A stretch of 64,000 bases of DNA from IMG/VR virus record IMGVR_UViG_3300021376_000006; one strand, given 5' to 3'. The translations under genes and the position numbers were made by a program. Numbering within the stretch: position 1 is the stretch's first letter; each line of letters begins with the position of its first letter. Of this stretch, positions 1 through 64,000 are shown one piece after another. The stretch is from a virus (lineage: Duplodnaviria > Caudoviricetes). The notes below the pieces were generated by a model, which searched no databases, was not told the origin of the DNA, and saw only the letters and a list, made by a program, of their open reading frames with translations.

Positions 1-3000
1 GATTACGAGCAAGGCATTTTACAATACAGAGTCAAAAATTGGGGTAGCCTGTTCCCAGGTAGCCAAGTTAAAATATATGAATGGGTAGAAAGCAATTTCT
101 TACCTAGCCAATACGCCACCAGTGCAGGAGATGGAATAGCTAGATATCCGGATGACACAGCTTACAGTTCTGTTACAGTGGTAGATCCAGCAACTGGTAT
201 AATAACACAGAAGTATTACTATTGGGTCCATAATAAAATTAGTGTGGATATAAATCAAGCTCGAAGAACCTTGAGTGCTAAGGCATTAGAATCTTACATA
301 ACAGCTCCTAAAGATCAAGGTATACCATATCTAGCTTTATTGGCACCCAACAGCGTTGCAGTCTACAATGTAACTGATCAATTGATCGGAAACGACGTGG
401 CTATCCATTTGGATGTGGCTCAAATTAGAAACAGCAACTTGATGCACAGTGAATGGCAAATGGTACAACAAAATGCCGGCGCTGAATCTATTCCGGTAAG
501 ATTTATTTCAAAATTAAGAGATAGTATTGTAGGATTTGATGACACAGGCTTGATTGTTCCTGATCCATTGTTGAAAGCGCAAGATCGCCTTGGTATTTTA
601 AATATGCCAAGACAAACTCTGATGTCTAATAGATTAGGTGCTTTACAAAATTATGTAGAAACACTTAATGCAATTTTAGTGCGCTACCCTACACTACTAA
701 TAAAAACACCATCTACACTGTTTTTAGAAGATCCACTGCCTACCACTGGCTTTAATACACAGACAAGTAATGTCACAGATCTAACTTATCTAAGCACCGA
801 TGCCTTTACCAATGGATATAAGATTTTAATACCTAATGACTCTAATTATCAAGGTAAATGGAGCATTTACAGTTTTAATTCAACCAACGATACTTTTGAA
901 TTATTTAGATTACAAAGTTTCAAAACAGAATTGTTTTGGAGCCCTACTGTATGGTATGACACCACTTTTCAAAACGGCAAAGATATCAACTACACTGTGG
1001 CAATCTACAGCGATATTCAAGCTCTGAGTCCCGAACCTGGTGATTACATAAAGGTACTAGATAATGGTCAAGGCAAGTGGTTACTGTACGAAGCTCAGGA
1101 TGGCGGATCTTTAAGTTTGATTGGGGCCGAAAATGGAACACTACAAGTAAGCACAGAAGTATTTGATGTGACAGTGAGAGCCGGTTATGACAGCGCCGTT
1201 TACGATTCTGTAGGATTTGATCCACAAGCAGTCCAAGAGTTAAAAAATATTTACAACAGTGTGTATCAAGAAATACTAACAGGCAATCTGAGTAACGAAT
1301 TAAACAGATTATTCCTTACAATTGTAAACTTTATATTTGCAGAACAAAAGAATCCAGACTGGATTTTTAAAACAAGCTTTATTGATGTTTATCATAATCT
1401 TAGAAATTTGGAACAGTTCCCAAATTTTGTAAGAGACAATCAAAGTTTTTACAATGATTATATTCAAGAGGTAAAACCATATAGAACACAGATTAGAGAA
1501 TACGTACCTAGTTATATAAAACAAGATACGGCTGCAGGTGATTGGACAGATTTTGATTTACCAAGTGTGTATGATGCTAGATATGGAAAATTTAGAAGTC
1601 CTGACATAGCGATTACACAAGATGCATCGTTGTTTGAAAATGAAATTTATAGCGATTGGGCAAACAATTACAAATTCAAAGTAACTGATTATATAATTGG
1701 TAATATAGGGCTTAATTATGTATTACCTCCCAATGTAGAAATTACTGGCGGCGGTGGTATTGGTGCTGCGGCTATAACAACACTATATGCCAATGGTCGT
1801 GTGGCTTCTATTACAGTCACCAATGCAGGATCAGGATATACGTCAACTCCAAATGTGTTTATAAACGGCGATGGTGTAGGAGCCACAGCGTATCCGCTAT
1901 TGAAAAATGAATTTTATAGTTCCCAAACAAATCTCAGTTATAATCTAGTTAGAAGTATAGATACTCAAATTAAATTTGATAGATTTGCATATTCTAGTAA
2001 CTTGATATTATGGCAACCAAACACAGCTTATGCTAATACTGTTGTAACATCAGGTAACACAGTTACTGATCAAGGAAATATCTATATCAGTAGCGGAAAT
2101 ATTGTTGTATATAACAATCAGGCCTATTTGGCAACTAACGCAAATATTTCTACTCAAAGCACATTTGATTTCACTAGATTTACAGTAATCGACAGTGGCA
2201 ATACATTGCTTAATGCTGCAGACAGAATAATAGCCTACTATCAACCAGAAGTTGGGATGACTGGTCGAACTCTTACTCAATTGATTAACGGACTAGAATA
2301 TCCCGGAATAGAGGTTTTAGGAACCGAATTTAGAACCAATGCATTTGAAATTACAAGCAATGTAATCTCATTTAACTATACTGGTTTAACCATAGACAGT
2401 GGCAATGTTGATGCGGTAAATTTCCAAACTTTAGGTTTTGAAGTGGATCAAAGTATCAGAATTGAAGCACAGGTGCCATTTGAATTTCAGAATAACGGAT
2501 ATTTTACCATAGTCAATGTTACAAGAGATTCAATGACATTGACTGGACAACCAGTCGAAACAACTTACAAAATTTTATTAGATTCGCCAATTACTGCCAA
2601 TCTAGGAGATTATATAACTCAGGCAAACACATTGGCTAATGCTTATGTGTTACAGTCAGTTACCAATTCGTCCACAGTGGATTTAATATACACCGTGCCT
2701 GAATTTACTGTATCATCAAACAATATCAGCATCAATGGTGTAGCTATCCAATCAAATATTGCAGAAATAGGTACAGGCGGCAATGCCAACGTAAAAATAT
2801 CGTATCTAGATTTACAACAAGTATTAGATTCTAATATATACAGCAAATATCTTGACACAGCATTGGGAACCAGGCCTCAAGATATTAATATCGTAGGCGG
2901 TGCATATGTTGACACTTATGCAAGTCATGCGCCCGAGGAATTGATACCAGGAAGAATGTACGATGCAATGGAAATGCGTGTTTTCAGTAATACAACAGGA

Positions 3001-3939
3001 AATACAGAAACCTATGGATTTAGGTTATTCCAACCAATGAGTGCCAATGCAGTTTATACCAGAATCAATGCCAACGCCACTACTACTCTGTCGGCCAATT
3101 TAAATCTAATAGATGATGAAATTGTTGTAAACGATGCAAGTAAATTACCTGACCCTAGTCCAAGCTTGGGCAATCCTGGTATTGTGTTTATTAATGGCGA
3201 AAAAATTCATTATTATCAACGCTATGATGCTGCTAGACTGGCCACAGCAACACCTTGGACCGCTAATACTGTGATTCCAGCTGCTACACTTATTGCATTA
3301 GACAGTAATGTATATTTGACTACCGGCAACGTTTATGCAAATGCCAATACATACATAAACTCGGCAAATATTCAGCTTATTACAGTAAATTCATTGCGTC
3401 AACTGAGACGCGGAGTTGATGGTACAGGTGTATCAAATGTCATATTGTCAGGGAATACTATATCAGATAGCAGCCTTACTCAATTAATTCCAGACGCTCA
3501 GATTTATTCTGCTGTAACAGTCAATGGTAATATTACAGTTACATCAAATGTAAGTTTTAAATTGATAATGAGTTCGAATATTACTGCCAATGTTGGGGAT
3601 TACATCACGCAATTTGCAAATACAGGAAATGCAAGAGTTTTACAATCTGTAACAAACGGCAATATTGTAGCAGTTGATTTTGTCACTGGCACATTCCAAA
3701 CGGCATCTAACATAGGAACCAGAATAAACATAGCTAGTATTACCGGTGGTGTTTCTAGTGTCAGTGCAAACGTGCTCAATATCAACACTTTAGGATCAGT
3801 GTTTGCAAATGGTAATGTTGTGTTGTCCAGTGTTCCTTTATTACAAAGCAATATTTGGGAACAATTAGGAACTACCCTACAAAATAGCAACACAATTGGT
3901 GCACAATTTATTAGAGCGGAGCCTAGTTATATACCATGA
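1..3939 (+). CDS. Large virion structural protein (baseplate wedge/tail-associated), 5'-truncated by the window edge
   Basis: Frame 1 is open from position 1 (DYEQGILQYRVKNWG...) to TGA at 3937-3939. It contains a GGGGIGAAA..VASITVTNAGSGYTSTPNV..GDGVGATA segment typical of T4-like structural proteins, is N/T/S/V-rich, and heads a tail operon. Confidence 0.6.
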   Translation, partial: DYEQGILQYRVKNWGSLFPGSQVKIYEWVESNFLPSQYATSAGDGIARYPDDTAYSSVTVVDPATGIITQKYYYWVHNKISVDINQARRTLSAKALESYITAPKDQGIPYLALLAPNSVAVYNVTDQLIGNDVAIHLDVAQIRNSNLMHSEWQMVQQNAGAESIPVRFISKLRDSIVGFDDTGLIVPDPLLKAQDRLGILNMPRQTLMSNRLGALQNYVETLNAILVRYPTLLIKTPSTLFLEDPLPTTGFNTQTSNVTDLTYLSTDAFTNGYKILIPNDSNYQGKWSIYSFNSTNDTFELFRLQSFKTELFWSPTVWYDTTFQNGKDINYTVAIYSDIQALSPEPGDYIKVLDNGQGKWLLYEAQDGGSLSLIGAENGTLQVSTEVFDVTVRAGYDSAVYDSVGFDPQAVQELKNIYNSVYQEILTGNLSNELNRLFLTIVNFIFAEQKNPDWIFKTSFIDVYHNLRNLEQFPNFVRDNQSFYNDYIQEVKPYRTQIREYVPSYIKQDTAAGDWTDFDLPSVYDARYGKFRSPDIAITQDASLFENEIYSDWANNYKFKVTDYIIGNIGLNYVLPPNVEITGGGGIGAAAITTLYANGRVASITVTNAGSGYTSTPNVFINGDGVGATAYPLLKNEFYSSQTNLSYNLVRSIDTQIKFDRFAYSSNLILWQPNTAYANTVVTSGNTVTDQGNIYISSGNIVVYNNQAYLATNANISTQSTFDFTRFTVIDSGNTLLNAADRIIAYYQPEVGMTGRTLTQLINGLEYPGIEVLGTEFRTNAFEITSNVISFNYTGLTIDSGNVDAVNFQTLGFEVDQSIRIEAQVPFEFQNNGYFTIVNVTRDSMTLTGQPVETTYKILLDSPITANLGDYITQANTLANAYVLQSVTNSSTVDLIYTVPEFTVSSNNISINGVAIQSNIAEIGTGGNANVKISYLDLQQVLDSNIYSKYLDTALGTRPQDINIVGGAYVDTYASHAPEELIPGRMYDAMEMRVFSNTTGNTETYGFRLFQPMSANAVYTRINANATTTLSANLNLIDDEIVVNDASKLPDPSPSLGNPGIVFINGEKIHYYQRYDAARLATATPWTANTVIPAATLIALDSNVYLTTGNVYANANTYINSANIQLITVNSLRQLRRGVDGTGVSNVILSGNTISDSSLTQLIPDAQIYSAVTVNGNITVTSNVSFKLIMSSNITANVGDYITQFANTGNARVLQSVTNGNIVAVDFVTGTFQTASNIGTRINIASITGGVSSVSANVLNINTLGSVFANGNVVLSSVPLLQSNIWEQLGTTLQNSNTIGAQFIRAEPSYIP

Positions 3940-4640
3940 ATCATACCCAGCTAAATAGTAATATGGATAAAAATATGGAAGATTTAGAACGTAACCCCAC
4001 AGACCACGAACATAAACCAAACGAAACGGGTGGCATAAATGTGCAAGGGCATATCAAAATTTTTGATCCCACTTCAGGCGAAGTTTATGTAGATAAGCGA
4101 AATGCAATTCACTACGAAAATATCAGTGAGGCTATAGCGTATACATTGGCAAACAAAGGTCAAAACTACATTTACGAAATGCATTTTGGTAACGGCGGTA
4201 CCAGTATTGATCCTACAGGAATTATCAATTATTTGCCACCAAATGTTAATACCAGTAACAGCAATTTGTACAATCCAACCTTTGCTAAAATTGTAGATAA
4301 TAACAGTGCATTAAATGCTGATCCAACAAGAAACAAAATGGAAATACGACATGTTCCTGGTAGAGTGTATACAGACATTGTTATCAGCTGTTTGCTTGAT
4401 TACGGTGAGCCAACTGGCCAAGCAGCATTTGACAACAGTACAAATCTTGAAGATACTTATACATTTGACGAATTGGGTCTCAAAGCTAGAAGCACAGACG
4501 GTAGTTCTGGACTTACCACAACAGGCAAATTACTTACGCATGTAATTTTTCATCCTGTGCAAAAAAGTCTAAACAGATTAATTCAAATTGATTACACAGT
4601 GAGAATTCAAACTCTAACCAATTTGAGCAGCATAGGATAA
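3936..4640 (+). CDS. Putative baseplate/tail structural protein
   Basis: 234-aa ORF with an ATGA overlap to the upstream gene; an alternative start at 3963 follows CTAAATA. Product inferred from operon context only. Confidence 0.5.
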   Translation: MNHTQLNSNMDKNMEDLERNPTDHEHKPNETGGINVQGHIKIFDPTSGEVYVDKRNAIHYENISEAIAYTLANKGQNYIYEMHFGNGGTSIDPTGIINYLPPNVNTSNSNLYNPTFAKIVDNNSALNADPTRNKMEIRHVPGRVYTDIVISCLLDYGEPTGQAAFDNSTNLEDTYTFDELGLKARSTDGSSGLTTTGKLLTHVIFHPVQKSLNRLIQIDYTVRIQTLTNLSSIG

Positions 4641-4644
4641 CACA

Positions 4645-5760
4645 ATGAGTTATTTTGTAAACAAAACCGATGGGTCAGTGATTGTTGTACTAGATGGTAC
4701 AAAAGATACTACCAGCACCAGTTTAACACTGTTTGGCCGGTTAGTACAAAACTACGGTGATCAAACAAATGAAAATTTTGTTAGGTTACTTGAAAATTTT
4801 GCATTTAACAACAGCCCAGCCAATCCTATATATGGACAGCTATGGTACGACACCAGCATTGATAATTTAAAAGTATACACCACTGCCAATACATGGTCAG
4901 TAATTGGTACTGACATTCGCGGCAATCTTGATGTATCGGGCAATGTGCATTTTGGGCCATACAATTTTGCTTTCAAAGATCTTGATGGAAATGTTCAGAT
5001 AACCAATAGTGCTAATGTAGGCAATGTCAGTTTTTACACCAACGTAAACGGTGTAAGTTCTAGAGTGCTGCATATTAACAGCCAAACTGGTCTAATGGAT
5101 GTGTATGGTAATGCTACCGCAAACTTTGGCGTACCAACAAAAATATACGTGGATAGTGAAATGTCTGCATTGCAGTCAAGAGCAAATACCAATCTTGTGG
5201 CCAATGTTGCTATTATCAATTCAAACCTGGCTACAAGAACCAGTGAAGAAAATCAACTGCGAGCAAATATAACTGCGGCCAATGCTCAAATAGCATTGAG
5301 AGATACAATCGCCAGAGTGAATTCAATTAATACTGCAATTAATACTGCACTCACTGCCAATGTTGATGCAATTTATGCTAATTTGGCTGCCAGAGTTGAT
5401 CAAACTGTTGCAGTAGAAACAGCAATGACAGCCAATGTTGCTGCTGCTAACGCAAGAGTTAACGGTGCCAATGTTAACATTACAAATTTAAACAACAGAT
5501 TAGACAGTGTAAACACTGCAATTGATATTGCACTCACAACAAACCTAGCCCTCAAAGCAGACACTTTAAGTCCTACACTAACAGGAACGCCCACTGCACC
5601 AACCGCTGCATTTGGTGCAAACACATTACAAATTGCCTCAACTCAATACGTTATGACTAGATCAGAATTCTGGGGCGGTAGTAGAAAATTTGTGAGTACC
5701 GATGATCCAAGTGTTAGCGATGGTGACAATGGTGATATTTGGTTTAAATACGTTCCTTGA
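4645..5760 (+). CDS. Tail fibre protein with coiled-coil shaft
   Basis: N-terminal domain (D.T.D.T.S.L.L.G..Y...N.N.VRL.ENF....P..P..GQLW) is shared with 7792..9417. It has an Ala/Asn heptad region, the fibre motif SPTLTGTPTAPTAA..NTLQIASTQYV and a C-terminal DGDNGDIWFKY. Confidence 0.7.
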   Translation: MSYFVNKTDGSVIVVLDGTKDTTSTSLTLFGRLVQNYGDQTNENFVRLLENFAFNNSPANPIYGQLWYDTSIDNLKVYTTANTWSVIGTDIRGNLDVSGNVHFGPYNFAFKDLDGNVQITNSANVGNVSFYTNVNGVSSRVLHINSQTGLMDVYGNATANFGVPTKIYVDSEMSALQSRANTNLVANVAIINSNLATRTSEENQLRANITAANAQIALRDTIARVNSINTAINTALTANVDAIYANLAARVDQTVAVETAMTANVAAANARVNGANVNITNLNNRLDSVNTAIDIALTTNLALKADTLSPTLTGTPTAPTAAFGANTLQIASTQYVMTRSEFWGGSRKFVSTDDPSVSDGDNGDIWFKYVP

Positions 5761-5763
5761 CGC

Positions 5764-7737
5764 ATGACCACTACTAAAATAATTGAGAGAGAATTTGTTG
5801 TACAGGTTGGAGCTGATACTTTGCCGGCTGTTACATTGGGCGCTTGGTCTGGCTTTATGAACACCTATGCGGTATGGCCGTCGGGCGCCGGCGATTCAAC
5901 GACCATACGAAGATCTGTAAATTTACAAGCAGGTTATTATTATGTAACTGGCGCAGTTGACAACTACGGCTCAGTGAATATAAATGGCCAATACAACATT
6001 ACGTTATACAATTTTGATGCTAATATATCCAGGACTGCAATTGGTAATAATACAAGAATTTATCACGGTGGCGGAGCAATGAGTATTGTTATTTCTGCCA
6101 CCAACACCGGCGGACCTAGAGGAGTAGCAGTAACAATATCAGAGGAACTAGTAAGAAATGAACCAGGTATTCCAGGTATTCCTAATCCCATCGGGGGGAC
6201 TCGAACTGTGATCGATGTAGGAAATTTAGTATGGAGTACTAGAAGTGCAGGTACTTTAACCATTGGTAGATATCAAGTCACACTGCCTTTCCGGGCGAAT
6301 ATTACAGCACATGCGTGGGCTGCAGGCGGCGGCGGAGGCGGCATGGATGCTGGTACTCTGGGAGGCATAGGAGCGCCGGGGCTGTATAATACCACATCAT
6401 TTGAAGTTGACAGAGGCGATTTAGTTGAAGTTTTTGTAGGAAAAGGTGGCAATGGGGGTTCGAGTAGCTCAGGAGGCGCCCCTGGCGGTGCAGCTGGACT
6501 AAGCAGAACAAGTATCAACGGCGATGCAACTAAATCTTTCAATGGTGGTGCAGGATCTGCAGCTGGTCCCGGAGGTACTTCGGGTGGTGGAGGTGGTGGC
6601 GGCGGAGCGTCTGGTGTATTAGTAAACAATGTCCCGATGTTGGTAGCAGGTGGTGGAGGTGGTGGTGGAGGTGCCGGCAACGATGGCAACGGGTCTGGAA
6701 AATATGCTAGAAGAGATGCAACAATAACAAAAAATGCATTTGGAGATTACTCCATTGGCGCACCGGCATTAGATGTTGACAATTCTGGTTCATTAACTTT
6801 AAGTGCTCAAACTCAAATAGTAGAATATAACACGCTGCCAAGTGTGACTGCACCCCCAACTGCTGCTGGGTCAACAAAAGTTTTTGCATTTGGATATGGA
6901 TTTAATGCTGCGGGTTCATTTACAAGAACAGTGCAAACAAACAACAAGGTAAATTTATCAACTAGCGGAGTTTTAACTTTTTTTGCTCGAAGAGGATCAT
7001 TGCAACCTCCCGTCGGTCCTCCCGAACCGGGAGAAGATTTACACTTAGAGTATAGTAAAAATGGATCAACGTGGACAAATATTACTAAAGTACCTGTTAA
7101 TGTTACCGCTGATACTTGGTTAGTCAGATCGCCACAGATACCAGCCGGAGCCAAAGTAGCAGGCGGCGTCTTTTTACGCTATAGACAAACAGTTACTGGT
7201 GGTATTAGCACCAACAAAGATCTTTGGGCAGTTACCTCAATATTCAACGGATCACCAATATTGGATTTTCGCGGAGAAAGGGGCCAACCCAAGGGTGGCG
7301 ATGGTGGAGGTGCCGGTGGAGGAGGAGGCGGACATCCTGGAGGGCAAGGTGGTGCTGTATTTGGCGGAGATGCCAGTGGATTTGCAGGGCAGTGTGGTGG
7401 CAATTTTCCTGATAATGAAGGAGCCACTACTGGAACTGGTAGCACGTATTACAAAGCAGGATATGCAGGCGGTGGCAATCGCGGTGGTGGCACTGGCCAA
7501 GACGGGCGAGTTCTTTTGTTCATTGAGCCAATTTCACTCATGTCAATCAAAGTGTCTGGTGAGTGGAAACAGATAAACCAAGCATTTGTTAAAGTAAGCG
7601 GAACATGGCAAGATATCAACACCGTGTACGTAAAAATTGATAATGAATGGCGAGAAATTAATGGAGCCGGGCAAGGTGACGTTACATTCACAGGAAACTC
7701 GCAAAGTTATGGAACATCTATCAGAAGCTTCGCATAA
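5764..7737 (+). CDS. Glycine-rich tail fibre/adhesin with an inserted Asp-box (reelin-like) domain
   Basis: Poly-Gly tracts at about 6320-6700 and 7270-7510, LEYSKNGSTW Asp-box-like motif, and a C-terminal triple (V/I)K(V/I).G.W..I repeat typical of fibre tips. Confidence 0.65.
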   Translation: MTTTKIIEREFVVQVGADTLPAVTLGAWSGFMNTYAVWPSGAGDSTTIRRSVNLQAGYYYVTGAVDNYGSVNINGQYNITLYNFDANISRTAIGNNTRIYHGGGAMSIVISATNTGGPRGVAVTISEELVRNEPGIPGIPNPIGGTRTVIDVGNLVWSTRSAGTLTIGRYQVTLPFRANITAHAWAAGGGGGGMDAGTLGGIGAPGLYNTTSFEVDRGDLVEVFVGKGGNGGSSSSGGAPGGAAGLSRTSINGDATKSFNGGAGSAAGPGGTSGGGGGGGGASGVLVNNVPMLVAGGGGGGGGAGNDGNGSGKYARRDATITKNAFGDYSIGAPALDVDNSGSLTLSAQTQIVEYNTLPSVTAPPTAAGSTKVFAFGYGFNAAGSFTRTVQTNNKVNLSTSGVLTFFARRGSLQPPVGPPEPGEDLHLEYSKNGSTWTNITKVPVNVTADTWLVRSPQIPAGAKVAGGVFLRYRQTVTGGISTNKDLWAVTSIFNGSPILDFRGERGQPKGGDGGGAGGGGGGHPGGQGGAVFGGDASGFAGQCGGNFPDNEGATTGTGSTYYKAGYAGGGNRGGGTGQDGRVLLFIEPISLMSIKVSGEWKQINQAFVKVSGTWQDINTVYVKIDNEWREINGAGQGDVTFTGNSQSYGTSIRSFA

Positions 7738-7761
7738 GCTTTAGCAAGCGATTATAAACGC

Positions 7762-7768
7762 ATAAATA
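7762..7768 (+). promoter_or_regulatory. T4-like late promoter motif (cATAAATA)
   Basis: One mismatch to the T4 late consensus TATAAATA, intergenic, 23 nt upstream of the ATG at 7792, with GGAG Shine-Dalgarno between. Confidence 0.55.
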
Positions 7769-7791
7769 ACAAAGTTGGAGAAACTTAAAAA

Positions 7792-9417
7792 ATGGCATAT
7801 AATATTACCTTAACTAACGGATCTGCGTTGATCAGCGGCGGATTGCCGGATGGTACAATTGATACAACAAACAGCAGCTTGACCTTAGTTGGTAAAAACT
7901 ATCCGGGCTATGGCTTGTTTTTGAACCAAAACATGGTTCGTTTGATAGAAAATTTTAGTAATGCTTCTGCACCTGCAGCACCACTCCCTGGGCAACTTTG
8001 GTGGAACAGCACAACTAAAAATCTTACAGTAAACACAGCTACCACAAAAGGTACAGCCAGTGCAGCTTGGAAAACAATTACTACAATGACATATTCGTCT
8101 AGTGCTCCTAGTAACCCAGTTACTGGAGAGCAATGGTACGATACTGTGGGTGGACAGCTCAAAGTTTGGACCGGAACCGGATGGATAACAATTGGCCCAG
8201 CAGCAGCAGCAGCTACAGGTAATTCAGGTGCTATCCCAGATACCATTGCAGCCACATCACCAAGTGCCACATATGTAGTATTAAAATTTTACATTGATAG
8301 CATTTTGGTAGGCATTTGGAGCAAAGAGGCGACGTTTACCACTGCGGTAAGTGGATTTGCCACAGTTAATAGAGGTCTCAATCTCAGCACAGCATTAAGT
8401 CAAGCATTTTATGGTAATGCAGACGTGGCTAACAATTTGTATGTGAGTGGTGTTGCAGTTCCTGGTTCTAGCTTTTTAAGAAATGACACATCGGGCACCG
8501 TCAATGGATCACTTTCTCTCACAAACGACAGTGGGTTGACATTTGGTGCTGCTGGCGATTTCGTAGGATCTGTTAGTAGCGGAACGGTTACTTTACGTAA
8601 TCAAACCAATAACAAAGACTTTGTTTTAAGTTTAAAAACTGCCAGCGTTCAAACACCTTTTTTAAAAGGAAATTATCAGACTGGTCTTGCAGAAGCTTAC
8701 AGTAATCCAACAGCAAGTTCGCCAGCCCTGACCTTGGCAACAAAAAATTATGTTGACAGTCAATTGGGCGGTGGTACAGGAACAAGCGCATTCGCAGCAA
8801 ATATCACTCCGTTTGCCAATGTAACATATACTTTAGGTAACACCACAAATCGCTGGAGCAATGTTTTTGCAGAAAGCACATTGGTTGGTAATGTATATGC
8901 AGCCAATGCAAACATTGCAACAGTATATGTTTCTAGCACCATATTACCAACTGCTAATACCACTGTTGATCTAGGCAGTACAGGGATGTGGTTTAACACC
9001 TTCTATGGTGTGTCTGTACAAGCACAATACGCTGACTTGGCAGAAAGATTTGAAACTGATCAACCATATGATCCAGGCACTGTGGTTGCTCTAGGCGGCG
9101 CAAAGGAAATTACTGCTGCTGCTGAGGAATTGAGTGAAGATGTGTTCGGCGTCATAAGTACACAAGCAGCCTACTTGATGAATGGGGCTGCTGGCCCAGA
9201 CACAACACATCCACCAGTAGCAGTCAATGGTCGTGTTCCAGTTCGTGTGATAGGAAAAATACGTAAAGGTGATAGATTGGTAAGTGCCGGAAACGGTATT
9301 GCTAGAGCTGGATCTAAAAATGAATTGAGTCCATTTAATGTGATTGGCAGAAGTCTACAAGATAAATTAGACAATGGCGAAGGTGTAATTGAAGCCATTG
9401 TGAAGTTAAACAGTTGA
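7792..9417 (+). CDS. Tail fibre with C-terminal intramolecular-chaperone/autocleavage-like domain
   Basis: N-terminal domain paralogous to 4645..5760. C-terminal YADLAE...GVIST..AYLMN...PVAVNGRVPVRVIGKI.KGD.LVS...VIGRSL pattern as in phage fibre chaperone domains. Confidence 0.7.
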   Translation: MAYNITLTNGSALISGGLPDGTIDTTNSSLTLVGKNYPGYGLFLNQNMVRLIENFSNASAPAAPLPGQLWWNSTTKNLTVNTATTKGTASAAWKTITTMTYSSSAPSNPVTGEQWYDTVGGQLKVWTGTGWITIGPAAAAATGNSGAIPDTIAATSPSATYVVLKFYIDSILVGIWSKEATFTTAVSGFATVNRGLNLSTALSQAFYGNADVANNLYVSGVAVPGSSFLRNDTSGTVNGSLSLTNDSGLTFGAAGDFVGSVSSGTVTLRNQTNNKDFVLSLKTASVQTPFLKGNYQTGLAEAYSNPTASSPALTLATKNYVDSQLGGGTGTSAFAANITPFANVTYTLGNTTNRWSNVFAESTLVGNVYAANANIATVYVSSTILPTANTTVDLGSTGMWFNTFYGVSVQAQYADLAERFETDQPYDPGTVVALGGAKEITAAAEELSEDVFGVISTQAAYLMNGAAGPDTTHPPVAVNGRVPVRVIGKIRKGDRLVSAGNGIARAGSKNELSPFNVIGRSLQDKLDNGEGVIEAIVKLNS

Positions 9418-9432
9418 TAGGATTTAAAAGAT

Positions 9433-10410
9433 ATGACATACGCACAAGGTAGTTTAATTGATGCTTCAGATTACAACGATATATTAGGTACTAATACCAG
9501 CACTAATACCAGCACATTTCATGCTGTATGGGCGTGGGGTAATGGAAGTAGAGGTTATGGTCAAACACCTTTAAGTAATGTTGCTGTAAGTAGCACTGTT
9601 ACCGCTACTGAGTGGGCTACCCTTATTAACAATATAAATAGTGCTAATTTACATATTAGAAACACTAGCTCAGGTCTGACAGCTAATACTGCAGGTCAAG
9701 TCATTGGACATTCTGGTGGTCTACCAACTACAATTACATTACAAAATCAAGATAGATTATTATTTGCCACCAACTCTGCTGTAATTGCCAATCATAACAG
9801 TCTAACTGCCTACGGGGCTTGGTCTGTTGCAACTACAAGCTCAACGGTAAGTAGAAGTTTTGGCGCTAATGTACAGTTTGGCACAGCAGGGTCTACCGGT
9901 GTAGACCGAGCAAGGTTTTTTTTCAATGCCGGCGGCAGATTGAAATTTAATGTCAGTGCGGTCAATAATGTAGGTGCAGCGTCAAGATCTGCTGCTGTAG
10001 TTGATTTGTTCACTAATCTAGGAGGAGTTGCACTTTTTGGTGCTAATACCAACAGTGGTAGAACTGGCACAGGCGGCACACTTGGTACTAATGACACTGC
10101 AAAAGGTTATTATCAAGCTACAATAGCAAATATAACCTTAGTCTCGGTTACCAGTACCACAACCAATTATACCACAGACACAGCCACTATTACCTACAGA
10201 ACCAATGGCACACAAGGTTCGTTCAATGACAACGGCGACATTTTACAGTTTTGGGTGAATATTACTTCTACATCTGGCGGTAATTCCGGAGGTAGTTTCG
10301 ACGATGCTATCAATGTAACTCCAACTGTTACCATAGATGTTTCATATCCAGAAGTTACCAACATTGCAAATACCTGGGGTGCAGTAACGGTAACAAGACA
10401 AGGCTCGTAA
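9433..10410 (+). CDS. Virion structural protein (tail/baseplate)
   Basis: 325 aa, T/S/G/N-rich, GYGQT and FFNAGG motifs, last gene of the tail operon. Confidence 0.5.
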   Translation: MTYAQGSLIDASDYNDILGTNTSTNTSTFHAVWAWGNGSRGYGQTPLSNVAVSSTVTATEWATLINNINSANLHIRNTSSGLTANTAGQVIGHSGGLPTTITLQNQDRLLFATNSAVIANHNSLTAYGAWSVATTSSTVSRSFGANVQFGTAGSTGVDRARFFFNAGGRLKFNVSAVNNVGAASRSAAVVDLFTNLGGVALFGANTNSGRTGTGGTLGTNDTAKGYYQATIANITLVSVTSTTTNYTTDTATITYRTNGTQGSFNDNGDILQFWVNITSTSGGNSGGSFDDAINVTPTVTIDVSYPEVTNIANTWGAVTVTRQGS

Positions 10411-10415
10411 AAGTC

Positions 10416-10460
10416 TTTACATTCAGCAACTGGTTAGTGTATAATAATCACTAACCAGTT
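10416..10460 (+). promoter_or_regulatory. sigma70-like promoter whose -10 box lies in the loop of a perfect 12-bp inverted repeat (possible terminator of the tail operon)
   Basis: TTTACA (10416-21), 18 nt, TATAAT (10440-45). Arms AACTGGTTAGTG (10428-39) and CACTAACCAGTT (10449-60). Confidence 0.65.
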
Positions 10461-10474
10461 TCTACATCAAAATT

Positions 10475-10789
10475 ATGAATACTATCGACGATATTGTGAC
10501 CGAAGTTCGTAGGGCCACAGATTTTCAAATCAACAAGCAGATTCTACGCGAAAAAATTCAAACAGATCTACATATGACTCATCGCGGCGGCATGTTCAAA
10601 ATAACACCAGAACTTTTGGCATTTGTGAAAACATGGCCTGTAGACGAACTTTATCTTGAAGACATTTACCAAAATCCCGTTCAAATTGATCGTCAAACAT
10701 TTCTTGTAACTGCACAACAGCACTATCAAACAGTAATGAACACTTGGCATCAAGAATATGAAGAACTCAAAAAAATCAGAAAAATCTAG
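10475..10789 (+). CDS. Hypothetical protein
   Basis: 104-aa ORF directly downstream of the promoter and overlapping the next gene. Confidence 0.6.
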   Translation: MNTIDDIVTEVRRATDFQINKQILREKIQTDLHMTHRGGMFKITPELLAFVKTWPVDELYLEDIYQNPVQIDRQTFLVTAQQHYQTVMNTWHQEYEELKKIRKI

Positions 10790-11546
10790 AGGCATCGTGG
10801 CATTTGCTTACAATGTTGATACAATTGATTATGTGTCAATTGCCAAAAATATTTTAGAGTTGGCTAGTCAACTACTTGGAATTCCGTATACTTTAATTAC
10901 AGATAAAGAATTTGAAAATACAAATTACACAATGCGTTGTGACGTAGACACTGGCGAATTTATTAAGTGGCGCAATGTAGGAAGACATCATGCATACGAG
11001 TTATCACCATATGACGAAACTTTAGTGATTGATGTGGATTATTTGATATTGGACAACAATTTAAATAAAATTTTTGATGTTAATTGGGATTATTTACTAG
11101 CAAGAACAAGCACTGCCTTGACAACCACTTGGTCCAGTCAAATGGGAGAAACCAGTTTACCGTATGTTTGGGCCACAGTGTTTGCTTTCCGGAAAACACC
11201 TCGAGCTCAGATGTTTTTTGATCTTGTGGGAAGAATTCAAAGAAACTATGCCTACTATTGTGCTTTGTTTAATGTGCAAGAACGAAATTTTAGAAATGAC
11301 TATGCATTTGCCATGGCAGACATAATTTTAAATGGATACGCTCTATATAAAAAATCTATTCCGGGCAGCATATTGGCAGTGGATCAACCAATTGAAAGTA
11401 TTTGTTTGTCAAACAAAAAAGTCATTGTCAAAGATAAAAATAGAGCCTATGTGTTACCACGTACAAATTTACACATAATGAGCAAAACTTATTTGCAAAG
11501 CGATGACTGCCAACAGTTTATCAATCAGGTGCTTGATGAGTCATAA
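10758..11546 (+). CDS. GT-A fold glycosyltransferase-like protein
   Basis: GIVAFAYN..DY N-terminus and LSPYDETLVIDVDYLI (DxD). Paralog of the next gene. Start uncertain. Confidence 0.6.
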   Translation: MKNSKKSEKSRGIVAFAYNVDTIDYVSIAKNILELASQLLGIPYTLITDKEFENTNYTMRCDVDTGEFIKWRNVGRHHAYELSPYDETLVIDVDYLILDNNLNKIFDVNWDYLLARTSTALTTTWSSQMGETSLPYVWATVFAFRKTPRAQMFFDLVGRIQRNYAYYCALFNVQERNFRNDYAFAMADIILNGYALYKKSIPGSILAVDQPIESICLSNKKVIVKDKNRAYVLPRTNLHIMSKTYLQSDDCQQFINQVLDES

Positions 11547-12330
11547 AGCACAATTGGGATTCTTAACTGTTGCTTGCAACACCGAACATGTTGATTATCT
11601 TAGATTGGCTTATTTACAGGCTGTAAATGTCAAACAAACACAAAAGAACAATCAATATGCTGTGATAGTCGACAGTGCTACTCTAACTAAAGTTAGTGAA
11701 GATCACAAAAAAGTTTTTGATTACGTGATTGAAGCACCAGACCATGCATTTGGACCTTTTGGCACAGAAGCATTTGCATTTGAATTGACACCATTTAAAG
11801 AAACCATAAAACTAGAAAGCGATTTGTTATTTACAAGAAGTATAGACCATTGGGTACATGCATTTAGATTACGAGATATGGTACTAAGTGTTGGCAGTAG
11901 AAATTATCAACAACAAATATCCAATGTTAGAAATTATCGAAAAGCATTTGATGATAACAATTTGCCTGATGTATATAATGGGTTGATGTATTTTAGATTT
12001 ACCAAGACAGCACGAGATTTTTTTGACACAACAAAACAAATATATAGTAACTGGAACACAATTGTTAACGAGTTAAAAAATTGTAGAGAATCTGTACCCA
12101 GCACAGACGTTGTTTTTGCTTTGGCTGCACAAATTGTCGGACGAGAACTTTGCACATTACCAAGCGCAGACTTTATAAATTTTGTGCATATGAAGCCTGC
12201 TATTAACGGATTCAACGAAGATTTAAAATTCAGTGAAGTGTTTGTAACTGAACAGGACACAGATATGATTAGAATCAACAATATCAATCAATATCATCCT
12301 ATACATTATTATGATAAAGAATTTTTATGA
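11536..12330 (+). CDS. GT-A fold glycosyltransferase-like protein (paralog, DxD changed to ESD)
   Basis: GFLTVACN...DY and LTPFKETIKLESDLLF align with the preceding gene. ATG at 11536 overlaps the upstream stop. Confidence 0.55.
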   Translation: MSHKAQLGFLTVACNTEHVDYLRLAYLQAVNVKQTQKNNQYAVIVDSATLTKVSEDHKKVFDYVIEAPDHAFGPFGTEAFAFELTPFKETIKLESDLLFTRSIDHWVHAFRLRDMVLSVGSRNYQQQISNVRNYRKAFDDNNLPDVYNGLMYFRFTKTARDFFDTTKQIYSNWNTIVNELKNCRESVPSTDVVFALAAQIVGRELCTLPSADFINFVHMKPAINGFNEDLKFSEVFVTEQDTDMIRINNINQYHPIHYYDKEFL

Positions 12331-12698
12331 GTGAAAATCTATGGGACGAAGTTGCTAGATTAGTGGCCGAGTATGATGCTGCTCGCCCAGTGATTACAAA
12401 AGAATATAGACTGTATTACAATCATGACGGAACCGTAATTGGACTTTGGGAGAGCAATCATCCCACCGGCGACAATTTTATTGTGTTAGATGATCCGGGC
12501 ATGTTTTATAGTGCAAATACTCTTTTACTACGAGTGCAAAATAAAAAATTAATTGTATTAGATCCGCGAGCACCTGCAAAAACACGATTACAAAAATCCA
12601 ATCAAGGATTTAGAGTAGTAAAAGGACATGCCGCTTTGATTTTAGAACAGGATGAAATCTATCCAGAAGTAGAATATTATGACCAAAAAAATAATTGA
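12327..12698 (+). CDS. Hypothetical protein
   Basis: 123-aa ORF with ATGA coupling. Confidence 0.55.
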   Translation: MSENLWDEVARLVAEYDAARPVITKEYRLYYNHDGTVIGLWESNHPTGDNFIVLDDPGMFYSANTLLLRVQNKKLIVLDPRAPAKTRLQKSNQGFRVVKGHAALILEQDEIYPEVEYYDQKNN

Positions 12699-13608
12699 TA
12701 TTGCAGATTTAGATTGTATCTTTTTAACTTATGACGAACCTAAAAAAGAAGAATTTTGGATTAGGATTCAAAACATGGTACCGTGGGCAAAGAGAGTTGA
12801 TGGAGTTAAAGGGTCTGATGCAGCGCATAAAGCAGCCGCTGCCGCGTCAGACACAGACCGTTTTGTTGTTATTGACGGAGACAATATTCCGGATCCAGAA
12901 TTTTTTAATCTACAACTATCGTTGGACGAGAGAAATCATGACCACGTTTTTAGGTGGAAGGCCAGGAATGCTGTAAACGGTTTAAGATATGGTAACGGTG
13001 GTGTAAGCTGCTGGACCAAGGATTTCGTTAATCGTATGCGAACACACGAAGCAAGTCTTGGGGATGAGGAAACTGCCGTTGAGTTTTGTTTTGATCCTAA
13101 GTATACAGCAATGCATAATTGTTATAGCACTACATATCCTAATGGTAGTTCCAAACAAGCATGGCGTGCAGGATTCCGTGAAGGTGTCAAGATGTGTCTT
13201 AACAGGGGACACAAGCCCACTCTACAAGAATTTGAAGAAGGTGTGAACAAAAGGAACTATGATAATTTATGTATATGGCACTCAGTGGGTGCAGATGTGG
13301 AAAATGGTTATTGGGCAATGTATGGAGCACGATTAGGCACATACATGATCATGCTTGAAGGGTGGGATCATCATTATGTTCAGGACTTTGACATGCTTGA
13401 AAAACTATGGACCAGTTTTAGTACTGAAGATCCTGAAGAAGGTTGTGCTAGGATCCAAGATGCATTAAAAAATAGATTAGGATTACCTATTGTTATGTAT
13501 ACACCAGAACAAAGTCAATTTTTTAAACATCACTACAGTATTGGGCAGCGTAATAGTGAAATTATGATGACTGAGATAGATGTAATTCGGAGGATCGAAG
13601 GATGGTAA
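12679..13608 (+). CDS. GT-A (GT2-like) glycosyltransferase-like protein
   Basis: DCIFLTYDEP, RVDGVKGSDAAHKAAA and FVVIDGDN (DxD). Homologous to the C-terminal domain of 29987..31846. Confidence 0.55.
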   Translation: MTKKIIDIADLDCIFLTYDEPKKEEFWIRIQNMVPWAKRVDGVKGSDAAHKAAAAASDTDRFVVIDGDNIPDPEFFNLQLSLDERNHDHVFRWKARNAVNGLRYGNGGVSCWTKDFVNRMRTHEASLGDEETAVEFCFDPKYTAMHNCYSTTYPNGSSKQAWRAGFREGVKMCLNRGHKPTLQEFEEGVNKRNYDNLCIWHSVGADVENGYWAMYGARLGTYMIMLEGWDHHYVQDFDMLEKLWTSFSTEDPEEGCARIQDALKNRLGLPIVMYTPEQSQFFKHHYSIGQRNSEIMMTEIDVIRRIEGW

Positions 13609-14561
13609 TTTTAGAAAATAAAGACACACATATTTTTAATTTGCCTGAAAAAATTGTAGATATTGTACACGAGTATACAAATACCGGCAAAGTAATTATT
13701 ACAACTAACTCAGAAGGTTTGTGTCTTTTGTCGGCTAATTTTTATAATACATTAGATTATGTTTGCTCTAAATTTCAAATTAGTAAAAAATCAATTATTA
13801 TAAAAACTTGTAATGTAGAAGAATTTCATCCAGAATACACAATAAAAATTTTAGATAATTATTATATAGATAGTTGTAAGCCTTATTTAAAAGTTAAATT
13901 ATTACAAAAAAATCATCAGTTACATACTGTAGGTTGTTTTATAGGAAAGCCAAATTGGCATAGATTAATAATATCGGCATGGCTTTACACAAATTTTAAT
14001 AATAAAATTCTGTTAACGTGTCACTATAATCCGCAAGATGAAAGACATTTAATTGACAGCGAGTTAACAATGTTAAATCAACTAGCTTTTAACGAATTAT
14101 CTACAGTAATACCATATATGAAAAAATGTCCTGTGTATTTAGATGAAGGATTTTTAGATTATACTATTGGACCACCAACTCATTATAATTTATTGCAAAA
14201 GTACACTGACATATTTTTAGATTTAGTAGTCGAAACATATGTAACTGGTAAAACATTTTTTCCTACCGAAAAAACTCTAAGACCTATTATAGCAAAAACT
14301 CCTTTTATAATAATGGGTCCTCAAGGATATTTGTCTAATCTTAGAAGAATTGGATATAAAACTTTTTCAAATTGGTGGAGCGAAGATTATGACAATTTTA
14401 ATGGGTATCAACGAATTTTAGAAATTAAAAAAATTTTAGAAAATGTATTTACATGGCCACATAGTAAATTAAATGATACTTTAAATGAAATGAATAATGT
14501 ATTAGATCATAATAGAACGGTATTACAATATATGAAAGGTAGTGAAGTAAAACTGTCATGA
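13602..14561 (+). CDS. GT10-like (GT-B) glycosyltransferase-like protein, copy 1
   Basis: DLVVETY..KTFFPTEKTLRPI..KTPFI..G....L..L...GYKTF..WW.EDYD resembles the fucosyltransferase EN...Y.TEK motif. Visibly AT-rich. Confidence 0.5.
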   Translation: MVILENKDTHIFNLPEKIVDIVHEYTNTGKVIITTNSEGLCLLSANFYNTLDYVCSKFQISKKSIIIKTCNVEEFHPEYTIKILDNYYIDSCKPYLKVKLLQKNHQLHTVGCFIGKPNWHRLIISAWLYTNFNNKILLTCHYNPQDERHLIDSELTMLNQLAFNELSTVIPYMKKCPVYLDEGFLDYTIGPPTHYNLLQKYTDIFLDLVVETYVTGKTFFPTEKTLRPIIAKTPFIIMGPQGYLSNLRRIGYKTFSNWWSEDYDNFNGYQRILEIKKILENVFTWPHSKLNDTLNEMNNVLDHNRTVLQYMKGSEVKLS

Positions 14562-15940
14562 CAAAAAGTATCTTTCTCTCTTCTGCGGAGGCTATGCAAG
14601 AAAAATTAGGTCCTGCGCTTTGTCTTGCTAAATGGCAACAGGTCAGTCTACATCTTCCAACAGGACTAACTAACAGTTGCTATCACCCTCCACTACACGA
14701 AATAGATGCCGCACTATTGAAAGATAATCCCAGTGCGCTACACAATACACCACACAAAAAAGAACAGCGTAAAATTATGTTACGCAATGAACGACCGCAG
14801 GAGTGTAGTTATTGCTGGACACAAGAAGACCTAGGCAATTTAAGTGACAGGCATTATCGTTCAGGCGAACCCTGGGCAGCGGAACATTTTGATCGTATCA
14901 TCAACAGTACCGGAGACGAAGATGAAATTCCAAGTTATGTGGAAGTCAATTTTAATAACGCTTGCAACCTTAAGTGTAGCTATTGCAGCCCTCAGTTTAG
15001 CAGCACTTGGGCTGACGAAATTGCTAGGTACGGAGCGTATCCCACTAGTAATCGTCATAATGACCCCACTTTTTTTATGGACCGCAGAAGGCCTACGCCC
15101 AATCGTGAGGATAATCCTTATGTTAACGCTTTTTGGGAGTGGTGGCCAAGTCTTTATCCACGGTTAAAACACTTTCGAATGACCGGCGGCGAACCTTTAA
15201 TGGATCGTAATACCTATCGTGTATTTGATTATGTATTGGCTTTTCCTAAATCCGATTTGCACATTGATGTGACCAGCAATTTCAGTGTGGAAGAAAAGTT
15301 ATGGGAACAATACTTCAATTATGTAAAACAGTTGTGTAATACCAATATAGAGCATTTTATGCAGTATGTGAGTTTGGACTCTGGTATCCCGGAGCAAGCA
15401 GAATATATAAGACACGGGATGGAATTCAAACGAGTTTTAGCCAGGGTCGAATTTTTCTTAAGACACATACCCGGTCGCAATAGTCTTACATTTATTATTA
15501 CTATGAATAATCTAAGTGTTTTAGGTTTGCGAAGACAATTAGAAACCATTCTTTCATTGAGAAGATACCATAGTACAACATATCAACGTGTTTGGTTTGA
15601 CACACCAATATTGAGACAGCCCACGTGGCAAAGCTTACAAATACTTCCTTCTGTATATGCACGTCGATTGCAAGATGTAGTAGATTGGATGCAGGAAAAC
15701 TCGGAGACTGTTGAACGTCCGTTTCAAGGATTCAAAGATTATGAAGTGCAAAGAATGCAACGGGTTCTAGATTGGATGCAAGAAGGTAGCAAATTAGACG
15801 CTGAATATGTTAAACTACAACGTGCTGATTTTTATAAATTCTTTAGTGAGCACGATAAACGAAGAGGAACCTGGTTTCTAAATACATTTCCAGAAATGCG
15901 AGAGTTCTGGAACGAATGCCAATATCATGCCCAAAATTAA
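14558..15940 (+). CDS. Radical SAM protein 1 with N-terminal Twitch-like Cys domain
   Basis: CNLKCSYC (CxxxCxxC) and TGGEP; N-terminal CLAKW..SCYH..CSYCW. Confidence 0.85.
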   Translation: MTKSIFLSSAEAMQEKLGPALCLAKWQQVSLHLPTGLTNSCYHPPLHEIDAALLKDNPSALHNTPHKKEQRKIMLRNERPQECSYCWTQEDLGNLSDRHYRSGEPWAAEHFDRIINSTGDEDEIPSYVEVNFNNACNLKCSYCSPQFSSTWADEIARYGAYPTSNRHNDPTFFMDRRRPTPNREDNPYVNAFWEWWPSLYPRLKHFRMTGGEPLMDRNTYRVFDYVLAFPKSDLHIDVTSNFSVEEKLWEQYFNYVKQLCNTNIEHFMQYVSLDSGIPEQAEYIRHGMEFKRVLARVEFFLRHIPGRNSLTFIITMNNLSVLGLRRQLETILSLRRYHSTTYQRVWFDTPILRQPTWQSLQILPSVYARRLQDVVDWMQENSETVERPFQGFKDYEVQRMQRVLDWMQEGSKLDAEYVKLQRADFYKFFSEHDKRRGTWFLNTFPEMREFWNECQYHAQN

Positions 15941-17282
15941 TAACGAAACAGATTTAGAATACAAGCGCAGAGTGATCGACATCAAGTCCAAATCATTCTG
16001 TGGAGCCAAATGGTATAATGCTACAATTTGGCTAGGATCAGGTATGACTACGTCATGTCATCACCCACTTCCTCACAAAGTTGATGTTGGAGATGTGCAA
16101 GTCAACCCCAGGACACTACACAATACATCTAAGAAAAAAGAAGAGCGTCGCCAAATGCAAGCGGGCGCAAGACCTACAGGTTGTGAATATTGTTGGAAGA
16201 TTGAAGACATTGATAGAAATAATATCAGTGATCGAGTTTACAAAACAGTAATTTACTCAGATGAGGACTTAAATTATGCGTACAACACAGACCCTAGCGA
16301 AGATATCAATCTTCGAACTCTTGAAATTAGTTTTGACCGCACTTGTCAGTTTGCTTGCTCTTATTGCAATCCTGCGTTCAGTAGCACTTGGGTTAAAGAC
16401 ATCAATACCCATGGACCCTACACTAATTTGGTGTCTGACGGCAGGAATCATTTTACTCATAGCCATGACAGTTCGCAGCTTTTTAAATATGGTGAAAATA
16501 ACCCATATGCAGAAGCCTTCTTTAGATGGTGGGAATCAGACCTCCACCAAACCTTAGACGAATTACGTATAACCGGAGGCGAGCCACTCATGTCCGGATA
16601 CACTTGGCAACTACTTGATTGGTTTCAACAAAACAAAGGTTGTAGCCAAACCAGACTTGCAATAAATTCTAACCTAGGAACACAAGTTGATCTCGATCGT
16701 TTATTTTCAAGTGTGGACACACCCATTGACCTATACACTAGTAATGAAAGCATCGGCCTACACTCAGAGTATATTAGAGACGGATTGGCCTGGGACGATT
16801 GGGCTAATACTGTAGAATTAATCTTAGACCATCAAATTGATCATAAACTACGTGCTTTGCACATCATGTGTACTATCAATGCACTGTGTTTAGACAGTTT
16901 AACAGACTTCTTGGAATGGGTAATTAATTTAAAACTATGCTATGGTCGAGAAGCGGTGAACTTTTCTTTAAATATCCTACGTTTTCCAAGTTTTCAATCT
17001 GCCCTAGTACTACCTAGCCAAATACGCACCAAGTATAAAGATCAACTTATAGACTTTATGGCTAGACACCAAGGTTCAGAGTTTGTACACGAATATGAAT
17101 GGAATCAGCTACAACGTTTGATTGATTATCTTGACGTGGTTAAAACTTCTCATACCGGAGCAGCAGAACAAGATGTATTACAAAAAGATTTCAAAAATTT
17201 TTATACACAATACGATATAAGAAGGAAAAAAGATTTTTGTAAAACTTTTCCTAATTTAGCTGATTGGTTCATTAACATATGA
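15927..17282 (+). CDS. Radical SAM protein 2 with N-terminal Twitch-like Cys domain
   Basis: CQFACSYC and TGGEP; N-terminal CGAKW..SCHH..CEYCW. Confidence 0.85.
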   Translation: MPKINNETDLEYKRRVIDIKSKSFCGAKWYNATIWLGSGMTTSCHHPLPHKVDVGDVQVNPRTLHNTSKKKEERRQMQAGARPTGCEYCWKIEDIDRNNISDRVYKTVIYSDEDLNYAYNTDPSEDINLRTLEISFDRTCQFACSYCNPAFSSTWVKDINTHGPYTNLVSDGRNHFTHSHDSSQLFKYGENNPYAEAFFRWWESDLHQTLDELRITGGEPLMSGYTWQLLDWFQQNKGCSQTRLAINSNLGTQVDLDRLFSSVDTPIDLYTSNESIGLHSEYIRDGLAWDDWANTVELILDHQIDHKLRALHIMCTINALCLDSLTDFLEWVINLKLCYGREAVNFSLNILRFPSFQSALVLPSQIRTKYKDQLIDFMARHQGSEFVHEYEWNQLQRLIDYLDVVKTSHTGAAEQDVLQKDFKNFYTQYDIRRKKDFCKTFPNLADWFINI

Positions 17283-18745
17283 GTGTAAAAGATTTTTACA
17301 ATAAAGGCTATGTGTATAATGCCCGTTCTCCTTATTTTATAGAAAAAGAAAAACTGTCAAACCAACATTGGCAACGTCTAACTGAAAGCAAAACATTCTG
17401 TATGATGCCCTGGGTTCATATGCATGCATTTCCAGATGGCCGTGCCTATCCGTGTTGTCTTGCAGATTACTGGCATCCAGTTGGAGATTTAAGAAAAAAT
17501 ACCATGGAAGAAGTTTGGAACCAAGACGCATACAAAACCATGCGTCAAAACATGTTAGAGGACAAATCGTGCAAAGAATGTACCAAGTGTTATGAACAAG
17601 AAGCAAATGGTTTCTTTAGTATGCGATACGATAGTAATCGTAATTATGGACATCATATAGCAGAAATAGATCAAACACTGCCAGATGGTACTCATCCAGA
17701 ATTCAAGATAAGGTATTGGGATGTCAGATTTAGCAATCTTTGTAATTTTAGTTGTCGCAGTTGCGGTCCAATTTTTAGTAGCAACTGGTATAATGATCAT
17801 GTTAAACTTTATAATCGTAAGCCCGATGTACTTGGCAGAGACATGGCACGAGTTGAATACACCGCCGGCGATGAAGACGCCATGCTCGAGCAAATGCTCC
17901 CCCATATTCCATATCTTGAACAAGTTTATTTCGCCGGCGGTGAACCTTTAATTATGAAGGAACATTATTTCTTATTAGAAAAGTTAATTGAACATGGCAA
18001 GACAGATATCAGGATTCAATACAATACAAATTTTAGTGAATTGAGATACAAAGATAAACATGTGTTTGACTATTGGAAGCACTTCAAAAACGTCAGCGTA
18101 GGTGCCAGCTTGGATGCCAGCGGAGAGCGTGCTGAACTCATGCGTAAAGGCACAGATTGGTCTCAAACACTAGAGAATCGACGACACATGATGCAAGAAG
18201 TTCCGCATGTTGATTTTTACGTCAGTGCCACTGTAAGTGCTATGAACGTATTACATGTATTAGATTTTCATCGTGAATGGACAGAACTAGGATTAATTCA
18301 AGCTAAAGATTTTAATATTAACTTGTGTCAGAGTCCTAACTGGTATCGTGCAAATATTTTTCCTAAAGAATTTAAAGATCAAGTAATTGTGCCTGCCTAT
18401 AAACGGCATCTTGACTGGCTACGACCAGTTGATTCACTTAAACGAGCTACAAATGGATACGAATCACTATTAAATTTTATTCAAACAAACAATTCAGATA
18501 TACAGGTTAACCTACAGGAATTTGAGTATGAAACTCAAAAAAGTTCGTCGTGGCCAGACTGGGAAGATTTTCAAAAAGGAAAAAGAACTGATGATGAAGA
18601 AATAAACAGAGAAATTGAAGAATTTGTAAAAGAAAAAAAACAAACTATTGAATTTGAAAGCTTTAAAGCACAAATCAAAAAACTAGACAGTGTTAGAAAT
18701 GAAAACTTTTGGAACACATTTCCTGAATTAAATGATCTTGCCTAA
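17279..18745 (+). CDS. Radical SAM protein 3 with N-terminal Twitch-like Cys domain
   Basis: CNFSCRSC and AGGEP; N-terminal CMMPW..PCC..CTKCY; roughly 50-aa C-terminal insertion. Confidence 0.85.
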   Translation: MSVKDFYNKGYVYNARSPYFIEKEKLSNQHWQRLTESKTFCMMPWVHMHAFPDGRAYPCCLADYWHPVGDLRKNTMEEVWNQDAYKTMRQNMLEDKSCKECTKCYEQEANGFFSMRYDSNRNYGHHIAEIDQTLPDGTHPEFKIRYWDVRFSNLCNFSCRSCGPIFSSNWYNDHVKLYNRKPDVLGRDMARVEYTAGDEDAMLEQMLPHIPYLEQVYFAGGEPLIMKEHYFLLEKLIEHGKTDIRIQYNTNFSELRYKDKHVFDYWKHFKNVSVGASLDASGERAELMRKGTDWSQTLENRRHMMQEVPHVDFYVSATVSAMNVLHVLDFHREWTELGLIQAKDFNINLCQSPNWYRANIFPKEFKDQVIVPAYKRHLDWLRPVDSLKRATNGYESLLNFIQTNNSDIQVNLQEFEYETQKSSSWPDWEDFQKGKRTDDEEINREIEEFVKEKKQTIEFESFKAQIKKLDSVRNENFWNTFPELNDLA

Positions 18746-19946
18746 AACAATATGTATGCTTCCATGGGTAAGCATTGAAACCAGTCCTATTGGTACTGCT
18801 AGACCTTGCTGCTTGGCCAGAAACGAAATCACAAACAGTGATGGTAACAAGTTTGATCTTAACAAAGACAATTTAGAAAACATTTATCACAGTGAATACA
18901 TGCAAAATCTTCGTAGACAATTTAGAGCCGGAGAAAAGCCTAGCACTTGTAAATTGTGTTGGGACGAAGAGGCAGCCGGTAGAACAAGTAAAAGAATACA
19001 CAGTAGGGTAAGATTAAAAGAATTATATGAGTTAGTTGATTGGGCAAATGACGATCCGGATCAACTTTGGTTTCTGGATTTAAAGTTGGGAAATATTTGT
19101 AATCTTAAATGTAGAATATGCGGATCTTGGTCTAGCAGTAAATGGGCAGCAGAAGAACTAGATTATATGCCAAAAGATTTTGATAAAAAGTCGCATATTG
19201 CCTATCAGTGGCTACGGCAAGGTGCGTGGCCAAGAAACAAAGATACAAATTTTTGGGATAATCTAAAAACACTATTGCCTAATATCAAGTATCTTGAATT
19301 CACTGGTGGCGAACCTTGGTTAATTGAAGAACACTTTGATTTATTAAAATACGCAGTTGCACAAGGATACAGTAAAAATATTGATATACATTATAATACA
19401 AATGCTACCCAGATGCCCGGAGAGTTTGATGCTGTCATTTGGCAAGAGTTTGGTCGTGTAGATATTGCATTTAGTATTGACAATGTGGGTGCCAGATTTG
19501 AATACGAACGGTACGGCGCTAAATGGGAATTGGCAAATGAAATTATTGATTATGTACATTACAGCCAAGTCACGATGCCAAACATTACTACACAACTTTG
19601 TTTTACCATAAATGTGCAAAATGTTTACTATCTTGATGAATTATTAGCGTGGGCAGATACCAAACCGTTTGGCAGCGTGTATTTTAACATGATGCATAGC
19701 CCAGATCATATGAGTGTACAGCATATGACGCCACAGGCTCAAGACTTGGTTTTAAATAAATTAAAAACTCATTTTTGGCAAAATAAAAATTATTTGAAAG
19801 AAGTTGACAATGTAATAAAATTTATCGAACAAGGCCCAGGTAGTGACGGCTCCGAATTTCGAGAAAAAATGCAAAGAACAGATACTTATAGAAAACAAAA
19901 TTTTAAAAATACACATTCAGAAATAGCATTGGCAATGGGGTATTAA
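18732..19946 (+). CDS. Radical SAM protein 4 with N-terminal Twitch-like Cys domain
   Basis: CNLKCRIC and TGGEP; N-terminal CMLPW..PCC..CKLCW. Confidence 0.85.
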   Translation: MILPKTICMLPWVSIETSPIGTARPCCLARNEITNSDGNKFDLNKDNLENIYHSEYMQNLRRQFRAGEKPSTCKLCWDEEAAGRTSKRIHSRVRLKELYELVDWANDDPDQLWFLDLKLGNICNLKCRICGSWSSSKWAAEELDYMPKDFDKKSHIAYQWLRQGAWPRNKDTNFWDNLKTLLPNIKYLEFTGGEPWLIEEHFDLLKYAVAQGYSKNIDIHYNTNATQMPGEFDAVIWQEFGRVDIAFSIDNVGARFEYERYGAKWELANEIIDYVHYSQVTMPNITTQLCFTINVQNVYYLDELLAWADTKPFGSVYFNMMHSPDHMSVQHMTPQAQDLVLNKLKTHFWQNKNYLKEVDNVIKFIEQGPGSDGSEFREKMQRTDTYRKQNFKNTHSEIALAMGY

Positions 19947-20672
19947 GTGAAAAATTTAATAACAACAGGATGTAGCTTTACAGCAGGCGTGATTCCGTTG
20001 CCTCACGAAAACAAAATAGCTTGGAAAAATCGAGGTAGCGTATGGCCACACTTTTGTTTTGCTGAAATGAATCCTGCACAAGATAAATTTGTTAATTTGG
20101 CTATACCTGGCGGTGGCAACATAGCTGCATTTACCAATTTAATCTATGTGTTAGAAAATAATAAAACATTTACACCTGACAATACGCTCATAGGTATAAA
20201 TTTAACTGGAATGCATCGATATGACGCAATTAGTGATTCTGCAAATGTTCAAGTGAACAAAAATTTGTGTTGTATTGATATCGATGGCATAACACACATT
20301 AGTGATACTTTAGGATTTGGTTGGATCACTGGCAAACATTTTGGTAATCAAAAAGTCGATATTTTATCAGCCGTCACTATTATTCAAGGTCTATCGTATC
20401 TAGAATTGCGTAAATTTAATTATTTTTTTATGTTAATGAATAATGCAATTTATGATTATTCTCCAGAATGGTTTCAACAGGCTTTAGATATAAGAAAATC
20501 CAACTGGATAACATTCAATAAACATATAGGCATGTTTGAATTTGTTCGCAATCTAAATCAAGTAACAGAAGATGGGCATCCAACTACAGATCGGCATAAA
20601 AGAATTAGTGAATTTGTGATCGAGTATATTAAAAATAATTGCAAAAATTATTTAGACAATTATGCAGCATAA
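19947..20672 (+). CDS. SGNH/GDSL-like protein, copy 1
   Basis: TGCSFTAG (block I), LAIPGGGN (block II), C-terminal DGHP. GTG start abuts the upstream stop. Confidence 0.55.
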   Translation: MKNLITTGCSFTAGVIPLPHENKIAWKNRGSVWPHFCFAEMNPAQDKFVNLAIPGGGNIAAFTNLIYVLENNKTFTPDNTLIGINLTGMHRYDAISDSANVQVNKNLCCIDIDGITHISDTLGFGWITGKHFGNQKVDILSAVTIIQGLSYLELRKFNYFFMLMNNAIYDYSPEWFQQALDIRKSNWITFNKHIGMFEFVRNLNQVTEDGHPTTDRHKRISEFVIEYIKNNCKNYLDNYAA

Positions 20673-21951
20673 TTTATGTATGGCACCTTGGACTCATACT
20701 TATTTGAGTCCACAAACTGAACGACGCATGTGTTGTGCCAGTAGAGAACCCGCACAAAATTTTAAACAGTATATTGATAGTGCCGTGGGCACAGGCAAGT
20801 ATATTCCTATAACACTTGAAGAGCATTGGAACAGTGATCATATGCGTAGTGTACGCCGACGCATGATGGCCGGAGAAGTATTACCCGAGTGTGAAGTATG
20901 TAACGATCGATTGTTAAACACAGATGTTTACCGCAGTTATTTTAACAATTTATTTGCCCATAAGTACAAACAAGTAGTAGAAACAACAGACGCTTCGGGA
21001 CACACAACAATGGAGCCTGTTTCATGGGATTACAGATTCAGTAATCTTTGCAATTTCAAATGTCGTATGTGCGGCGACATGTTAAGTAGTTCGTGGGAAA
21101 GCGAACAACGACAACACGAAATGATCGATTGGTCTGATCCCAAGAATTCGTGGATGCGACCTGAAATTAAAAAACAAATTGAACAGTTCCAGACAACTCA
21201 GATTGAAGCAGAGTTTGCAGCAGCAGTAGAGGACCACCGTGTAGAGGAAGTTTATTGGGTGGGAGGAGAACCGTTAATGTATGAACAGCATTGGCGGTAT
21301 ATGCAGCGCATTATAGAACTAGGAGATGGACCACGTGTTTACGCCAGATACAACACTAATCTTAGTCGCGTTGATTATAGAGGTTGTAATCTTTATAAAG
21401 ATGTACTTGCTCATTTGCGCGATTGGCAAATTTGTGCCAGTATCGACGGCACAGGCCAAATTGGAGAATATATCCGAACAGGTCTTGATTATGAAGCATG
21501 GCTTGCAAATTTTAAGACAGGAATTAGATTCTCTACGCACTGTAGGCAAATGAGATTGGACTTTACACTTACCCTACCGGGCATGTTTGAAGTCGTTAAT
21601 ATACAGCAGTTGGGTAATGATTTGGGCGTTGACATCCTTAGTAAGGTTGTCTTTAGTTTCTCGCCGGACATAGTTATGTCACCTTTAGCCCTACCTAGAT
21701 CCATTTTAGATCCCTGGGTAGATGAAATCATAAACGCCGGAGTAGCCGGACCATTAAAGGATACACTAGTTCAGTTACGAACACGCCCTACCTTTCAAGA
21801 GCAATATGGCGAACAAGCTTACCGCATTGGTCTTGTGCAAGGCCGAGCTCGTGTGTTAAAATTAGAAGCTATTCGTAGCCAATCTATTACTATGGATCAA
21901 ATACTTTCAAAGAGAGCAGATGTGTATGAGTGGTGGACTGCCATTGGTTAA
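20662..21951 (+). CDS. Radical SAM protein 5 with N-terminal Twitch-like Cys domain
   Basis: CNFKCRMC and VGGEP; N-terminal CMAPW..MCC..CEVC. Confidence 0.85.
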   Translation: MQHNLCMAPWTHTYLSPQTERRMCCASREPAQNFKQYIDSAVGTGKYIPITLEEHWNSDHMRSVRRRMMAGEVLPECEVCNDRLLNTDVYRSYFNNLFAHKYKQVVETTDASGHTTMEPVSWDYRFSNLCNFKCRMCGDMLSSSWESEQRQHEMIDWSDPKNSWMRPEIKKQIEQFQTTQIEAEFAAAVEDHRVEEVYWVGGEPLMYEQHWRYMQRIIELGDGPRVYARYNTNLSRVDYRGCNLYKDVLAHLRDWQICASIDGTGQIGEYIRTGLDYEAWLANFKTGIRFSTHCRQMRLDFTLTLPGMFEVVNIQQLGNDLGVDILSKVVFSFSPDIVMSPLALPRSILDPWVDEIINAGVAGPLKDTLVQLRTRPTFQEQYGEQAYRIGLVQGRARVLKLEAIRSQSITMDQILSKRADVYEWWTAIG

Positions 21952-23020
21952 AATAGTATTGCGTAATCCGTTAAATTATGCAGATCAAATTGATTATAAT
22001 ATTGTACCTTACGATAATCAATTGGCCGAAGATTGGATTGTTGCTCTTAAAGAATTACTACAAAATAAAAATCTATTAGAAAAAAACTTTTGTTTTTTAG
22101 GATTTCCTAATACAGCAAGAACAGTAGAATATTTGTGCCAACAACTCGATGAAGCGGTAGCAACAATTAATGATTTTTTTAGTGATTATTATATTGATGA
22201 TTTTTACACACCATCCAATGTAATTGCCGATGACTATGCGCCTGATGGTCCTAATCACGAAAAATTAAATAAACTACATAATCATTTTGAAGTGTTACAA
22301 GGCACAGTATGGGAACTCAGTGATTATTATAAACGAGCCAATTATGAAACAAAATATGCTATTAGACAATTAAACAATATTTGTCACGAACTGGAAACTT
22401 TAATTTTAAGTCGAAGAAAATTGGTTACTGTGCCTCAATGGGTGCGTCCTAGTCAAATCACAACATTTATAAATGCCGCTAGATATGATCTAAAAGACGA
22501 ACATAGGAAATTATTTGCAAATAATGGCTACGATCGTGTATTAGGCGGCGTTTACATGCATTGGACACAAATTGGCAAAACGTACTATGAAGTTTTTCGA
22601 GATGAAGGTGCTCCTAATTTGACCGATACTGTGTGTGAAGCAATCACAGATTTGAAATATTACAGTGGCGAGTTTGATATAGAATGGGGTAATGATATGA
22701 TTTATGGCAGTGCAAATGTACCTTGGTATAATCAAGATCAAGATTTATTTAGAGCCTGGATGAGAAATAACGGCAAAGATGCTCTTGATCCAAAATTAAG
22801 TTGTGGATATCTTCCTATAGCACAAGTGGATTTACAAGGGAGTTTTGGAACGTTAGATTATCGAAAAATTTGGGAAATGCTAGGAGGACACCTTGACATC
22901 TATAAAATTGAAGTAGACGGAACAGCTAGTACCTTTGATTATTCATGGGCTGATGCCAATTATAAACAGATGCAAATAGATATGATGAGACCGGGATATG
23001 ATTATAGTAGCAGGCGGTGA
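21920..23020 (+). CDS. Hypothetical protein
   Basis: 366-aa ORF overlapping both neighbours; true start may be the TTG near 21944. No motif recognised. Confidence 0.6.
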   Translation: MCMSGGLPLVKIVLRNPLNYADQIDYNIVPYDNQLAEDWIVALKELLQNKNLLEKNFCFLGFPNTARTVEYLCQQLDEAVATINDFFSDYYIDDFYTPSNVIADDYAPDGPNHEKLNKLHNHFEVLQGTVWELSDYYKRANYETKYAIRQLNNICHELETLILSRRKLVTVPQWVRPSQITTFINAARYDLKDEHRKLFANNGYDRVLGGVYMHWTQIGKTYYEVFRDEGAPNLTDTVCEAITDLKYYSGEFDIEWGNDMIYGSANVPWYNQDQDLFRAWMRNNGKDALDPKLSCGYLPIAQVDLQGSFGTLDYRKIWEMLGGHLDIYKIEVDGTASTFDYSWADANYKQMQIDMMRPGYDYSSRR

Positions 23021-23837
23021 CAGTTTTGTGTACGGCAGCGAATTAGCCGACTGTCAGGATAATACCCCGGCTGGAATTTTTGGACACAGTGTTAGTACAT
23101 TTTCGGCATTGATATCAAAAAATGCAGATTACAAATGTGTAGCTTGGCCTGGATATGCCAATGACAGTATCGCAAGAACTGTTATTGCAGAGTCTAGCAA
23201 ACACCCTAAATGTGGAGTTATTGTAAGTTGGACATTCCCGGGGAGGTACGAATTTAGATTCAGTTATGATACAGGACAGAAAAAAAGTCCGTGGTACGCT
23301 TTTAACAGTTGGACTATTCAAAATCCTGATGTTGTTACTAGAGAATTTAGTAAAAAAAATCAATATATCGAAGAAGTATTCAAGCAGCACCATATCAAAG
23401 CCAAACAAACTGGCACATTATTTTTTGCTAAAACATTTTACGAACATGTAGGTAGTAGCGAGTATTGGGAAATCTACAGCACACTTAAAGAAATTGTTTA
23501 CTTGCAAAATTATTTAAAAGTGAACAGTATTCCGTATCTGTTTACCTGTGCAGATAATAGCATATTGTATAACTATACCATAGAGCAGGCAGATGGATAT
23601 ATTACAAGTTTGCAAAAGCAAATTGATTTTAATAATTGGTTTTGGTTTCCAGCCGGAACCAATCAGAATGAAACCAAAACACCAAGAGGATTTTATCAAT
23701 GGGCGGTTGAAAATAAATATCCTGTAGGTACCACACACCCATTAGAACAAGCACATAAAGTGGCAGCAGAATTAATAAAGGACAAATTCAATGAACTGGT
23801 TACGCAACCTTTGGAACAGAGTTCAATTAGAAATTAG
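22998..23837 (+). CDS. SGNH/GDSL-like protein, copy 2
   Basis: GGDSFVYG, WPGYAN, SWTFPGRYE, THPLEQAH. Confidence 0.6.
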   Translation: MIIVAGGDSFVYGSELADCQDNTPAGIFGHSVSTFSALISKNADYKCVAWPGYANDSIARTVIAESSKHPKCGVIVSWTFPGRYEFRFSYDTGQKKSPWYAFNSWTIQNPDVVTREFSKKNQYIEEVFKQHHIKAKQTGTLFFAKTFYEHVGSSEYWEIYSTLKEIVYLQNYLKVNSIPYLFTCADNSILYNYTIEQADGYITSLQKQIDFNNWFWFPAGTNQNETKTPRGFYQWAVENKYPVGTTHPLEQAHKVAAELIKDKFNELVTQPLEQSSIRN

Positions 23838-23892
23838 ATATAGACGTAAACTACGAGAACTTCGTAAACGCGATCCATTTATTTACAAATGA
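23791..23892 (+). CDS. Small basic peptide, 33 aa (MNWLRNLWNRVQLEIRYRRKLRELRKRDPFIYK)
   Basis: Below the ORF-track cutoff. ATG at 23791; its TGA (23890-92) overlaps the next ATG (23889) as ATGA. Confidence 0.6.
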   Translation: MNWLRNLWNRVQLEIRYRRKLRELRKRDPFIYK

Positions 23893-24557
23893 TTAAAAAT
23901 ATCCTATCAGTTGGCGATAGTTTTACTTATGGCGAAGAGCTTAAAAATATTTACAATGCATGGCCATATCAAGTCGGTAAAATTTTAAATGCAGACGTGG
24001 TTAATTTAGCCAAACCAGCTGCTAGTAATGACAAAATTTTAAGATTAACCTTAGATTATCTCTTACGAAATAATAATGTTGATTTGGTTTTAATTGGATG
24101 GTCTAATCCTGGTAGAATGGAATTCAGTGATGAACTGGGTTATTATGATGTATGGCCCGGGTATACTGTAGATTCACATCTCTCCAATAATTTCCATTGG
24201 CGGAAAAACATGATAGAATATGTTTCTCAATATCATAATCCACAAGCTTTACATTTAAAATTTATTCAACAAATAATTTTGTTGCAAAGCTATTTAGAAA
24301 GTAAAAAAATCAAGTATGTGATGATGAACATAATGCAAAATGATTATTATAAAAAATTATATTTTGATGGAATCAAGCAATATCATGATCAAATAAACAC
24401 AGACAATTTTTTAGATTTTAATATCAGTGGAATGATAGAATGGACAAAAAATTGTAAACAGGGTTCAAGGGGGCATTTCCTTGAAGACGGCCATACATTG
24501 GTAGCTGGAAAAGTGTTAAACTATGTAAATCAGCAGTGCTGGGCATTGACACCATGA
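23889..24557 (+). CDS. SGNH/GDSL-like protein, copy 3
   Basis: VGDSFTYG, LAKPAASN, GWSNPGRME, GHFLEDGH. Confidence 0.6.
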   Translation: MIKNILSVGDSFTYGEELKNIYNAWPYQVGKILNADVVNLAKPAASNDKILRLTLDYLLRNNNVDLVLIGWSNPGRMEFSDELGYYDVWPGYTVDSHLSNNFHWRKNMIEYVSQYHNPQALHLKFIQQIILLQSYLESKKIKYVMMNIMQNDYYKKLYFDGIKQYHDQINTDNFLDFNISGMIEWTKNCKQGSRGHFLEDGHTLVAGKVLNYVNQQCWALTP

Positions 24558-25201
24558 TCCATGCAATAGGAGATAGTTTCACATACGGTGACGAACTTGA
24601 GTGTAAAAACTTAGCGTGGCCTACGATCTTGTCTAATAAATTACATAAACATGTGGCCAATTTAGGAAGACCTGCAAGTGGAAATACACGTATAGTTAAA
24701 AGATTGATTCACTGTGTTTTAGACAAAAGTGATTTAGTTATTATTGGATGGTCAGATTGTAATAGACAGGAATTTGCCGACGAAATTGGAGTGTATGATA
24801 TATGGGCCGGTAGAAATTACAGAGCCATACAATTAGATGATCCCACCCATCGAATTAATTTAATCAAGTATATAACTGCATACGATGTGCCTGAGTACTA
24901 TTATGCCAATTGGTTAAGACAAATTTTATTGGCTCAAAGTTTTTGTGAAGTTCATAATGTTCCTTGTGTTATGTTTATTGCTTGTGGTTCTCATCAAAGT
25001 CATCAAATTTATCATTCCAAGCACAAAACCTTGATTGATGCAATAGATCATTCAATGTTTGTTGATGGTATGTTTACAAGTGTAGGAGAATGGACCTACG
25101 GTTTGCCACATGGACCCGGTGGCCATCCACTTGAACAAGGCCATGAAATTATAGCAGAAAAAATTTATGAACATATTAGGAATAAGTGCTGGCTTTCATG
25201 A
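24554..25201 (+). CDS. SGNH/GDSL-like protein, copy 4
   Basis: IGDSFTYG, LGRPASGN, GWSDCNRQE, GHPLEQGH. ATG at 24554 in an ATGA overlap. Confidence 0.6.
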   Translation: MIHAIGDSFTYGDELECKNLAWPTILSNKLHKHVANLGRPASGNTRIVKRLIHCVLDKSDLVIIGWSDCNRQEFADEIGVYDIWAGRNYRAIQLDDPTHRINLIKYITAYDVPEYYYANWLRQILLAQSFCEVHNVPCVMFIACGSHQSHQIYHSKHKTLIDAIDHSMFVDGMFTSVGEWTYGLPHGPGGHPLEQGHEIIAEKIYEHIRNKCWLS

Positions 25202-26648
25202 CGCTGCTGCCGCAGTAATCAATCGCCAAGGCGATATACTGTATGCAGCGCATAGCGAACGTTACAGCCGGGTCAAAAACGATGCCAATCTTTGTCGTGC
25301 CATGATGGATGATATCATGGATCAGTTTCCTATTGCTCATGTTGCATATTATGAAACTCCGTGGAAGAAACAATTACGAAGATTGTACAGTGAAGAAGGT
25401 ATAGAGTGGAATCGTTTATCTACTCGAAGGATCTTGACAGAACAGTTTGGCAGATGGGCACATATTCCCAGTTACAGTAGTCATAATCATCACATGAGTC
25501 ATGCAGCAGCCGGCTTCCAAACAAGTCCATACAATCGCGCAACAGTAGTAGTCATTGACGCAATTGGTGAGTGGGACACTGTTAGCATATGGGGCGCGGA
25601 GTACGACAGTCGTGGAATAGCCCAATATAAACGACTATGGGGTCAACGATATCCTCATAGTATAGGATTGTTTTATAGCGCAATGACTCAAAGAGTAGGA
25701 TTAAAACCTAACGAAGATGAATACATTTTAATGGGTATGAGCGCATATGGAAGAAACGGTTATGCCAGCACACTACAAGATGAGTTGATTGTAAACGAAT
25801 GGGAAACTACATTTAAACAAAATTTACATGTTGGTATTACAAATGATTTTTTAACAGATGTGCATGACGCAGATTTAGCAGCAGCAGCACAAAAAGTTTT
25901 AGAAAGATTGGTATACAATGTGATGCGTCGAGCAAGAGATTTTGCGTGGAGTGCAAATCTTGTTTATATGGGTGGTGTAGCATTAAACTGTTTGGCAAAT
26001 AGAAACCTTGGAGAATACTTTGAAAATATTTGGATTATGCCTAATCCTGGTGATGCTGGTAGCAGTCTTGGCGCTGCCGCTCTCGCTTATGGGCGTCGTG
26101 TTAATTGGGTCGATGCTTATCTGGGCCACGATATTCCGGGACCATATCCCGTTACACCCATACTTGATAGTTTATTATCTGACGGTATTTGCGGTGTTGC
26201 TAGTGGTCGTGCAGAGTTTGGTCCCCGTGCTTTAGGTAATAGAAGTTTATTAGCGGACCCAAGAGGACCTAACATCAAGGATCGAGTAAATGAAATTAAA
26301 CGCAGACAAAAATTCAGACCTTTTGCCCCTGTCATATTGGAGGAGATGGCTGATCAGTACTTTGATTTCCGCAACGGGTGGCCTAATAGCCGTTATATGC
26401 AGTCAGTCGCTCATTGTTGGTATCCTAGCCGTTTTCCTGCTATCTGCCATGTTGATGGGACCAGTCGAGTACAAACGGTACCAGCAGACGGTTCGGGCAT
26501 CAGACAATTATTGGAAAAATGGTTTGTAATGACTGACTGCCCTATGCTACTAAACACAAGTTTAAATATCAAAGGTGAGCCAATGGTAAATGATCGAGAC
26601 GACGCAGATAGATTTGAAAGTAAATACGGTGTAAAGGTATTTTCATGA
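25167..26648 (+). CDS. Carbamoyltransferase, NodU/CmcH/TobZ family
   Basis: ILGISAGFHDAAA, SERYSRVKND, HHMSHAAA, DAIGE, GRAEFGPRALGNRSLLADP, RPFAP, LLNTSLN. Confidence 0.92.
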   Translation: MNILGISAGFHDAAAAVINRQGDILYAAHSERYSRVKNDANLCRAMMDDIMDQFPIAHVAYYETPWKKQLRRLYSEEGIEWNRLSTRRILTEQFGRWAHIPSYSSHNHHMSHAAAGFQTSPYNRATVVVIDAIGEWDTVSIWGAEYDSRGIAQYKRLWGQRYPHSIGLFYSAMTQRVGLKPNEDEYILMGMSAYGRNGYASTLQDELIVNEWETTFKQNLHVGITNDFLTDVHDADLAAAAQKVLERLVYNVMRRARDFAWSANLVYMGGVALNCLANRNLGEYFENIWIMPNPGDAGSSLGAAALAYGRRVNWVDAYLGHDIPGPYPVTPILDSLLSDGICGVASGRAEFGPRALGNRSLLADPRGPNIKDRVNEIKRRQKFRPFAPVILEEMADQYFDFRNGWPNSRYMQSVAHCWYPSRFPAICHVDGTSRVQTVPADGSGIRQLLEKWFVMTDCPMLLNTSLNIKGEPMVNDRDDADRFESKYGVKVFS

Positions 26649-27349
26649 GAGTGTTAACAAATGGCTGTAGCTTTAGCAGAGGTCCTGATAGTTGGCCGCA
26701 TGCTTTACAATCAATGTATAATTTTGAATTGATAAATCTCGCACAGTCCGGTGCTGGTAATACTTATATTTTTGAATCTACAGTTACAGAATTATCATTA
26801 AGAAATTACGATGCAGTTATTATTATGTGGTCTCAACCACATAGAATAGATTACAGAACCGTAAAGAATTTTAACACCATTTTTACTTCAAATTTTCAGC
26901 ACAAGCAAAACGATTGGCCTGAAAAAATAATACATCCAGTTAATGATCAAGACTTTGTTCAAAAAGATTGGATTTTTGGTTGTGGGTATTTAAATAACGA
27001 TAAAGAATGTATGAATTTGTTTGATTCATACTATAAGAATGTAAGTTATAATCAAATGGTAGACTCTTTCCTCATAAAGATAATTTCTTTACAAAGTATA
27101 CTAATGCAGCTGGGGGTATTATATATATTTACTTTTTATCAAGATTATGTTTTAGACTTAAAAAGTATAAATGAAAATCTATATAATTTAATCAATTGGA
27201 CGAATTGTTGTACAACAAATAATATATACAGTATCACTAAAAAAAATAATTGGTTTGATAAAGATAAAATACATCCAGGCAAATTAGCTCATTATGAATG
27301 GGCACTAGAACTTAAAAAACATATAAAAGATAAAAAATTAGATTTCTAA
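26645..27349 (+). CDS. SGNH/GDSL-like protein, copy 5
   Basis: NGCSFSRG, LAQSGAGN, MWSQPHRID, DKIHPGKLAH. AT-rich. Confidence 0.55.
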   Translation: MRVLTNGCSFSRGPDSWPHALQSMYNFELINLAQSGAGNTYIFESTVTELSLRNYDAVIIMWSQPHRIDYRTVKNFNTIFTSNFQHKQNDWPEKIIHPVNDQDFVQKDWIFGCGYLNNDKECMNLFDSYYKNVSYNQMVDSFLIKIISLQSILMQLGVLYIFTFYQDYVLDLKSINENLYNLINWTNCCTTNNIYSITKKNNWFDKDKIHPGKLAHYEWALELKKHIKDKKLDF

Positions 27350-27368
27350 AAAATGGTGAGGTTTTTTC

Positions 27369-27800
27369 ATGACAACTAGAATTCTTATAATGGGATTGCC
27401 CGGAGCAGGCAAAACTACGCTTGCAATAAATTTATTAAACTATTTTAGTCCGGATGTTCTCTGGTTAAATGCAGATGAAATAAGAAAAAAATTTAATGAT
27501 TGGGATTTCAGCTATGAAGGACGAATTCGTCAAAGCCGACGAATGAGAGAAATAGCAGATGTTTCAAACAAAGATTATGTAATTGCAGATTTTGTTTGTC
27601 CCCTAAAAGAAATGCGCGACATTTACGATCCGCACTTTTTGATTTGGGTAGATACAATAGCAGAGGGTAGATTTGAAGATACTAATCGTGTGTTTCTTCC
27701 GCCCGAAACACACGATGTAAGAGTGACCGAGCAAGATGCAGGTCGATGGGCAAGGACAATATATGAACAAATATCACATAAGATTCAATCACCAACATAA
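27369..27800 (+). CDS. cysC: Adenylylsulfate (APS) kinase-like P-loop protein
   Basis: ILIMGLPGAGKTTLA (Walker A), WLNADEIR, DFS.EGR.RQ..RM and DFVCP as in CysC-like kinases; short (143 aa). Confidence 0.65.
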   Translation: MTTRILIMGLPGAGKTTLAINLLNYFSPDVLWLNADEIRKKFNDWDFSYEGRIRQSRRMREIADVSNKDYVIADFVCPLKEMRDIYDPHFLIWVDTIAEGRFEDTNRVFLPPETHDVRVTEQDAGRWARTIYEQISHKIQSPT

Positions 27801-28338
27801 TAGCAATGGTAAAGTTTGGCGTGTGTTCGAGAATGGAGTAGAACATTTAGTTGAACACCTAGATATCCGTGTTCCTATGCGCGACGATGTCACTGTTGAA
27901 AACGGTGTTGAAAAATGGAATGTTTATTGTGAAGGTTATTTGTCTATTGTAAATCAAACTGCTTGTATAGAATCAGTACCTACATTTGATTGGCGAAAAC
28001 CCACAGTGCAAATGTTAGGTCGTTGGCAACCGTGGCATGCAGGGCATCGTGCATTATTTGAAAGAGCAATAAAGAAAACCGGACAAGTGTGTATTATGAT
28101 AAGAGATTGCCAAGGATGGAATCACAGTAATCCGTTTAATCTTGAAGAAGTTAAAAAGTATATTCGTGCTGATCTTGATCCCGAGTATAAAGGACGATAT
28201 GAAATCATTGTTGTTCCTAATATAGTTAATATTACATATGGTCGTGATGTTGGTTACCTCATCGAAGAAGAAACATTTGACGATGTTACACAGGCTATAT
28301 CAGCAACCACTATACGAAAACAAATGGGCATCGAATGA
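27763..28338 (+). CDS. Cytidylyltransferase-like (HxGH) nucleotidyltransferase with an extra N-terminal domain
   Basis: MLGRWQPWHAGH, TYGRDVGY, ISATTIR. Confidence 0.75.
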   Translation: MNKYHIRFNHQHNSNGKVWRVFENGVEHLVEHLDIRVPMRDDVTVENGVEKWNVYCEGYLSIVNQTACIESVPTFDWRKPTVQMLGRWQPWHAGHRALFERAIKKTGQVCIMIRDCQGWNHSNPFNLEEVKKYIRADLDPEYKGRYEIIVVPNIVNITYGRDVGYLIEEETFDDVTQAISATTIRKQMGIE

Positions 28339-28808
28339 AAGACAAATTTAAACGTGCCTACATGAAAACAGCACAAACGTTTGCAGAACTTAGTTTGGCA
28401 CGTAGATTGAAAGTTGGAGCTATTATTGTCAAAGATGACAGAATTATTTCAATTGGCTATAATGGAATGCCTGCTGGTTGGGATAACAATTGCGAGGATG
28501 AATTGGTAACTGAATACAATAACGCTAAAGATTTGGACGGTAATACAATACAAGTGAAAACTTCTACACTAACCACCAAACCAGAAGTCCTGCATGCTGA
28601 AACCAATGCTATTGCCAAATTAGCAAAATCGCCAGAATCTGGACAAGGTGCTACAATGTTTGTAACACATAGTCCTTGTTTAGAATGTGCAAAATTGATA
28701 TATCAATCAGGTATTACCAAGGTTGTATATAGAGATTTGTATCGAAATAAAAACGGTTTAAATTTTCTAGAAAAGTCTGGTCTAGAGCTTGAGCAATTGC
28801 TGAATTGA
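28335..28808 (+). CDS. dCMP deaminase
   Basis: RRLKVGAIIVKD, GYNGMP, HAETNAI, SPCLECAK zinc motifs. Confidence 0.9.
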   Translation: MKDKFKRAYMKTAQTFAELSLARRLKVGAIIVKDDRIISIGYNGMPAGWDNNCEDELVTEYNNAKDLDGNTIQVKTSTLTTKPEVLHAETNAIAKLAKSPESGQGATMFVTHSPCLECAKLIYQSGITKVVYRDLYRNKNGLNFLEKSGLELEQLLN

Positions 28809-29988
28809 GATTTGTTTGTAATTCGTTCCATATTTGATCAACAAAGTGTTTACTGTAAAACAAATTGTAATTGTACTCAAGAACTTCCTCCATGTCATAT
28901 AACATTTTTTCTAAATCATTATTTGATAGTTTGCTTAAACTTTTTATTATATCAACGACCATATCGATTCGCTCAATTGGATCTTGGCATTGATCATAAC
29001 TTTCATCCCACCATTTGTCAAATGTTATAAATCCGTATTCTTTTAAGTATGCAAGATTGTCAACACACCCTAACAATATAAAAGGCTGTTTCAACGCTAT
29101 AGGTTTAAAAATTTTTTCAGTTAAATGTTTCTTGCGTTCCCAGAAACAGGTTTCTGTAACAACATGAACAAAACTTTGCATCAATTTTGGAATAGGCTCA
29201 AGAGTAAAACTTGAATTGTCAATAGGCATATTGTGCTCACTATCAATTCTTAGACTTGGAAGATTGGTTATATAATCTAATTCTTGGAAAACAAATTTTT
29301 TGTCTAACCCAAACTGTTCTAATGTTTTGACAATTGAGAACTGTAATTTACCGTGAACTGGACAAACATTACTAAAACTTATATGGCCATAATCTAATAG
29401 ATTTTGTTGACTGAGTTTAGCGACAAAAAAAGCTCTATAAATTCTAGAATTGCCAGTTATCCTATTAAATGTAATAAATTTTTTTTCTATTTTTCTTTTT
29501 CGTATTGGTATAATTTCACTACAGAATTGATAACCTCGGTACCAATCTATTGCTGCTAGGGCATGGTAAAAATAGTAACAATCAATATAATTAAATTTTT
29601 CTAAAATTTTATTTTTTTCGTCACTATCTTTTTCTGTGTTAAGTAGTATAGTAGGAACTTTGTCTTTATATTTTAATGATCTGTATTTTAAAGATATATC
29701 ATTTTTCCAATATTGACTATATTGTGTAGATTCTTTGATTTGTTGACTGCCATTGGAAGTTACAGTCAAATTATCAAATTTTGAAAAAGTGTCAAAGTTA
29801 TAATGGTAGTTTAAAGGTTCTTGATCAAAACACAGAAAAAATACATCAGGGTCGGTTGTACCTAATATTTCAAGCTGTGAGAACGCAGTTGCACCAAACG
29901 GAAAGAAGTAAGCAAGTTTTGGCGATATATCGTAGTTTATTTTTGCATGTTGTAGAATAAAATTATAGTGGCTGTTTATATTATACAT
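28714..29988 (-). CDS. GT10-like glycosyltransferase-like protein, copy 2 (antisense to its neighbours)
   Basis: HVVTETCFW..KKHLTEKIFKPIALKQPFILLG...LAYLKEYGFITFDKWWDESYD. AT-rich 424-aa ORF. Confidence 0.55.
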   Translation of the reverse strand: MYNINSHYNFILQHAKINYDISPKLAYFFPFGATAFSQLEILGTTDPDVFFLCFDQEPLNYHYNFDTFSKFDNLTVTSNGSQQIKESTQYSQYWKNDISLKYRSLKYKDKVPTILLNTEKDSDEKNKILEKFNYIDCYYFYHALAAIDWYRGYQFCSEIIPIRKRKIEKKFITFNRITGNSRIYRAFFVAKLSQQNLLDYGHISFSNVCPVHGKLQFSIVKTLEQFGLDKKFVFQELDYITNLPSLRIDSEHNMPIDNSSFTLEPIPKLMQSFVHVVTETCFWERKKHLTEKIFKPIALKQPFILLGCVDNLAYLKEYGFITFDKWWDESYDQCQDPIERIDMVVDIIKSLSKLSNNDLEKMLYDMEEVLEYNYNLFYSKHFVDQIWNELQTNLNSAIAQALDQTFLENLNRFYFDTNLYIQPW

Positions 29989-31846
29989 GTTTGATGTCTT
30001 TTATTCTGGGGAAAAACCAAATTTGTTTGCGTTCGAAAGACCAGCTGACTGTTTGGAAGATGCTGCTAAAAAAAGTAGAACTAAATTCTACTGGTATATT
30101 TATGACTGCAACGACTATACAAATTTTGATTTTGCGTGGCGTCCTGCTCCTTGGGAAGCACATCATGTACACTGTTTTGGAACACAGTGGCAACGTACCG
30201 GCGGTGCATATTTTGCAAATGTAGATACCGTAAACAATAGAGAATGGCATTTTAGAACAGAGCAAAAAGTCACACGCTGTGTTGAGAAAAATAAGTGGAT
30301 TGTTCCCGGCAATATAGATGATAGCCAATTTGATTATAGTTGGCACCCTGATGAATTAGAACCTGATTATGAATATCATTTTCCAACGCAATGGCAGCGA
30401 GATGGTGGCCCTGTATATCCGGGTACCGCAGGCATCAAGTATGTGAACGATCAACATATACGCAATGGCGCCACCCAGATATTTTATATGGATTTTCTAA
30501 ATCAAGAAAGCCCGGAACAATTTGCTCGTATACAAAAACAATATCCCGATGCAAAAAGCACCAGGTATGTTGACAGTCATTTAAACGTTTTTAAACGTAT
30601 TGCCAATTTGGCAACTACAGAGTTTGTTTGGATTATTAGTAGCTTCTGTGATTATAGAGAATTTGATTTTACGTGGCATCCTGCTCCTGAACAGAGAGAA
30701 ATGATACATGTGTTTCCTACAGCATGTGAAAATTTTAAATACAAATTTCAAAAAAGAGGCGATACCTTTTACATTCATATACCGTCTCTTAAAACACAGT
30801 TGTACGAATTAGAATTATTGGATTGGTTTAATGTAATTAATTATTGTAGTGATCAAATTGTTCCTGTGAAAGCACCTATCATTGAATACAACAATGACAG
30901 TTTGATTCCTGCTGTACAAGCATATAATTTTCAATTTCCTTATGCCATATTTAAGACTCAAAAATTTCCAATAGGCCCAATCTGTGTGCCACCATGTTTA
31001 TGGCATCCAAAAGATCGTATTGCAGAACCACTAAATTCGTCGGGTAGCACGACTATTGTACCTAGAGAAGCCAGGGCACATATCAAGACACAATTGTATG
31101 ATTATCCGTATATTAATAGACGTTCAGACGCATTTTATACAGACCAACCGCTGGATATCGTGTATATTAGTAACGGCGAGCCTGATGCAGAACGCTGGTA
31201 CAATCATCTAAAGGTAACAGTAGAAGCACAGATACCACATGGTCAACAAAAGATACACAGAGTGCAAAACGTTAATGGGCGTATTGCTGCATATCATACC
31301 GCAGCGCAAGCAAGCACATCACCATGGTTCTTCGCTGTTTTTGCTAAGTTAGAAATATTAGGTAGTTTTGATTTTATTTGGCAACCTGATTATTGGCAAG
31401 AACCCAAGCATTACATATTCCATAGTCGTAATTGCCTAAATGGACTAGAGTATGGTCATATGGGTGTGATTGCCTATAATAAGCGATTGGTATTGGAAAC
31501 AATTGAATCTGGTCTTGACTTTACACTGAGTCAAAAACACACGGTAGTTCCTGAACTAAGTGCCATTGCTTATTTCAATGCCGATCCTTGGATGACTTGG
31601 CGCACTGCATTCAGAGAAGTCCTAAAGTTAAAATTGTTTATGGAAACTGAACCTACAGTAGAAACAGAATACAGACTAGATACTTGGCTTAATGTGGCCA
31701 ATGGGGATAATGCAGAATGGTGTTTACGTGGTGCTCAAGACGCAGTTGAATATTACAAAGAAGTTGATGGCGAGTATGATAAGTTAATGCTAAGTTTTGA
31801 TTGGCCTTGGCTGTCACAAAGATTTAAGAATCTATATAAAATTTAA
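29987..31846 (+). CDS. Multi-module GT-A-like protein with four FD(F/Y)xWxP repeats
   Basis: Repeat motifs start at 30125, 30329, 30662 and 31367. The C-terminal domain aligns with 12679..13608 (RN..NGL.YG..GV; W.R.(A/G)FRE). Confidence 0.55.
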   Translation: MFDVFYSGEKPNLFAFERPADCLEDAAKKSRTKFYWYIYDCNDYTNFDFAWRPAPWEAHHVHCFGTQWQRTGGAYFANVDTVNNREWHFRTEQKVTRCVEKNKWIVPGNIDDSQFDYSWHPDELEPDYEYHFPTQWQRDGGPVYPGTAGIKYVNDQHIRNGATQIFYMDFLNQESPEQFARIQKQYPDAKSTRYVDSHLNVFKRIANLATTEFVWIISSFCDYREFDFTWHPAPEQREMIHVFPTACENFKYKFQKRGDTFYIHIPSLKTQLYELELLDWFNVINYCSDQIVPVKAPIIEYNNDSLIPAVQAYNFQFPYAIFKTQKFPIGPICVPPCLWHPKDRIAEPLNSSGSTTIVPREARAHIKTQLYDYPYINRRSDAFYTDQPLDIVYISNGEPDAERWYNHLKVTVEAQIPHGQQKIHRVQNVNGRIAAYHTAAQASTSPWFFAVFAKLEILGSFDFIWQPDYWQEPKHYIFHSRNCLNGLEYGHMGVIAYNKRLVLETIESGLDFTLSQKHTVVPELSAIAYFNADPWMTWRTAFREVLKLKLFMETEPTVETEYRLDTWLNVANGDNAEWCLRGAQDAVEYYKEVDGEYDKLMLSFDWPWLSQRFKNLYKI

Positions 31847-32924
31847 TTTGTTCTACAATTGTTTCAACTTCGCTATCTAAAAGTTCGGGATAGATAGGCA
31901 GGCTAAGACATTCTCGAGTAAAGGCAGCAGTTTCTGTGAATAAATCTTTTCCGTAATCTATGTAATTAAATCCTACACCTAAATCATACAGAGCAGATTC
32001 ATAATGTATTTTTGTTTCTATTCCTTGTCTGGCCAGATGACCCATTAAAGCTGACCTGTTATTAGTTCTAATTACAAATTTGTGCCAGGCATGTTCGACG
32101 CCCTTGTTTGGTACCGAAATGTCAACAAATTGATATAATTCGTTAATATAATAATCAGCTATCTCTTTGCGCCTCCTCTGCCACGAATCAAAATGTTGTA
32201 ATTTGATAAGCATTTGAGCACAATCACTTTCGCTCATTTTGCTATTGGTTCCTGGAGTGTCGTGGATACTTTTACCATTGTCCCTGAGAGTTCGACATGT
32301 CTCATATATATGATAGTCGTCGGTTAGAATCATTCCGCCGCTACCGTAATTGTTCAAGTTTTTAGTTGGATCAAAACTCAAAACACTGATATCGCCGAGT
32401 TTTCCACTAGGAACGCCCTGATAACTTGCTCCGAAACTTTGTGCAGCATCTTCGATAATAATTAAATCATCATTAAAGAATCTGGTCTGCATTTGAAACC
32501 TGTCCCAGTCTACACAGTTGCCAAACAAATTAACATACATGACAGCGCCAACACTTTGATCAAGCTTATATTCGTAGCTATCAAGATCAATTAGTCCTTT
32601 GTGATCGATATCACAAAACACTGGAGTAAAATTATTCATTAGCACACTATTGATAGTAGCCACAAAACTCACAGTAGGAATTAAAATTGAATATGGCGGT
32701 CTGGACACCGCGGCCATTTGTGCAAAAATCAATGCTTGTGTTCCAGAATTGACTGCTAATGCATATGCTCTGTTACACCGTTTTGCTATTTTATTTTCAA
32801 AGTGTTCTGTGTAAGCGCCATCGAGGACGCGACCGGTAGAGTACACCCGATCTGTTATTTCTAATATTTCTTCGCGAATATTTTGGTACTGTCTATGAAT
32901 TCCGAAAAAAGGAATTACTTGCAT
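31824..32924 (-). CDS. DegT/DnrJ/EryC1/StrS PLP-dependent sugar aminotransferase
   Basis: AVNSGTQAL, IIEDAAQSFG, SFDPTKNL..YGSGGMI, LSLPIYP. Confidence 0.9.
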   Translation of the reverse strand: MQVIPFFGIHRQYQNIREEILEITDRVYSTGRVLDGAYTEHFENKIAKRCNRAYALAVNSGTQALIFAQMAAVSRPPYSILIPTVSFVATINSVLMNNFTPVFCDIDHKGLIDLDSYEYKLDQSVGAVMYVNLFGNCVDWDRFQMQTRFFNDDLIIIEDAAQSFGASYQGVPSGKLGDISVLSFDPTKNLNNYGSGGMILTDDYHIYETCRTLRDNGKSIHDTPGTNSKMSESDCAQMLIKLQHFDSWQRRRKEIADYYINELYQFVDISVPNKGVEHAWHKFVIRTNNRSALMGHLARQGIETKIHYESALYDLGVGFNYIDYGKDLFTETAAFTRECLSLPIYPELLDSEVETIVEQIKFYIDS

Positions 32925-33889
32925 AATCTAGACTGCCAATAATCTGATTGTTGAAACCATTCATAATAGCGTTGGAATCCTTCTTCAACGTTGACCCTAG
33001 GCGAATAACCAAAATCTTGTGTGGCGCGATCGATATTAAGTCTTCCTCGCTTAGGAAAATTCAAATCTCGATCTTGTATTTCAATCGAGCCTTTGCCGGC
33101 TATTGCAATTGCCAACTCGGCTGCATCGCATAATGTATATTGACGTTCTGCACTTCGAGTAATATTATAAATTTTATTTGCACTATATTTACTGCAGGTT
33201 GCTTGAACAATTCCCAAAGCAGCATCCTCGACATAAGTGAAATCTAATACTTCATTGGCACCTTTAACTTTGAGAGTTTCGCCTTTCATTGCTGTTAGCA
33301 TAAATTTTGATACTACACGGTCCTCTACATCCCATTCGCCATAAACTGCACTAGGACGAATAATTACCGATTCAAAACCGTGTTGACGAGCATAATCTTC
33401 GACCAGTTTTTCGCCCATGTATTTCATAATGCCATATTGGCCAATTGGATTGCATACAGCATCTTCTGTTACATCTGTTTCAAAGTCGCCGTATACCATG
33501 CTAGAACTAATATAAACAAAACGTTTTACTCGATGAGTTGCTGCTGCTTCGAGTAAATTAATCAATCCGGTGCTCATCACTTCACTGGCTACAACAGGAT
33601 TTCGACCAACAACTTTTTGTCTAGGAAAACTAGCCAGATGTATAATAGTGTCACAGCCAAAAACACCAACACGACTTTTAATATCATCACCATTGCGTAT
33701 ATCGCCAACTAACGGTGTTGCACGTATTCTTGATAATCTTTCTCGTATCAAATAATCTAATTCGTCTTGTGGAACGAATCCATAGTTGGTACGACTATCG
33801 ACTCCAAAACATTCAATGCCATGTTTTTCTAATTGTTGTACTACATTATGACCAATAAAGCCCGCACTACCTGTTATAAAAACTTTCAT
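32915..33889 (-). CDS. NAD-dependent epimerase/dehydratase (extended SDR)
   Basis: ITGSAGFIG, YISSSMVYG, YGIMK (YxxxK), IIRPSAVYG. Confidence 0.9.
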   Translation of the reverse strand: MKVFITGSAGFIGHNVVQQLEKHGIECFGVDSRTNYGFVPQDELDYLIRERLSRIRATPLVGDIRNGDDIKSRVGVFGCDTIIHLASFPRQKVVGRNPVVASEVMSTGLINLLEAAATHRVKRFVYISSSMVYGDFETDVTEDAVCNPIGQYGIMKYMGEKLVEDYARQHGFESVIIRPSAVYGEWDVEDRVVSKFMLTAMKGETLKVKGANEVLDFTYVEDAALGIVQATCSKYSANKIYNITRSAERQYTLCDAAELAIAIAGKGSIEIQDRDLNFPKRGRLNIDRATQDFGYSPRVNVEEGFQRYYEWFQQSDYWQSRLCK

Positions 33890-34518
33890 TGTAATTTATA
33901 TTCTATATAAAAAATTGGATAATCGTTAACTGGTGAATTGGTTTGATAACAATTAGTTCGTTGTAAGTTAACTAAAAATTTATCAAAGGTATCACGGTTA
34001 CACCCCCATGAACTCTCTTGTAACAGTATTACACCGTCCGGGGTTAGATGTTTGGAAATGTTGTTAAAAAATTCTTTATGTATAACCCAATCTAGATCTA
34101 AATAAATTCTAGGATCGTTTCTTAACACAATTTCTTGATAATTTACTGGCTTAGAAAAGTGTGGAGGATTTGCCACCACCAGATCAAATTTTTTGGTTAT
34201 TGGTAAACTAGAAATTTTATCTGTGCAATAAGTGGTAACATTTAAATTAGTATTATAACATGATAAACTATGTGTAGCAAAATTCAAAGCAGATTGATGT
34301 TGATCTACTAGTGTTAATTCTTTGCAGTAATTGTTTAATAATAAATCAAATCCAATAAAGCCAGGGCCCGAACACCATTCTAAGCAGCATTTGAATTCGC
34401 GATGAGCATAGTGTGTGTTTAGAATATTTTTAAAATCTAATCCAATTGATGTTCCGCCGCCGTCAACATCATCTTCATAATGTAACTGAAAATCTCCTAT
34501 ATCAAATATACGTTTCAT
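33886..34518 (-). CDS. Class I SAM-dependent methyltransferase (NPPH motif)
   Basis: LEWCSGPGFIG (motif I) and FDLVVANPPHF (motif IV, amino-methyltransferase type). Confidence 0.75.
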   Translation of the reverse strand: MKRIFDIGDFQLHYEDDVDGGGTSIGLDFKNILNTHYAHREFKCCLEWCSGPGFIGFDLLLNNYCKELTLVDQHQSALNFATHSLSCYNTNLNVTTYCTDKISSLPITKKFDLVVANPPHFSKPVNYQEIVLRNDPRIYLDLDWVIHKEFFNNISKHLTPDGVILLQESSWGCNRDTFDKFLVNLQRTNCYQTNSPVNDYPIFYIEYKLQ

Positions 34519-34745
34519 AAAAATTTTAATCTAAAGTAGATTTCTGCTTCTGGATTAAGATTTCCCGTAATAACTACACGATACCCAAGAGTGTCATGGT
34601 CGGGCGTGACATGAAAAGTGGGCTCAGAAGTCACGTTCTCCATTATCCATTTGCCTTTTTCTGTTTCTTGCCATTCTCCAATAGGAAAGGCAGCATACAG
34701 ATAAGGATCCTCAACATCTGCCATGTGAAAGCTATGTAGTATCAT
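34515..34745 (-). CDS. Hypothetical protein
   Basis: 76 aa, ATGA-coupled on both sides. Confidence 0.55.
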   Translation of the reverse strand: MILHSFHMADVEDPYLYAAFPIGEWQETEKGKWIMENVTSEPTFHVTPDHDTLGYRVVITGNLNPEAEIYFRLKFL

Positions 34746-35818
34746 AATAAATGTATTTTATTTTGTATTATTTGATTAATGTCATTAAACAATTCTGTCT
34801 TTATGCTTTTATAGGCACTAGGCCAAGACCAAAAAAGATTTTGGTTATGTTCTAGTATAGGTAAAATTTCACGATGTAATTTTTCTAATTTGTTCACTGA
34901 CCAAGTTGACATTTCTAAAAGTAAATGAAAAATAGCTTCTAGTCTGTAATTTCCTGCTAAACTATCGTAATCTTCATCCCAAAAATTAGCAAAAGTTTGA
35001 AATCCTAAATCTTGTAACATTTTTAGAGAACCAGGATTGCCGTGTAAAATAAATGGGTGCCCAAACACTATAGGTTTAAAAATTTTTTCTGTAAAATATG
35101 GAAACGGTTGATCGTCATAGGTTTCAAATACTACAGAACAAAATGTATCTTCATAGTATTTTTTATCTCCTATAGACCAATCATTTATTTCAAATTTGTC
35201 CCCCTTAATTGTAAACGGTATATTATTATGCAGTTTGTGTAAATCTAGATTTTTACAGAACCATGCGGTATGACTACTTAGCATTTCTTCGGATATTTCG
35301 TCGTAAGACTTATATTTTGATCTTTCAAGCTCTCCTAAATAACTAAAATATGATTTTTCGATTAAATTAAATTTTACAAAAAAATAATATAGTGATTGTC
35401 TTGCTACAGATGCTCTGTTATTAAGAGAAAGAAAATGAAATTTGATATTTTTTTTTAATTCTACCTTTTGAAAATGGTCAGTATAATAGTTGTAGATAAG
35501 TGGTTGATACAAGAAAGAAAAAAAATCTTGATATTCATCGAAAAGAGATTGAGGATATTTGTGAGAGTGGACAATAATGTAATAATTTTTTAATTTTCCA
35601 GTCATTTCATAATGACTTTTGCTATTAGCTAAAATTTCTTCGATCCAGTCATAAGTATGATATTCTAAATAAAGTAAGATGATAATTTTGCCTTCTATGT
35701 CGGCAAAAGAGTTCATAGTATCATCATTTGGATCGTGCGTTTGTAAAACAAAAACTTTATCGCTGGTGATTTTAAAATCATCTAATAATGTAGGAACGCT
35801 ACACATTTGCGCGGTCAT
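34742..35818 (-). CDS. GT10-like glycosyltransferase-like protein, copy 3
   Basis: SVVFETY..PYFTEKIFKPIVFGHPFILHG...LKMLQDLGFQTFANFWDEDYD. AT-rich. Confidence 0.55.
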   Translation of the reverse strand: MTAQMCSVPTLLDDFKITSDKVFVLQTHDPNDDTMNSFADIEGKIIILLYLEYHTYDWIEEILANSKSHYEMTGKLKNYYIIVHSHKYPQSLFDEYQDFFSFLYQPLIYNYYTDHFQKVELKKNIKFHFLSLNNRASVARQSLYYFFVKFNLIEKSYFSYLGELERSKYKSYDEISEEMLSSHTAWFCKNLDLHKLHNNIPFTIKGDKFEINDWSIGDKKYYEDTFCSVVFETYDDQPFPYFTEKIFKPIVFGHPFILHGNPGSLKMLQDLGFQTFANFWDEDYDSLAGNYRLEAIFHLLLEMSTWSVNKLEKLHREILPILEHNQNLFWSWPSAYKSIKTELFNDINQIIQNKIHLL

Positions 35819-36729
35819 ACAGCCATCCGGGCCTTGATAGCACCATGGCTTTGATATCCTTCGAGTCGAATATCAGACATGGTAAATTTTGTAATATCAG
35901 TTATCTCAGGATTGAGCCACAATTGCGGTGCAGGCAATGGTTCACGTGTCAACTGTTCTTTTACTTGCTCTACATGATCTAGGTATATGTGTGCGTCGCC
36001 TAGAACGTGAACAAACTCTCCTACATCCAAATCACACACTTGTGCAATCATTGCTGTTAGTAGCGAATAGCTGGCGATATTAAAAGGTACACCCAAAAAC
36101 ATATCGCAGGATCGCTGATACATCTGGCACGACAATCTTCCATCTGCTACATAAAACTGTGCAAAACAATGACACGGTGGCAGGGCCATTTGATCTAATT
36201 CTCCAGGATTCCATGCAGTTAATATGTGTCGTCGTCCGTGCAGATCTTGCTTAATACCGTCGATTAAATTTCGTAGTTGATCGACTTCTTTAATTTCAAC
36301 GTTATTGCCTACTCTTCGGTAAGTGCTTCCAAACCCGTCTTTGAAAGATCCTTCTGTTTCGCGTTCTTTGATAGTACGCCAATGTCTCCACTGTACTCCG
36401 TACACACGACCTAGATCTCCTTCAAATTGGGCCCGCGATCGCCAATATGGTGCTAGTGCATTGGGCGTCCATATAGTTACTGTACCATCCCGTGTGCCAT
36501 GCGTTATCTCAGCCAATCTACGTTCATCGCCTGAACCTTCAATCATCCATAATAGTTCGCCCACCACAGCATTCCATGCTAGTTTTTTTGTAGTTACAGC
36601 AGGAAAACCTTGACTTAAATCATAACGTTGCTGCATACCAAACTTGCTTATGGTACCTACACCCGTGCGATCATCTTTGCGTGTTCCTGTTTCTAATATA
36701 TCTTTAAGAACATTGTGGTATGTTTTCAT
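35815..36729 (-). CDS. thyA: Thymidylate synthase
   Basis: DRTGVGT, TTKKL, GRVYGVQWR, LPPCH, YQRSCDMFLGVPFNIASY, HIYLDH. Confidence 0.95.
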   Translation of the reverse strand: MKTYHNVLKDILETGTRKDDRTGVGTISKFGMQQRYDLSQGFPAVTTKKLAWNAVVGELLWMIEGSGDERRLAEITHGTRDGTVTIWTPNALAPYWRSRAQFEGDLGRVYGVQWRHWRTIKERETEGSFKDGFGSTYRRVGNNVEIKEVDQLRNLIDGIKQDLHGRRHILTAWNPGELDQMALPPCHCFAQFYVADGRLSCQMYQRSCDMFLGVPFNIASYSLLTAMIAQVCDLDVGEFVHVLGDAHIYLDHVEQVKEQLTREPLPAPQLWLNPEITDITKFTMSDIRLEGYQSHGAIKARMAV

Positions 36730-37442
36730 AAGTTTAATTTTTCTCGAATATGATTAAATAAAATTTTATGTCCATTATGATTAGGATGCACTCCATCTGG
36801 GTAAAAGACACTTTCTCTAAATACCAATGAATTCGTTTCTTGATACAAATAAAAATCTTCAATCACATTCTTTGCCTGTAGATCGTTAAACAATTTTAAA
36901 TCAACTAATTCAATTCTGCAGTTTGGATTTGATAATATTCTAAATTTGTTATCTATTGTGTTACTATACTCATTAAAATGACCTACTAATATATTAACCC
37001 ACGAAGATACTATAGGAATAAGATTATTATAATTAGAAATAGAGTAATCTAAATTGTTAAGTGCTCCAATCATATAAATTTTCCTATTGAATTGTTTGCA
37101 TAGATTGTTAAGCATATTATAAGTTGAATCTAGTAAGATGTCAACTAACCCTGATAGACTTTGGTTCTCTTGTAGGCATTTAGTGAGACTATTTTTAGTA
37201 AAAAATGTATCTCTAGTTGCGTCTGTAGTTATAAAAAATATAAAGTCACTGCGGTCTATATTAACTATTTCTTTACTTAACAAACGTACTAAATTAAGAT
37301 TAGAACTGGCCGGACGACTTAGATTTATAACGGTGTAACCTAAATTACTTAGAAAGAATTCTAGACCTTTGTGAATTATTTTGTGATTTTCCCATACTCC
37401 GGCACCCCAACTATCGCCAAAGATATAAATTTTTCTTGGCAT
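36726..37442 (-). CDS. SGNH/GDSL-like protein, copy 6
   Basis: FGDSWGAG, LSRPASSN, DGVHPNHNGH. AT-rich; sits between folA and thyA. Confidence 0.6.
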   Translation of the reverse strand: MPRKIYIFGDSWGAGVWENHKIIHKGLEFFLSNLGYTVINLSRPASSNLNLVRLLSKEIVNIDRSDFIFFITTDATRDTFFTKNSLTKCLQENQSLSGLVDILLDSTYNMLNNLCKQFNRKIYMIGALNNLDYSISNYNNLIPIVSSWVNILVGHFNEYSNTIDNKFRILSNPNCRIELVDLKLFNDLQAKNVIEDFYLYQETNSLVFRESVFYPDGVHPNHNGHKILFNHIREKLNL

Positions 37443-37942
37443 TATCTAAAAATATCTATATTTTTATAAATGCAAAAGTTTAAAGTTTTATCGGCACTAG
37501 GGCGTGAACTTGTTATACGCATACCCATCATAAAAGATCGTAAGTCAATACGAACATCCGAAAAAGCTGCGCCTCGCCTGTGGGTTACATAAGCGTAATC
37601 AATTAAATCCTTGCATTCCATTATGATACTAGGGCCACCTAGAATAAACACATTTTTCTTTGGATATAATTCTTGTAAATTTTTAATTGCGTCCTTATAA
37701 TCACCATGTAATCTACGTACACCTGAGTGCTGTAAAGGTTGATTAGAAACAACACAATTTATTCTATCAGGTAAAGGTTTACTCATTTTAGGATCATCCC
37801 AAGTGTTACGGCCCATTACAACTATTTGATTGAGGGTGTGCTCACGAAACCATTCCATATCTTCTGAATGTATTGGCCATGGCAAGGTTCCACGGTTACC
37901 AAATGTTCCCAATTGGTCTGTGGCGAATATGGTGCAAATCAT
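37442..37942 (-). CDS. folA: Dihydrofolate reductase
   Basis: GTFGNRGTLPW, DMEWF, VVMGRNTW, PLPDRINCVVS, ILGG. Confidence 0.9.
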   Translation of the reverse strand: MICTIFATDQLGTFGNRGTLPWPIHSEDMEWFREHTLNQIVVMGRNTWDDPKMSKPLPDRINCVVSNQPLQHSGVRRLHGDYKDAIKNLQELYPKKNVFILGGPSIIMECKDLIDYAYVTHRRGAAFSDVRIDLRSFMMGMRITSSRPSADKTLNFCIYKNIDIFR

Positions 37943-37945
37943 TTT

Positions 37946-38776
37946 TTATAATCTTTCTGGGATAAATTTTTCAAAAAAATAAGGTTGTTTTTGAGTAATT
38001 TTTTTATCAATATCCCGCACCCAATTTACTGTAGATTCATTTATATCTAAGTTAGTTATAAATTTAAGTGCGGTTAAATGTTCTAATGGGGTTGGATGGC
38101 TGTCTTGTGCTGTATTAGTGAAGTATAAATGTTTATTATTACCTATAAGTTGCAAAAAAGAATCAACTTCGTTATTTATTGATGTATTATAAACAGTTCT
38201 ATCATAAGAAAAAATATCAATTAGTTTTGGCCAATCAACACCTGCGTGTCTATCGTATAAATCTTGTAATTTATGTTGTGCTGTTAAAGAAACTTCTTTT
38301 GACACTATCGGAAAATTAATTTTACGAATTTTCTTTAGGGTATCTCTATATAATGAGCCTGCTTTAGAATATAAATCATAATCTAAAAAACTTAAAAAAG
38401 AGTAACTACTTTTTGATGATGAAAGTATTTTGTCTATAGCTGTGAATAATGCATAACTTATAATTTCTGCTCCATTTGGACAACTGACAGGTGACTTAGT
38501 GTCAAATATAGAATGATAATGACTCCATTCATTCATTTGATAATAGTCAATTCGAGTTATTCCGGACCACATTACAATTACGGTGTCGTCTTCGGTAAAA
38601 GTTTTTTTGATAAGACATTCAATAATTGAATTAAATATAAAGTTGTTTCCTGCACCTGGTCTAGCCCAGTTTTCAAAATAATCATATTCTTTACCTAGTA
38701 TGTCCGCCCAAGTAGGCCAACTATATGAAGTCATACTACAACCAAAGGTGTATAAATTGCCTTTGCGACTTTTCAT
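37946..38776 (-). CDS. SGNH/GDSL-like protein, copy 7
   Basis: FGCSMTSY, WARPGAGN, MWSGITRID, DSHPTPLEH. Confidence 0.55.
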   Translation of the reverse strand: MKSRKGNLYTFGCSMTSYSWPTWADILGKEYDYFENWARPGAGNNFIFNSIIECLIKKTFTEDDTVIVMWSGITRIDYYQMNEWSHYHSIFDTKSPVSCPNGAEIISYALFTAIDKILSSSKSSYSFLSFLDYDLYSKAGSLYRDTLKKIRKINFPIVSKEVSLTAQHKLQDLYDRHAGVDWPKLIDIFSYDRTVYNTSINNEVDSFLQLIGNNKHLYFTNTAQDSHPTPLEHLTALKFITNLDINESTVNWVRDIDKKITQKQPYFFEKFIPERL

Positions 38777-39117
38777 AAATTTTTTAAAATATTATCTGTT
38801 GCAGGCTGAACAACTTTTGCAACTGCCTTGACACTTATGTAAAAATCAATATCACTTATAATATGATCCAATGCACTCAATTTGACCTTGATCATTTCTT
38901 CAAGTTCGTTTGGGTCATTACCTTCGTCTAACAGTTCTTTAATATTGATATTTACAATTGTGCCATCTGTTAAATTCACTGAGACACTTTCTAGTAAAGC
39001 AATGGGAATCTCTTTTTTCTCAACTGACTTTAGAATAGATTCCCATTGTACTTTGCTATTTAAATTAAGCCGCTTGCTTTTTTGTCGCGGTTTTTTTGGT
39101 TTTTGTTCCGACATCAT
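38773..39117 (-). CDS. Hypothetical protein
   Basis: 114-aa ORF within the operon. Confidence 0.55.
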   Translation of the reverse strand: MMSEQKPKKPRQKSKRLNLNSKVQWESILKSVEKKEIPIALLESVSVNLTDGTIVNINIKELLDEGNDPNELEEMIKVKLSALDHIISDIDFYISVKAVAKVVQPATDNILKNL

Positions 39118-39745
39118 CTACCTTTGGACTAAGACTTTGTGCTTCTTGTTTTAATCTTTCTGCTTCGGCCAACAATTGTTGAGCACTTGCTTCCATTTTT
39201 TGAGCTTGCTCTAACCGTTGCGATGCGAGGTCAGAATCTGACAATAGTCCTGACAGCATGTCGGCTGCACTGGTATTACCTTGTGCTTCACGAGTTTTAC
39301 GTTCACCCACTTCCTGAATTGTAGCTTTTCTAGGTGCCTGTTTGCCTGTCATGCCTCTGCTGGCATCAATGTCCTGTAGCCGTTTTAATGCTTCTTCGCC
39401 TTTGGCCATTTCGTCAAGAATATCGTTTAGCTCATCTAACCGAACACTCGAATTTGAAGTTGGTGTAACTAACACTTGATTAGTAGGAACTTTCTTCATT
39501 AGCCCATTGCGATGTAGACTTTCTAAACAATTAGCACCATCAGCCATAATAGTCCTAAATAAAACATCACTGAGTTCTTTGGCTTCTTGTCCTTGCGGAC
39601 TTTCGAGTGCTCGCATAACTTCATCATGAATCATTCTTGGTAACAAGTCACTGTACAAAACCAGTGCCATGTGATCTAATTCGGGAATTTTTCGAAACAC
39701 AATTACACATCGCTTATCGTTGTGTTTACCAACGTGTTTTAACAT
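39065..39745 (-). CDS. Hypothetical coiled-coil protein
   Basis: Start MLKHV at 39745 with AAGGAG Shine-Dalgarno; C-terminal heptads. Confidence 0.65.
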   Translation of the reverse strand: MLKHVGKHNDKRCVIVFRKIPELDHMALVLYSDLLPRMIHDEVMRALESPQGQEAKELSDVLFRTIMADGANCLESLHRNGLMKKVPTNQVLVTPTSNSSVRLDELNDILDEMAKGEEALKRLQDIDASRGMTGKQAPRKATIQEVGERKTREAQGNTSAADMLSGLLSDSDLASQRLEQAQKMEASAQQLLAEAERLKQEAQSLSPKVDDVGTKTKKTATKKQAA

Positions 39746-39761
39746 TTGATTTCTCCTTGAT

Positions 39762-39983
39762 TTATTCGGACTGATCCGCAGCGGCATCTAGCGGTGTCGT
39801 TTTATTTATGGCACCGCTGGCTTCTAAAAATTTTAAAAGTTTATCGTAAACTGCGCCGACTGCGCTGAGTTCTTCGGCTTTGATAGCACCGCGTTCGCTA
39901 GTCACTCGTATAAGATTCAACATTAAAACTAAATCTGCAAGAGCAAGGCTGGGTGCTTCGGGGGATTGTGAATTCTGATCCAT
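39762..39983 (-). CDS. Hypothetical protein
   Basis: 73 aa, GGAG Shine-Dalgarno; TTAAATA late-like motif at 40007-40013 upstream. Confidence 0.6.
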   Translation of the reverse strand: MDQNSQSPEAPSLALADLVLMLNLIRVTSERGAIKAEELSAVGAVYDKLLKFLEASGAINKTTPLDAAADQSE

Positions 39984-40040
39984 TTGTTCTCCATTAAAGT
40001 TATATATATTTAATGAAGACCAATTAGATAGTTTTTTTTA

Positions 40041-40328
40041 CTAATAGTTAGATTGTTGTATCTGATCTAGGCAAAGACTAAACATACTTGCTTCGCCGGG
40101 GATTTCAAACGCAGCACAAGTAGACATAATTATTGGTCCGTTTTTGTTTGTATAATAAATATCTCCAAACCAAAATCTACCTTCAAAATTTTCCCAGATC
40201 CAGTCGGTAATTTTTTTTGGATTTCCAAGTTGTAGTTCAAATTGAACTTTGACAAAATGTGGTGGACAGCGATCCAACTCACGTAGTCCGTGTACTGCTA
40301 ACGGATTTGCTTCTCCGTTACGTAACAT
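40041..40328 (-). CDS. Hypothetical protein
   Basis: Start MLRNG overlapping the upstream gene. Confidence 0.5.
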   Translation of the reverse strand: MLRNGEANPLAVHGLRELDRCPPHFVKVQFELQLGNPKKITDWIWENFEGRFWFGDIYYTNKNGPIIMSTCAAFEIPGEASMFSLCLDQIQQSNY

Positions 40329-40605
40329 TTTTGTTGCCTTTGGTCTCATCTGTTACAACAAGAATTTTTTGTTCGTCGGCTGATATGCTAGTATCTGGTC
40401 GCACAATACGATTTCTAAGAAACTCATTTGATTGTTCGATCCAAGTGCTTAAAATTTCTCGCTGCCCGGTTACTTCAACAATTTCAGCTGCACGAGTGAT
40501 ATCTTCTAGTGCGTCTTCGGTTAGCAACAAACGTTCTTGCAAGTCAGCAATAAGTTGTTTGACTTTTTTGCTTGCTTTTAGCTCGTCAAAATTAATTGGT
40601 GCCAT
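40318..40605 (-). CDS. Hypothetical protein
   Basis: 95 aa, AGGGGA Shine-Dalgarno-like sequence. Confidence 0.5.
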   Translation of the reverse strand: MAPINFDELKASKKVKQLIADLQERLLLTEDALEDITRAAEIVEVTGQREILSTWIEQSNEFLRNRIVRPDTSISADEQKILVVTDETKGNKNVT

Positions 40606-40831
40606 TGTTGTCCCCTAGTCGTTCTTTCCAATCAAATCCAACATAGTACTCCATGAGTGTTTCCATAGCATTACGGTATCTATAATTATGTTCAAGATCT
40701 TCTTTTTGATATTTCTTTAATTCTTTAGCAGACTCCAGGCGACCAATGTCCTCACACAAGCCTTTATAGTCTTGTACAAGAATACTACGCATCAAGCCAT
40801 CTACCGCTTCATTGTTTAGTTCAACTATCAT
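40592..40831 (-). CDS. Hypothetical protein
   Basis: 79 aa, ATGA coupling. Confidence 0.5.
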   Translation of the reverse strand: MIVELNNEAVDGLMRSILVQDYKGLCEDIGRLESAKELKKYQKEDLEHNYRYRNAMETLMEYYVGFDWKERLGDNNGTN

Positions 40832-41001
40832 CGTGCCATCCTTTCTTTCCTACAGGCTTCTTTTATTTCGTTAGTATAGTCCGGGCTGATTTCTGCAATG
40901 CTGCAATCAATTACTCGCCTATCTTCGGGGAAACTGTACAGGGCCACTACAACTGCGATAGCTACAGCCACAAGTACTAAAATAAATTCTTTCGATATCA
41001 T
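40828..41001 (-). CDS. Small single-pass membrane protein
   Basis: MISKEFILVLVAVAIAVVVALY hydrophobic segment; TAATG coupling with the vWA gene. Confidence 0.5.
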   Translation of the reverse strand: MISKEFILVLVAVAIAVVVALYSFPEDRRVIDCSIAEISPDYTNEIKEACRKERMAR

Positions 41002-42248
41002 TATCGTCCTCTCGCAGCTTCTTCGTAGTGAGCCCAGATGCCCCACGGGGGTTCGCAGCCAGGATTGCCTTTAATGATCCAAACAGTTTCGCAATACTCT
41101 TTCTCGCCCCACTCACCGCACGGCATGCCGTCGGTAAACATGATAAACTTTTTTGGTTCAATGTTTTCTTGCTTCATGAACTCCCAATTGGCCATAAAGT
41201 CGGTACCGCCACCACCTGCTGGTTCGTAGTTTTCAATGTCTTCAATATTGTCCGACGTATAAGTTTTGACATTGTAAATTTCAGTGTCAAAGCACCATAG
41301 CGTGATTTTGTACTCGTCAAAGGCTTCCATAATGCCTTTAATCTCGCCAAGGAACGCTTTGCTATCGGCTTCACTAATACTACCCGACTGGTCCATAGCA
41401 ATACAGATATCAATCATGTCGCCAGGCTTGAGTCCGGGCATGATAGCATCCATGTGCCAACCTCGTCGACTAGGCCGCGCCCAAGTATAGTCGTTCTTGA
41501 TTACGGCTGTGATTTGTTGTTGTAGCAGTTCCTTCCAGCCAATTACAGGTGCAGTAATATCTTTGAGCAGTCGTTTAACACCCATTGGCAAGTTGCCTGC
41601 GCCTGCTGCCTGCGCCGCACTAATTACAGCACCTTTTATCTCATCGCGGATAGCCTGTGCTTCTTCTTTGCTTAGTCGAGGCTTACCCGAACCGTCTTTG
41701 CCTTCACCGTCGCTATCTTCTTCGAGGTGATCGTCTAGAATCATCTTCTCAAGTTGGTCCAAGTCTATCTTGTCTGCGTTCTCGTACAGATAGTCATATA
41801 CTTCTTCATAGCTTTGACCTTTAAACTTGTTGTCAAACAAGATAGGAACTACACTGATCTTTTCACCAATGCGCTGTTCTACAAGGTCTTGATTCACACA
41901 ATAGTCAGCAGCAATATTACTGAGACGCGGTTGACGATCGCCACGTCGGCCCATGTGATCATATACAGCATGTAGAATTTCGTGTCCGACAAGAAACTCA
42001 AGTTGCTTTAGCGGCATCTTGTTCACAAACTCGCTGTTGTAATAGAACTTGCGTCCGTCAGTTGCAGCGGTACCGCACCATTCATCCGCATTAGTTAGGG
42101 TCATTCGGGTAGCCAGCTGTCCAAAGAACGGAGCCTTGAGCAACAAGCCAATACGTGCAGTAGTCAGTTTCTCACGAGCCGCAGCATCTGTGCGCGGATA
42201 CGTAACGGTTACAACTTTTTCTTTGTCAATTATTGTAGATTCTGCCAT
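41001..42248 (-). CDS. Metallopeptidase-like (HExxH) plus vWA domain protein, partner of the MoxR ATPase
   Basis: AATDG, HEILH, acidic linker, MIDAS-like DQSGS, GGGGTDF, FTDG. Confidence 0.8.
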   Translation of the reverse strand: MAESTIIDKEKVVTVTYPRTDAAAREKLTTARIGLLLKAPFFGQLATRMTLTNADEWCGTAATDGRKFYYNSEFVNKMPLKQLEFLVGHEILHAVYDHMGRRGDRQPRLSNIAADYCVNQDLVEQRIGEKISVVPILFDNKFKGQSYEEVYDYLYENADKIDLDQLEKMILDDHLEEDSDGEGKDGSGKPRLSKEEAQAIRDEIKGAVISAAQAAGAGNLPMGVKRLLKDITAPVIGWKELLQQQITAVIKNDYTWARPSRRGWHMDAIMPGLKPGDMIDICIAMDQSGSISEADSKAFLGEIKGIMEAFDEYKITLWCFDTEIYNVKTYTSDNIEDIENYEPAGGGGTDFMANWEFMKQENIEPKKFIMFTDGMPCGEWGEKEYCETVWIIKGNPGCEPPWGIWAHYEEAARGR

Positions 42249-42274
42249 TTGTTATGCTCCTTAACTATATGTAT

Positions 42275-42303
42275 ATTATAGCGCAAAATGGATTTATAGT
42301 CAA
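42275..42303 (-). promoter_or_regulatory. sigma70-type early promoter
   Basis: TTGACT, 17 nt, TATAAT; then AAGGAG Shine-Dalgarno and the ATG of the vWA gene. Confidence 0.8.
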
Positions 42304-42617
42304 ACCCATCTTAATGTTATGTGGCTTAGGATATTGCGATTCTGCACATATATGTATTGAGTATTTGGATAATCTCGATCCACGTGCCAACACCACGGCG
42401 GGTCGAACAATTCGTTATCTTTAAACTCCAAAACTGTATTCGCATAACTATCTCGCTCTGTGCTTAACGCGTATTGTTCAATCATCCACGACCTAAGTGT
42501 ATGAAAATTTCTATTGGCTGATTTATATGCATTAGGGCTATGGCCAATACGCAAGCGGTATTGCCAAAGTAAATGTCCGGTATATCTCTTGTTAAGTTTT
42601 TCAACAAAAAATTTCAT
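42300..42617 (-). CDS. Hypothetical protein
   Basis: 105-aa ORF between the ATPase and vWA genes. Confidence 0.5.
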   Translation of the reverse strand: MKFFVEKLNKRYTGHLLWQYRLRIGHSPNAYKSANRNFHTLRSWMIEQYALSTERDSYANTVLEFKDNELFDPPWCWHVDRDYPNTQYIYVQNRNILSHITLRWV

Positions 42618-42620
42618 AAT

Positions 42621-42655
42621 AAAAAGGAGGACTTACGGATCAAGATCCTGCCTCC
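42621..42655 (-). terminator. Putative intrinsic terminator after the ATPase gene
   Basis: On the minus strand, GGAGG..GGAT-CTTG-ATCC..CCTCC bulged stem followed by TTTTT. Confidence 0.45.
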
Positions 42656-42673
42656 GCCTCACACGCGACTCAA

Positions 42674-43777
42674 TTACTTGGTAGAACCAGCTGCTGCAAG
42701 AACATACTTGCCAAAACGCTGATGGAACTCATCAAAGCTTGGCATCTTGCCTGGAACCATTGGCAGATTGTATGTAGTAAGTGCAACTCTAGCACCCATG
42801 ACAGTGACTTCGGTTGTAAAATTATCCATCATGAATCGCAAGAAGTTATCCGCCATCTTATGAAACTCGGCAATCTTGTCCTTGTTCTTGGTGTGATAGT
42901 CTTGCAACTCGTAACACATACTAGTAGTCAACGAATACATAGCCGACACTTCTTTGGTCTTGAGTTCTTTAACCTTGCCTGCTAGAATGTCTTCGGGTTT
43001 GGGCAACGAACCAGCAACCTTGCGGTGAGCCATAAACTTGTGTGCAATACCCTCGCCTACACAGCCTGCAACAAGATCCGTAAGCTCTGAAGCTGGCACG
43101 CCTTCGTCATGACAGAACTCACTGGCAAAGGTCCAAGAACGCGGCGTAGCAAACGAGCGGCTATTACTACGCGGATCAAAGTCAAACATGTCTGCCTTAG
43201 CAAACGACAGATAACCAACAACATCTGCATGGATCTTGTTTTTAACAGCCCACGTCTGCCAAGATTCAAAGTCCGGACGGACCTCCAAGTGTACAAAGCG
43301 ATTGGCTAGCGGACTAGGCATACGATAAGTGACACCTTTATCGCTATCTCTATTACCCGCAGCCACCATCACTACATTGTCGGGCAGTGTGTACTTGCCG
43401 ATTCGGCGATTGAGAATCAGCTGATATGCTGCCGCTTGTACAGCCGGTGCCGCTGAATTCATCTCATCCAATAGCAATACTACAATCGGATACTGAGCCG
43501 CTAGCTCGGCGTCAGGCAAATCAATAGGTGGTGCCCAATCCATCAGACCCTTGTCCTTGTTATAGAACGGGATACCACGCATGTCAGTGGGCTCCATCTG
43601 CGATAGACGCAGGTCGATCATGTAGCCGCCTAGCTCGTCACAAATGTCAGCGATCACTTCACTTTTGCCAACACCGGGCGGTCCCCATAGGAACATGGGT
43701 CGCTTGTGTTTAAACGAGCGTAAAATACGGCTACGTGCCTCTTCAGGCGTGACCGTACGAGTTTCAGTTACAGCCAT
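42674..43777 (-). CDS. MoxR-like AAA+ ATPase
   Basis: LWGPPGVGKS (Walker A), DLRLSQMEPTDMRGIP, LLLDEMN (Walker B), AAGNR, PLANRF. Confidence 0.85.
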   Translation of the reverse strand: MAVTETRTVTPEEARSRILRSFKHKRPMFLWGPPGVGKSEVIADICDELGGYMIDLRLSQMEPTDMRGIPFYNKDKGLMDWAPPIDLPDAELAAQYPIVVLLLDEMNSAAPAVQAAAYQLILNRRIGKYTLPDNVVMVAAGNRDSDKGVTYRMPSPLANRFVHLEVRPDFESWQTWAVKNKIHADVVGYLSFAKADMFDFDPRSNSRSFATPRSWTFASEFCHDEGVPASELTDLVAGCVGEGIAHKFMAHRKVAGSLPKPEDILAGKVKELKTKEVSAMYSLTTSMCYELQDYHTKNKDKIAEFHKMADNFLRFMMDNFTTEVTVMGARVALTTYNLPMVPGKMPSFDEFHQRFGKYVLAAAGSTK

Positions 43778-43808
43778 TTACATCCTCCTTGTCAACGTGT
43801 GAATACAT

Positions 43809-43859
43809 ATTATAGTTTAAAACAGAATAAGCGTCTGTGGCTTTTACACAACAGACGCT
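43809..43859 (-). promoter_or_regulatory. sigma70-like promoter overlapping a 9-bp hairpin (probable terminator of the upstream gene)
   Basis: -10 TATAAT (43809-14), 17 nt, weak -35 CAGACG (43832-37). Inverted repeat AGCGTCTGT/ACAGACGCT at 43830-38 and 43851-59. Confidence 0.55.
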
Positions 43860-43864
43860 CATTA

Positions 43865-44335
43865 TTAGAAACAAGTTTGTCCTGCTTCACGCTTGACTGC
43901 AAGTTTGGCATCACACTTGGCAAAGAATGCTACAGCCTTGGCTGCATCACGCTTGTATTGTGCAAAGCTTACAACTGGCATGCCGTTAGCTTTACGCTCA
44001 CCCATAGCCTCAGCATAAGCCTCCTTAGTTACTTCGTCCGAATCAACTGCTTTGGCCTTGGCTGCGACAACGTTAGTAGTCTTAGCAGCCTTAACCTTAA
44101 CAGTAGCCGGCTTTGCAGCCCGAGCAGCACGAGCCGGCTTGGTAGCAGTCATGCCTTGTGCATTAAGATAGTCGACAGCGGCTTCTTTAGCCATTGTAAA
44201 CGGCAGTTCAATCATCTTAACTTCAGTGCAACCAAAACGTTCAAGTGCCTTGGCACGATTAGCATCGTTAGCAAATTTGTAAACGGTAGTACCGTTTTCA
44301 GTGCAGGTACCTGCAAAAGCAAACAATTTAGACAT
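43865..44335 (-). CDS. Ala/Lys-rich hypothetical protein
   Basis: 156 aa, AAGGAG Shine-Dalgarno, ATKPARAARAAKPATVKVKAAK tract. Confidence 0.65.
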   Translation of the reverse strand: MSKLFAFAGTCTENGTTVYKFANDANRAKALERFGCTEVKMIELPFTMAKEAAVDYLNAQGMTATKPARAARAAKPATVKVKAAKTTNVVAAKAKAVDSDEVTKEAYAEAMGERKANGMPVVSFAQYKRDAAKAVAFFAKCDAKLAVKREAGQTCF

Positions 44336-44366
44336 GCAAGTTCTCCTTACTAGTTAATGTACAACT

Positions 44367-44395
44367 ATTATAGCAAAATGGGTCATTTGAGTCTA
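44367..44395 (-). promoter_or_regulatory. sigma70-type early promoter
   Basis: TAGACT, 17 nt, TATAAT; the spacer shares CCATTTTGC with the promoter at 42275. Confidence 0.75.
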
Positions 44396-44743
44396 CCGTT
44401 TTTTGAGTTTCTTTTTCTGTTGTGTTTTTACAACAGTTTTGGGTGTTACTAAAGGTGCAACTTTCGTTGCTGTTTTGAGCCTGTTAAACAAGAATGTTGC
44501 TTTATTGAACTCAAAATTTGGATGCTTGTACATATAGTCAATTTTACGCTCTAGAACTTGCAAAACTTCTAACAAGTCCATTTTTGTTGCAAAATCGCTA
44601 TTCATTAGTATTTTGTTAACATCATGCTTATCTAGCATGTATTCTACCCATTTTTCTGTTGCGGGTATTTTGTGCCATTGACTTTTAAAACCTTTGCTAC
44701 TAGTTTTGGTTGCATATTTGCTAATGTAACTTTGTGCTAGCAT
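44393..44743 (-). CDS. Hypothetical protein
   Basis: 116 aa, GGGAGG Shine-Dalgarno, Lys-rich tail. Confidence 0.65.
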   Translation of the reverse strand: MLAQSYISKYATKTSSKGFKSQWHKIPATEKWVEYMLDKHDVNKILMNSDFATKMDLLEVLQVLERKIDYMYKHPNFEFNKATFLFNRLKTATKVAPLVTPKTVVKTQQKKKLKKR

Positions 44744-44769
44744 ACAGCCTCCCTTGTATAAGACTATAC

Positions 44770-44798
44770 AGTATATGCTAAACGTGAATTTAGCGCAA
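44770..44798 (-). promoter_or_regulatory. sigma70-like promoter with an inverted repeat in the spacer
   Basis: TTGCGC, 17 nt, TATACT; GCTAAA..TTTAGC at 44777-44794. Confidence 0.55.
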
Positions 44799-44799
44799 T

Positions 44800-45165
44800 C
44801 TACTGTGTTTGAAGGTTGTCTAAGTATTGTTGCAAGTTATCCGCATGTAGTGCAAGTAATACGGATTCTTGTTCGCCAAGCAAATAGACACAATCCAACT
44901 TTTTTATGTAATAAGGACAAGTGAGCAGTCGGCTCATTTGTATTAGAGTGCGATTTCGTAAAGGTTGGGGCAGTACTATTTCGTATTTGGGTATTTTGTT
45001 TAGTTGGACAAACTTGAATCCGTCCATGCTCAATCTCAAGTTTTTGGGATCAGTGTGATTCCACCACCATGTTTTGTGATATCTATTAAAGTTAGCATGG
45101 TCTAGGCCCGTTTGAGTCAAAAACTGTCGGGTATAGTCAGTTTGATTAAGGGTAGATTTGGTCAC
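44800..45165 (-). CDS. Hypothetical protein
   Basis: 121-aa ORF. Confidence 0.55.
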   Translation of the reverse strand: MTKSTLNQTDYTRQFLTQTGLDHANFNRYHKTWWWNHTDPKNLRLSMDGFKFVQLNKIPKYEIVLPQPLRNRTLIQMSRLLTCPYYIKKLDCVYLLGEQESVLLALHADNLQQYLDNLQTQ

Positions 45166-45433
45166 CTTGTTTCATTAAGACCACAGTGAATTTGTCGGTC
45201 TTGAAAAGGGTGTTAAGTTTTTTTGCTAGATTGATAGCGTGTCCACTGTTGCTAAATGAAACCTTCTTATATTTTGGACCCGGGTAAGCAACCAACATAT
45301 TGGAACTTTTTAAGTTGATGGGTTTGTTGTCGTAGAATACCGCCCAAATTCCTTCGCTGCTGAGAACTTGATCGCTTTTGTAGTTAGATTTATTAACATG
45401 TTCTAACAGTACTGTGGGTTTAGGTCTAGACAT
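45146..45433 (-). CDS. Hypothetical protein
   Basis: 95 aa (MSRPKPTVLLEH..), AAGGA Shine-Dalgarno. Confidence 0.65.
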   Translation of the reverse strand: MSRPKPTVLLEHVNKSNYKSDQVLSSEGIWAVFYDNKPINLKSSNMLVAYPGPKYKKVSFSNSGHAINLAKKLNTLFKTDKFTVVLMKQGDQIYP

Positions 45434-45453
45434 CTTGTAATCCTTGAACTATG

Positions 45454-45461
45454 TATTTATG
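45454..45461 (-). promoter_or_regulatory. T4-like late promoter motif (CATAAATA)
   Basis: Intergenic, about 20 nt upstream of the ATG at 45433. Confidence 0.55.
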
Positions 45462-45482
45462 CAGTTTTCTGGGTAGTTTAAG

Positions 45483-45692
45483 TTAAAAACCTCCTCCATC
45501 AAAGTTAGTAGCTGGTATTTGCGTTGTTTCTGATTTTGTTTGAAGTTCGGCAATGTTAGCCAATAAATTAAAGATATCTGCGTGTAAATTTCTTGCTTCT
45601 TCGGCTGATAGAGTTAATTGTTTGCTTCCAGTTTGATTTAAGACTTTAACACGCTCATTGAAATTTTTAACTGCTAAACTTAGTTTTTGCAT
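45483..45692 (-). CDS. Hypothetical protein
   Basis: 69-aa ORF. Confidence 0.5.
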   Translation of the reverse strand: MQKLSLAVKNFNERVKVLNQTGSKQLTLSAEEARNLHADIFNLLANIAELQTKSETTQIPATNFDGGGF

Positions 45693-46153
45693 TGTAGATC
45701 CTGTAAGGTGTGTTGCATTTGTTGCTTGGTCAAAAAAGGACCAACGTACTCATATCTTGAAATTGTTATATTCTTAGGGCAAAATGATTCAGTCCATATG
45801 CCATTTAGTTTAATGCCATAATACCCTGCACAGTATAAACTTTTACTTTTGCCTGTCTTACTGTAAATTGGTAATCGTCTATGTACATCCCATACTTGAT
45901 TGAAGGCTTTGCCGTTTATAGGATAACCATATACAGTTTTGGCATTTTCTTTTTTAACACGTTCTGGCGAGCCAAATTTAATATTATATTTTTGTTTTAA
46001 AACTTTAACACTAGGGAAATATTCTCTTTGTTCGTCATGAACATAAACTAATCCACCATCCTCTCTTGCCTGAATGGTAGCAATCTTTTGACCGTGATCT
46101 TCTACTACCCAAAATTTATTTTTTACTACGGGTTTGGCTACTCGTTCAGTCAT
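45680..46153 (-). CDS. Hypothetical protein
   Basis: 157 aa, ATGA coupling. Confidence 0.6.
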   Translation of the reverse strand: MTERVAKPVVKNKFWVVEDHGQKIATIQAREDGGLVYVHDEQREYFPSVKVLKQKYNIKFGSPERVKKENAKTVYGYPINGKAFNQVWDVHRRLPIYSKTGKSKSLYCAGYYGIKLNGIWTESFCPKNITISRYEYVGPFLTKQQMQHTLQDLQCKN

Positions 46154-46425
46154 GTTTTTGCTAATGTGTGATGTGTTACAATTTTTCCAAGTTCTTGGCC
46201 AAGATCTTGATTGTCGCCAATTACATATAAATTATCCTGATCTCCAATACCAATTCCGCTTGCCACTCTAATCACATAACCACCATTGGCGGTATGCACA
46301 TCAAATGATATTTTTTTGTTTGGTAGTTTTTTATTATCGAAGCCATATGAACTGGTTAAATCTATCTGTGATATTTGTGTTGCTGTAATAGGTGCCACCT
46401 GTCCTGCCATTGTATAGTTGCTCAT
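46150..46425 (-). CDS. Hypothetical protein
   Basis: 91 aa, ATGA coupling on both sides. Confidence 0.55.
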   Translation of the reverse strand: MSNYTMAGQVAPITATQISQIDLTSSYGFDNKKLPNKKISFDVHTANGGYVIRVASGIGIGDQDNLYVIGDNQDLGQELGKIVTHHTLAKT

Positions 46426-46523
46426 AGTTTCATTTGCTCTAGCATGATGGCCTGCGCTACCTGCTTGGCAAAATCTTCGTCCTCGTGAATCATGTACAGG
46501 GTGCCTTCATCATTTTTAATCAT
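46422..46523 (-). CDS. Small acidic peptide, 33 aa (MIKNDEGTLYMIHEDEDFAKQVAQAIMLEQMKL)
   Basis: Below the ORF-track cutoff. Fills the gap exactly with ATGA overlaps at both ends and resembles the C-terminus of 46150..46425. Confidence 0.6.
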   Translation of the reverse strand: MIKNDEGTLYMIHEDEDFAKQVAQAIMLEQMKL

Positions 46524-46894
46524 ATGTATTCAATCATTAAAACGCTGACTATAAAACCAATTAACAGATAAGTTATGGCATGAATCAGCTGATCAACCCC
46601 AATCCAAAACCAAAAAGCATCTGCATCAGTGGACCATCTCACTGTGAGTCGACGATGTGCCATATCCACGAAGTAATGTACGACAGCATCAAATACAGCC
46701 AGCATGACCGAAGCTTGTAAAGTCAAAAAATGCATCAAGATTACATAACTCAAAGCACCGTGAAGCCCGGCATGTTGTAATCCGCCCAATCGACCAAAGT
46801 GTCCTTTGTCTTTGAGCATTCGATCACTTTGCCAGCAAAAGTCTGCTAAGAAATGTTTAATAAACAACAATGCCAATATCAGCCATGTGATCAT
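46520..46894 (-). CDS. DUF3307-like membrane protein
   Basis: KHFLADF..Q, HAGLHG, HYFVD and DQLIH His/Asp motifs with hydrophobic helices. Confidence 0.7.
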   Translation of the reverse strand: MITWLILALLFIKHFLADFCWQSDRMLKDKGHFGRLGGLQHAGLHGALSYVILMHFLTLQASVMLAVFDAVVHYFVDMAHRRLTVRWSTDADAFWFWIGVDQLIHAITYLLIGFIVSVLMIEYI

Positions 46895-47880
46895 TCGGGA
46901 TACTCTGCACTAAGAAATTCACCAAACGATTGACTTTGTTCGCTTAATCTATTCAATTCATACTTGCCGCAAAACTTAAGAAACTGTGCGCCCACCATTG
47001 GACGATTTTTTTTGACAGCATTAGCGGCAATTGTTTCTGTAATTTTAGCCTTAATTTCATCAGGTTGTGCTGAGAGATCCACTAGCACTCGATTGCGTTC
47101 ATAATCATCTAACACTCGATGTTCCACACCGTTATGGTCTGTCCATCGCTGAAGCATAAGGTTATTCCAAGCATATCCTTTTTTATGTTGGTCAGCAAAA
47201 GCTTCAGTGAGACCAACTTTGTTTTTGGAACCCTTCGTCCTAACACCAGGGTATGCGGAAAAGATATTATCTGTTGGATCTCCCCGCATACACTTCTCAA
47301 ACAGTATCCACGCCGGGTCAGGGATGACTTTGGGTGCTTTGGTCTTTTTATCAAATACCAGTTTACCTTTCTTGTCAAGGATACCGTTCAGCGTGTGGAG
47401 TTCATCGGCAACACCGTTATATTGCTCGACATTCGGCGCAAGTAGTTGGTAGAAATCGGTGTCCGAGGATATAATAACATGATGGTCATTGGGGTGTTGG
47501 TGGATGAATCCTGCAATAAGATCATCTGCTTCAAGTTTGGGATGTTGAAGAACTGTGCAATTAGTCTTTTCTGTGAGGAACGTTTTAAGGTTATCAAACG
47601 CTTCCCAAAATAGTCGGTCCTCTTCCTGCTCGGTTTTGGTAAGGGCTGCACGAGCGACTGCACGATTCTTTTTGTACGGCTCGTAATAATCTTTTCGCCA
47701 TGACCGTCCCTCCAAACAGAATACCACATGATCGGCTTTCTGATCCCGCCAGGCCTTATTAACCGAACCAAGGGTAACATGAATAGCGAATCCTAGCCGA
47801 TCCCAAGTGTCCGACTGACGGTGAGCCGAATGGCGAGCACGAAAGAATGTGTTTGCAGTGTCTACAATTAGGTATCTCAT
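46891..47880 (-). CDS. 5'-3' exonuclease / T4 RNase H-like (FEN family)
   Basis: YLIVDTANTFFR, EADDLIA, SSDTDFYQL, GDPTDNI acidic motifs. Confidence 0.85.
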   Translation of the reverse strand: MRYLIVDTANTFFRARHSAHRQSDTWDRLGFAIHVTLGSVNKAWRDQKADHVVFCLEGRSWRKDYYEPYKKNRAVARAALTKTEQEEDRLFWEAFDNLKTFLTEKTNCTVLQHPKLEADDLIAGFIHQHPNDHHVIISSDTDFYQLLAPNVEQYNGVADELHTLNGILDKKGKLVFDKKTKAPKVIPDPAWILFEKCMRGDPTDNIFSAYPGVRTKGSKNKVGLTEAFADQHKKGYAWNNLMLQRWTDHNGVEHRVLDDYERNRVLVDLSAQPDEIKAKITETIAANAVKKNRPMVGAQFLKFCGKYELNRLSEQSQSFGEFLSAEYPE

Positions 47881-47886
47881 GCGTTA

Positions 47887-47915
47887 ATAGTAGCATATTA
47901 TTGTACTCCAGTCAA
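47887..47915 (-). promoter_or_regulatory. sigma70 promoter predicting a leaderless mRNA
   Basis: TTGACT, 17 nt, TACTAT, 6 nt, ATG (47880); no Shine-Dalgarno. Confidence 0.6.
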
Positions 47916-48095
47916 GAACAAATTGGCCAAATTTAAATTAGATTTTAACCCATTATGTATTTTGTCTCTAGCCAGATCTCCTTGTGGATTAAATTTGTAA
48001 GATATAGGTACTGACCAATTTGTATCTACGTTTTCGGGTTGATCGGTTCCAGACCAATGTTCTAAATTATTTTTTTGATACCAGCTGTATGGCAT
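47898..48095 (-). pseudogene. Short ORF, possibly a truncated gene remnant
   Basis: 65 aa; its 3' end overlaps the RNase H promoter. WSGTD..E..W...ISYKFNPQG looks like an N-terminal fragment of a longer protein (recall, unverified). Confidence 0.3.
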
Positions 48096-48115
48096 TATTT
48101 TTGATTGCCAAAAAT

Positions 48116-48802
48116 TTAAATTCGTAATAGTTTTTTTAGATAAGGTGTTAAAAATTCAGCCCATTTCCTATGAGCAGCAGGACCAAAATGATATGACGAA
48201 TTTGATGTAAAACCACTGTCGGTGAGCCATTTCCAATAAGTCAGATTTGGATCATATGGATCAATAAAACAATGATGCCAATCTTTTTTTAATTGGTCAT
48301 TAAAATGATTAAAGGTATTGAAAAATAAATGAGGAATTTTCAAATCTAATAGCTGGGTATGAAAGTTGTAAATTTCATTGTGTGCTTTAGAAGTAACCAC
48401 GGACCAGTCTAAATTAATTATATAATTTTTATAACGTTCTTTTATTGGATCAGGCCAATCATTGCCTATACCACCACCATTAATTTGCCAATACACATCA
48501 TCATGCAACCACTCTTCTCTCTCCCATGTACTCCATCCAATAATTATTGCATCTGGTTTGTGATTTTCGAGATATTGTTTTGTTGTTCTTATAATTCTAG
48601 TATTAGAACTCGCCGATTCTGCGTCGCAATGTAAAATTGCAAATATATCATTAGCAATAATGCATCCATAACTTACACGTTCATTATCTGGATGTGGAAT
48701 ACGACCTAGTGCATAGTAAAATGGATCGTCTTCGGCAAAGCAATAATTGTTTACGGCTTCTGCACCGGCACTGTGACTGTCGCCATTTACATAAAGAATC
48801 AT
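48116..48802 (-). CDS. SGNH/GDSL-like protein, copy 8
   Basis: NGDSHSAG, AESASSN, GWSTWEREE, YHFGPAAH. Confidence 0.6.
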   Translation of the reverse strand: MILYVNGDSHSAGAEAVNNYCFAEDDPFYYALGRIPHPDNERVSYGCIIANDIFAILHCDAESASSNTRIIRTTKQYLENHKPDAIIIGWSTWEREEWLHDDVYWQINGGGIGNDWPDPIKERYKNYIINLDWSVVTSKAHNEIYNFHTQLLDLKIPHLFFNTFNHFNDQLKKDWHHCFIDPYDPNLTYWKWLTDSGFTSNSSYHFGPAAHRKWAEFLTPYLKKLLRI

Positions 48803-49197
48803 GAAATTTCTGTTCTTCCATTTCCTAAATCATTGCGGTCTACTCTTCTTGGTCTAGCATCAACTGGTTGATTTGCTTCCCACTGTTCAAAATTTTCGTT
48901 TAGAATATTGCGACACACACTCTGAAACCATCTATCCACAATCTCAGCATCGGTATCATCCTTTTTCTGCATGTACCCAGCTTTTACTAATCTAGCAACA
49001 AATACTTCGTTCCAGTCAAGTTCAAACGAACCGTTCCCGACATCATCTGCATCAAGTTCTATGCTTAATACACTGATGTACGGCTCACCTGCCTCGGTGG
49101 CCTGTTCTTTGGCCGACTTTATACGTTTGCCTACAGGTTTTTTTGGTTCATCGTTTATTGCTTGACTTGATGCTTTCTTTTTCATCCAATTAAACAT
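48799..49197 (-). CDS. Hypothetical protein
   Basis: 132 aa within the operon. Confidence 0.6.
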   Translation of the reverse strand: MFNWMKKKASSQAINDEPKKPVGKRIKSAKEQATEAGEPYISVLSIELDADDVGNGSFELDWNEVFVARLVKAGYMQKKDDTDAEIVDRWFQSVCRNILNENFEQWEANQPVDARPRRVDRNDLGNGRTEIS

Positions 49198-49399
49198 CTA
49201 CTTTTCCCCATTTAATTTTTAACCAAACACGTTCATGAATATAGTAATCTATACTTAACAAAACATGTAATGCAGTAGCAAAACCAGTACTTCGTCCGAC
49301 GTCGCTAATAAACAACCAAGTCCAAAAAATTGTAAATAGCCATGCCGTAATTCTATAGGTTAGCATTCTTGTAATTGTTCTAGTTTTCGTTTCGTTCAT
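49190..49399 (-). CDS. DUF2061-like small membrane protein
   Basis: ETKTRTITRMLTYRI...YYIHERVW.KIKWG. Confidence 0.7.
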   Translation of the reverse strand: MNETKTRTITRMLTYRITAWLFTIFWTWLFISDVGRSTGFATALHVLLSIDYYIHERVWLKIKWGKVDV

Positions 49400-49592
49400 A
49401 TCTTAATAACCCTGATTCGTAATAAAGTGCAGTTAAATCTAAATATTCTAACCTATAGGTTACAAAGGAAGGACGCCAAAATCTTGCTGTTTTATCTAGC
49501 CTTACAGTTATTACCCTTTTGTTTATTCGAATAGACCAAACACAAGAAAATCTTGACTTACAATAATAAAAGTTTATATCATTTTTAGTCAT
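49380..49592 (-). CDS. Hypothetical protein
   Basis: 70 aa, TGATG coupling with queE. Confidence 0.4.
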   Translation of the reverse strand: MTKNDINFYYCKSRFSCVWSIRINKRVITVRLDKTARFWRPSFVTYRLEYLDLTALYYESGLLRYERNEN

Positions 49593-50440
49593 CAAGTTCC
49601 CCATTCGTTTTTAAATAACGGTACTTGAAGTCTATCGCTGTATCGTAAACCATGTTTCATTGCTAACAGTGCAACGTTGCGGTTATTTAAAGTATATACA
49701 CTTTCAATACCTCCTACTGGCATAAGATAAATTGATCCTTTAAATCCTGCATTACGATACTGCTCTGTGGCTTTTAAAGCATCTGTGACATCTTCTTCGG
49801 TTGCCACAACAAACTTGAGATAGGTGTAACCAACAGTGGCATAATCGCACACAATGTTGGGTTTGATTGCATCTTCCCATGACTCTCCACTGACAGGTAG
49901 TTTTGCGCTTACACTGAATGTAACTTCTCTATCTCGAGACGCAGCAGTCCATTCGCCTAGATAATGTTTGAACTCTTTGGTTAGCTCTTGAGTACCGTTA
50001 GTTTCAAAAGTAATTTCTTTTAACTTTTGCATACGAGGATGATTCAGCAGATCTTCGTAACTACGCTGCCAACCTAGTAGAGGCTCGCCACCTGTAATAA
50101 CAAGATGTTCGTCCTTCCACTTGCTATGTGGAAGAATTTCCATAATTTGTTCCACAATTGCATCACTGGTTAGCATAGGACTAAGATCTTTGAATCTTGG
50201 ATCCCAGCTTGCATAACTGTCACAGCCTGTACTTACCAAAGGTAAATCATCGTATTTGTTGTAATAATGCACTCTTGCTGCTATATCTTCTACTTCTCTA
50301 CTTAGTTTTCCTCTAGGCATACCGAATCCTGCACATTTAAAGTTGCAACCAAATGTGCGAAGAAAGACACTAGGCACACCCATGTATCTGCCTTCGCCTT
50401 GGATTGAATAAAATAGTTCAGCTACTTTGATTTTACTCAT
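49592..50440 (-). CDS. queE: 7-carboxy-7-deazaguanine synthase (radical SAM)
   Basis: ELFYSIQGEG..G.PSVFLRTFGCNFKC...CDS..SW, VITGGEPL, TFETNGT, DRLQV. Confidence 0.85.
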   Translation of the reverse strand: MSKIKVAELFYSIQGEGRYMGVPSVFLRTFGCNFKCAGFGMPRGKLSREVEDIAARVHYYNKYDDLPLVSTGCDSYASWDPRFKDLSPMLTSDAIVEQIMEILPHSKWKDEHLVITGGEPLLGWQRSYEDLLNHPRMQKLKEITFETNGTQELTKEFKHYLGEWTAASRDREVTFSVSAKLPVSGESWEDAIKPNIVCDYATVGYTYLKFVVATEEDVTDALKATEQYRNAGFKGSIYLMPVGGIESVYTLNNRNVALLAMKHGLRYSDRLQVPLFKNEWGT

Positions 50441-50442
50441 GA

Positions 50443-50967
50443 TTATCCTTGGTAGGTTGCACTGTTAGCACCGTGCTCAAATACTTCTACACTTTTTATA
50501 CGCACAGTTGGATTGATTGGATAACGCAAAGCGTCACCGGCTAACAGTTCACTCATTTTGTCATAGCACATCTTGGCAAACATTTCGCACCCTACACCCG
50601 GAACAATGCGTAGATCACACAATGCACCTCGTTCGTATGGTTTAACTTGTTCTAAACTTCCGGTACCAGACATAGGCATGTTGCCCTGATGACTCATTCG
50701 TACAAAAAAATCTAGGTGAGGATCATCTTCGGCCACAATTAGAGTATGATCAAACATGTAGTCGGCCCATGACTTGAATTCTTTGAGACCTCCAAAGTCC
50801 ATGCACCAGTTTTTATCGTCTAGTGTATCACATTCAAATACCAGCCGAATGCCAATTGAATAACCGTGTAGCGTTGAACAATGGCTGTGTGTGGCACGCC
50901 ATTGTCTAAAGCAACAGCTGAGTCCTCGGTCGTTGCCATAAGTTTTTGTTGAGTAAAATTGTGCCAA
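50443..50967 (-). CDS. queD: 6-carboxy-5,6,7,8-tetrahydropterin synthase (QueD/PTPS)
   Basis: HSHCSTLHGY, MDFG, FDH, VFEH..NSATY; TTG start with AGGAG Shine-Dalgarno; adjacent to queE. Confidence 0.85.
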   Translation of the reverse strand: MAQFYSTKTYGNDRGLSCCFRQWRATHSHCSTLHGYSIGIRLVFECDTLDDKNWCMDFGGLKEFKSWADYMFDHTLIVAEDDPHLDFFVRMSHQGNMPMSGTGSLEQVKPYERGALCDLRIVPGVGCEMFAKMCYDKMSELLAGDALRYPINPTVRIKSVEVFEHGANSATYQG

Positions 50968-50974
50968 TTTAATT

Positions 50975-51061
50975 CTCCTATGTTAAATTTTAGCATAGGC
51001 CTGCAGAATTTGTAAAGCGGGATGAAGAGCCAGGAAGGCCGCTGTGTAAAGTTTTATTTAT
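50975..51061 (-). promoter_or_regulatory. queD leader: late promoter, internal sigma70 promoter and an RBS-sequestering hairpin
   Basis: ATAAATA (51055-61); stem AGCGG/CCGCT (51043-39 and 51020-16); TTTACA (51016-11), 18 nt, extended -10 TGcTAAAAT (50992-87); stem CCTATG/CATAGG (50999-94 and 50982-77) covering AGGAG. Confidence 0.6.
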
Positions 51062-51233
51062 TAATGTATATGCAGTTAGCTGAAACTCTGTATCTATCTG
51101 ATTTCCAGGCTTGACGAACATAATCTCTTGTCTTTTCGCATTCTTCAAAATTTTGAGTTGGAAAACTTATAGAACCTCGAGATGATGGCACATTTGGATT
51201 AATTGCATGCAACATAATTATTAGAGTCCACAT
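51054..51233 (-). CDS. Small hypothetical protein, 59 aa
   Basis: ATG at 51233 lies 5 nt after a perfect TATAAATA; two Cys; hydrophobic N-terminus. Confidence 0.5.
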   Translation of the reverse strand: MWTLIIMLHAINPNVPSSRGSISFPTQNFEECEKTRDYVRQAWKSDRYRVSANCIYINK

Positions 51234-51238
51234 AAAAA

Positions 51239-51246
51239 TATTTATA
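51239..51246 (-). promoter_or_regulatory. T4 late promoter consensus TATAAATA
   Basis: Exact match, intergenic. Confidence 0.65.
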
Positions 51247-51273
51247 CTACAGTTTCCCAGGCATGTCTTTCCA

Positions 51274-51558
51274 TTACAGTTTGAATATTGTTGGCAGTAA
51301 CATACTGGCAGTACTAGCATCATCCCCGTGAAAGTGAAGTCTAGTACCGCCTGTGCCATTTTGGTGATGATGACAACGTTTTGCCTTGCCGTAACTAACA
51401 TATTTCACAATTTGTTCTCGACCACGACTGTCCCAAAATTTAGATTCAATTACAGTGCCGTCAATCATCTTGTACCACTCTATCATATCATCAGTGAGTT
51501 CGTCTACATCAATCCAGACCGCATACGTTACTGTGCAACCTGGTGGTAAAGCTATCAT
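51274..51558 (-). CDS. Hypothetical protein, possibly frameshifted near its 3' end
   Basis: ATGA coupling with the PRTase gene; 8-nt direct repeat near the end (see findings). Confidence 0.5.
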   Translation of the reverse strand: MIALPPGCTVTYAVWIDVDELTDDMIEWYKMIDGTVIESKFWDSRGREQIVKYVSYGKAKRCHHHQNGTGGTRLHFHGDDASTASMLLPTIFKL

Positions 51559-52103
51559 TGAGCCCACCACGTTTCCCAAGGAAAAACAACCCAACAAGGA
51601 TCATCGAGTTTGTTTATGTTGCGACCGCTATAGCTAATACCTTCGTAGCTGCTGGCTTCATTGTTTACAACAACTGCGAATCTTACATTACGGTTCCAGA
51701 TTGCCGACCATGCAGGATGATTGGGCAAGCAACTGCTCTGCCAATCTTGTCTAATCCATTCTAGTGTAGCACCTGAGTCATTGATGTCATCCACTATCAA
51801 TATTTTTTTTCGATAAGCAGGATCAGTGTCTGCATCACCTGAACCACGTTCGTCTTTGGGCACATAACCAAATGCCTGTTCGGCCATCCATAAATTACTT
51901 TCAGATTCCCCACCGTCACGCAAGCTCACTTTAAGTGTTTCACAAGGAACACCAAAGTAATGACTGATCATTACAGCAGGTTGCAATCCGCCCCGAGTTA
52001 TACCAACTACATAATCTGGACGCCAATTACTATTTGCAATATCTCTGCACAGTTTGTTGACCAAACCTTTGAATTCAGAATCTGAAATAATTAGTTGTTT
52101 CAT
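51555..52103 (-). CDS. Type I phosphoribosyltransferase (purine/xanthine-guanine PRT-like)
   Basis: YVVGITRGGL, ILIVDDINDSGAT (PRPP loop), WVVFPWE. Confidence 0.85.
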   Translation of the reverse strand: MKQLIISDSEFKGLVNKLCRDIANSNWRPDYVVGITRGGLQPAVMISHYFGVPCETLKVSLRDGGESESNLWMAEQAFGYVPKDERGSGDADTDPAYRKKILIVDDINDSGATLEWIRQDWQSSCLPNHPAWSAIWNRNVRFAVVVNNEASSYEGISYSGRNINKLDDPCWVVFPWETWWAQ

Positions 52104-52291
52104 CAGTCTCTTTCCATAAGTGAAGCTTCTTTGATAAGTGCTACCAATTCATCCAAGGTGTTACACAAAATTTTTGCATTGGCCCAATCGCCATCTTCGG
52201 TGCGACCACCAGCTTCAAACATGAAACCGTTGTCATACATGCTGTCAGTAAAGCTGTCGTTGATTTTGTTTAATTTGTCTTCGATTTTCAT
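52103..52291 (-). CDS. Hypothetical protein
   Basis: 62 aa, coupled on both sides. Confidence 0.55.
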   Translation of the reverse strand: MKIEDKLNKINDSFTDSMYDNGFMFEAGGRTEDGDWANAKILCNTLDELVALIKEASLMERD

Positions 52292-52515
52292 TTTAATCCT
52301 TTCTTGAGTTTATCTTCTTTCATGCCTTGTGCTATCATTTTTTTAAAAATTAATACCACTCTATTTTTCTCCTTTTCAGAGAGAAACTTTACCAACATCA
52401 ACTTGTCTTCGTAACTTTTTGCGTTGTCAAGAAATTCTTCAGGTACTGTAATTTTTGGTTTTTTTGGTTTGAATTTCTTGAGTTCAGCTTTGACATCTTT
52501 TTCTTCATCAGACAT
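52288..52515 (-). CDS. Hypothetical Lys/Glu-rich protein
   Basis: 75 aa, AAGGAG Shine-Dalgarno, TTAAATA in a hairpin loop upstream (52529-52545). Confidence 0.55.
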   Translation of the reverse strand: MSDEEKDVKAELKKFKPKKPKITVPEEFLDNAKSYEDKLMLVKFLSEKEKNRVVLIFKKMIAQGMKEDKLKKGLK

Positions 52516-52542
52516 GACGGGCTCCTTTTAGCGTATTTAACG

Positions 52543-53238
52543 CTATCTGGGAGCAAATTCTTGTTGTAGTTTAACGTTGTCAAAAAATTCTTTTTTGGTT
52601 GCAGCATCGTCTTTGAATGCGCCTCTCAACACTGTTGTTTGGGTAAGACTGCTATGTGCCATAATGCCTCTATTCTCGCAGCAACCGTGCGTGGCTTGTA
52701 TATAAACTGCCACATCCTTACTTCCAGTTGCAAACTCAATTTCTCTGGCGATATCCATACATAGTTCTTCTTGAAGTGTGCCGCGCCGCGCACACCATTG
52801 TGCAATTCGCGTGTACTTCGAGAGACCAATGAGTTTGGGTCCAGCAATAATACCAATATAAGCAACACCCGACACAGGTTGATGATGATGGCTACAAACA
52901 CTTTTAAGTTCGCTTCGAACTACAAGCATTCCGTCGTATGCCCCATCAGTGTCATTTGGAAATGCAGTTGCGTTGGGTGTAGGATCATATCTACCTGCCA
53001 TCAATTCATAGTAATACATTTTGGCAAGACGTCTTGCTGTGCCTTTACTGTTGGGATCAGTTGCTCGGTCAATCAACAATGTATCTAGCACTTGTTCAAA
53101 AGCCTCTGTGGCTTCGTCAATCAACTGATCTCGATCTTCGTCATTCACATAACTGCTTATGTTGTCACCGGCCCAATATCTCTTGCCGTCTGCCTGCATC
53201 TGTTCTCTAATACGATCACTTACTCTTGTATATTTCAT
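52543..53238 (-). CDS. folE: GTP cyclohydrolase I
   Basis: GTARRLAKMY, SVCSHHHQP, GLSKY.RI, LQEEL, HGCCENRG, FKDD. Confidence 0.92.
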   Translation of the reverse strand: MKYTRVSDRIREQMQADGKRYWAGDNISSYVNDEDRDQLIDEATEAFEQVLDTLLIDRATDPNSKGTARRLAKMYYYELMAGRYDPTPNATAFPNDTDGAYDGMLVVRSELKSVCSHHHQPVSGVAYIGIIAGPKLIGLSKYTRIAQWCARRGTLQEELCMDIAREIEFATGSKDVAVYIQATHGCCENRGIMAHSSLTQTTVLRGAFKDDAATKKEFFDNVKLQQEFAPR

Positions 53239-53850
53239 TTAATCTCCAATAATTGCGATATCTCTTAGATCTGGATATTCGTGATATTTAGGTTGTTCAT
53301 TCAGTGTTAGAAGTTTTTCTAAACCGATCCTTGCATCTTCGATAGTGGGGCGATAATGATAACCAACCTTGAAAACACGCTGTTCCTGCCACGGCAAGAA
53401 ATTGAGATTTCTTCCGTCATAGCGTTGTTGTAATAGTATATCATATGCCTCGTAATCGTCTAACAGTATAGCACCACCGTGGCCTATCTGTAAAGGTTTA
53501 TTATGACCAAAACTCAAACACTGCATCATACCAGGCCGATACATGCCGTCTTCCAATCTTCTAGCACTATCCCAAATGTCTGTTCCGTAAAATCTATACT
53601 CACCTGTCCATTTTTCTGGAACTAATTTGTATTCTATTCCTAACTTGTGCATGATCATTGGGATTGATAGATAGGTGTATGCGGTAAACTTGACTCGTTG
53701 AACCTTATTGTAGCGCAAACATAACTCAATCGCATGTGTACAGCAATCAGTCATTATGGCATAAGGTGCACCAGTTTTCTTTGCTAATAATTTTTCAAAT
53801 TGCGCTATTTCTTCAAAGGCCACGTGTGTACCATTTATAAGCTGAATCAA
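53239..53850 (-). CDS. Short DegT-like PLP-dependent enzyme
   Basis: TDCCTHAIEL, WDSAR, CLSFGHNKPL..G.GGAIL; only about 200 aa. Start uncertain. Confidence 0.65.
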   Translation of the reverse strand: MIQLINGTHVAFEEIAQFEKLLAKKTGAPYAIMTDCCTHAIELCLRYNKVQRVKFTAYTYLSIPMIMHKLGIEYKLVPEKWTGEYRFYGTDIWDSARRLEDGMYRPGMMQCLSFGHNKPLQIGHGGAILLDDYEAYDILLQQRYDGRNLNFLPWQEQRVFKVGYHYRPTIEDARIGLEKLLTLNEQPKYHEYPDLRDIAIIGD

Positions 53851-54778
53851 CGATTTGGTTGATAGTTGAATAGTTAGGACGCCAGTTCAGTACTGATTGT
53901 GCTAGGCCAGCATCTGCAACTAGTTGATCCGGATCTCCGGGCCTACGTTCGCCTACGTGTAATTTTAACGGTCCATATTTTAATGTAATATAATCTACAA
54001 TTTCTTGATTGCTTATTCCGCTATTGGTTCCCAAATTAAACACTGCAAATTGCTGATCAGTGTTCCAATGTATAGCTCTATGATGTGCATCAGCTAAATC
54101 CCATACATGAATGTAATCTCTAATACAGGTTCGATCTGGTGTTGCAAAGTCTACACCGTTTAGAGTGAAAAATTCATCACGAATTTTAGATTCTAATAAT
54201 CTAGCAATGATGTGTCCTGCGCCCGGTGCTTGACCTAGGTCGTGATTGTAAGGTTCGGCACCGGCGGCGTTAAAGTATCTAAAACAAACACCAGGTAATC
54301 CGTATGCTTGGTTATAATTTTGAAGCACTACTTCAATAATATCTTTAGTGTGGCCGTATGGACTAATAGGTTTTATCCTGTCAGTTTCAACCAGTGGAAC
54401 ATGATCAGGGTTGCCGTACACACTAGCACTAGAACTAAAAAGAATAATCGGTTTCTTTTTATAATCCTTAACATGATTTAAAAATGTAATTGTCTTTGCT
54501 ACATTGTTATCATAATATTTTGCCGGATCTTCAACACTTTCTCTAACAGAGATATCCCCGGCACAATGTACAATGACATCGGGTTGTAATTCGTCTAACC
54601 ATAATAAACTTTGTTTAGATACATAGTCAGTATGTAAAAATCCATCAACATTTTTTAATGTGTGATCTCTACGCTCACTATCAATAACATACACACTTGA
54701 ATTTTTGTTGTGTTGTTTTAAATAGCGAGAAATGTGACTACCAATGTAGCCACATCCGCCTGTAATGACAATTTTCAT
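53813..54778 (-). CDS. galE: UDP-glucose 4-epimerase-like
   Basis: ITGGCGYIGSH, FSSSASVYG, PYGHTK, FRYFNAAGA, IRDYIHVWDLADAH, RRPGDP. Confidence 0.85.
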   Translation of the reverse strand: MKIVITGGCGYIGSHISRYLKQHNKNSSVYVIDSERRDHTLKNVDGFLHTDYVSKQSLLWLDELQPDVIVHCAGDISVRESVEDPAKYYDNNVAKTITFLNHVKDYKKKPIILFSSSASVYGNPDHVPLVETDRIKPISPYGHTKDIIEVVLQNYNQAYGLPGVCFRYFNAAGAEPYNHDLGQAPGAGHIIARLLESKIRDEFFTLNGVDFATPDRTCIRDYIHVWDLADAHHRAIHWNTDQQFAVFNLGTNSGISNQEIVDYITLKYGPLKLHVGERRPGDPDQLVADAGLAQSVLNWRPNYSTINQIVDSAYKWYTRGL

Positions 54779-55971
54779 TAGTACTTGCTTTCGTGTGTGT
54801 GTTTACGATAGTCTGTACTCATTCGCAACCAGGATTCTCCGTTGCCTTGGAGAATATCGCAGATCCTATCAATAGTCGAGTCGTTCCACGCACTAAACTT
54901 GCCCATGTTGTTGTGCGGATGTTGTAAGAGGGGTACAAGTTTTTGTATTGCATCTCTAATCGACCACGGGACATAAAGTCTCTCGCTATCATTTGCAAAA
55001 GCTTCGGGGAAACTTCTGTAGGCGGGGTATAAAATATTAGCCCCAAGAGCGTCAGCTTCACTTGCTGTGTTCGAAACCCAATCCTGTAGAGCACAATTAA
55101 ACAATACTCGCGTATCCGTGAGTAATTCATAGTAATCATTCTTTTCAAGATCTTCATACACAGTCAGTTTGCCTTCGGCCTGCAGTCTACGTGTACGTTC
55201 CATGTAACTGCTATTGTTACTACGCAACTTGCTGCCGCTGAATACACAGAATTCTACCCGGGGCCAATCGTTATATGGCAATGTCTGCAGTCTATGATAT
55301 TCTTCGATTAGATCCATGTAGAAGTCTGGCTGCTTCTCTTGATCCCACCTAGCAGCAAAACCTACACGGTAAGCTCTATCTTCGAATCTTTTTAGATCTC
55401 CGGGTACACGACTGCGTACTTCGTCTTTACCAAACGCCAGTCCACTGATATTATACAGCCTACCCTGCCAGCCTGCAACCTTCATGTGCATGACCATTTC
55501 TTCATTAGTGGCAAGAATTATATCGGCAAACGAGTCGACCATCTTTTCATAGTGTCCCATCCATTCTTGCATACCCCATACATGAACAAAATCATCGGGG
55601 TCAATAGTTTGTGCAAGACAGCGAACGGCAATGCGAGGACGGCTACCAGCGTCCACTTGATCCAAAATGTAAGGTAGGCTTTCGATGCCGGGTTGAAACA
55701 TGTCCTCAAAGTATACAACATCTTCATTAGTAACTGCTCCTGCTTTCATTAGACGAATAAGATTCATAAGTTGGCTCATGCCAAAATATGTACGACCATG
55801 TGCATCAAGGACTTGACCAGTAACAATAGCTTGGTCATTGCTTAGTGTGTCGCCGGGCACAATTTCATAGTCGATGCCGCGGCGTTCAAACACTGCACGA
55901 TTCCATTCTTGTAATTGTAATGTATAACGTGCCTTATAAGGCTCTAGGCCCATGTACCATAATTTACGCAT
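54778..55971 (-). CDS. GT-B (GT4-like) glycosyltransferase
   Basis: GFAARWDQEKQPDF, FNCALQDWVSNTASEADALG..LYP..RSFPE; adjacent to galE. Confidence 0.65.
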   Translation of the reverse strand: MRKLWYMGLEPYKARYTLQLQEWNRAVFERRGIDYEIVPGDTLSNDQAIVTGQVLDAHGRTYFGMSQLMNLIRLMKAGAVTNEDVVYFEDMFQPGIESLPYILDQVDAGSRPRIAVRCLAQTIDPDDFVHVWGMQEWMGHYEKMVDSFADIILATNEEMVMHMKVAGWQGRLYNISGLAFGKDEVRSRVPGDLKRFEDRAYRVGFAARWDQEKQPDFYMDLIEEYHRLQTLPYNDWPRVEFCVFSGSKLRSNNSSYMERTRRLQAEGKLTVYEDLEKNDYYELLTDTRVLFNCALQDWVSNTASEADALGANILYPAYRSFPEAFANDSERLYVPWSIRDAIQKLVPLLQHPHNNMGKFSAWNDSTIDRICDILQGNGESWLRMSTDYRKHTHESKY

Positions 55972-56393
55972 TATTTTTCTCCTGTATCTGTAGCGACCTT
56001 GATATTTAGACCGCGTAGTGCGCTGTCAGGAATTTGTACTCTCGTTGACTTTTGAGCTATCACACTGTTCCAATATTCTTGTGCTCGATAGCCACCTTGT
56101 GTGAAATTCTTTTCAGGGTAAGAAAGTTGATTTTTCAATGATTGTACTTGATCATCAAGTCTTTTGATCCATCTCCAATGATCTTTTATGTCTTCTTGCA
56201 TTCTACGCAATGGCCCTTGAGCTCGAACATCTGCTTCATTATCTCCGCTATCAGTCAATATCACCATCATCATGAGTTGACGTAGTGCATTCTTTACTCT
56301 AGGATCATCGCTGGTCATTGCTCGATCAAACATTTCCGTCAAACGTTCTAGATCGAAGTTGGCTGCGTCTTTTTCTCTCATTGCTCCACTCAT
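55971..56393 (-). CDS. Hypothetical protein
   Basis: 140 aa, coupled. Confidence 0.55.
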   Translation of the reverse strand: MSGAMREKDAANFDLERLTEMFDRAMTSDDPRVKNALRQLMMMVILTDSGDNEADVRAQGPLRRMQEDIKDHWRWIKRLDDQVQSLKNQLSYPEKNFTQGGYRAQEYWNSVIAQKSTRVQIPDSALRGLNIKVATDTGEK

Positions 56394-56611
56394 TGTACAC
56401 GATCCTTTTTAGCGTACCAATTCATCTTGGGCCATTTTCCACGTTGGGCACGATCAAACTCACCCCAGGGAGTTTTTTCATTGTATAGGTGTCTTTCATC
56501 ATACGGATATCCGTATGTGACACAAAATTCACGATATTTTTCAAGGTCGTCAAAAATTTGACTGACTTCAGGTTTCATAGTCAGGTATTTCTTGAGCCAT
56601 TTAGCGGCCAT
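56390..56611 (-). CDS. Hypothetical protein
   Basis: 73 aa, AAGGAG Shine-Dalgarno. Confidence 0.6.
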   Translation of the reverse strand: MAAKWLKKYLTMKPEVSQIFDDLEKYREFCVTYGYPYDERHLYNEKTPWGEFDRAQRGKWPKMNWYAKKDRVQ

Positions 56612-56621
56612 GTTTATCTCC

Positions 56622-57071
56622 TTAGATTTTTATTGAAAGAGAAGGTTGATGAGTTGCATAAGTTATGGAGCAGCCGTTTTCGTTGTCTTCGCTTACACTG
56701 ATTGTAACATTGCGTTCGGGATACCTGTTAGCGATTTGAACATATAAATCATCTGCAATCATTTCACAACTTTTGTGATCTAATTGCAATACAGCTTGGT
56801 CGCCCGAATACAATTGTTCGATCCAGCGTTTGAACTGGATGAATTCGATGTCTCTGTCATTGTGAAATACATCAATACTAATCCTAAAATGAAATATATG
56901 GCGATGAGGATGGCCAAGGAACGAAACGTCATATTTGTCTCCGGTTGCGAGTAGTGGATCGGTCAGTGCTGCTGGATATTGATGGATACCTTCTCGAGAA
57001 AAAGTAACCCAAATCTGTCTTTGAGCGTGGTGTAAAATTCTATCAACTGTTTCTCTTTGTGATTGGATCAT
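56622..57071 (-). CDS. Second QueD-like T-fold protein (DpdL-like candidate CDG decarboxylase)
   Basis: FLGHPHRHIFHF His cluster, HNDRDIEF, SCEMIA, VSEDNENG..ITY. Confidence 0.6.
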   Translation of the reverse strand: MIQSQRETVDRILHHAQRQIWVTFSREGIHQYPAALTDPLLATGDKYDVSFLGHPHRHIFHFRISIDVFHNDRDIEFIQFKRWIEQLYSGDQAVLQLDHKSCEMIADDLYVQIANRYPERNVTISVSEDNENGCSITYATHQPSLSIKI

Positions 57072-57664
57072 AATAAATTCAAGTTGTCAAAAGTTATTGT
57101 TTTAGTATAAATTCCAAATTGCAAATAGTCAATCAATTTGATTATCAAATCTGCGATTTGTGCGGTACTTTGTAATAGTTTATCTTTAGGTAATATACCG
57201 TTCAATGAATGTATAAAATTGGTGTCTAATAGAGCCGGATTAATTTCAATTATTTTTAATTGAGAATCAATTTGACGATGTATATCTATCATGTTTTTTT
57301 GTTTTCTTTTTTCTTCTATGTACTTTTTTTCTTTGGGATTGAAGTTTACGTAAAATGATTCAGGTTTGTCTACCAAGAAACTTCCTATGTGAATTATCAA
57401 TTTGTTTGGATCATATCGCCATACTTTTAAAATATATTTAAGAAGCATGGTTTGCCCAAACGCATCGTATGCGTTGTTAATAAAAACATCTGCCGATCGA
57501 CTTAATTGTAATATTTTTGCTATGGTACTAAGTTTACTAATGTCGTACCCATCAATGATATCATATCCTACAACTTGATTTTGACCAAAATTCTTATAAT
57601 ATTGTAGTCTGAGACAAAGAGCTTGCCCTAAGCCAGATTTATGGCCAGTTATAACCAATTTCAT
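57068..57664 (-). CDS. Short-chain dehydrogenase/reductase
   Basis: VITGHKSGLG, DVFINNA, YIEEK (YxxxK). AT-rich. Confidence 0.7.
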   Translation of the reverse strand: MKLVITGHKSGLGQALCLRLQYYKNFGQNQVVGYDIIDGYDISKLSTIAKILQLSRSADVFINNAYDAFGQTMLLKYILKVWRYDPNKLIIHIGSFLVDKPESFYVNFNPKEKKYIEEKRKQKNMIDIHRQIDSQLKIIEINPALLDTNFIHSLNGILPKDKLLQSTAQIADLIIKLIDYLQFGIYTKTITFDNLNLL

Positions 57665-58194
57665 TTAATTACTTCGTCTTTGGTATACTGTGACCAATCA
57701 GTAAATACACCGTCTCTACGCATCAGGCTGTGTACACTATGGCACCACACCCCAGGATTAGAATGTGCAAAATTAGTATCATCGATTTTTATTGTTGCAT
57801 TATATCCAAGCTGTTGTATATAGGGCAATTTAACCGATATCATTGGAATAAACTTTTGATATTCAACAAGAGTAGATTCTAGCAATCCTTCTACTTCTCT
57901 CACATCTATATCCAAAGTACACCAATAACCACGTCCTATAAAAGGCATGATCATATTTTCCCATCGTGTCCAATCTTGACTTGTAGCGCGACCTGTTGGA
58001 AAACTTTGGTTAGCACCAAAATATATGTGTTCAATTTTTTTGTTTACTTGGGTGAAAGGATCATTTAGTATCTGTTCAATGTCTTCAGTAGATTTCACTC
58101 CTGCTACAAAAAGAGTTTTCAAGCCATATGCTGGACTATGTTCTACTTCAGTGCCTAAAAACATAGTAACATCATTGTGTCCAGGTCTGTCCAT
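57661..58194 (-). CDS. Hypothetical protein in the deazaguanine locus
   Basis: 177 aa; HIYFGANQSF and WCTLD motifs; no family recognised. Confidence 0.6.
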   Translation of the reverse strand: MDRPGHNDVTMFLGTEVEHSPAYGLKTLFVAGVKSTEDIEQILNDPFTQVNKKIEHIYFGANQSFPTGRATSQDWTRWENMIMPFIGRGYWCTLDIDVREVEGLLESTLVEYQKFIPMISVKLPYIQQLGYNATIKIDDTNFAHSNPGVWCHSVHSLMRRDGVFTDWSQYTKDEVIK

Positions 58195-58406
58195 TATTCA
58201 TCACCATATCCTGTTCGTTGAGTATCTTCTTCCCACTGCAACTTGCTTAGTTTGCTGATTTCGTCTTTAATCAACAACTTTTTCTTTTTCAATTCAGCTA
58301 AATGCTCCACATCAACACCAGGATGATTTGTTTGCATTTCTGTTATTTGTTTGTCGAGTAATTTATGCATTTCTTCTAAATGATTGATTCTACTTTTATA
58401 GCTCAT
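58194..58406 (-). CDS. DUF465/YdcH-like small coiled-coil protein
   Basis: RINHLEEMHKLLDKQI...LKKKKLLIKDEI. Confidence 0.65.
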   Translation of the reverse strand: MSYKSRINHLEEMHKLLDKQITEMQTNHPGVDVEHLAELKKKKLLIKDEISKLSKLQWEEDTQRTGYGDE

Positions 58407-58407
58407 A

Positions 58408-59952
58408 TTATTCCTCCAAATGAGTTTGCATAATTGTTTCTGCTTCGTCCTCAGACATTTCGTCTTCAACTTCTTCTACTGTTTCAAAAAGTGCATTAAA
58501 CATGGTATGACTGTTCTTTGTTTTTTTGCCTTTGAATCCTCTTGTGCCAACGATGTCCATCCAATAACTATCGTAGCGTTCAACAATTGCTTCGGCACTT
58601 GCACGATCAGGTGCAGAGAAAACAGCTTCAACAATGTCTCTGAATCTAGCATGGTCACCATTGACATTCCACAGCATGCTAGGTCGTTCTCCTGCATCAT
58701 ACGCTCTATTCGCTCGCTGAACTGATTCAATATGCATCCAAACATTGTGCCCCATCATTAATGCGTAACTAAAACTATCCCAACTGGTTCGACCTTCCTT
58801 GCCATTTTTATTCAGGTCACCGGGTTGATATATACAAACATCTTTAATTAGCAAATGTTTACTTATTGGACTGTCCTCAAATTGTTCAAAGATACCATCT
58901 TGTAATACCGCATCTCGAAACAGTCTAGTGTCTGTGGCGTATTTCTTGTCATCGGCACTGGGCTTCATTTTGTACGACCATTTACTATCGTGTTCAAGAC
59001 TAATGGCATGATACATCTGTCCATTGGCAGTAGCAAGAAACGGACTGGCGCAATCAAAACTGATTGTAAATGCTGGATTGACATACTTACGAACGGCTCG
59101 TTGAATGTCAGTTAGTAACAACGCCCATTCTAGTTTACTTGTTCCTAGAAAGTGCATCCAATCATGTACACCTTCTTGCAGTAGATTATCATATCTCAAT
59201 GCAACTAATCTTTTAAGAACAAGATGAATATCACACATGTTCTGACCGCCCATAGCCCAGCCATCAAAATGTGTATCTGGATATATGGTAGGATCGCAGA
59301 ACTGTTTCATTTCTTGATACCATTCTTCTGCCGAAGTATGATTGTCACCTTGAAGAACGTTTAGGAACTTAGCACCACCGTTGTTCTTTCCTTGACGGTG
59401 TTGCATAAAGTAATTGTTGTTAAACTTGGTAGCATCAACTGCTTCTTGGAGAGTAGTAATGCCGCAGGCCTTGCTTGCTTTCTTGTCATGGATAACCCAA
59501 GTTGGAATATCAAGAATCATACCATAGTCAGCAATACCGTCTAGCCATTTTAACACAGCCGAACGTTTCTTTTCAGCTTTTGAACACCCGCTATTGGCTT
59601 TCCAATCACCTTCCCACAAGCCCTTGGCAATCTGAAATCCGCCGGAGTCACCTAACATAAAGGTTCCAGGTTCTCTCTTGCGAACCATGTCTTCACTGGC
59701 ATCCTCTTTAGTAAGATCTAGGTTTGCGTGTCCTCCGGAGTAGAGATTCCATCTGTAGGGGAACAGGGCTTGTTGGCTGTTCAGCCAATTGAATTGCTCC
59801 ATGTCCTGTAATGCCTGTGGCATACGAGCAGGATCAACATAGTCATTGTTAACACGTTGTTTTCCTATAAAAGTTGCATAGAATCCAGATATAGCAGGCA
59901 AGAACACTGCATAATCTGATTGCTTTGCTGTTAAATTATCTTGGTTCGTCAT
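58408..59952 (-). CDS. dpdA: TGT-superfamily guanine transglycosylase, probable DNA 7-deazaguanine inserting enzyme (DpdA-type)
   Basis: GDSGGFQ (TGT signature), MILDIP, LNVLQG, GWAMGG, HFLG, SFDCASP, HNVW; located with folE, queD and queE. Confidence 0.75.
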   Translation of the reverse strand: MTNQDNLTAKQSDYAVFLPAISGFYATFIGKQRVNNDYVDPARMPQALQDMEQFNWLNSQQALFPYRWNLYSGGHANLDLTKEDASEDMVRKREPGTFMLGDSGGFQIAKGLWEGDWKANSGCSKAEKKRSAVLKWLDGIADYGMILDIPTWVIHDKKASKACGITTLQEAVDATKFNNNYFMQHRQGKNNGGAKFLNVLQGDNHTSAEEWYQEMKQFCDPTIYPDTHFDGWAMGGQNMCDIHLVLKRLVALRYDNLLQEGVHDWMHFLGTSKLEWALLLTDIQRAVRKYVNPAFTISFDCASPFLATANGQMYHAISLEHDSKWSYKMKPSADDKKYATDTRLFRDAVLQDGIFEQFEDSPISKHLLIKDVCIYQPGDLNKNGKEGRTSWDSFSYALMMGHNVWMHIESVQRANRAYDAGERPSMLWNVNGDHARFRDIVEAVFSAPDRASAEAIVERYDSYWMDIVGTRGFKGKKTKNSHTMFNALFETVEEVEDEMSEDEAETIMQTHLEE

Positions 59953-60559
59953 AAAAATCAAGGTTACTTATAAATTTGTAGTCGTTGTGATATGTAATAA
60001 TAATTTTAGATTTTAATTTAGGATCGTTGTCGATACGTGATTTGATAAATTTTATAACCTGGGCGTTATCGTAATTTGATTCTGATCTGTTATCTTCAAT
60101 GTTATCAAGTGTATTTAGATCATAGCCCAAGTAATGATTTATTTGTTGCTTTAAATTTTTGTTAAATCTAAAATATACTGGATCGTAATTCAAAATTTGT
60201 TGTATATATTTTAACTGAAAGTCAGTATGATCATCAAACACGATTTGATCAAAGATTATTCTTTCGGCTAAATGGTTGTAATCAGAAACAAAGTGATCAC
60301 TGCCATAGCCTGATCCTAGCAGGCGTAAAGAAGCGTAAGTACCAAATCCACTCAGCCATCTTTCTACAGGATCTCTTATTACCACCAAGCAATTTTTAAT
60401 AGCAATTGGTTGATCAATGATATTCCAGTGTGACCAAGAATTGTATTTCAACAAATTAGTTAAATAGGTGCTTGCATTTTTTGGAATATTGAGATAAAAT
60501 ATTTCCCGGTCAGGGGACAACATACCTCCGCCGGGAACATATCCTGTGTCTTTGATCAC
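59936..60559 (-). CDS. Sulfotransferase-like protein
   Basis: FYLNIPKNAST (5'-PSB loop) and VVIRDPVERWLSG (3'-PB motif). AT-rich. Confidence 0.65.
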   Translation of the reverse strand: MIKDTGYVPGGGMLSPDREIFYLNIPKNASTYLTNLLKYNSWSHWNIIDQPIAIKNCLVVIRDPVERWLSGFGTYASLRLLGSGYGSDHFVSDYNHLAERIIFDQIVFDDHTDFQLKYIQQILNYDPVYFRFNKNLKQQINHYLGYDLNTLDNIEDNRSESNYDNAQVIKFIKSRIDNDPKLKSKIIITYHNDYKFISNLDFYDEPR

Positions 60560-61282
60560 TTATTTTTGTTGAGCTGGTAGAATATAGTTGTATTCAGCAA
60601 TGCCACTGTCGACAGTGATCATGGCTGCACCTTCGTCACTGAACTTGATAGTTTTGTCGCCTGACAAAGATAGGATACTAATTACGGCACTCACTGGCCA
60701 AGACCATGCTTTGGTCAACGATCCTTGAACACTGTGTTGAAACACAAAGTTACCACTGTGGCTGCTGTGATCACCAAAGTAGAAAACCAAGTTGCTGTTA
60801 TCGACCTTGGCAATAAATGTTGTTTCTTCGCTGTTGGCTTGAGCCTGGAACTTCATGCGTTGAATAGCTGCCACAGTGGGTTCAATATCCACTCCCCACT
60901 TGACACCTTTAAATTTTACAGTCTTTAATTTGTCATTGACAATAGCTGCAAGCATAAAACGATAATCGTTTTTGAAATCACCCGCATTGTTTTCAAAATG
61001 TACTCCATTTGGAATTCCATCATCTTTTTTCGTGATTGTTAATTTCGCATCATCTCTATACTCAGGGATATTCAATATAGTGTTTAGTTTGGCCAAGTTA
61101 GGCATACCAAATGTGCCAATGAATTCAGGAACTGGATTATGAAATTGTGCCTGCACAATTACTGTGCGTTCTTCGCTGACTGCTTCGATAATGGTCTGGC
61201 CATCTGACCCTGTAATTTTAACCAGATCAATAATGCCTAAACTGTGAGTATGTTGTACGATATCTTGTAAATAATCTTTCAT
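60560..61282 (-). CDS. Putative DNA polymerase sliding clamp / processivity factor
   Basis: 240 aa with a two-domain alpha/beta pattern ending YILPAQ; near polB; own promoter. The call rests mostly on size and context. Confidence 0.5.
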   Translation of the reverse strand: MKDYLQDIVQHTHSLGIIDLVKITGSDGQTIIEAVSEERTVIVQAQFHNPVPEFIGTFGMPNLAKLNTILNIPEYRDDAKLTITKKDDGIPNGVHFENNAGDFKNDYRFMLAAIVNDKLKTVKFKGVKWGVDIEPTVAAIQRMKFQAQANSEETTFIAKVDNSNLVFYFGDHSSHSGNFVFQHSVQGSLTKAWSWPVSAVISILSLSGDKTIKFSDEGAAMITVDSGIAEYNYILPAQQK

Positions 61283-61305
61283 GTTGAATCTCCAATAATG
61301 TTAAA

Positions 61306-61334
61306 ATTTTACTATTGATTTTTGCTAATGTCAA
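61306..61334 (-). promoter_or_regulatory. sigma70-type promoter
   Basis: TTGACA, 17 nt, TAAAAT; the -35 is half of the palindrome TGTCAATTGACA (61329-40); GGAG Shine-Dalgarno downstream. Confidence 0.7.
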
Positions 61335-62263
61335 TTGACAATCTGCTTTATTTCGGCCAAAGTTTGTCCAACTTTGATTGATTTGAGAATACCAGGTTTA
61401 TTTAATTCAATTATTGAGTAAGCTGGTTCGCAATTGTAAATAAATTTAGTTTCAAATCCGAGACTCTCAGCCAACGGTACCAAAATATTTTCTGGTACAT
61501 AAGTCATAAAATAATTTTCAGCATAAGCCGCAGCAGCTGGCAGGTCTGCATTATTGTAGGTAAAAATCATTGTGCCACCTGGTCTTAGCCATTCGAATGC
61601 CTGTAAAAGAAACTGCTTGATGCTGTCGACACTAAGATAATTAAAAAAATTATAACTAAAGATCAAACCAAATTGATTTTTTGGTAAATTGGCTATTTTA
61701 TAAAAATCTTTAATCAAGTACTTTCTGACTCTTCCTTGATACAGTTGAGGAAACTGTTGCACTGCACTTGTCAAAAATTCTGCAAATACATCGGCGATAT
61801 AAAGCGGGTCACTGGCCACGAGATATTTGGTCCATTCGCCATCTCTACAGCCAATTTCTAATGCTGGGTATTGCCAGTTACTATACAAATTGATTCGTTG
61901 AAGTAAAACTTGTTCAAATTCTTCGTCATTACGCAAATTTCTCATTTGCCTAATAGTGTCTGGATCAAGGTTTTTCAATTCAAATTGATAATTATCTGCA
62001 AAAAACTGCGTAGATAGTTGATTTATTTTTTGCTGAATATTGGTTAATATCTGTTGTAATTGATTTTGATCACGCTCTAAATAATTTTTAATTGATATGT
62101 GTTCTTCTGCAATACTGTTTATACTACTAGAAAGATCTTGATCGATATCTTCAGTCAATACAACAAGTCGCGAATAATTTTTTTCAAGCTCGTCAAACAA
62201 TGCTGAATATTGTAAAGCATTGGCCAGTTGATTTCTTAGTCTTACCAGTTCGTGCAATTTCAT
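61331..62263 (-). CDS. Class I SAM-dependent methyltransferase with N-terminal coiled coil
   Basis: ALEIGCRDG, LYIAD, FGLIFSYNFFNYL, LRPGGTMIF. Confidence 0.7.
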   Translation of the reverse strand: MKLHELVRLRNQLANALQYSALFDELEKNYSRLVVLTEDIDQDLSSSINSIAEEHISIKNYLERDQNQLQQILTNIQQKINQLSTQFFADNYQFELKNLDPDTIRQMRNLRNDEEFEQVLLQRINLYSNWQYPALEIGCRDGEWTKYLVASDPLYIADVFAEFLTSAVQQFPQLYQGRVRKYLIKDFYKIANLPKNQFGLIFSYNFFNYLSVDSIKQFLLQAFEWLRPGGTMIFTYNNADLPAAAAYAENYFMTYVPENILVPLAESLGFETKFIYNCEPAYSIIELNKPGILKSIKVGQTLAEIKQIVN

Positions 62264-62295
62264 TGAATAACATAAGTAATTTGTAACTGTACTAT

Positions 62296-63999
62296 TTATT
62301 CAAAGGTAAACAAGGTATCAAATGTTGTTTTGATATCAGTATAATTAGGTATATCCCATTCTAGTACTCCCAAGAGATTTTCTACCTTTTGATCCACAAT
62401 TGTGGCTTCCATAAGATTATCGTCAAATGGCAATTCTTTAAACCAAGCAGGAATATGACTTTCATCTGTGGGATAACCTACACTGGTGTATCCTAACGCA
62501 TTGTCTTTTAATTTGCAAACAATAGTTTTCATACCATCCACAATAGCCATGCTGTAATTGTCCCCGTGCATGCGCCGTAAGTTGTTCCAGTTAAGAGCAG
62601 CACGAACATGACCCGGCATATTGGCACGACCAAGTCGCTCTTCTTCTCGACCGTACTTGGTTAGATTATTGACACGTTTAGGTGTACCTTTTTCCCAAGC
62701 AGGTCTATCTTGGAACGCAATTTTGAATTCTCGTACACGGTCGTAGATTTCTTCCTTGTCTGCTCCAGTTAGTACCGCAGTCAACAGTTCACTCAAGAAG
62801 TCTTGTACAACCTTGGGAGTATCTGATCGTTTAAGATCAAGACCCATTGCTTTTACTTTACCGGGCTTGCCATGTGTGTCTAGTCTGTGCCCTTCTAGGT
62901 CATAGATAAGAACAGCATAGCGTTTTTTCTTTATGAATAGTCCCTTACTAGCGACAAGTTCTCGCCCCCCTCGTATTAGCTCACCCATTGGTCTTGGTAC
63001 ATGACAGGCCCTTTCCATAAAAGCCGGGAAGGAATCATTGACTTGATCTGCGATATTATCGTAAAGTTGGGCACAGATGTCTCGGTTCCATTCCATCCGA
63101 CCTGATTCAACTTCTTCTCTAACTGCAGGCCATGCTGTAAAATAGCATGAATCAGTGTCACCGTAGATGATGGATTTGCCCACATGGTTATATTCTCCGA
63201 ATATGCACTCATTGATATACGCATCCATGTGCCGCGCGATAATCCTTCCAGTGAGAGTAGTACTTTGACCAATTCTTTTATCGAAAAATCTACAACCTGG
63301 ATTGAGGATCGCTCCGTAGAGACTGTTAAGGTTAATTTTCTTGACAAGTTGTCGCTTGTCCCAGAACGCTTGGTCTTCTTTCGTATTAGCTTCTTTTTTC
63401 TTGGCTTGTAATTCCTTGCGTTCTGCATACCACCTCTCTAATAGTCCAGGCACAACTGCTTTTTGTTCATAACTGAATATAGTACCATTTGCACTTAGCA
63501 TCCATGGACGATTACTATCAAATATAAGTCTCCATATATCAGCTGCACTCATTATATCTGAACCGCCGGCTTCCCAATCAATGGTAATTTCTGTGCCAAC
63601 TTCTCCATTCATTACTGCGGTATACTCAAGACTGCCAAACATGTTTTCCCATGCATCTGCAAAACTACTGCCACCGGCCATTTTTTCTTGAATATACCTG
63701 TCGGTCATTATTGGCCGCAGCTGACCGACGATCGACTCTTGTGCCATGTTAAGAGCGCGGATTGCTGACGGGTAGAGACTGTTGATGTCGATTGCTCCGA
63801 TCCAGTCGTGCATGCCTTTTTTGGGGAAAGCAACATAGGCACCTGCTGCTTGCGTATCTCCTTGGTCATCTCTTCCTTTCCTATCAGGTACAACCATACC
63901 TCGTTGATGTGCTTCGTTGATAATTGCCTGCTCAGTCACTGCCACAGCACCCATGGTAGTTTGTAACAGCACGGTGTTATCATGTGCAAGTTCATTGGC
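62296..63999 (-). CDS. Family B DNA polymerase (C-terminal polymerase domain; 5' end outside the window)
   Basis: DINSLYPS (region II), KINLNSLYG (III), YGDTDS (I), KKKRYA; frame open to the window edge. Confidence 0.95.
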   Translation of the reverse strand, partial: ANELAHDNTVLLQTTMGAVAVTEQAIINEAHQRGMVVPDRKGRDDQGDTQAAGAYVAFPKKGMHDWIGAIDINSLYPSAIRALNMAQESIVGQLRPIMTDRYIQEKMAGGSSFADAWENMFGSLEYTAVMNGEVGTEITIDWEAGGSDIMSAADIWRLIFDSNRPWMLSANGTIFSYEQKAVVPGLLERWYAERKELQAKKKEANTKEDQAFWDKRQLVKKINLNSLYGAILNPGCRFFDKRIGQSTTLTGRIIARHMDAYINECIFGEYNHVGKSIIYGDTDSCYFTAWPAVREEVESGRMEWNRDICAQLYDNIADQVNDSFPAFMERACHVPRPMGELIRGGRELVASKGLFIKKKRYAVLIYDLEGHRLDTHGKPGKVKAMGLDLKRSDTPKVVQDFLSELLTAVLTGADKEEIYDRVREFKIAFQDRPAWEKGTPKRVNNLTKYGREEERLGRANMPGHVRAALNWNNLRRMHGDNYSMAIVDGMKTIVCKLKDNALGYTSVGYPTDESHIPAWFKELPFDDNLMEATIVDQKVENLLGVLEWDIPNYTDIKTTFDTLFTFE

Positions 64000-64000
64000 T

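Follow-up and report, generated by a model that had tools for sequence, protein, structure and literature searches.

The closest described systems are those of the Cellulophaga phage phiST and of phi19:2 and phi13:1, in which dDG replaces dG completely (Cui et al. 2023, NAR 51:9214); this group comprises the only phages in which dDG has been proven by mass spectrometry. These phages have FolE, QueD, QueE, DpdL and DpdA, and lack QueC. The phiST QueD shows a CxxxHGY variant motif, its DpdL the LxxxHRHxF motif that is the published signature of this protein, its transglycosylase is related to TGT, and the module also includes MazG and a P-loop ATPase. Decarboxylation of 7-carboxy-7-deazaguanine (CDG) to 7-deazaguanine was proposed for DpdL; nevertheless, reconstitution of dDG with dpdL and dpdA from either ACP17 or phiST failed (Cui et al. 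2023, NAR 51:9214). The complete genomes of the Acidovorax phage ACP17 and the Synechococcus phage BUCT-ZZ01 likewise carry FolE, QueD, QueE and DpdL without QueC, and no report on their DNA base was found in the literature examined. A further system is that of the Pseudomonas jumbo phage PA5oct (Wroclawvirus), whose DNA resists cleavage at several G-containing restriction sites and against which nucleases that detect modified G are directed (PMC12191111); nothing on the chemical identity of this modified G was found in the literature searched.

The stretch of DNA analysed here (64 kb, hereafter the window) is part of the genome, of approx. 350 kb, of an uncultured giant phage. Its gene content supports the prediction that the minus-strand region 49592–59952 is a QueC-independent, DpdL-type 7-deazaguanine DNA-modification locus (Table 1); the core of this locus is of the already known phiST/ACP17 type, published in 2023. 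FolE, QueD, QueE, a second QueD-like protein, which is the DpdL homologue, and a protein with a DSGGFQ motif, all named in an earlier sequence-only reading, are indeed present. The NCBIfam QueE models match the QueE of the window with scores under their cut-offs, and this protein is 45% identical to QueE from BUCT-ZZ01; the C-x3-H-G-Y motif of QueD is shared with the QueD proteins of phiST and ACP17. The same reading had reported no queC or queF in the window, and a Pfam scan of nearly all its ORFs of at least approx. 90 aa bore this out, with no match to QueC, QueF or ArcS. QueC was not found either in five related viral contigs, or in the complete genomes of PA5oct, ACP17, phiST, Phosso and BUCT-ZZ01, all of them DpdL carriers; for the cultured-phage genomes, the positive control was phage 9g.

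Table 1. Features of the predicted modification locus, its flanks and one distant gene in the window.
Feature	Coordinates	Strand	Basis
P-loop kinase-like protein (APS-kinase/AAA_33-like), 143 aa	27369..27800	+	PF01583 E 8.4e-8
QueE-like radical SAM enzyme (predicted CDG synthase)	49592..50440	-	phrog_2076 E 3.6e-52
QueD (predicted CPH4 synthase), CxxxHGY variant	50443..50967	-	PF01242 E 2.3e-15; phrog_2389 E 1.8e-36
Purine-type phosphoribosyltransferase (PRT)	51555..52103	-	PF00156 E 7.5e-12
FolE (GTP cyclohydrolase I)	52543..53238	-	PF01227 E 5.2e-38
Short DegT-like protein, ~200 aa	53239..53850	-	partial PF01041 match, E 1.2e-12
GalE (UDP-glucose 4-epimerase)	53813..54778	-	TIGR01179 galE equivalog, 280.2 bits vs cut-off 262.3
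GT-B/GT4-like glycosyltransferase ('X')	54778..55971	-	fold; homologues in deazaguanine modules
140-aa protein, weak DUF29 similarity, variable member	55971..56393	-	PF01724 E 0.0014, sub-cut-off
g73, 73 aa, between DpdL and glycosyltransferase	56390..56611	-	kept in 20/20 related contigs
DpdL homologue (proposed CDG decarboxylase)	56622..57071	-	LGHPHRHIF; phrog_17812 E 5e-35
198-aa protein, variable member	57068..57664	-	found in 2/20 related contigs
g177, 177 aa, conserved beside DpdA	57661..58194	-	kept in 20/20 related contigs
Small DUF465 protein	58194..58406	-	PF04325 E 2.2e-11
DpdA-like DNA/guanine transglycosylase (TGT superfamily), 513 aa	58408..59952	-	LGDSGGFQ; TGT fold
207-aa protein, weak sulfotransferase similarity, variable	59936..60559	-	PF03567 E 2.4e-4, sub-cut-off
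240-aa protein, conserved upstream neighbour of DpdA	60560..61282	-	37% identity to PA5oct EST35_0314

The signature LxxxHRHxF, given in the first reading, is exactly the published one, and the LGHPHRHIF of the second QueD-like protein fits it. This protein is 35% identical to DpdL from phiST (CGPG_00067; BLASTP E 1e-19), 53% to that of ACP17 and 54% to that of PA5oct (53–65% across ACP17, PA5oct and Phosso), and 38% to that of BUCT-ZZ01, and it keeps every His, Glu and Cys residue that is invariant in the family. It had no Pfam match, and hhalign against QueD gave a probability of 58% over 42 columns. It is called a T-fold protein here because it is homologous to DpdL from phiST, and by analogy with this system it is proposed to decarboxylate CDG to 7-deazaguanine.

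The 513-aa protein, whose start (ATG at 59952) agrees with that of an identical database protein, gave no match in Pfam, PHROG, NCBIfam or PDB sequence searches. The earlier description of this gene as TGT-like holds for its DSGGFQ motif and for its fold, although the latter is recognized only by fold and profile-profile comparison. The structure was modelled (pLDDT 90.5) as a barrel of the TGT superfamily; the best 50 Foldseek matches are all TGT (E ~2e-7), and in a VIA-wide comparison QTRT2, ArcTGT, TGT and DpdA (7ui4) scored Z 15.0–16.7 versus 11.2 for generic TIM barrels, a score that does not separate DpdA (15.0) from TGT (16.2–16.7). In the hhalign alignment with E. coli Tgt (probability 90%), DSGGFQ and FDC, which hold both catalytic Asp residues, are aligned. 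Judged from profiles, the nearest enzymes are those of the DpdA2 type and not DpdA1: the transglycosylases of ACP17 and BUCT-ZZ01 belong to the nt-1/VH7D DpdA2 group, to which the window enzyme is related at the profile level only (probability 96%, E 1.4e-9 against the ACP17 enzyme). DpdA3 from phiST, on the other hand, has 259 residues versus 513, shows a weak hhalign probability of 72% with the family of the window protein, and gave no match by BLASTP. The PA5oct enzyme falls in the same clade as that of the window (35% identity, covering 80% of its length), and in a relative with 46% identity QueC is encoded two genes downstream, a link between this clade and deazaguanine pathways. We infer that the protein is a DpdA from a divergent clade that is characteristic of jumbo phages like PA5oct.

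The gene order of the window is also that of the PA5oct locus (EST35_0314–0325), i.e., polymerase, 240-aa protein, DpdA-like, glycosyltransferase, DpdL, QueE and RNase H. However, identities are low (22% for the glycosyltransferase), the PRT-like gene of PA5oct lies between DpdL and QueE instead of after FolE, FolE and QueD are not adjacent, and neither GalE nor the DegT-like gene lies in the locus. These two genes are also absent from the modules of ACP17 and BUCT-ZZ01, where a glycosyltransferase of the window type adjoins DpdL (E 1e-17 in ACP17, 62% identity in BUCT-ZZ01); BUCT-ZZ01 shares the PRT with the window, and ACP17 shares g177. Among 20 related contigs, with DpdA identity down to 76%, the order DpdA, g177, DpdL, g73, glycosyltransferase, GalE, short DegT and FolE is kept, single genes being undetected in a few. 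The module adjoins the polymerase gene. In a metagenomic contig (L099), DpdL, DpdA, the glycosyltransferase, FolE, PRT and QueE are contiguous. An Atlas search with g177 returned no informative match; its ACP17 homologue (ASD50402, E 2.5e-14) is encoded directly upstream of DpdA. In L088, L089 and L099, the 240-aa gene is also upstream of the gene for the DpdA-like protein, and its PA5oct relative is annotated as a virion structural protein; the DUF465 gene likewise follows DpdA in L083. Other members vary: the DUF29-like gene turned up in roughly half of these related contigs, the sulfotransferase-like protein has 30–64% identity in some relatives and is missing from others, and the 198-aa protein has no family match in Pfam, PHROG or NCBIfam. 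Far from the locus, the P-loop kinase-like gene is possibly linked to the module, its product being 43% identical (E 3e-37) to that of the gene directly after QueE in L099.

The glycosyltransferase gave no match in Pfam, NCBIfam or PHROG; its model (pLDDT 76) resembles many GT4 enzymes (VIA Z 20–22, Foldseek E ~1e-10). The structure search also returned the cyanobacterial UDP-glucose:tetrahydrobiopterin glucosyltransferase (Z 19.9), and the acceptor cannot be read from a GT4-like fold. Homologues are UTS52032 of BUCT-ZZ01, ASD50404 of ACP17 and EST35_0317 of PA5oct. Deazaguanine genes lie beside its relatives in all eight phage records matched by the window protein and in 23 of 23 matched by the ACP17 homologue; these include ACP17, PA5oct, BUCT-ZZ01, Phosso and Xanthomonas phages. 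By tblastn, the family was not found in six other DpdL lineages (the phiST group, MA9V-3, RHph_I1_18, Ahp1, Bakedbeans and D479), and the main text of Cui et al. 2023 (NAR 51:9214) does not discuss a glycosyltransferase inside the locus. The short DegT-like protein falls in virus-only clusters of 200–215 aa and is kept in 18 of the 20 related contigs (53–89% identity); therefore, it is not a pseudogene. A precedent comes from huimycin-type pathways, in which GT4-family enzymes glycosylate 7-deazapurine bases (bioRxiv 10.64898/2026.04.15.718813). In terms of pathway role, the window resembles huimycin synthesis in this enzyme, and tubercidin synthesis in the lack of QueC, the start from CDG, the purine-type PRT and a decarboxylation, here the one proposed for DpdL. 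Nevertheless, both are small-molecule pathways of actinomycetes without a transglycosylase or a DNA target, and the tubercidin decarboxylase is of the UbiD type instead of the T-fold DpdL.

Read from these gene identities, folds and catalytic motifs, the absence of QueC and the conserved neighbourhood, the pathway would begin with FolE, QueD and QueE converting GTP to CDG, which the DpdL homologue would process, and the DpdA-like protein would then insert the deazapurine into phage DNA in exchange for guanine. The PRT, whose best NCBIfam match is a xanthine PRT (E 3.7e-8, under the cut-off), has homologues in the modules of BUCT-ZZ01, PA5oct and L099, and is most simply predicted to recycle the guanine released from DNA, through GMP to GTP, into the pathway. 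The glycosyltransferase would probably add a hexose to deazaguanine, as the free base or in DNA, with UDP-galactose supplied by the adjacent GalE. The sequence-only reading had concluded that the genome carries dDG or dCDG; this is plausible, but it is made insecure by the glycosyltransferase, GalE, DegT-like protein and PRT, which are embedded in the locus and conserved, and all of which the phiST module lacks. Given the conserved glycosyltransferase, the predicted base is a 7-deazaguanine derivative, possibly glycosylated; the lack of this enzyme in the phiST group, together with the failed reconstitution, also suggests that the final base could be further modified. We thus lean, by a little, towards a QueC-less module whose mature base is a hexosylated 7-deazaguanine rather than plain dDG.

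Counting against glycosylation, plain 7-deazaguanine lacks an evident O-acceptor to which a sugar could be attached, and the six DpdL lineages named above, among them the dDG-bearing phiST group, do without this glycosyltransferase family. A second set of sugar genes (full-length DegT, epimerase and methyltransferase, 31824–34518) is also present in the window, as is a large block of radical-SAM, carbamoyltransferase and GDSL genes; hence, the sugar genes need not serve DNA. It is therefore conceivable, if rather unlikely, that the base is plain dDG, made by the same gene set as in phiST, phi19:2 and phi13:1, and that the glycosyltransferase, GalE and the DegT-like protein have another role (e.g., in virion or host glycans) and merely share an early-gene block. 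Against this, the glycosyltransferase family is confined, within the phage collection, to sites next to deazaguanine genes, it sits within the compact run of L099, and the proven dDG phages do without it.

Less probable still is a pre-replicative route like that of tubercidin, in which the PRT would join CDG and PRPP, DpdL would decarboxylate the nucleotide, and kinases and a reductase would yield 7-deaza-dGTP for insertion by the phage family-B polymerase, leaving the DpdA-like protein an auxiliary role, e.g., patching leftover G. TubE, a CDG-specific purine PRT that acts before nucleotide decarboxylation in the QueC-less tubercidin pathway (PMC6112128), provides a model for it, and the co-conserved PRT, the kinase-like gene after QueE in L099 with its homologue in the window, the MazG and P-loop ATPase of phiST, and the adjoining polymerase gene are consistent with it. 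However, all such phages retain an enzyme of TGT fold whose catalytic motifs are intact, no PRT was detected in the ACP17 module, the best, though weak, scores of the window PRT are with xanthine/guanine PRTs, in line with plain salvage of guanine, the 64-kb window yielded no dGTP-depleting enzyme, and post-replicative insertion was argued by Cui et al. (2023, NAR 51:9214). Very improbable is a locus without DNA modification, in which the substrate of the TGT-like protein is tRNA, or in which an auxiliary metabolite, a pteridine glycoside, is built by FolE, the T-fold proteins and the glycosyltransferase: the tetrahydrobiopterin enzyme among the structural matches, the 62% identity of the glycosyltransferase to a cyanophage protein and the tRNA enzymes nearest to the DpdA-like model would fit, but QueE commits the pathway to deazapurines, the homologous PA5oct module accompanies G-specific restriction resistance of virion DNA, no tRNA genes were found within the window, and the structural Z is no discriminator between DpdA and TGT.

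To our knowledge, a 7-deazaguanine carrying a sugar has no earlier report in phage DNA. If the hexosylated base favoured here is correct, the final DNA base of this phage may bear a sugar, which would be new for 7-deazaguanine-modified DNA.

The locus at 49592-59952 belongs to the QueC-independent 7-deazaguanine system of the DpdL type that has already been published, and is present here in an abundant lineage of uncultured jumbo phages. Between approximately 28.7 and 64 kb of the window almost all genes are on the minus strand, and the genes and motifs named in an earlier sequence-only reading are all found there; LGHPHRHIF and DSGGFQ are both present in the window translations, and an identical database protein begins at the ATG at 59952, the same end of the DSGGFQ gene that had been proposed. 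The order DpdA-g177-DpdL-g73-GT-epimerase-short DegT-FolE (where g177 and g73 are proteins of 177 and 73 aa, and GT is the glycosyltransferase-like protein of 397 aa) is kept in 20 related viral contigs, to 76% DpdA identity, except that in a few of them a single gene was not detected. The 207-aa ORF is poorly conserved or missing among relatives, so that it probably lies outside the core of the module. A homologue of g177 adjoins DpdA in the Acidovorax phage ACP17, and an Atlas search with g177 gave no usable match. It was also considered that g177 and the following 198-aa protein (g198) could be a split homologue of a 353-aa gene of Pseudomonas phage PA5oct; this was rejected. The homologue of that gene is the 397-aa GT. 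Rfam and tRNA scans of the locus gave no matches, hence no known preQ1 riboswitch was detected.

Genes of the 7-deazaguanine module and its surroundings, in the direction of transcription; families were assigned from Pfam, PHROG and NCBIfam scans.
Feature	Coordinates	Strand	Remarks
Family-B DNA polymerase	62296-63972	-	first of the list
Methyltransferase		-	
240-aa protein		-	
207-aa protein	59936-60559	-	similarity to sulfotransferases below threshold; overlaps the start of DpdA
DSGGFQ protein (DpdA-like), 513 aa	58408-59952	-	
Small DUF465 protein		-	
177-aa protein (g177)		-	family not assigned
198-aa protein (g198)		-	family not assigned
LGHPHRHIF protein (DpdL homologue)	56622-57071	-	
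73-aa protein (g73)		-	
140-aa protein		-	
397-aa protein (GT)	54778-55971	-	
SDR-type epimerase (GalE)	53813-54778	-	
DegT-like protein, 203 aa		-	
FolE	52543-53238	-	
Purine-type phosphoribosyltransferase (PRTase)	51555-52103	-	
QueD	50443-50967	-	
QueE	49592-50440	-	
5'-3' exonuclease/RNase H	46891-47880	-	farther downstream of QueE

DpdL is characterized by the motif LxxxHRHxF at the place where QueD has CxxxHGH (Cui et al. 2023, NAR 51:9214). The signature proposed earlier is exactly the one given in that paper, and it is present in residues 52-60 of the window protein (L52-G-H-P-H56-R-H58-I-F60); L52, H56, H58 and F60, together with three more His/Glu/Cys clusters, are invariant in an alignment of 12 members. 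The window protein is 53% identical to the founding protein of ACP17 (E 6e-34) and 35% identical to CGPG_00067 from the Cellulophaga phage phiST (BLASTP E 1e-19). PF01242 gave no match in this protein at E <= 0.01, and the DpdL and QueD alignments could be related only weakly by hhalign (probability 58%, E 1e-4, 42 C-terminal columns). Given this weak direct link to QueD, the T-fold label of the window protein rests on the analysis of phiST DpdL by Cui et al. 2023, where it was found to be QueD-like with an HHpred probability of 99.9%. In the same study the decarboxylation of 7-carboxy-7-deazaguanine (CDG) by DpdL is a proposal, also for the founding members; expression of dpdL and dpdA from phiST and ACP17 in E. 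coli yielded no 7-deazaguanine in DNA (dDG), and for this reason it was suggested that further enzymes may be needed. In Vibrio phage Bakedbeans (L104, 4251-5402), a 383-aa ORF has the DpdL-like region at its C terminus and may encode a fusion protein.

The second feature of the system is the lack of QueC. A Pfam scan of nearly all window ORFs of approximately 90 aa or more gave no match for QueC, QueF or ArcS, in agreement with the previous claim that neither queC nor queF occurs in the window. Likewise, QueC was not detected above the cut-off in five related IMG/VR contigs of 112-225 kb, nor in the complete genomes of PA5oct, ACP17, phiST, Phosso and BUCT-ZZ01, all of which carry a DpdL homologue; phage 9g, used as the positive control, scored 191 bits. 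A lone sub-threshold match in one related contig (14 bits, model positions 4-67 only) was dismissed. The DpdL-type context, i.e., FolE, QueD, QueE and DpdA without QueC, was found in the 64-kb window, in the five related contigs and in the five complete carrier genomes.

The DSGGFQ protein gave no match in Pfam, PHROGs or NCBIfam, and none against the PDB sequences, either as a single protein or as a 47-sequence profile. An AlphaFold model, obtained with 47 diverse homologues as input (pLDDT 90.5), was compared with the PDB using Foldseek, and the best 50 matches were all tRNA-guanine transglycosylases (E ~2e-7, probability 1.00). VIA-wide Z values were 16.7 for both QTRT2 and ArcTGT, 16.2 for TGT, 15.0 for the DNA preQ0 insertase DpdA 7ui4 (over 303 residues) and 13.5 for Cap10, with generic TIM barrels at 11.2 or lower. 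According to this model, the protein has a TGT-type (beta/alpha)8 barrel. When the alignment of its family was compared with E. coli Tgt by hhalign (probability 90%, E 1.6e-6), GDSGGFQ (D101) was placed on tdsggfq and SFDCASP (D299) on mfdcvmp, which are the catalytic-aspartate motifs; D101 and D299 are invariant in 47 members of the family. The fold of the model and the alignment of both motifs bear out the label TGT-like that had been given to this gene. The motif CxCxxC, part of the zinc site CxCxxC...H of the canonical tRNA TGT, is absent from the protein, and no conserved Cys cluster is present in the family consensus; the missing zinc site makes a canonical tRNA TGT less likely, but is no argument against a DpdA-like enzyme.

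The window protein and the DpdA subfamilies can be aligned at the profile level only. The best phage-subfamily match was the ACP17 enzyme (hhalign probability 96%, E 1.4e-9, 180 columns), which clusters with the DpdA2 proteins of nt-1 and VH7D; no DpdA2 phage was matched by tblastn of the window protein. The match to phiST DpdA3 (CGPG_00065), a protein of 259 aa versus 513 aa for the window enzyme, was weak (probability 72%, E 3.5e-5, 116 columns) and BLASTP gave nothing; for DpdA1 (gp03 of phage 9g) the hhalign probability was 0.5%. A six-frame PF01702 scan of the phage records recovered no TGT, that of 9g included, and is therefore uninformative on phage DpdAs; in turn, tblastn of E. coli Tgt against phages returned true tgt genes or likely contaminants only, and no DpdA. 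The only full-length relatives detected by tblastn were those of PA5oct-like Pseudomonas jumbo phages (35% identity), Vibrio phage 2.275.O and Sinorhizobium phage Phosso. At 50% identity the family falls into 924 clusters; its close relatives number over 7,400 and are found on contigs that reach ~356 kb. One member, 46% identical, has QueC two genes downstream, implying that the clade of the window transglycosylase serves different deazaguanine pathways. Action of this clade on DNA is best supported by indirect evidence from PA5oct, which shows the gene order of the window and carries the 35%-identical homologue, and whose DNA is G-modified (PMC12191111). Exchange of guanine in DNA for a 7-deazaguanine is the predicted role of this enzyme.

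The new element of the locus is the conserved GT/GalE/PRTase content of the module. The 397-aa GT showed no family match and the Pfam GT models were silent; however its model, of medium quality (pLDDT 76), has a GT-B fold with two Rossmann domains and is similar to ten GT4-type enzymes (VIA Z 22.1-20.1 over 314-348 aligned residues; Foldseek E 1.6e-10). It is homologous to the gene located between DpdA and DpdL in ACP17 (E 1e-17) and PA5oct (E 5e-12). Only eight phage records were matched by the window GT, among them Synechococcus phage BUCT-ZZ01 (62% identity), and each of the eight carries DpdL, with the GT next to it. The ACP17 homologue matched 23 records, 18 of which are DpdL carriers; the other five belong to the Xanthomonas/Erwinia PhiXhv group, where the GT is two genes from Gat-QueC, as checked on PhiXhv-15. 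Neither query matched the phiST group, MA9V-3, RHph_I1_18, Ahp1, Bakedbeans or D479, so the GT is not universal. In Xanthomonas phage PhiXhv-15 (L096, 3747-6981), Gat-QueC (QueC domain 170 bits), a LmbE/BshB-like deacetylase and a GT of the window family are consecutive, forming a deazaguanine cluster of the QueC type with sugar-handling genes in addition. The metagenomic contig L099, whose transglycosylase is 42% identical to that of the window, shows the unbroken run DpdL-DpdA-GT-FolE-PRT-QueE. The window epimerase scores above the GalE equivalog cut-off (TIGR01179, 280.2 versus 262.3 bits). Conservation of the 203-aa DegT-like protein, which falls in a family of short DegT proteins with viral members only, indicates that its gene is not a pseudogene.

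Post-replicative base exchange is the best-supported reading of the module, its chemistry being inferred. FolE, QueD and QueE would produce CDG, the DpdL homologue would process it (decarboxylation being the step proposed in the literature), and the TGT-fold enzyme would exchange guanine in phage DNA for the deazaguanine. As for the prediction that the genome carries dDG or dCDG, a DpdL-type, QueC-independent system is supported and either base is reasonable, but the description may be incomplete given the conserved GT, GalE and PRTase in the module. The conserved GT and GalE suggest the addition of a hexose. In huimycin-type pathways, the sugar is carried on the 2-amino group of the 7-deazapurine. 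DG, CDG and the products of Gat-QueC would all offer this acceptor. These pathways are a precedent in that glycosylation of the 7-deazapurine base is carried out by a GT4-family enzyme (bioRxiv 10.64898/2026.04.15.718813). It is conceivable, although we consider it rather improbable, that the GT4-like family is a dedicated 7-deazaguanine glycosyltransferase, in which case this lineage, PA5oct, ACP17, BUCT-ZZ01, Phosso, Xanthomonas BUDD, X1 and PhiXhv would have glycosylated 7-deazaguanine in their DNA, and in this lineage the sugar donor would be tailored by GalE and perhaps also by the short DegT-like protein. If true, this would explain why dpdL and dpdA of ACP17 gave no dDG in E. coli. Glycosyltransferases, sugars and phosphoribosyltransferases are not mentioned in the main text of Cui et al. 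2023.

The purine PRTase recurs in the modules of BUCT-ZZ01, PA5oct and L099. Under base exchange it would recycle the guanine released. A serious rival role is a pre-replicative 7-deaza-dGTP route after the model of tubercidin, a pathway that proceeds without QueC from CDG through the CDG-specific PRTase TubE, with decarboxylation at the nucleotide level (PMC6112128; bioRxiv 10.64898/2026.04.15.718813). This route is also favoured by a P-loop kinase-like gene that follows QueE in the L099 deazaguanine module and has a 43%-identical homologue, an APS-kinase-like protein, in the window (27369-27800, plus strand). Post-replicative base exchange remains the better supported of the two.

Other genes of the window and its relatives can be described briefly. 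Four neighbouring radical SAM proteins of 460, 488, 404 and 429 aa are encoded at 14558-21951 (plus strand), three of them with a SPASM domain N-terminal to the radical SAM core, and are interleaved with proteins of 451 and 241 aa of no assigned family. The block at 23889-28338 (plus strand), to which the APS-kinase-like gene belongs, includes two DUF6071/GDSL-like proteins, a carbamoyltransferase (25167-26648) and a weak cytidylyltransferase-like ORF, and resembles a block for the tailoring of glycans or small molecules. A separate set of sugar genes, the second in the window, is located at 31824-34518 (minus strand) and consists of a full-length DegT aminotransferase (E 9e-79), a NAD epimerase/dehydratase and a small methyltransferase; after it come ThyA (35815-36729), a GDSL lipase and DHFR (37442-37942). 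At 41001-43777 (minus strand), a DUF2201 metallopeptidase/VWA protein adjoins a MoxR-like AAA ATPase. The polymerase upstream of DpdA is split by an intein in a related contig (L089, 3955-8154) and in an ENA contig with P0127 (sample ERZ24794644, locus qBr2cLEt), and in PA5oct (L001, 2605-7831) it is interrupted by a homing endonuclease; TnpB/Cas12f-like genes are close to the module in two metagenomic relatives.

As the core pathway is published, the locus mainly extends this system to a very abundant lineage of uncultured jumbo phages, with genomes of ~350 kb. In public data, the transglycosylase and the GT each have over 7,000 close relatives. Several cultured phages have the GT and the purine PRTase as part of the module, and this lead could point to the partner whose absence prevented reconstitution of the DpdL step. 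Glycosylated 7-deazaguanine, if true, would be a sugar-bearing purine analogue not yet described, and the DNA of PA5oct, ACP17 or BUCT-ZZ01 could hold a new DNA base. The identity of the modified G of PA5oct has practical weight, since this phage is being studied for therapeutic use and END nucleases sense it.

Follow-up and report, generated by a model that had tools for sequence, protein, structure and literature searches.

A glycosyltransferase of a giant lake-water phage is linked to the DpdL-type 7-deazaguanine pathway and may place a sugar on a DNA purine

The window analyzed here, i.e., the whole 64,000-nucleotide stretch of virus record IMGVR_UViG_3300021376_000006, encodes a sugar transferase (P0001) whose link to the deazaguanine pathway is well supported, since all of its sampled contexts (80 close contigs, six cultured lineages and eight divergent contigs) are deazaguanine clusters that lack QueC, mostly with DpdL alongside, and its donor-binding residues are kept. 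The best explanation is that the enzyme is an integral, so far undescribed component of a QueC-less 'DpdL-type' 7-deazaguanine DNA-modification module. As the glycosyltransferase looks intact and the same linkage recurs in many unrelated phages, the DNA of this giant lake-water phage may carry a sugar-bearing purine; a literature search found no published description of glycosylated 7-deazaguanine in DNA or of such a role for this glycosyltransferase.

On the minus strand, from 57664 down to 53239, the genes are, in order, a short SDR-like gene, DpdL, two small genes of no known function, the glycosyltransferase, GalE and a short PLP-aminotransferase-like gene (mini-DegT), after which comes folE (Table 1). 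A sequence-only reading of this DNA had listed the SDR, the glycosyltransferase, GalE and the short DegT as co-oriented and mostly stop/start-coupled, and all four were indeed found at those positions on the minus strand, with 4-nt overlaps at junctions 57664/57661, 57071/57068 and 56393/56390, 1-nt overlaps at 55971 and 54778, and the folE ATG directly abutted by the DegT stop (TAAATG). Its observation of the locus was only partly confirmed, as the set it placed between a 'DpdL-like' gene and folE omitted three genes lying between the SDR and the glycosyltransferase, namely DpdL itself and those for the 73-aa and 140-aa proteins. Moreover, the gene that it called 'DpdL-like' (P0123) showed no QueD, PTPS or DpdL signal and matched no family in sequence family searches, and its Atlas model (pLDDT 0.45) names no fold; homologous to it are ACP17 ASD50402 and, in loci L094 and L102, small ORFs that separate DpdL from the glycosyltransferase. 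The true DpdL carries LGHPHRHIF, which fits the DpdL signature motif LxxxHRHxF (PMC10516641). It matches phrog_17812 (E 5e-35), is 53% identical to ACP17 ASD50405 and 35.5% to phiST CGPG_00067, and keeps H30, H56, R57, H58, F60, D72, R73 and E76 invariant among 24 homologs.

Table 1. Genes of the deazaguanine cluster and the evidence for their assignment
Feature	Coordinates	Strand	Evidence and occurrence
TGT/DpdA-like base-exchange enzyme P0124, 517 aa	58408..59961	-	Predicted fold and catalytic motifs
DUF465 protein, 91 aa	58194..58469	-	PF04325 44 bits, cut-off 25; in 36/80 related loci
P0123, 177 aa, no assigned function ('DpdL-like' in the sequence-only reading)	57661..58194	-	In 39/80 related loci
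Short SDR-like P0122, 198 aa, accessory	57068..57664	-	Atlas model match; in 2/80 related loci
DpdL P0277 (proposed 7-carboxy-7-deazaguanine decarboxylase)	56622..57071	-	LxxxHRHxF motif and homology
73-aa basic protein, no assigned function	56390..56611	-	pI 9.2
140-aa protein, no assigned function	55971..56393	-	Sole match DUF29, sub-threshold; in 8/80 related loci
GT-B/GT4-like glycosyltransferase P0001, 397 aa	54778..55971	-	AF2 model, structure search, family profile
GalE (UDP-glucose 4-epimerase) P0126	53813..54778	-	TIGR01179 280.2 bits, cut-off 262.3; PF01370 5e-44
Mini-DegT P0125, short PLP-aminotransferase-like	53239..53850	-	PF01041 48 bits, cut-off 19.8
FolE (GTP cyclohydrolase I)	52543..53238	-	PF01227 5e-38
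Purine phosphoribosyltransferase-like (XGPRT/HGPRT type)	51555..52103	-	PF00156 45 bits
QueD (CPH4 synthase)	50443..50967	-	PF01242 57 bits; catalytic-type Cys-x3-HGH readable
QueE (radical SAM CDG synthase)	49592..50440	-	Radical_SAM 28.9 bits, Fer4_12 22.1 bits

As a single sequence, P0001 had no Pfam (including Glycos_transf_1), NCBIfam or PDB sequence match. With its AF2 model (pLDDT 95.7), Foldseek retrieved glycogen synthase, BshA, MshA, GlgM and SenB at E 1e-11 to 1e-12, and VIA-align superposed it on GT4 enzymes with Z 24-27 over 320-340 residues, and on two BGluT entries with Z 23-24. The profile of its family, which numbers at least 8000 clusters when grouped at 90% identity and 785 when grouped at 50%, matches the GT4 enzymes WlaC (2.9e-4), GlgM and MshA via the phosphate-binding GRLDxxK and the EA glutamate motifs. 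P0001 is thus clearly GT-B/GT4-like, by predicted fold and by profile. Across 72 homologs, the most distant at 28% identity, R208 and K213 never vary and D297 and E305 hardly do, and the protein looks like an active, retaining-type NDP-sugar glycosyltransferase, as predicted from model and motifs. Most of the solved structures closest to it are of GT4 enzymes whose acceptors are small molecules (BshA, MshA, sucrose-phosphate synthase, SenB, BGluT); these share with P0001 a near full-length fold as well as the Arg/Lys and Glu motifs for donor binding, at a sequence identity of 7-14%. The N-terminal acceptor domain of P0001, in contrast, has an invariant set of its own (R15, Q67, D90, D127, W137, E142), which in the profile search matched none of the GT4 comparison enzymes. 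No phage DNA glucosyltransferase came close, with the S-TIM5 DNA alpha-glycosyltransferase ranking only 47th in BFVD at a TM of ~0.5. The alpha- and beta-glucosyltransferases of T4 are also phage-encoded GT-B enzymes, and use UDP-glucose to glucosylate the hydroxyl of 5-hydroxymethylcytosine (hmC) after replication, for restriction evasion; they differ, however, in this acceptor, as no hmC pathway was seen in the window, and P0001 has closer structural relatives than these, its top matches being retaining GT4 enzymes.

The base-exchange enzyme was likewise recognized by structure, since P0124 had no Pfam, NCBIfam or PADLOC match. The top 50 Foldseek PDB matches of its AF2 model (pLDDT 84) were all tRNA-guanine transglycosylases (TGT; E ~1e-7), and VIA-align matched ~300 residues with TGT of bacterial, human and archaeal origin at Z 19. 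All 19 homologs compared keep D105 (DSGGFQ), D151 (LDIP), Q204, G238-G239 and D303 (FDC), which makes P0124, as modeled, a TGT (DpdA-like) fold with both catalytic Asp motifs; homologs are present in phages PA5oct and Phosso. As for the precursor genes, FolE scored 108-135 bits against the NCBIfam FolE models, all under the curated cut-offs of 162-202, and QueE, which shares 45% identity with the protein annotated as QueE in BUCT-ZZ01, fell just below the Radical_SAM cut-off (29.5 bits) and at that of Fer4_12 (22). The xanthine phosphoribosyltransferase match of the purine enzyme was weak; it has a homolog in the BUCT-ZZ01 cluster and occurs in 15 of 80 relatives. No QueC was found in the deazaguanine cluster of the window.

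The linkage was then assessed across phages. The sequence-only reading had named occurrence of the glycosyltransferase apart from dpdA loci as evidence against its idea, and the sampled contexts, each of them a QueC-less deazaguanine cluster, did not refute it. These contexts were drawn from the higher-scoring family members, those at E 1e-10 to 1e-3 being outside the sample. Of 80 close viral contigs, 76 have the enzyme next to DpdL, with DpdL no more than 4 kb upstream in 67 of the 68 loci with enough flank; the gene for the 73-aa protein stands between the two in 76/80, and no counterpart of it was found in other phage lineages. Six cultured lineages (PA5oct, ACP17, BUDD/X1, BCSR5, Phosso and BUCT-ZZ01) have the glycosyltransferase adjoining or nearly adjoining DpdL, and the single copy of PA5oct and of ACP17 lies within the cluster. 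Eight divergent metagenome contigs with enough flank (30-40% identity) had DpdL in seven cases, and QueD plus QueE in the eighth. In five glycosyltransferase-carrying phages, no QueC score rose above the family cut-off. The adjacency is kept in both gene orders, with flanking genes that differ between phages, and also holds on short contigs from metagenomes, at 30% identity; it spans T4-like freshwater phages, a cyanophage, the jumbo phage PA5oct, the 469-kb Phosso, and Xanthomonas, Burkholderia and Acidovorax phages, which are distantly related if at all. The module lies among replication genes in every lineage.

The closest characterized system is that of the Cellulophaga phage phiST, whose DNA carries plain 2'-deoxy-7-deazaguanosine (dDG), as found by mass spectrometry (Cui, Hutinet et al., NAR 2023, PMC10516641). 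Both clusters have FolE, QueD, QueE, a DpdL with LxxxHRHxF and a divergent TGT-family enzyme, without QueC, and both adjoin replication genes. However, the DpdA3 of phiST has 259 aa against the 517 aa of P0124, the whole phiST genome has no such GT-B glycosyltransferase, and the window additionally has the 73-aa protein, GalE, mini-DegT, the SDR and the purine phosphoribosyltransferase. The folds, the conserved catalytic motifs and the gene linkage are observed; the acceptor, its atom and the stage of transfer (on DNA, or on the free base ahead of insertion) are inferred, and the pathway proposed is the following. FolE, QueD and QueE would make 7-carboxy-7-deazaguanine, from which DpdL would strip the carboxyl; the TGT-like enzyme would replace guanine of the phage DNA with the deazaguanine base, and the glycosyltransferase would then transfer a hexose from a UDP-sugar onto the deazaguanine moiety. 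The donor in this clade would probably be UDP-Gal or UDP-Glc, which the neighboring GalE would interconvert, and the product, a glycosylated deazapurine in DNA, could further shield the genome. That the glycosyltransferase of the DpdL-type module acts in this manner is, in our judgment, about an even prospect. Since 7-deazaguanine has no hydroxyl such as hmC has, T4-style O-glycosylation would be impossible without an extra step. By analogy, the 2-amino group may be the acceptor, being the sole atom with precedent: HuiG of the huimycin pathway (Kutzneria albida) adds GlcNAc onto the exocyclic 2-amino group of a base derived from 7-deazaguanine (PMC7439116), and its gene-cluster family has glycosyltransferases with a PF13439 domain (bioRxiv 2026.04.15.718813). 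Like the window, the HuiG/dapiramicin pathway places a glycosyltransferase in a FolE/QueD/QueE cluster, and its UDP-sugar donor and deazaguanine-derived acceptor resemble those proposed for the phage enzyme; unlike what is seen in the window, HuiG acts on the free O-methylated preQ0 base in secondary metabolism, with QueC and without a DNA-insertion enzyme or DpdL. The two enzymes have their superfamily in common, and are likened here by description, not by sequence. In PA5oct, the modified G is known solely from restriction resistance (PMC12191111).

That HuiG works on a free base also favors a different reading, unlikely in our view, in which the substrate of the glycosyltransferase is always a free small molecule from this pathway, such as the 7-deazaguanine base, CDG or a pterin intermediate, much as for HuiG or BGluT. 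The glycoside would then never enter DNA; it could be stored, exported or kept as a detoxified product, or could inhibit host enzymes. This reading agrees with the small-molecule acceptors of the closest solved structures, among them the cyanobacterial pteridine glucosyltransferase BGluT, and with the acidity of the glycosyltransferase family (median pI 5.8). In addition, motif comparison with known TGTs indicates that the residues for reading a free 2-amino/6-oxo face are retained in the TGT-like enzyme (D151, Q204 and G239, all invariant), which suggests that the base is inserted unglycosylated. Nonetheless, the glycosyltransferase tracks DpdL and the base-exchange enzyme and not FolE/QueD generally, the sampled loci including no QueC cluster; the module keeps its place among replication genes, and a soluble glycoside would be without evident benefit to a lytic phage. 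Quite improbable is that the glycosyltransferase has nothing to do with deazaguanine, that it modifies, for example, another DNA base, a protein of phage or host, or a component of the envelope, and that it lies in the cluster only through a shared early/replication transcription unit; stray glycosyltransferases are indeed frequent in phage genomes, and the stretch up to folE hosts unrelated cargo in relatives such as L024, but the DpdL adjacency holds in either gene order across distant phages with differing flanks, and on short contigs at low identity. No rival acceptor is visible either, as ThyA is canonical (357 bits, cut-off 327) and no hydroxymethylase or hydroxymethyl-pyrimidine pathway was seen within the window. 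Most improbable is that the glycosyltransferase is required for the synthesis or insertion of plain dDG, either via a short-lived glycosylated intermediate or by assisting the long TGT-like enzymes non-catalytically, with no sugar left in the final DNA: ACP17 DpdL plus DpdA yielded no dDG in E. coli, for which the authors suggested missing enzymes (PMC10516641), the ACP17 glycosyltransferase gene sits between these two, and the TGT-like proteins have 420-540 aa in glycosyltransferase phages against the shorter DpdA3 of phiST, but phiST makes dDG without a glycosyltransferase, the strict conservation of donor-binding residues argues for real sugar transfer, and the GalE found next to it in part of the clade would be pointless were no sugar consumed.

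Taken as a whole, the interpretation of the sequence-only reading was partly supported, the link of the glycosyltransferase to the deazaguanine pathway being upheld, a 'dedicated (amino)sugar' supply not being supported and the DpdL assignment being wrong. GalE, in which GxxGxxG and YGHTK are readable, comes immediately after the glycosyltransferase in 20 of 75 relatives; mini-DegT occurs in 22 of 80 and the SDR in 2/80. With so few relatives having them, a dedicated aminosugar is not supported. None of the three, as annotated, accompanies the glycosyltransferase in deazaguanine clusters of other lineages, and they are optional add-ons of this clade, outside the core machine. The SDR-like P0122 has no Pfam match, but has a TGxxxGxG N-terminus and YxxxK, and its Atlas model matches viral short-chain-dehydrogenase clusters with TM 0.83-0.91. 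The PF01041 match of mini-DegT covers only profile positions ~37-81 and 163-240, about two thirds of the profile; its 22 homologs (192-227 aa, 45-88% identical) keep SFGxxKPL with the PLP lysine, WDSAR and TDxCTHA. Its start is likely the GTG at 53823, giving ~194 aa, as judged by aligned Met codons in relatives and local sequence. The interval between the glycosyltransferase and folE is a cargo hotspot in relatives, one of which has genes for Bax1-I, an AMP-binding enzyme and radical SAM proteins there.

The glycosyltransferase (GT) of the window is a GT-B/GT4-like protein situated in a cluster of 7-deazaguanine genes (see table). All real genes from ~62.3 kb down to 49.6 kb lie on the minus strand, and the majority of the junctions in the cluster either abut or overlap by 1-4 nt. 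In a scan of 49-62.5 kb, promoters and terminators occurred at chance level (49 found versus 43 expected, and 8 versus 8). The ORFs scanned in the 28.7-64 kb portion of the window include no QueC, and in the five GT-carrying phages searched no QueC scored above the family cut-off. A nucleotide search of the cluster region against 50,697 phage records returned zero matches; the closest named relative of the GT gene itself is in Synechococcus phage BUCT-ZZ01.

Features of the deazaguanine cluster and of other loci discussed, in window coordinates
Feature	Coordinates	Strand	Remarks
Family-B polymerase	62296-63972		
207-aa protein	59936-60559	-	overlaps start of TGT-like gene
TGT-like protein, 517 aa	58408-59961	-	first in transcription order
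DUF465 protein	58194-58469	-	
177-aa protein	57661-58194	-	homolog is ACP17 ASD50402
SDR-like protein, 198 aa	57068-57664	-	
DpdL, 149 aa	56622-57071	-	
73-aa protein, then 140-aa protein	between DpdL and GT	-	
GT, 397 aa	54778-55971	-	
GalE	53813-54778	-	
Short DegT-like protein	53239-53850	-	
FolE	52543-53238	-	two small ORFs downstream
Purine phosphoribosyltransferase-like protein	51555-52103	-	PF00156; weak xanthine PRTase match
115-aa ORF	between purine PRTase-like gene and QueD	-	
QueD	50443-50967	-	
QueE	49592-50440	-	
ThyA and DHFR	35.8-37.9 kb		upstream of the sugar module
Separate sugar module	31824-34518	-	
APS-kinase-like gene	27369-27800	+	weak match below curated cut-off

The linkage of GT to the genes of the deazaguanine module is tight and ancient. 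A sequence-only reading of the window had seen sugar-nucleotide genes within the deazaguanine locus and suggested that they might yield a glycosylated 7-deazaguanine in DNA; when co-occurrence was examined, the GT family was found in deazaguanine clusters, nearly always with DpdL, a QueD paralog, across the lineages sampled. The close contigs are 71-93% identical and share a core gene order that begins with polB and the gene of a 240-aa protein, followed by the TGT-like gene, DpdL, the 73-aa gene, GT, FolE, QueD and QueE. Of the 80 close viral contigs that carry a GT family member, 76 have DpdL, which lies no more than 4 kb upstream of GT in all but one of the 68 with enough flank (67/68). Among cultured phages, searched with a family HMM, GT adjoins DpdL or is one gene apart from it in BUCT-ZZ01, ACP17, PA5oct, BUDD (also X1), BCSR5 and Phosso, the pair occurring in either gene order and among otherwise different neighbors; in PA5oct and ACP17, GT is a single-copy gene located in the cluster. 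Ten divergent GT members (30-40% identical) were traced to metagenome contigs, representing nine contexts, one of them too short to judge; DpdL was found in seven of the other eight, and QueD plus QueE in the eighth. On the other hand, no GT family member was detected anywhere in the genomes of phiST, RHph_I1_18 and Bakedbeans, all of which have DpdL. Since DpdL phages occur both with and without GT, the DpdL-type module has two versions, GT-bearing and GT-free. The DNA of phiST has been analyzed by mass spectrometry and contains plain 2'-deoxy-7-deazaguanosine (dDG) in place of all G (PMC10516641).

A few features of these related loci may be recorded here. A contig scan with a 16-sequence GT alignment retrieved only eight close relatives (L109-L116), all on MAG contigs, with GTs of 59-76% identity; the MAGs are assigned to seven groups (Haliscomenobacter twice, Chitinophagales, Rickettsiales, Phycisphaerae, Syntrophomonadaceae, Bacteroidetes and Chloroflexi), and the contigs are most likely of phage origin, mis-binned into bacterial genomes. 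BUCT-ZZ01 encodes a second, different GT-B glycosyltransferase with a weak Glyco_trans_1_4 match (UTS52035; 9010-10353 of its locus, L001), directly after folE and upstream of DpdL and the main GT, which hints at a two-sugar decoration in this phage. The purine phosphoribosyltransferase-like protein has homologs in the BUCT-ZZ01 cluster and in 15 of the 80 relatives. It could salvage the exchanged-out guanine to GMP or, alternatively, could function in deazapurine nucleotide synthesis, by analogy with ToyH and TubE, which are makers of deazapurine nucleotide.

The identity of DpdL needed correction. The sequence-only reading had assigned it to the 177-aa gene at the boundary of its interval, but this protein gave no QueD/PTPS signal, its Atlas model was too poor to name a fold, and the assignment was rejected; inside that interval, it is the 149-aa gene that encodes the true DpdL. 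Its LGHPHRHIF fits LxxxHRHxF, the defining signature of DpdL, which stands where QueD has CxxxHGH (PMC10516641). By tblastn it is 35.5% identical to CGPG_00067 of phiST (E 2e-10) and 53% identical to the ACP17 protein; it belongs to phrog_17812, and all of 24 homologs retain H56, R57, H58 and F60. In Vibrio phage Bakedbeans, DpdL constitutes the C-terminal third of the 383-aa gp176 (locus L007, 8251-9402), fused to an N-terminal domain of ~250 aa.

The 517-aa protein at the head of the cluster was recognized by its predicted structure. As a single sequence it had no match in Pfam, NCBIfam or PADLOC; its family had none in Pfam when searched member by member and none among PDB sequences by family profile, and neither PF01702 (TGT) nor PF23859 (DpdA) matched any of 19 family members at E <= 1; two Atlas feature matches (0.94 and 0.89) were the only leads. 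A model built from the 19 homologs (pLDDT 84) is predicted to adopt the TIM-barrel TGT fold: the top 50 Foldseek matches were exclusively tRNA-guanine transglycosylases, and VIA-align gave Z ~19 over ~300 residues with TGT of bacteria, archaea and human. The motifs DSGGFQ (D105), LDIP (D151), LQG (Q204), GG (238-239) and FDC (D303) are invariant in the 19 homologs. In order and spacing they fit the catalytic D102 and D280 and the base-binding D156, Q203 and G230 of the Z. mobilis TGT, and may be equivalent to them. Homologs are found in PA5oct and Phosso; the one in Phosso (record positions 323213-324739; loci L100/L101) lies ~170 kb from the DpdL/GT/folE cluster and aligns as two segments with a single in-frame TAA, and may be interrupted or mis-sequenced. 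On a divergent contig (L106, 9076-11151), GT is followed by a protein of 691 aa, for which intein and LAGLIDADG matches were obtained and which may be an intein-bearing base-exchange enzyme. In the window itself, the 207-aa protein that overlaps the start of the TGT-like gene has a sulfotransferase match just below cut-off (E 2.4e-4; 21.8 versus 22 bits) and has homologs in 21 of the 80 relatives, at times in 2-3 copies; the APS-kinase-like gene lies 32 kb away from it.

The structure of GT was modeled with AlphaFold (AF2) from 72 aligned homologs (28-57% identical). The model (pLDDT 95.7) has two Rossmann-like domains separated by an interdomain cleft, as is typical of GT-B enzymes, and it matched solved GT4 structures in Foldseek with E values of 1e-11 to 1e-12 and in VIA-align with Z of 24-27 over 320-340 aligned residues, i.e., over the full length; these structures include glycogen synthase, BshA, MshA, GlgM, SenB, sucrose-phosphate synthase and BGluT. 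The family profile, searched against PDB sequences, also reached WlaC (2.9e-4), GlgM and MshA, pairing its sRlDeEKqP with GRLDHNKNP and its lEA with EAMA/EAQA in these enzymes. Fold and family profile together uphold the earlier GT4-like call. R208 and K213 are invariant in the 72-homolog alignment, D297 is nearly so, and E305 is at least 90% conserved; the first Glu of the EX7E motif is replaced, giving D297-x7-E305. Because the residues of the phosphate-binding GRLDxxK and the EA segments are conserved, the donor site looks intact at the level of sequence. Single-sequence searches with GT gave zero matches in Pfam (E <= 0.01), NCBIfam, PADLOC and PDB sequences, and some distant family members have a weak PF00534 match. 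As neither Glycos_transf_1 nor Glyco_transf_4 of Pfam is matched above the gathering threshold, GT is filed, by this profile criterion, as a separate family within the GT4-like superfamily. Freshwater viromes are very rich in this family, for which clustering at 90% identity gives at least 8000 clusters and clustering at 50% gives 785.

The sugar-nucleotide genes next to GT are far less constant. The earlier call of GalE is secure (TIGR01179, 280.2 bits versus a cut-off of 262.3; NAD motif GGCGYIGSH and YGHTK for YxxxK). The SDR call stands insofar as the 198-aa protein has the TGxxxGxG and YxxxK motifs and its Atlas model matches short viral SDR clusters (TM 0.83-0.91), although it has no Pfam match. 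The call of a short PLP aminotransferase holds for the lysine motif, but not for the complete fold-type I enzyme, which has ~360-390 aa and a C-terminal small domain: the DegT-like protein, of only ~194-203 aa, retains the SFGHNKPL lysine motif and the WDSAR aspartate, matches the DegT profile at positions ~37-81 and 163-240 of 360 alone, and belongs to a family in which the C-terminal domain of DegT enzymes is missing, as is a portion of their large domain. In related contigs, 22 homologs measure 192-227 aa between stops, are 45-88% identical, and conserve SFGxxKPL (with the Schiff-base lysine), WDSAR and TDxCTHA. Since length and motifs are maintained down to 45% identity, a truncated pseudogene was rejected, and this 'mini-DegT' represents a distinct short family rather than a broken gene; aligned start codons in relatives point to a GTG at 53823 as its start. 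A GalE homolog begins directly after GT in 20 of 75 relatives, and 55 of 80 have one at some position within the locus; mini-DegT is present in 22 of 80 and SDR in only 2 of 80, and the annotations of the deazaguanine clusters in the other phage lineages include none of the three. These counts mark them as accessory and leave a dedicated aminosugar pathway, as envisaged from the sequence alone, unsupported. The presence of GalE suggests that donors of the UDP-Gal or UDP-Glc type matter in the window phage. Among relatives, the gap between GT and folE is a variable cargo hotspot; in one relative (L024, 11163-17771) the cargo between GT and the mini-DegT/folE pair consists of a 403-aa ORF, a Bax1-inhibitor-like membrane protein, GalE and a radical SAM enzyme, along with an AMP-binding enzyme on the opposite strand.

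Overall, the initial observation is partly confirmed, and its interpretation partly supported. In the mechanism that we propose, 7-carboxy-7-deazaguanine (CDG) would be synthesized and then decarboxylated by DpdL, an activity that is itself only proposed (PMC10516641); the TGT-like protein would exchange the base into DNA, and GT would transfer a hexose to the deazaguanine moiety. We consider it about an even bet that GT glycosylates the deazaguanine moiety and that the product ends in DNA. More tentatively, and with slightly less confidence than an even bet would imply, the phage DNA may contain a sugar-bearing purine, namely hexosyl-7-deazaguanine, produced by a dedicated GT4-like enzyme together with DpdL and a DpdA-like transglycosylase; by the same reading, its carriers would include the abundant freshwater T4-like clade, PA5oct, ACP17, BUDD/X1, BCSR5, Phosso and BUCT-ZZ01. 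As 7-deazaguanine has no hydroxyl, the sugar would have to be joined to the base through an N- or C-glycosidic bond. The one known precedent on the deazaguanine ring is HuiG, which attaches GlcNAc to a free base derived from preQ0, at its 2-amino group (PMC7439116), and the PF13439 domain occurs in glycosyltransferases of the HuiG gene-cluster family (bioRxiv 2026.04.15.718813). With regard to timing, the closest solved structures of GT are mostly small-molecule GT4 enzymes, which favors the free base as acceptor; the conserved base-reading residues of the TGT-like protein, in turn, suggest that the inserted base has a free 2-amino group, which favors glycosylation after insertion or at another atom. 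The isoelectric point does not discriminate between DNA and a small molecule as acceptor, as the TGT-like protein, an inferred DNA binder, is as acidic as GT, and a complex prediction for GT and DpdL scored 0.00 without controls, which speaks neither for nor against binding.

Three other roles of GT share the remaining probability. In the first, GT is a helper in the making of plain dDG, which would account for the failure of the ACP17 DpdL and DpdA pair when reconstituted in E. coli in 2023 (PMC10516641). In the others, GT makes a soluble glycoside or acts on an unrelated target. A hmC-type DNA glucosyltransferase was rejected: T4-type enzymes need an hmC/hmU acceptor provided by a dCMP/dUMP hydroxymethylase, whereas a scan of the ORFs at 28.7-64 kb revealed no hydroxymethylase, and the thymidylate synthase family is represented in the window by a single gene, a canonical ThyA (357 bits versus a cut-off of 327).

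To our knowledge, every known sugar decoration of DNA is on hydroxymethyl-pyrimidines, i.e., T-even hmC, hmU derivatives and base J. If glycosylation of the deazaguanine proves true, the resulting deazapurine would give the first example of a glycosylated purine in a genome, and would constitute a new class of DNA hypermodification that involves new enzyme chemistry, with the sugar on a base nitrogen or carbon. It would also explain what the ACP17 reconstitution may have lacked, and would have a bearing on phage escape from restriction enzymes and from deazaguanine-targeting defenses, of which glycosylases and END nucleases have recently been described. The GT family is already present in cultured phages. 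Our literature search found no description of glycosylated 7-deazaguanine in DNA or of GT with DpdL. The evidence for modified G in PA5oct is restriction resistance alone (PMC12191111), and a jumbo-phage survey names the PA5oct deazaguanine system in a single passage, with no mention there of a glycosyltransferase. New from the window are the corrected DpdL assignment, the predicted TGT fold of the long protein, the conserved mini-DegT family, the counts by which GalE, DegT and SDR are accessory, and the HuiG precedent.

Lastly, a separate sugar module is located elsewhere in the window, downstream of ThyA and DHFR. It encodes a full-length DegT aminotransferase of 366 aa, with its best match, below cut-off, to the PseC type, a 4,6-dehydratase/epimerase-like SDR (324 aa), and a HemK-like methyltransferase (210 aa).
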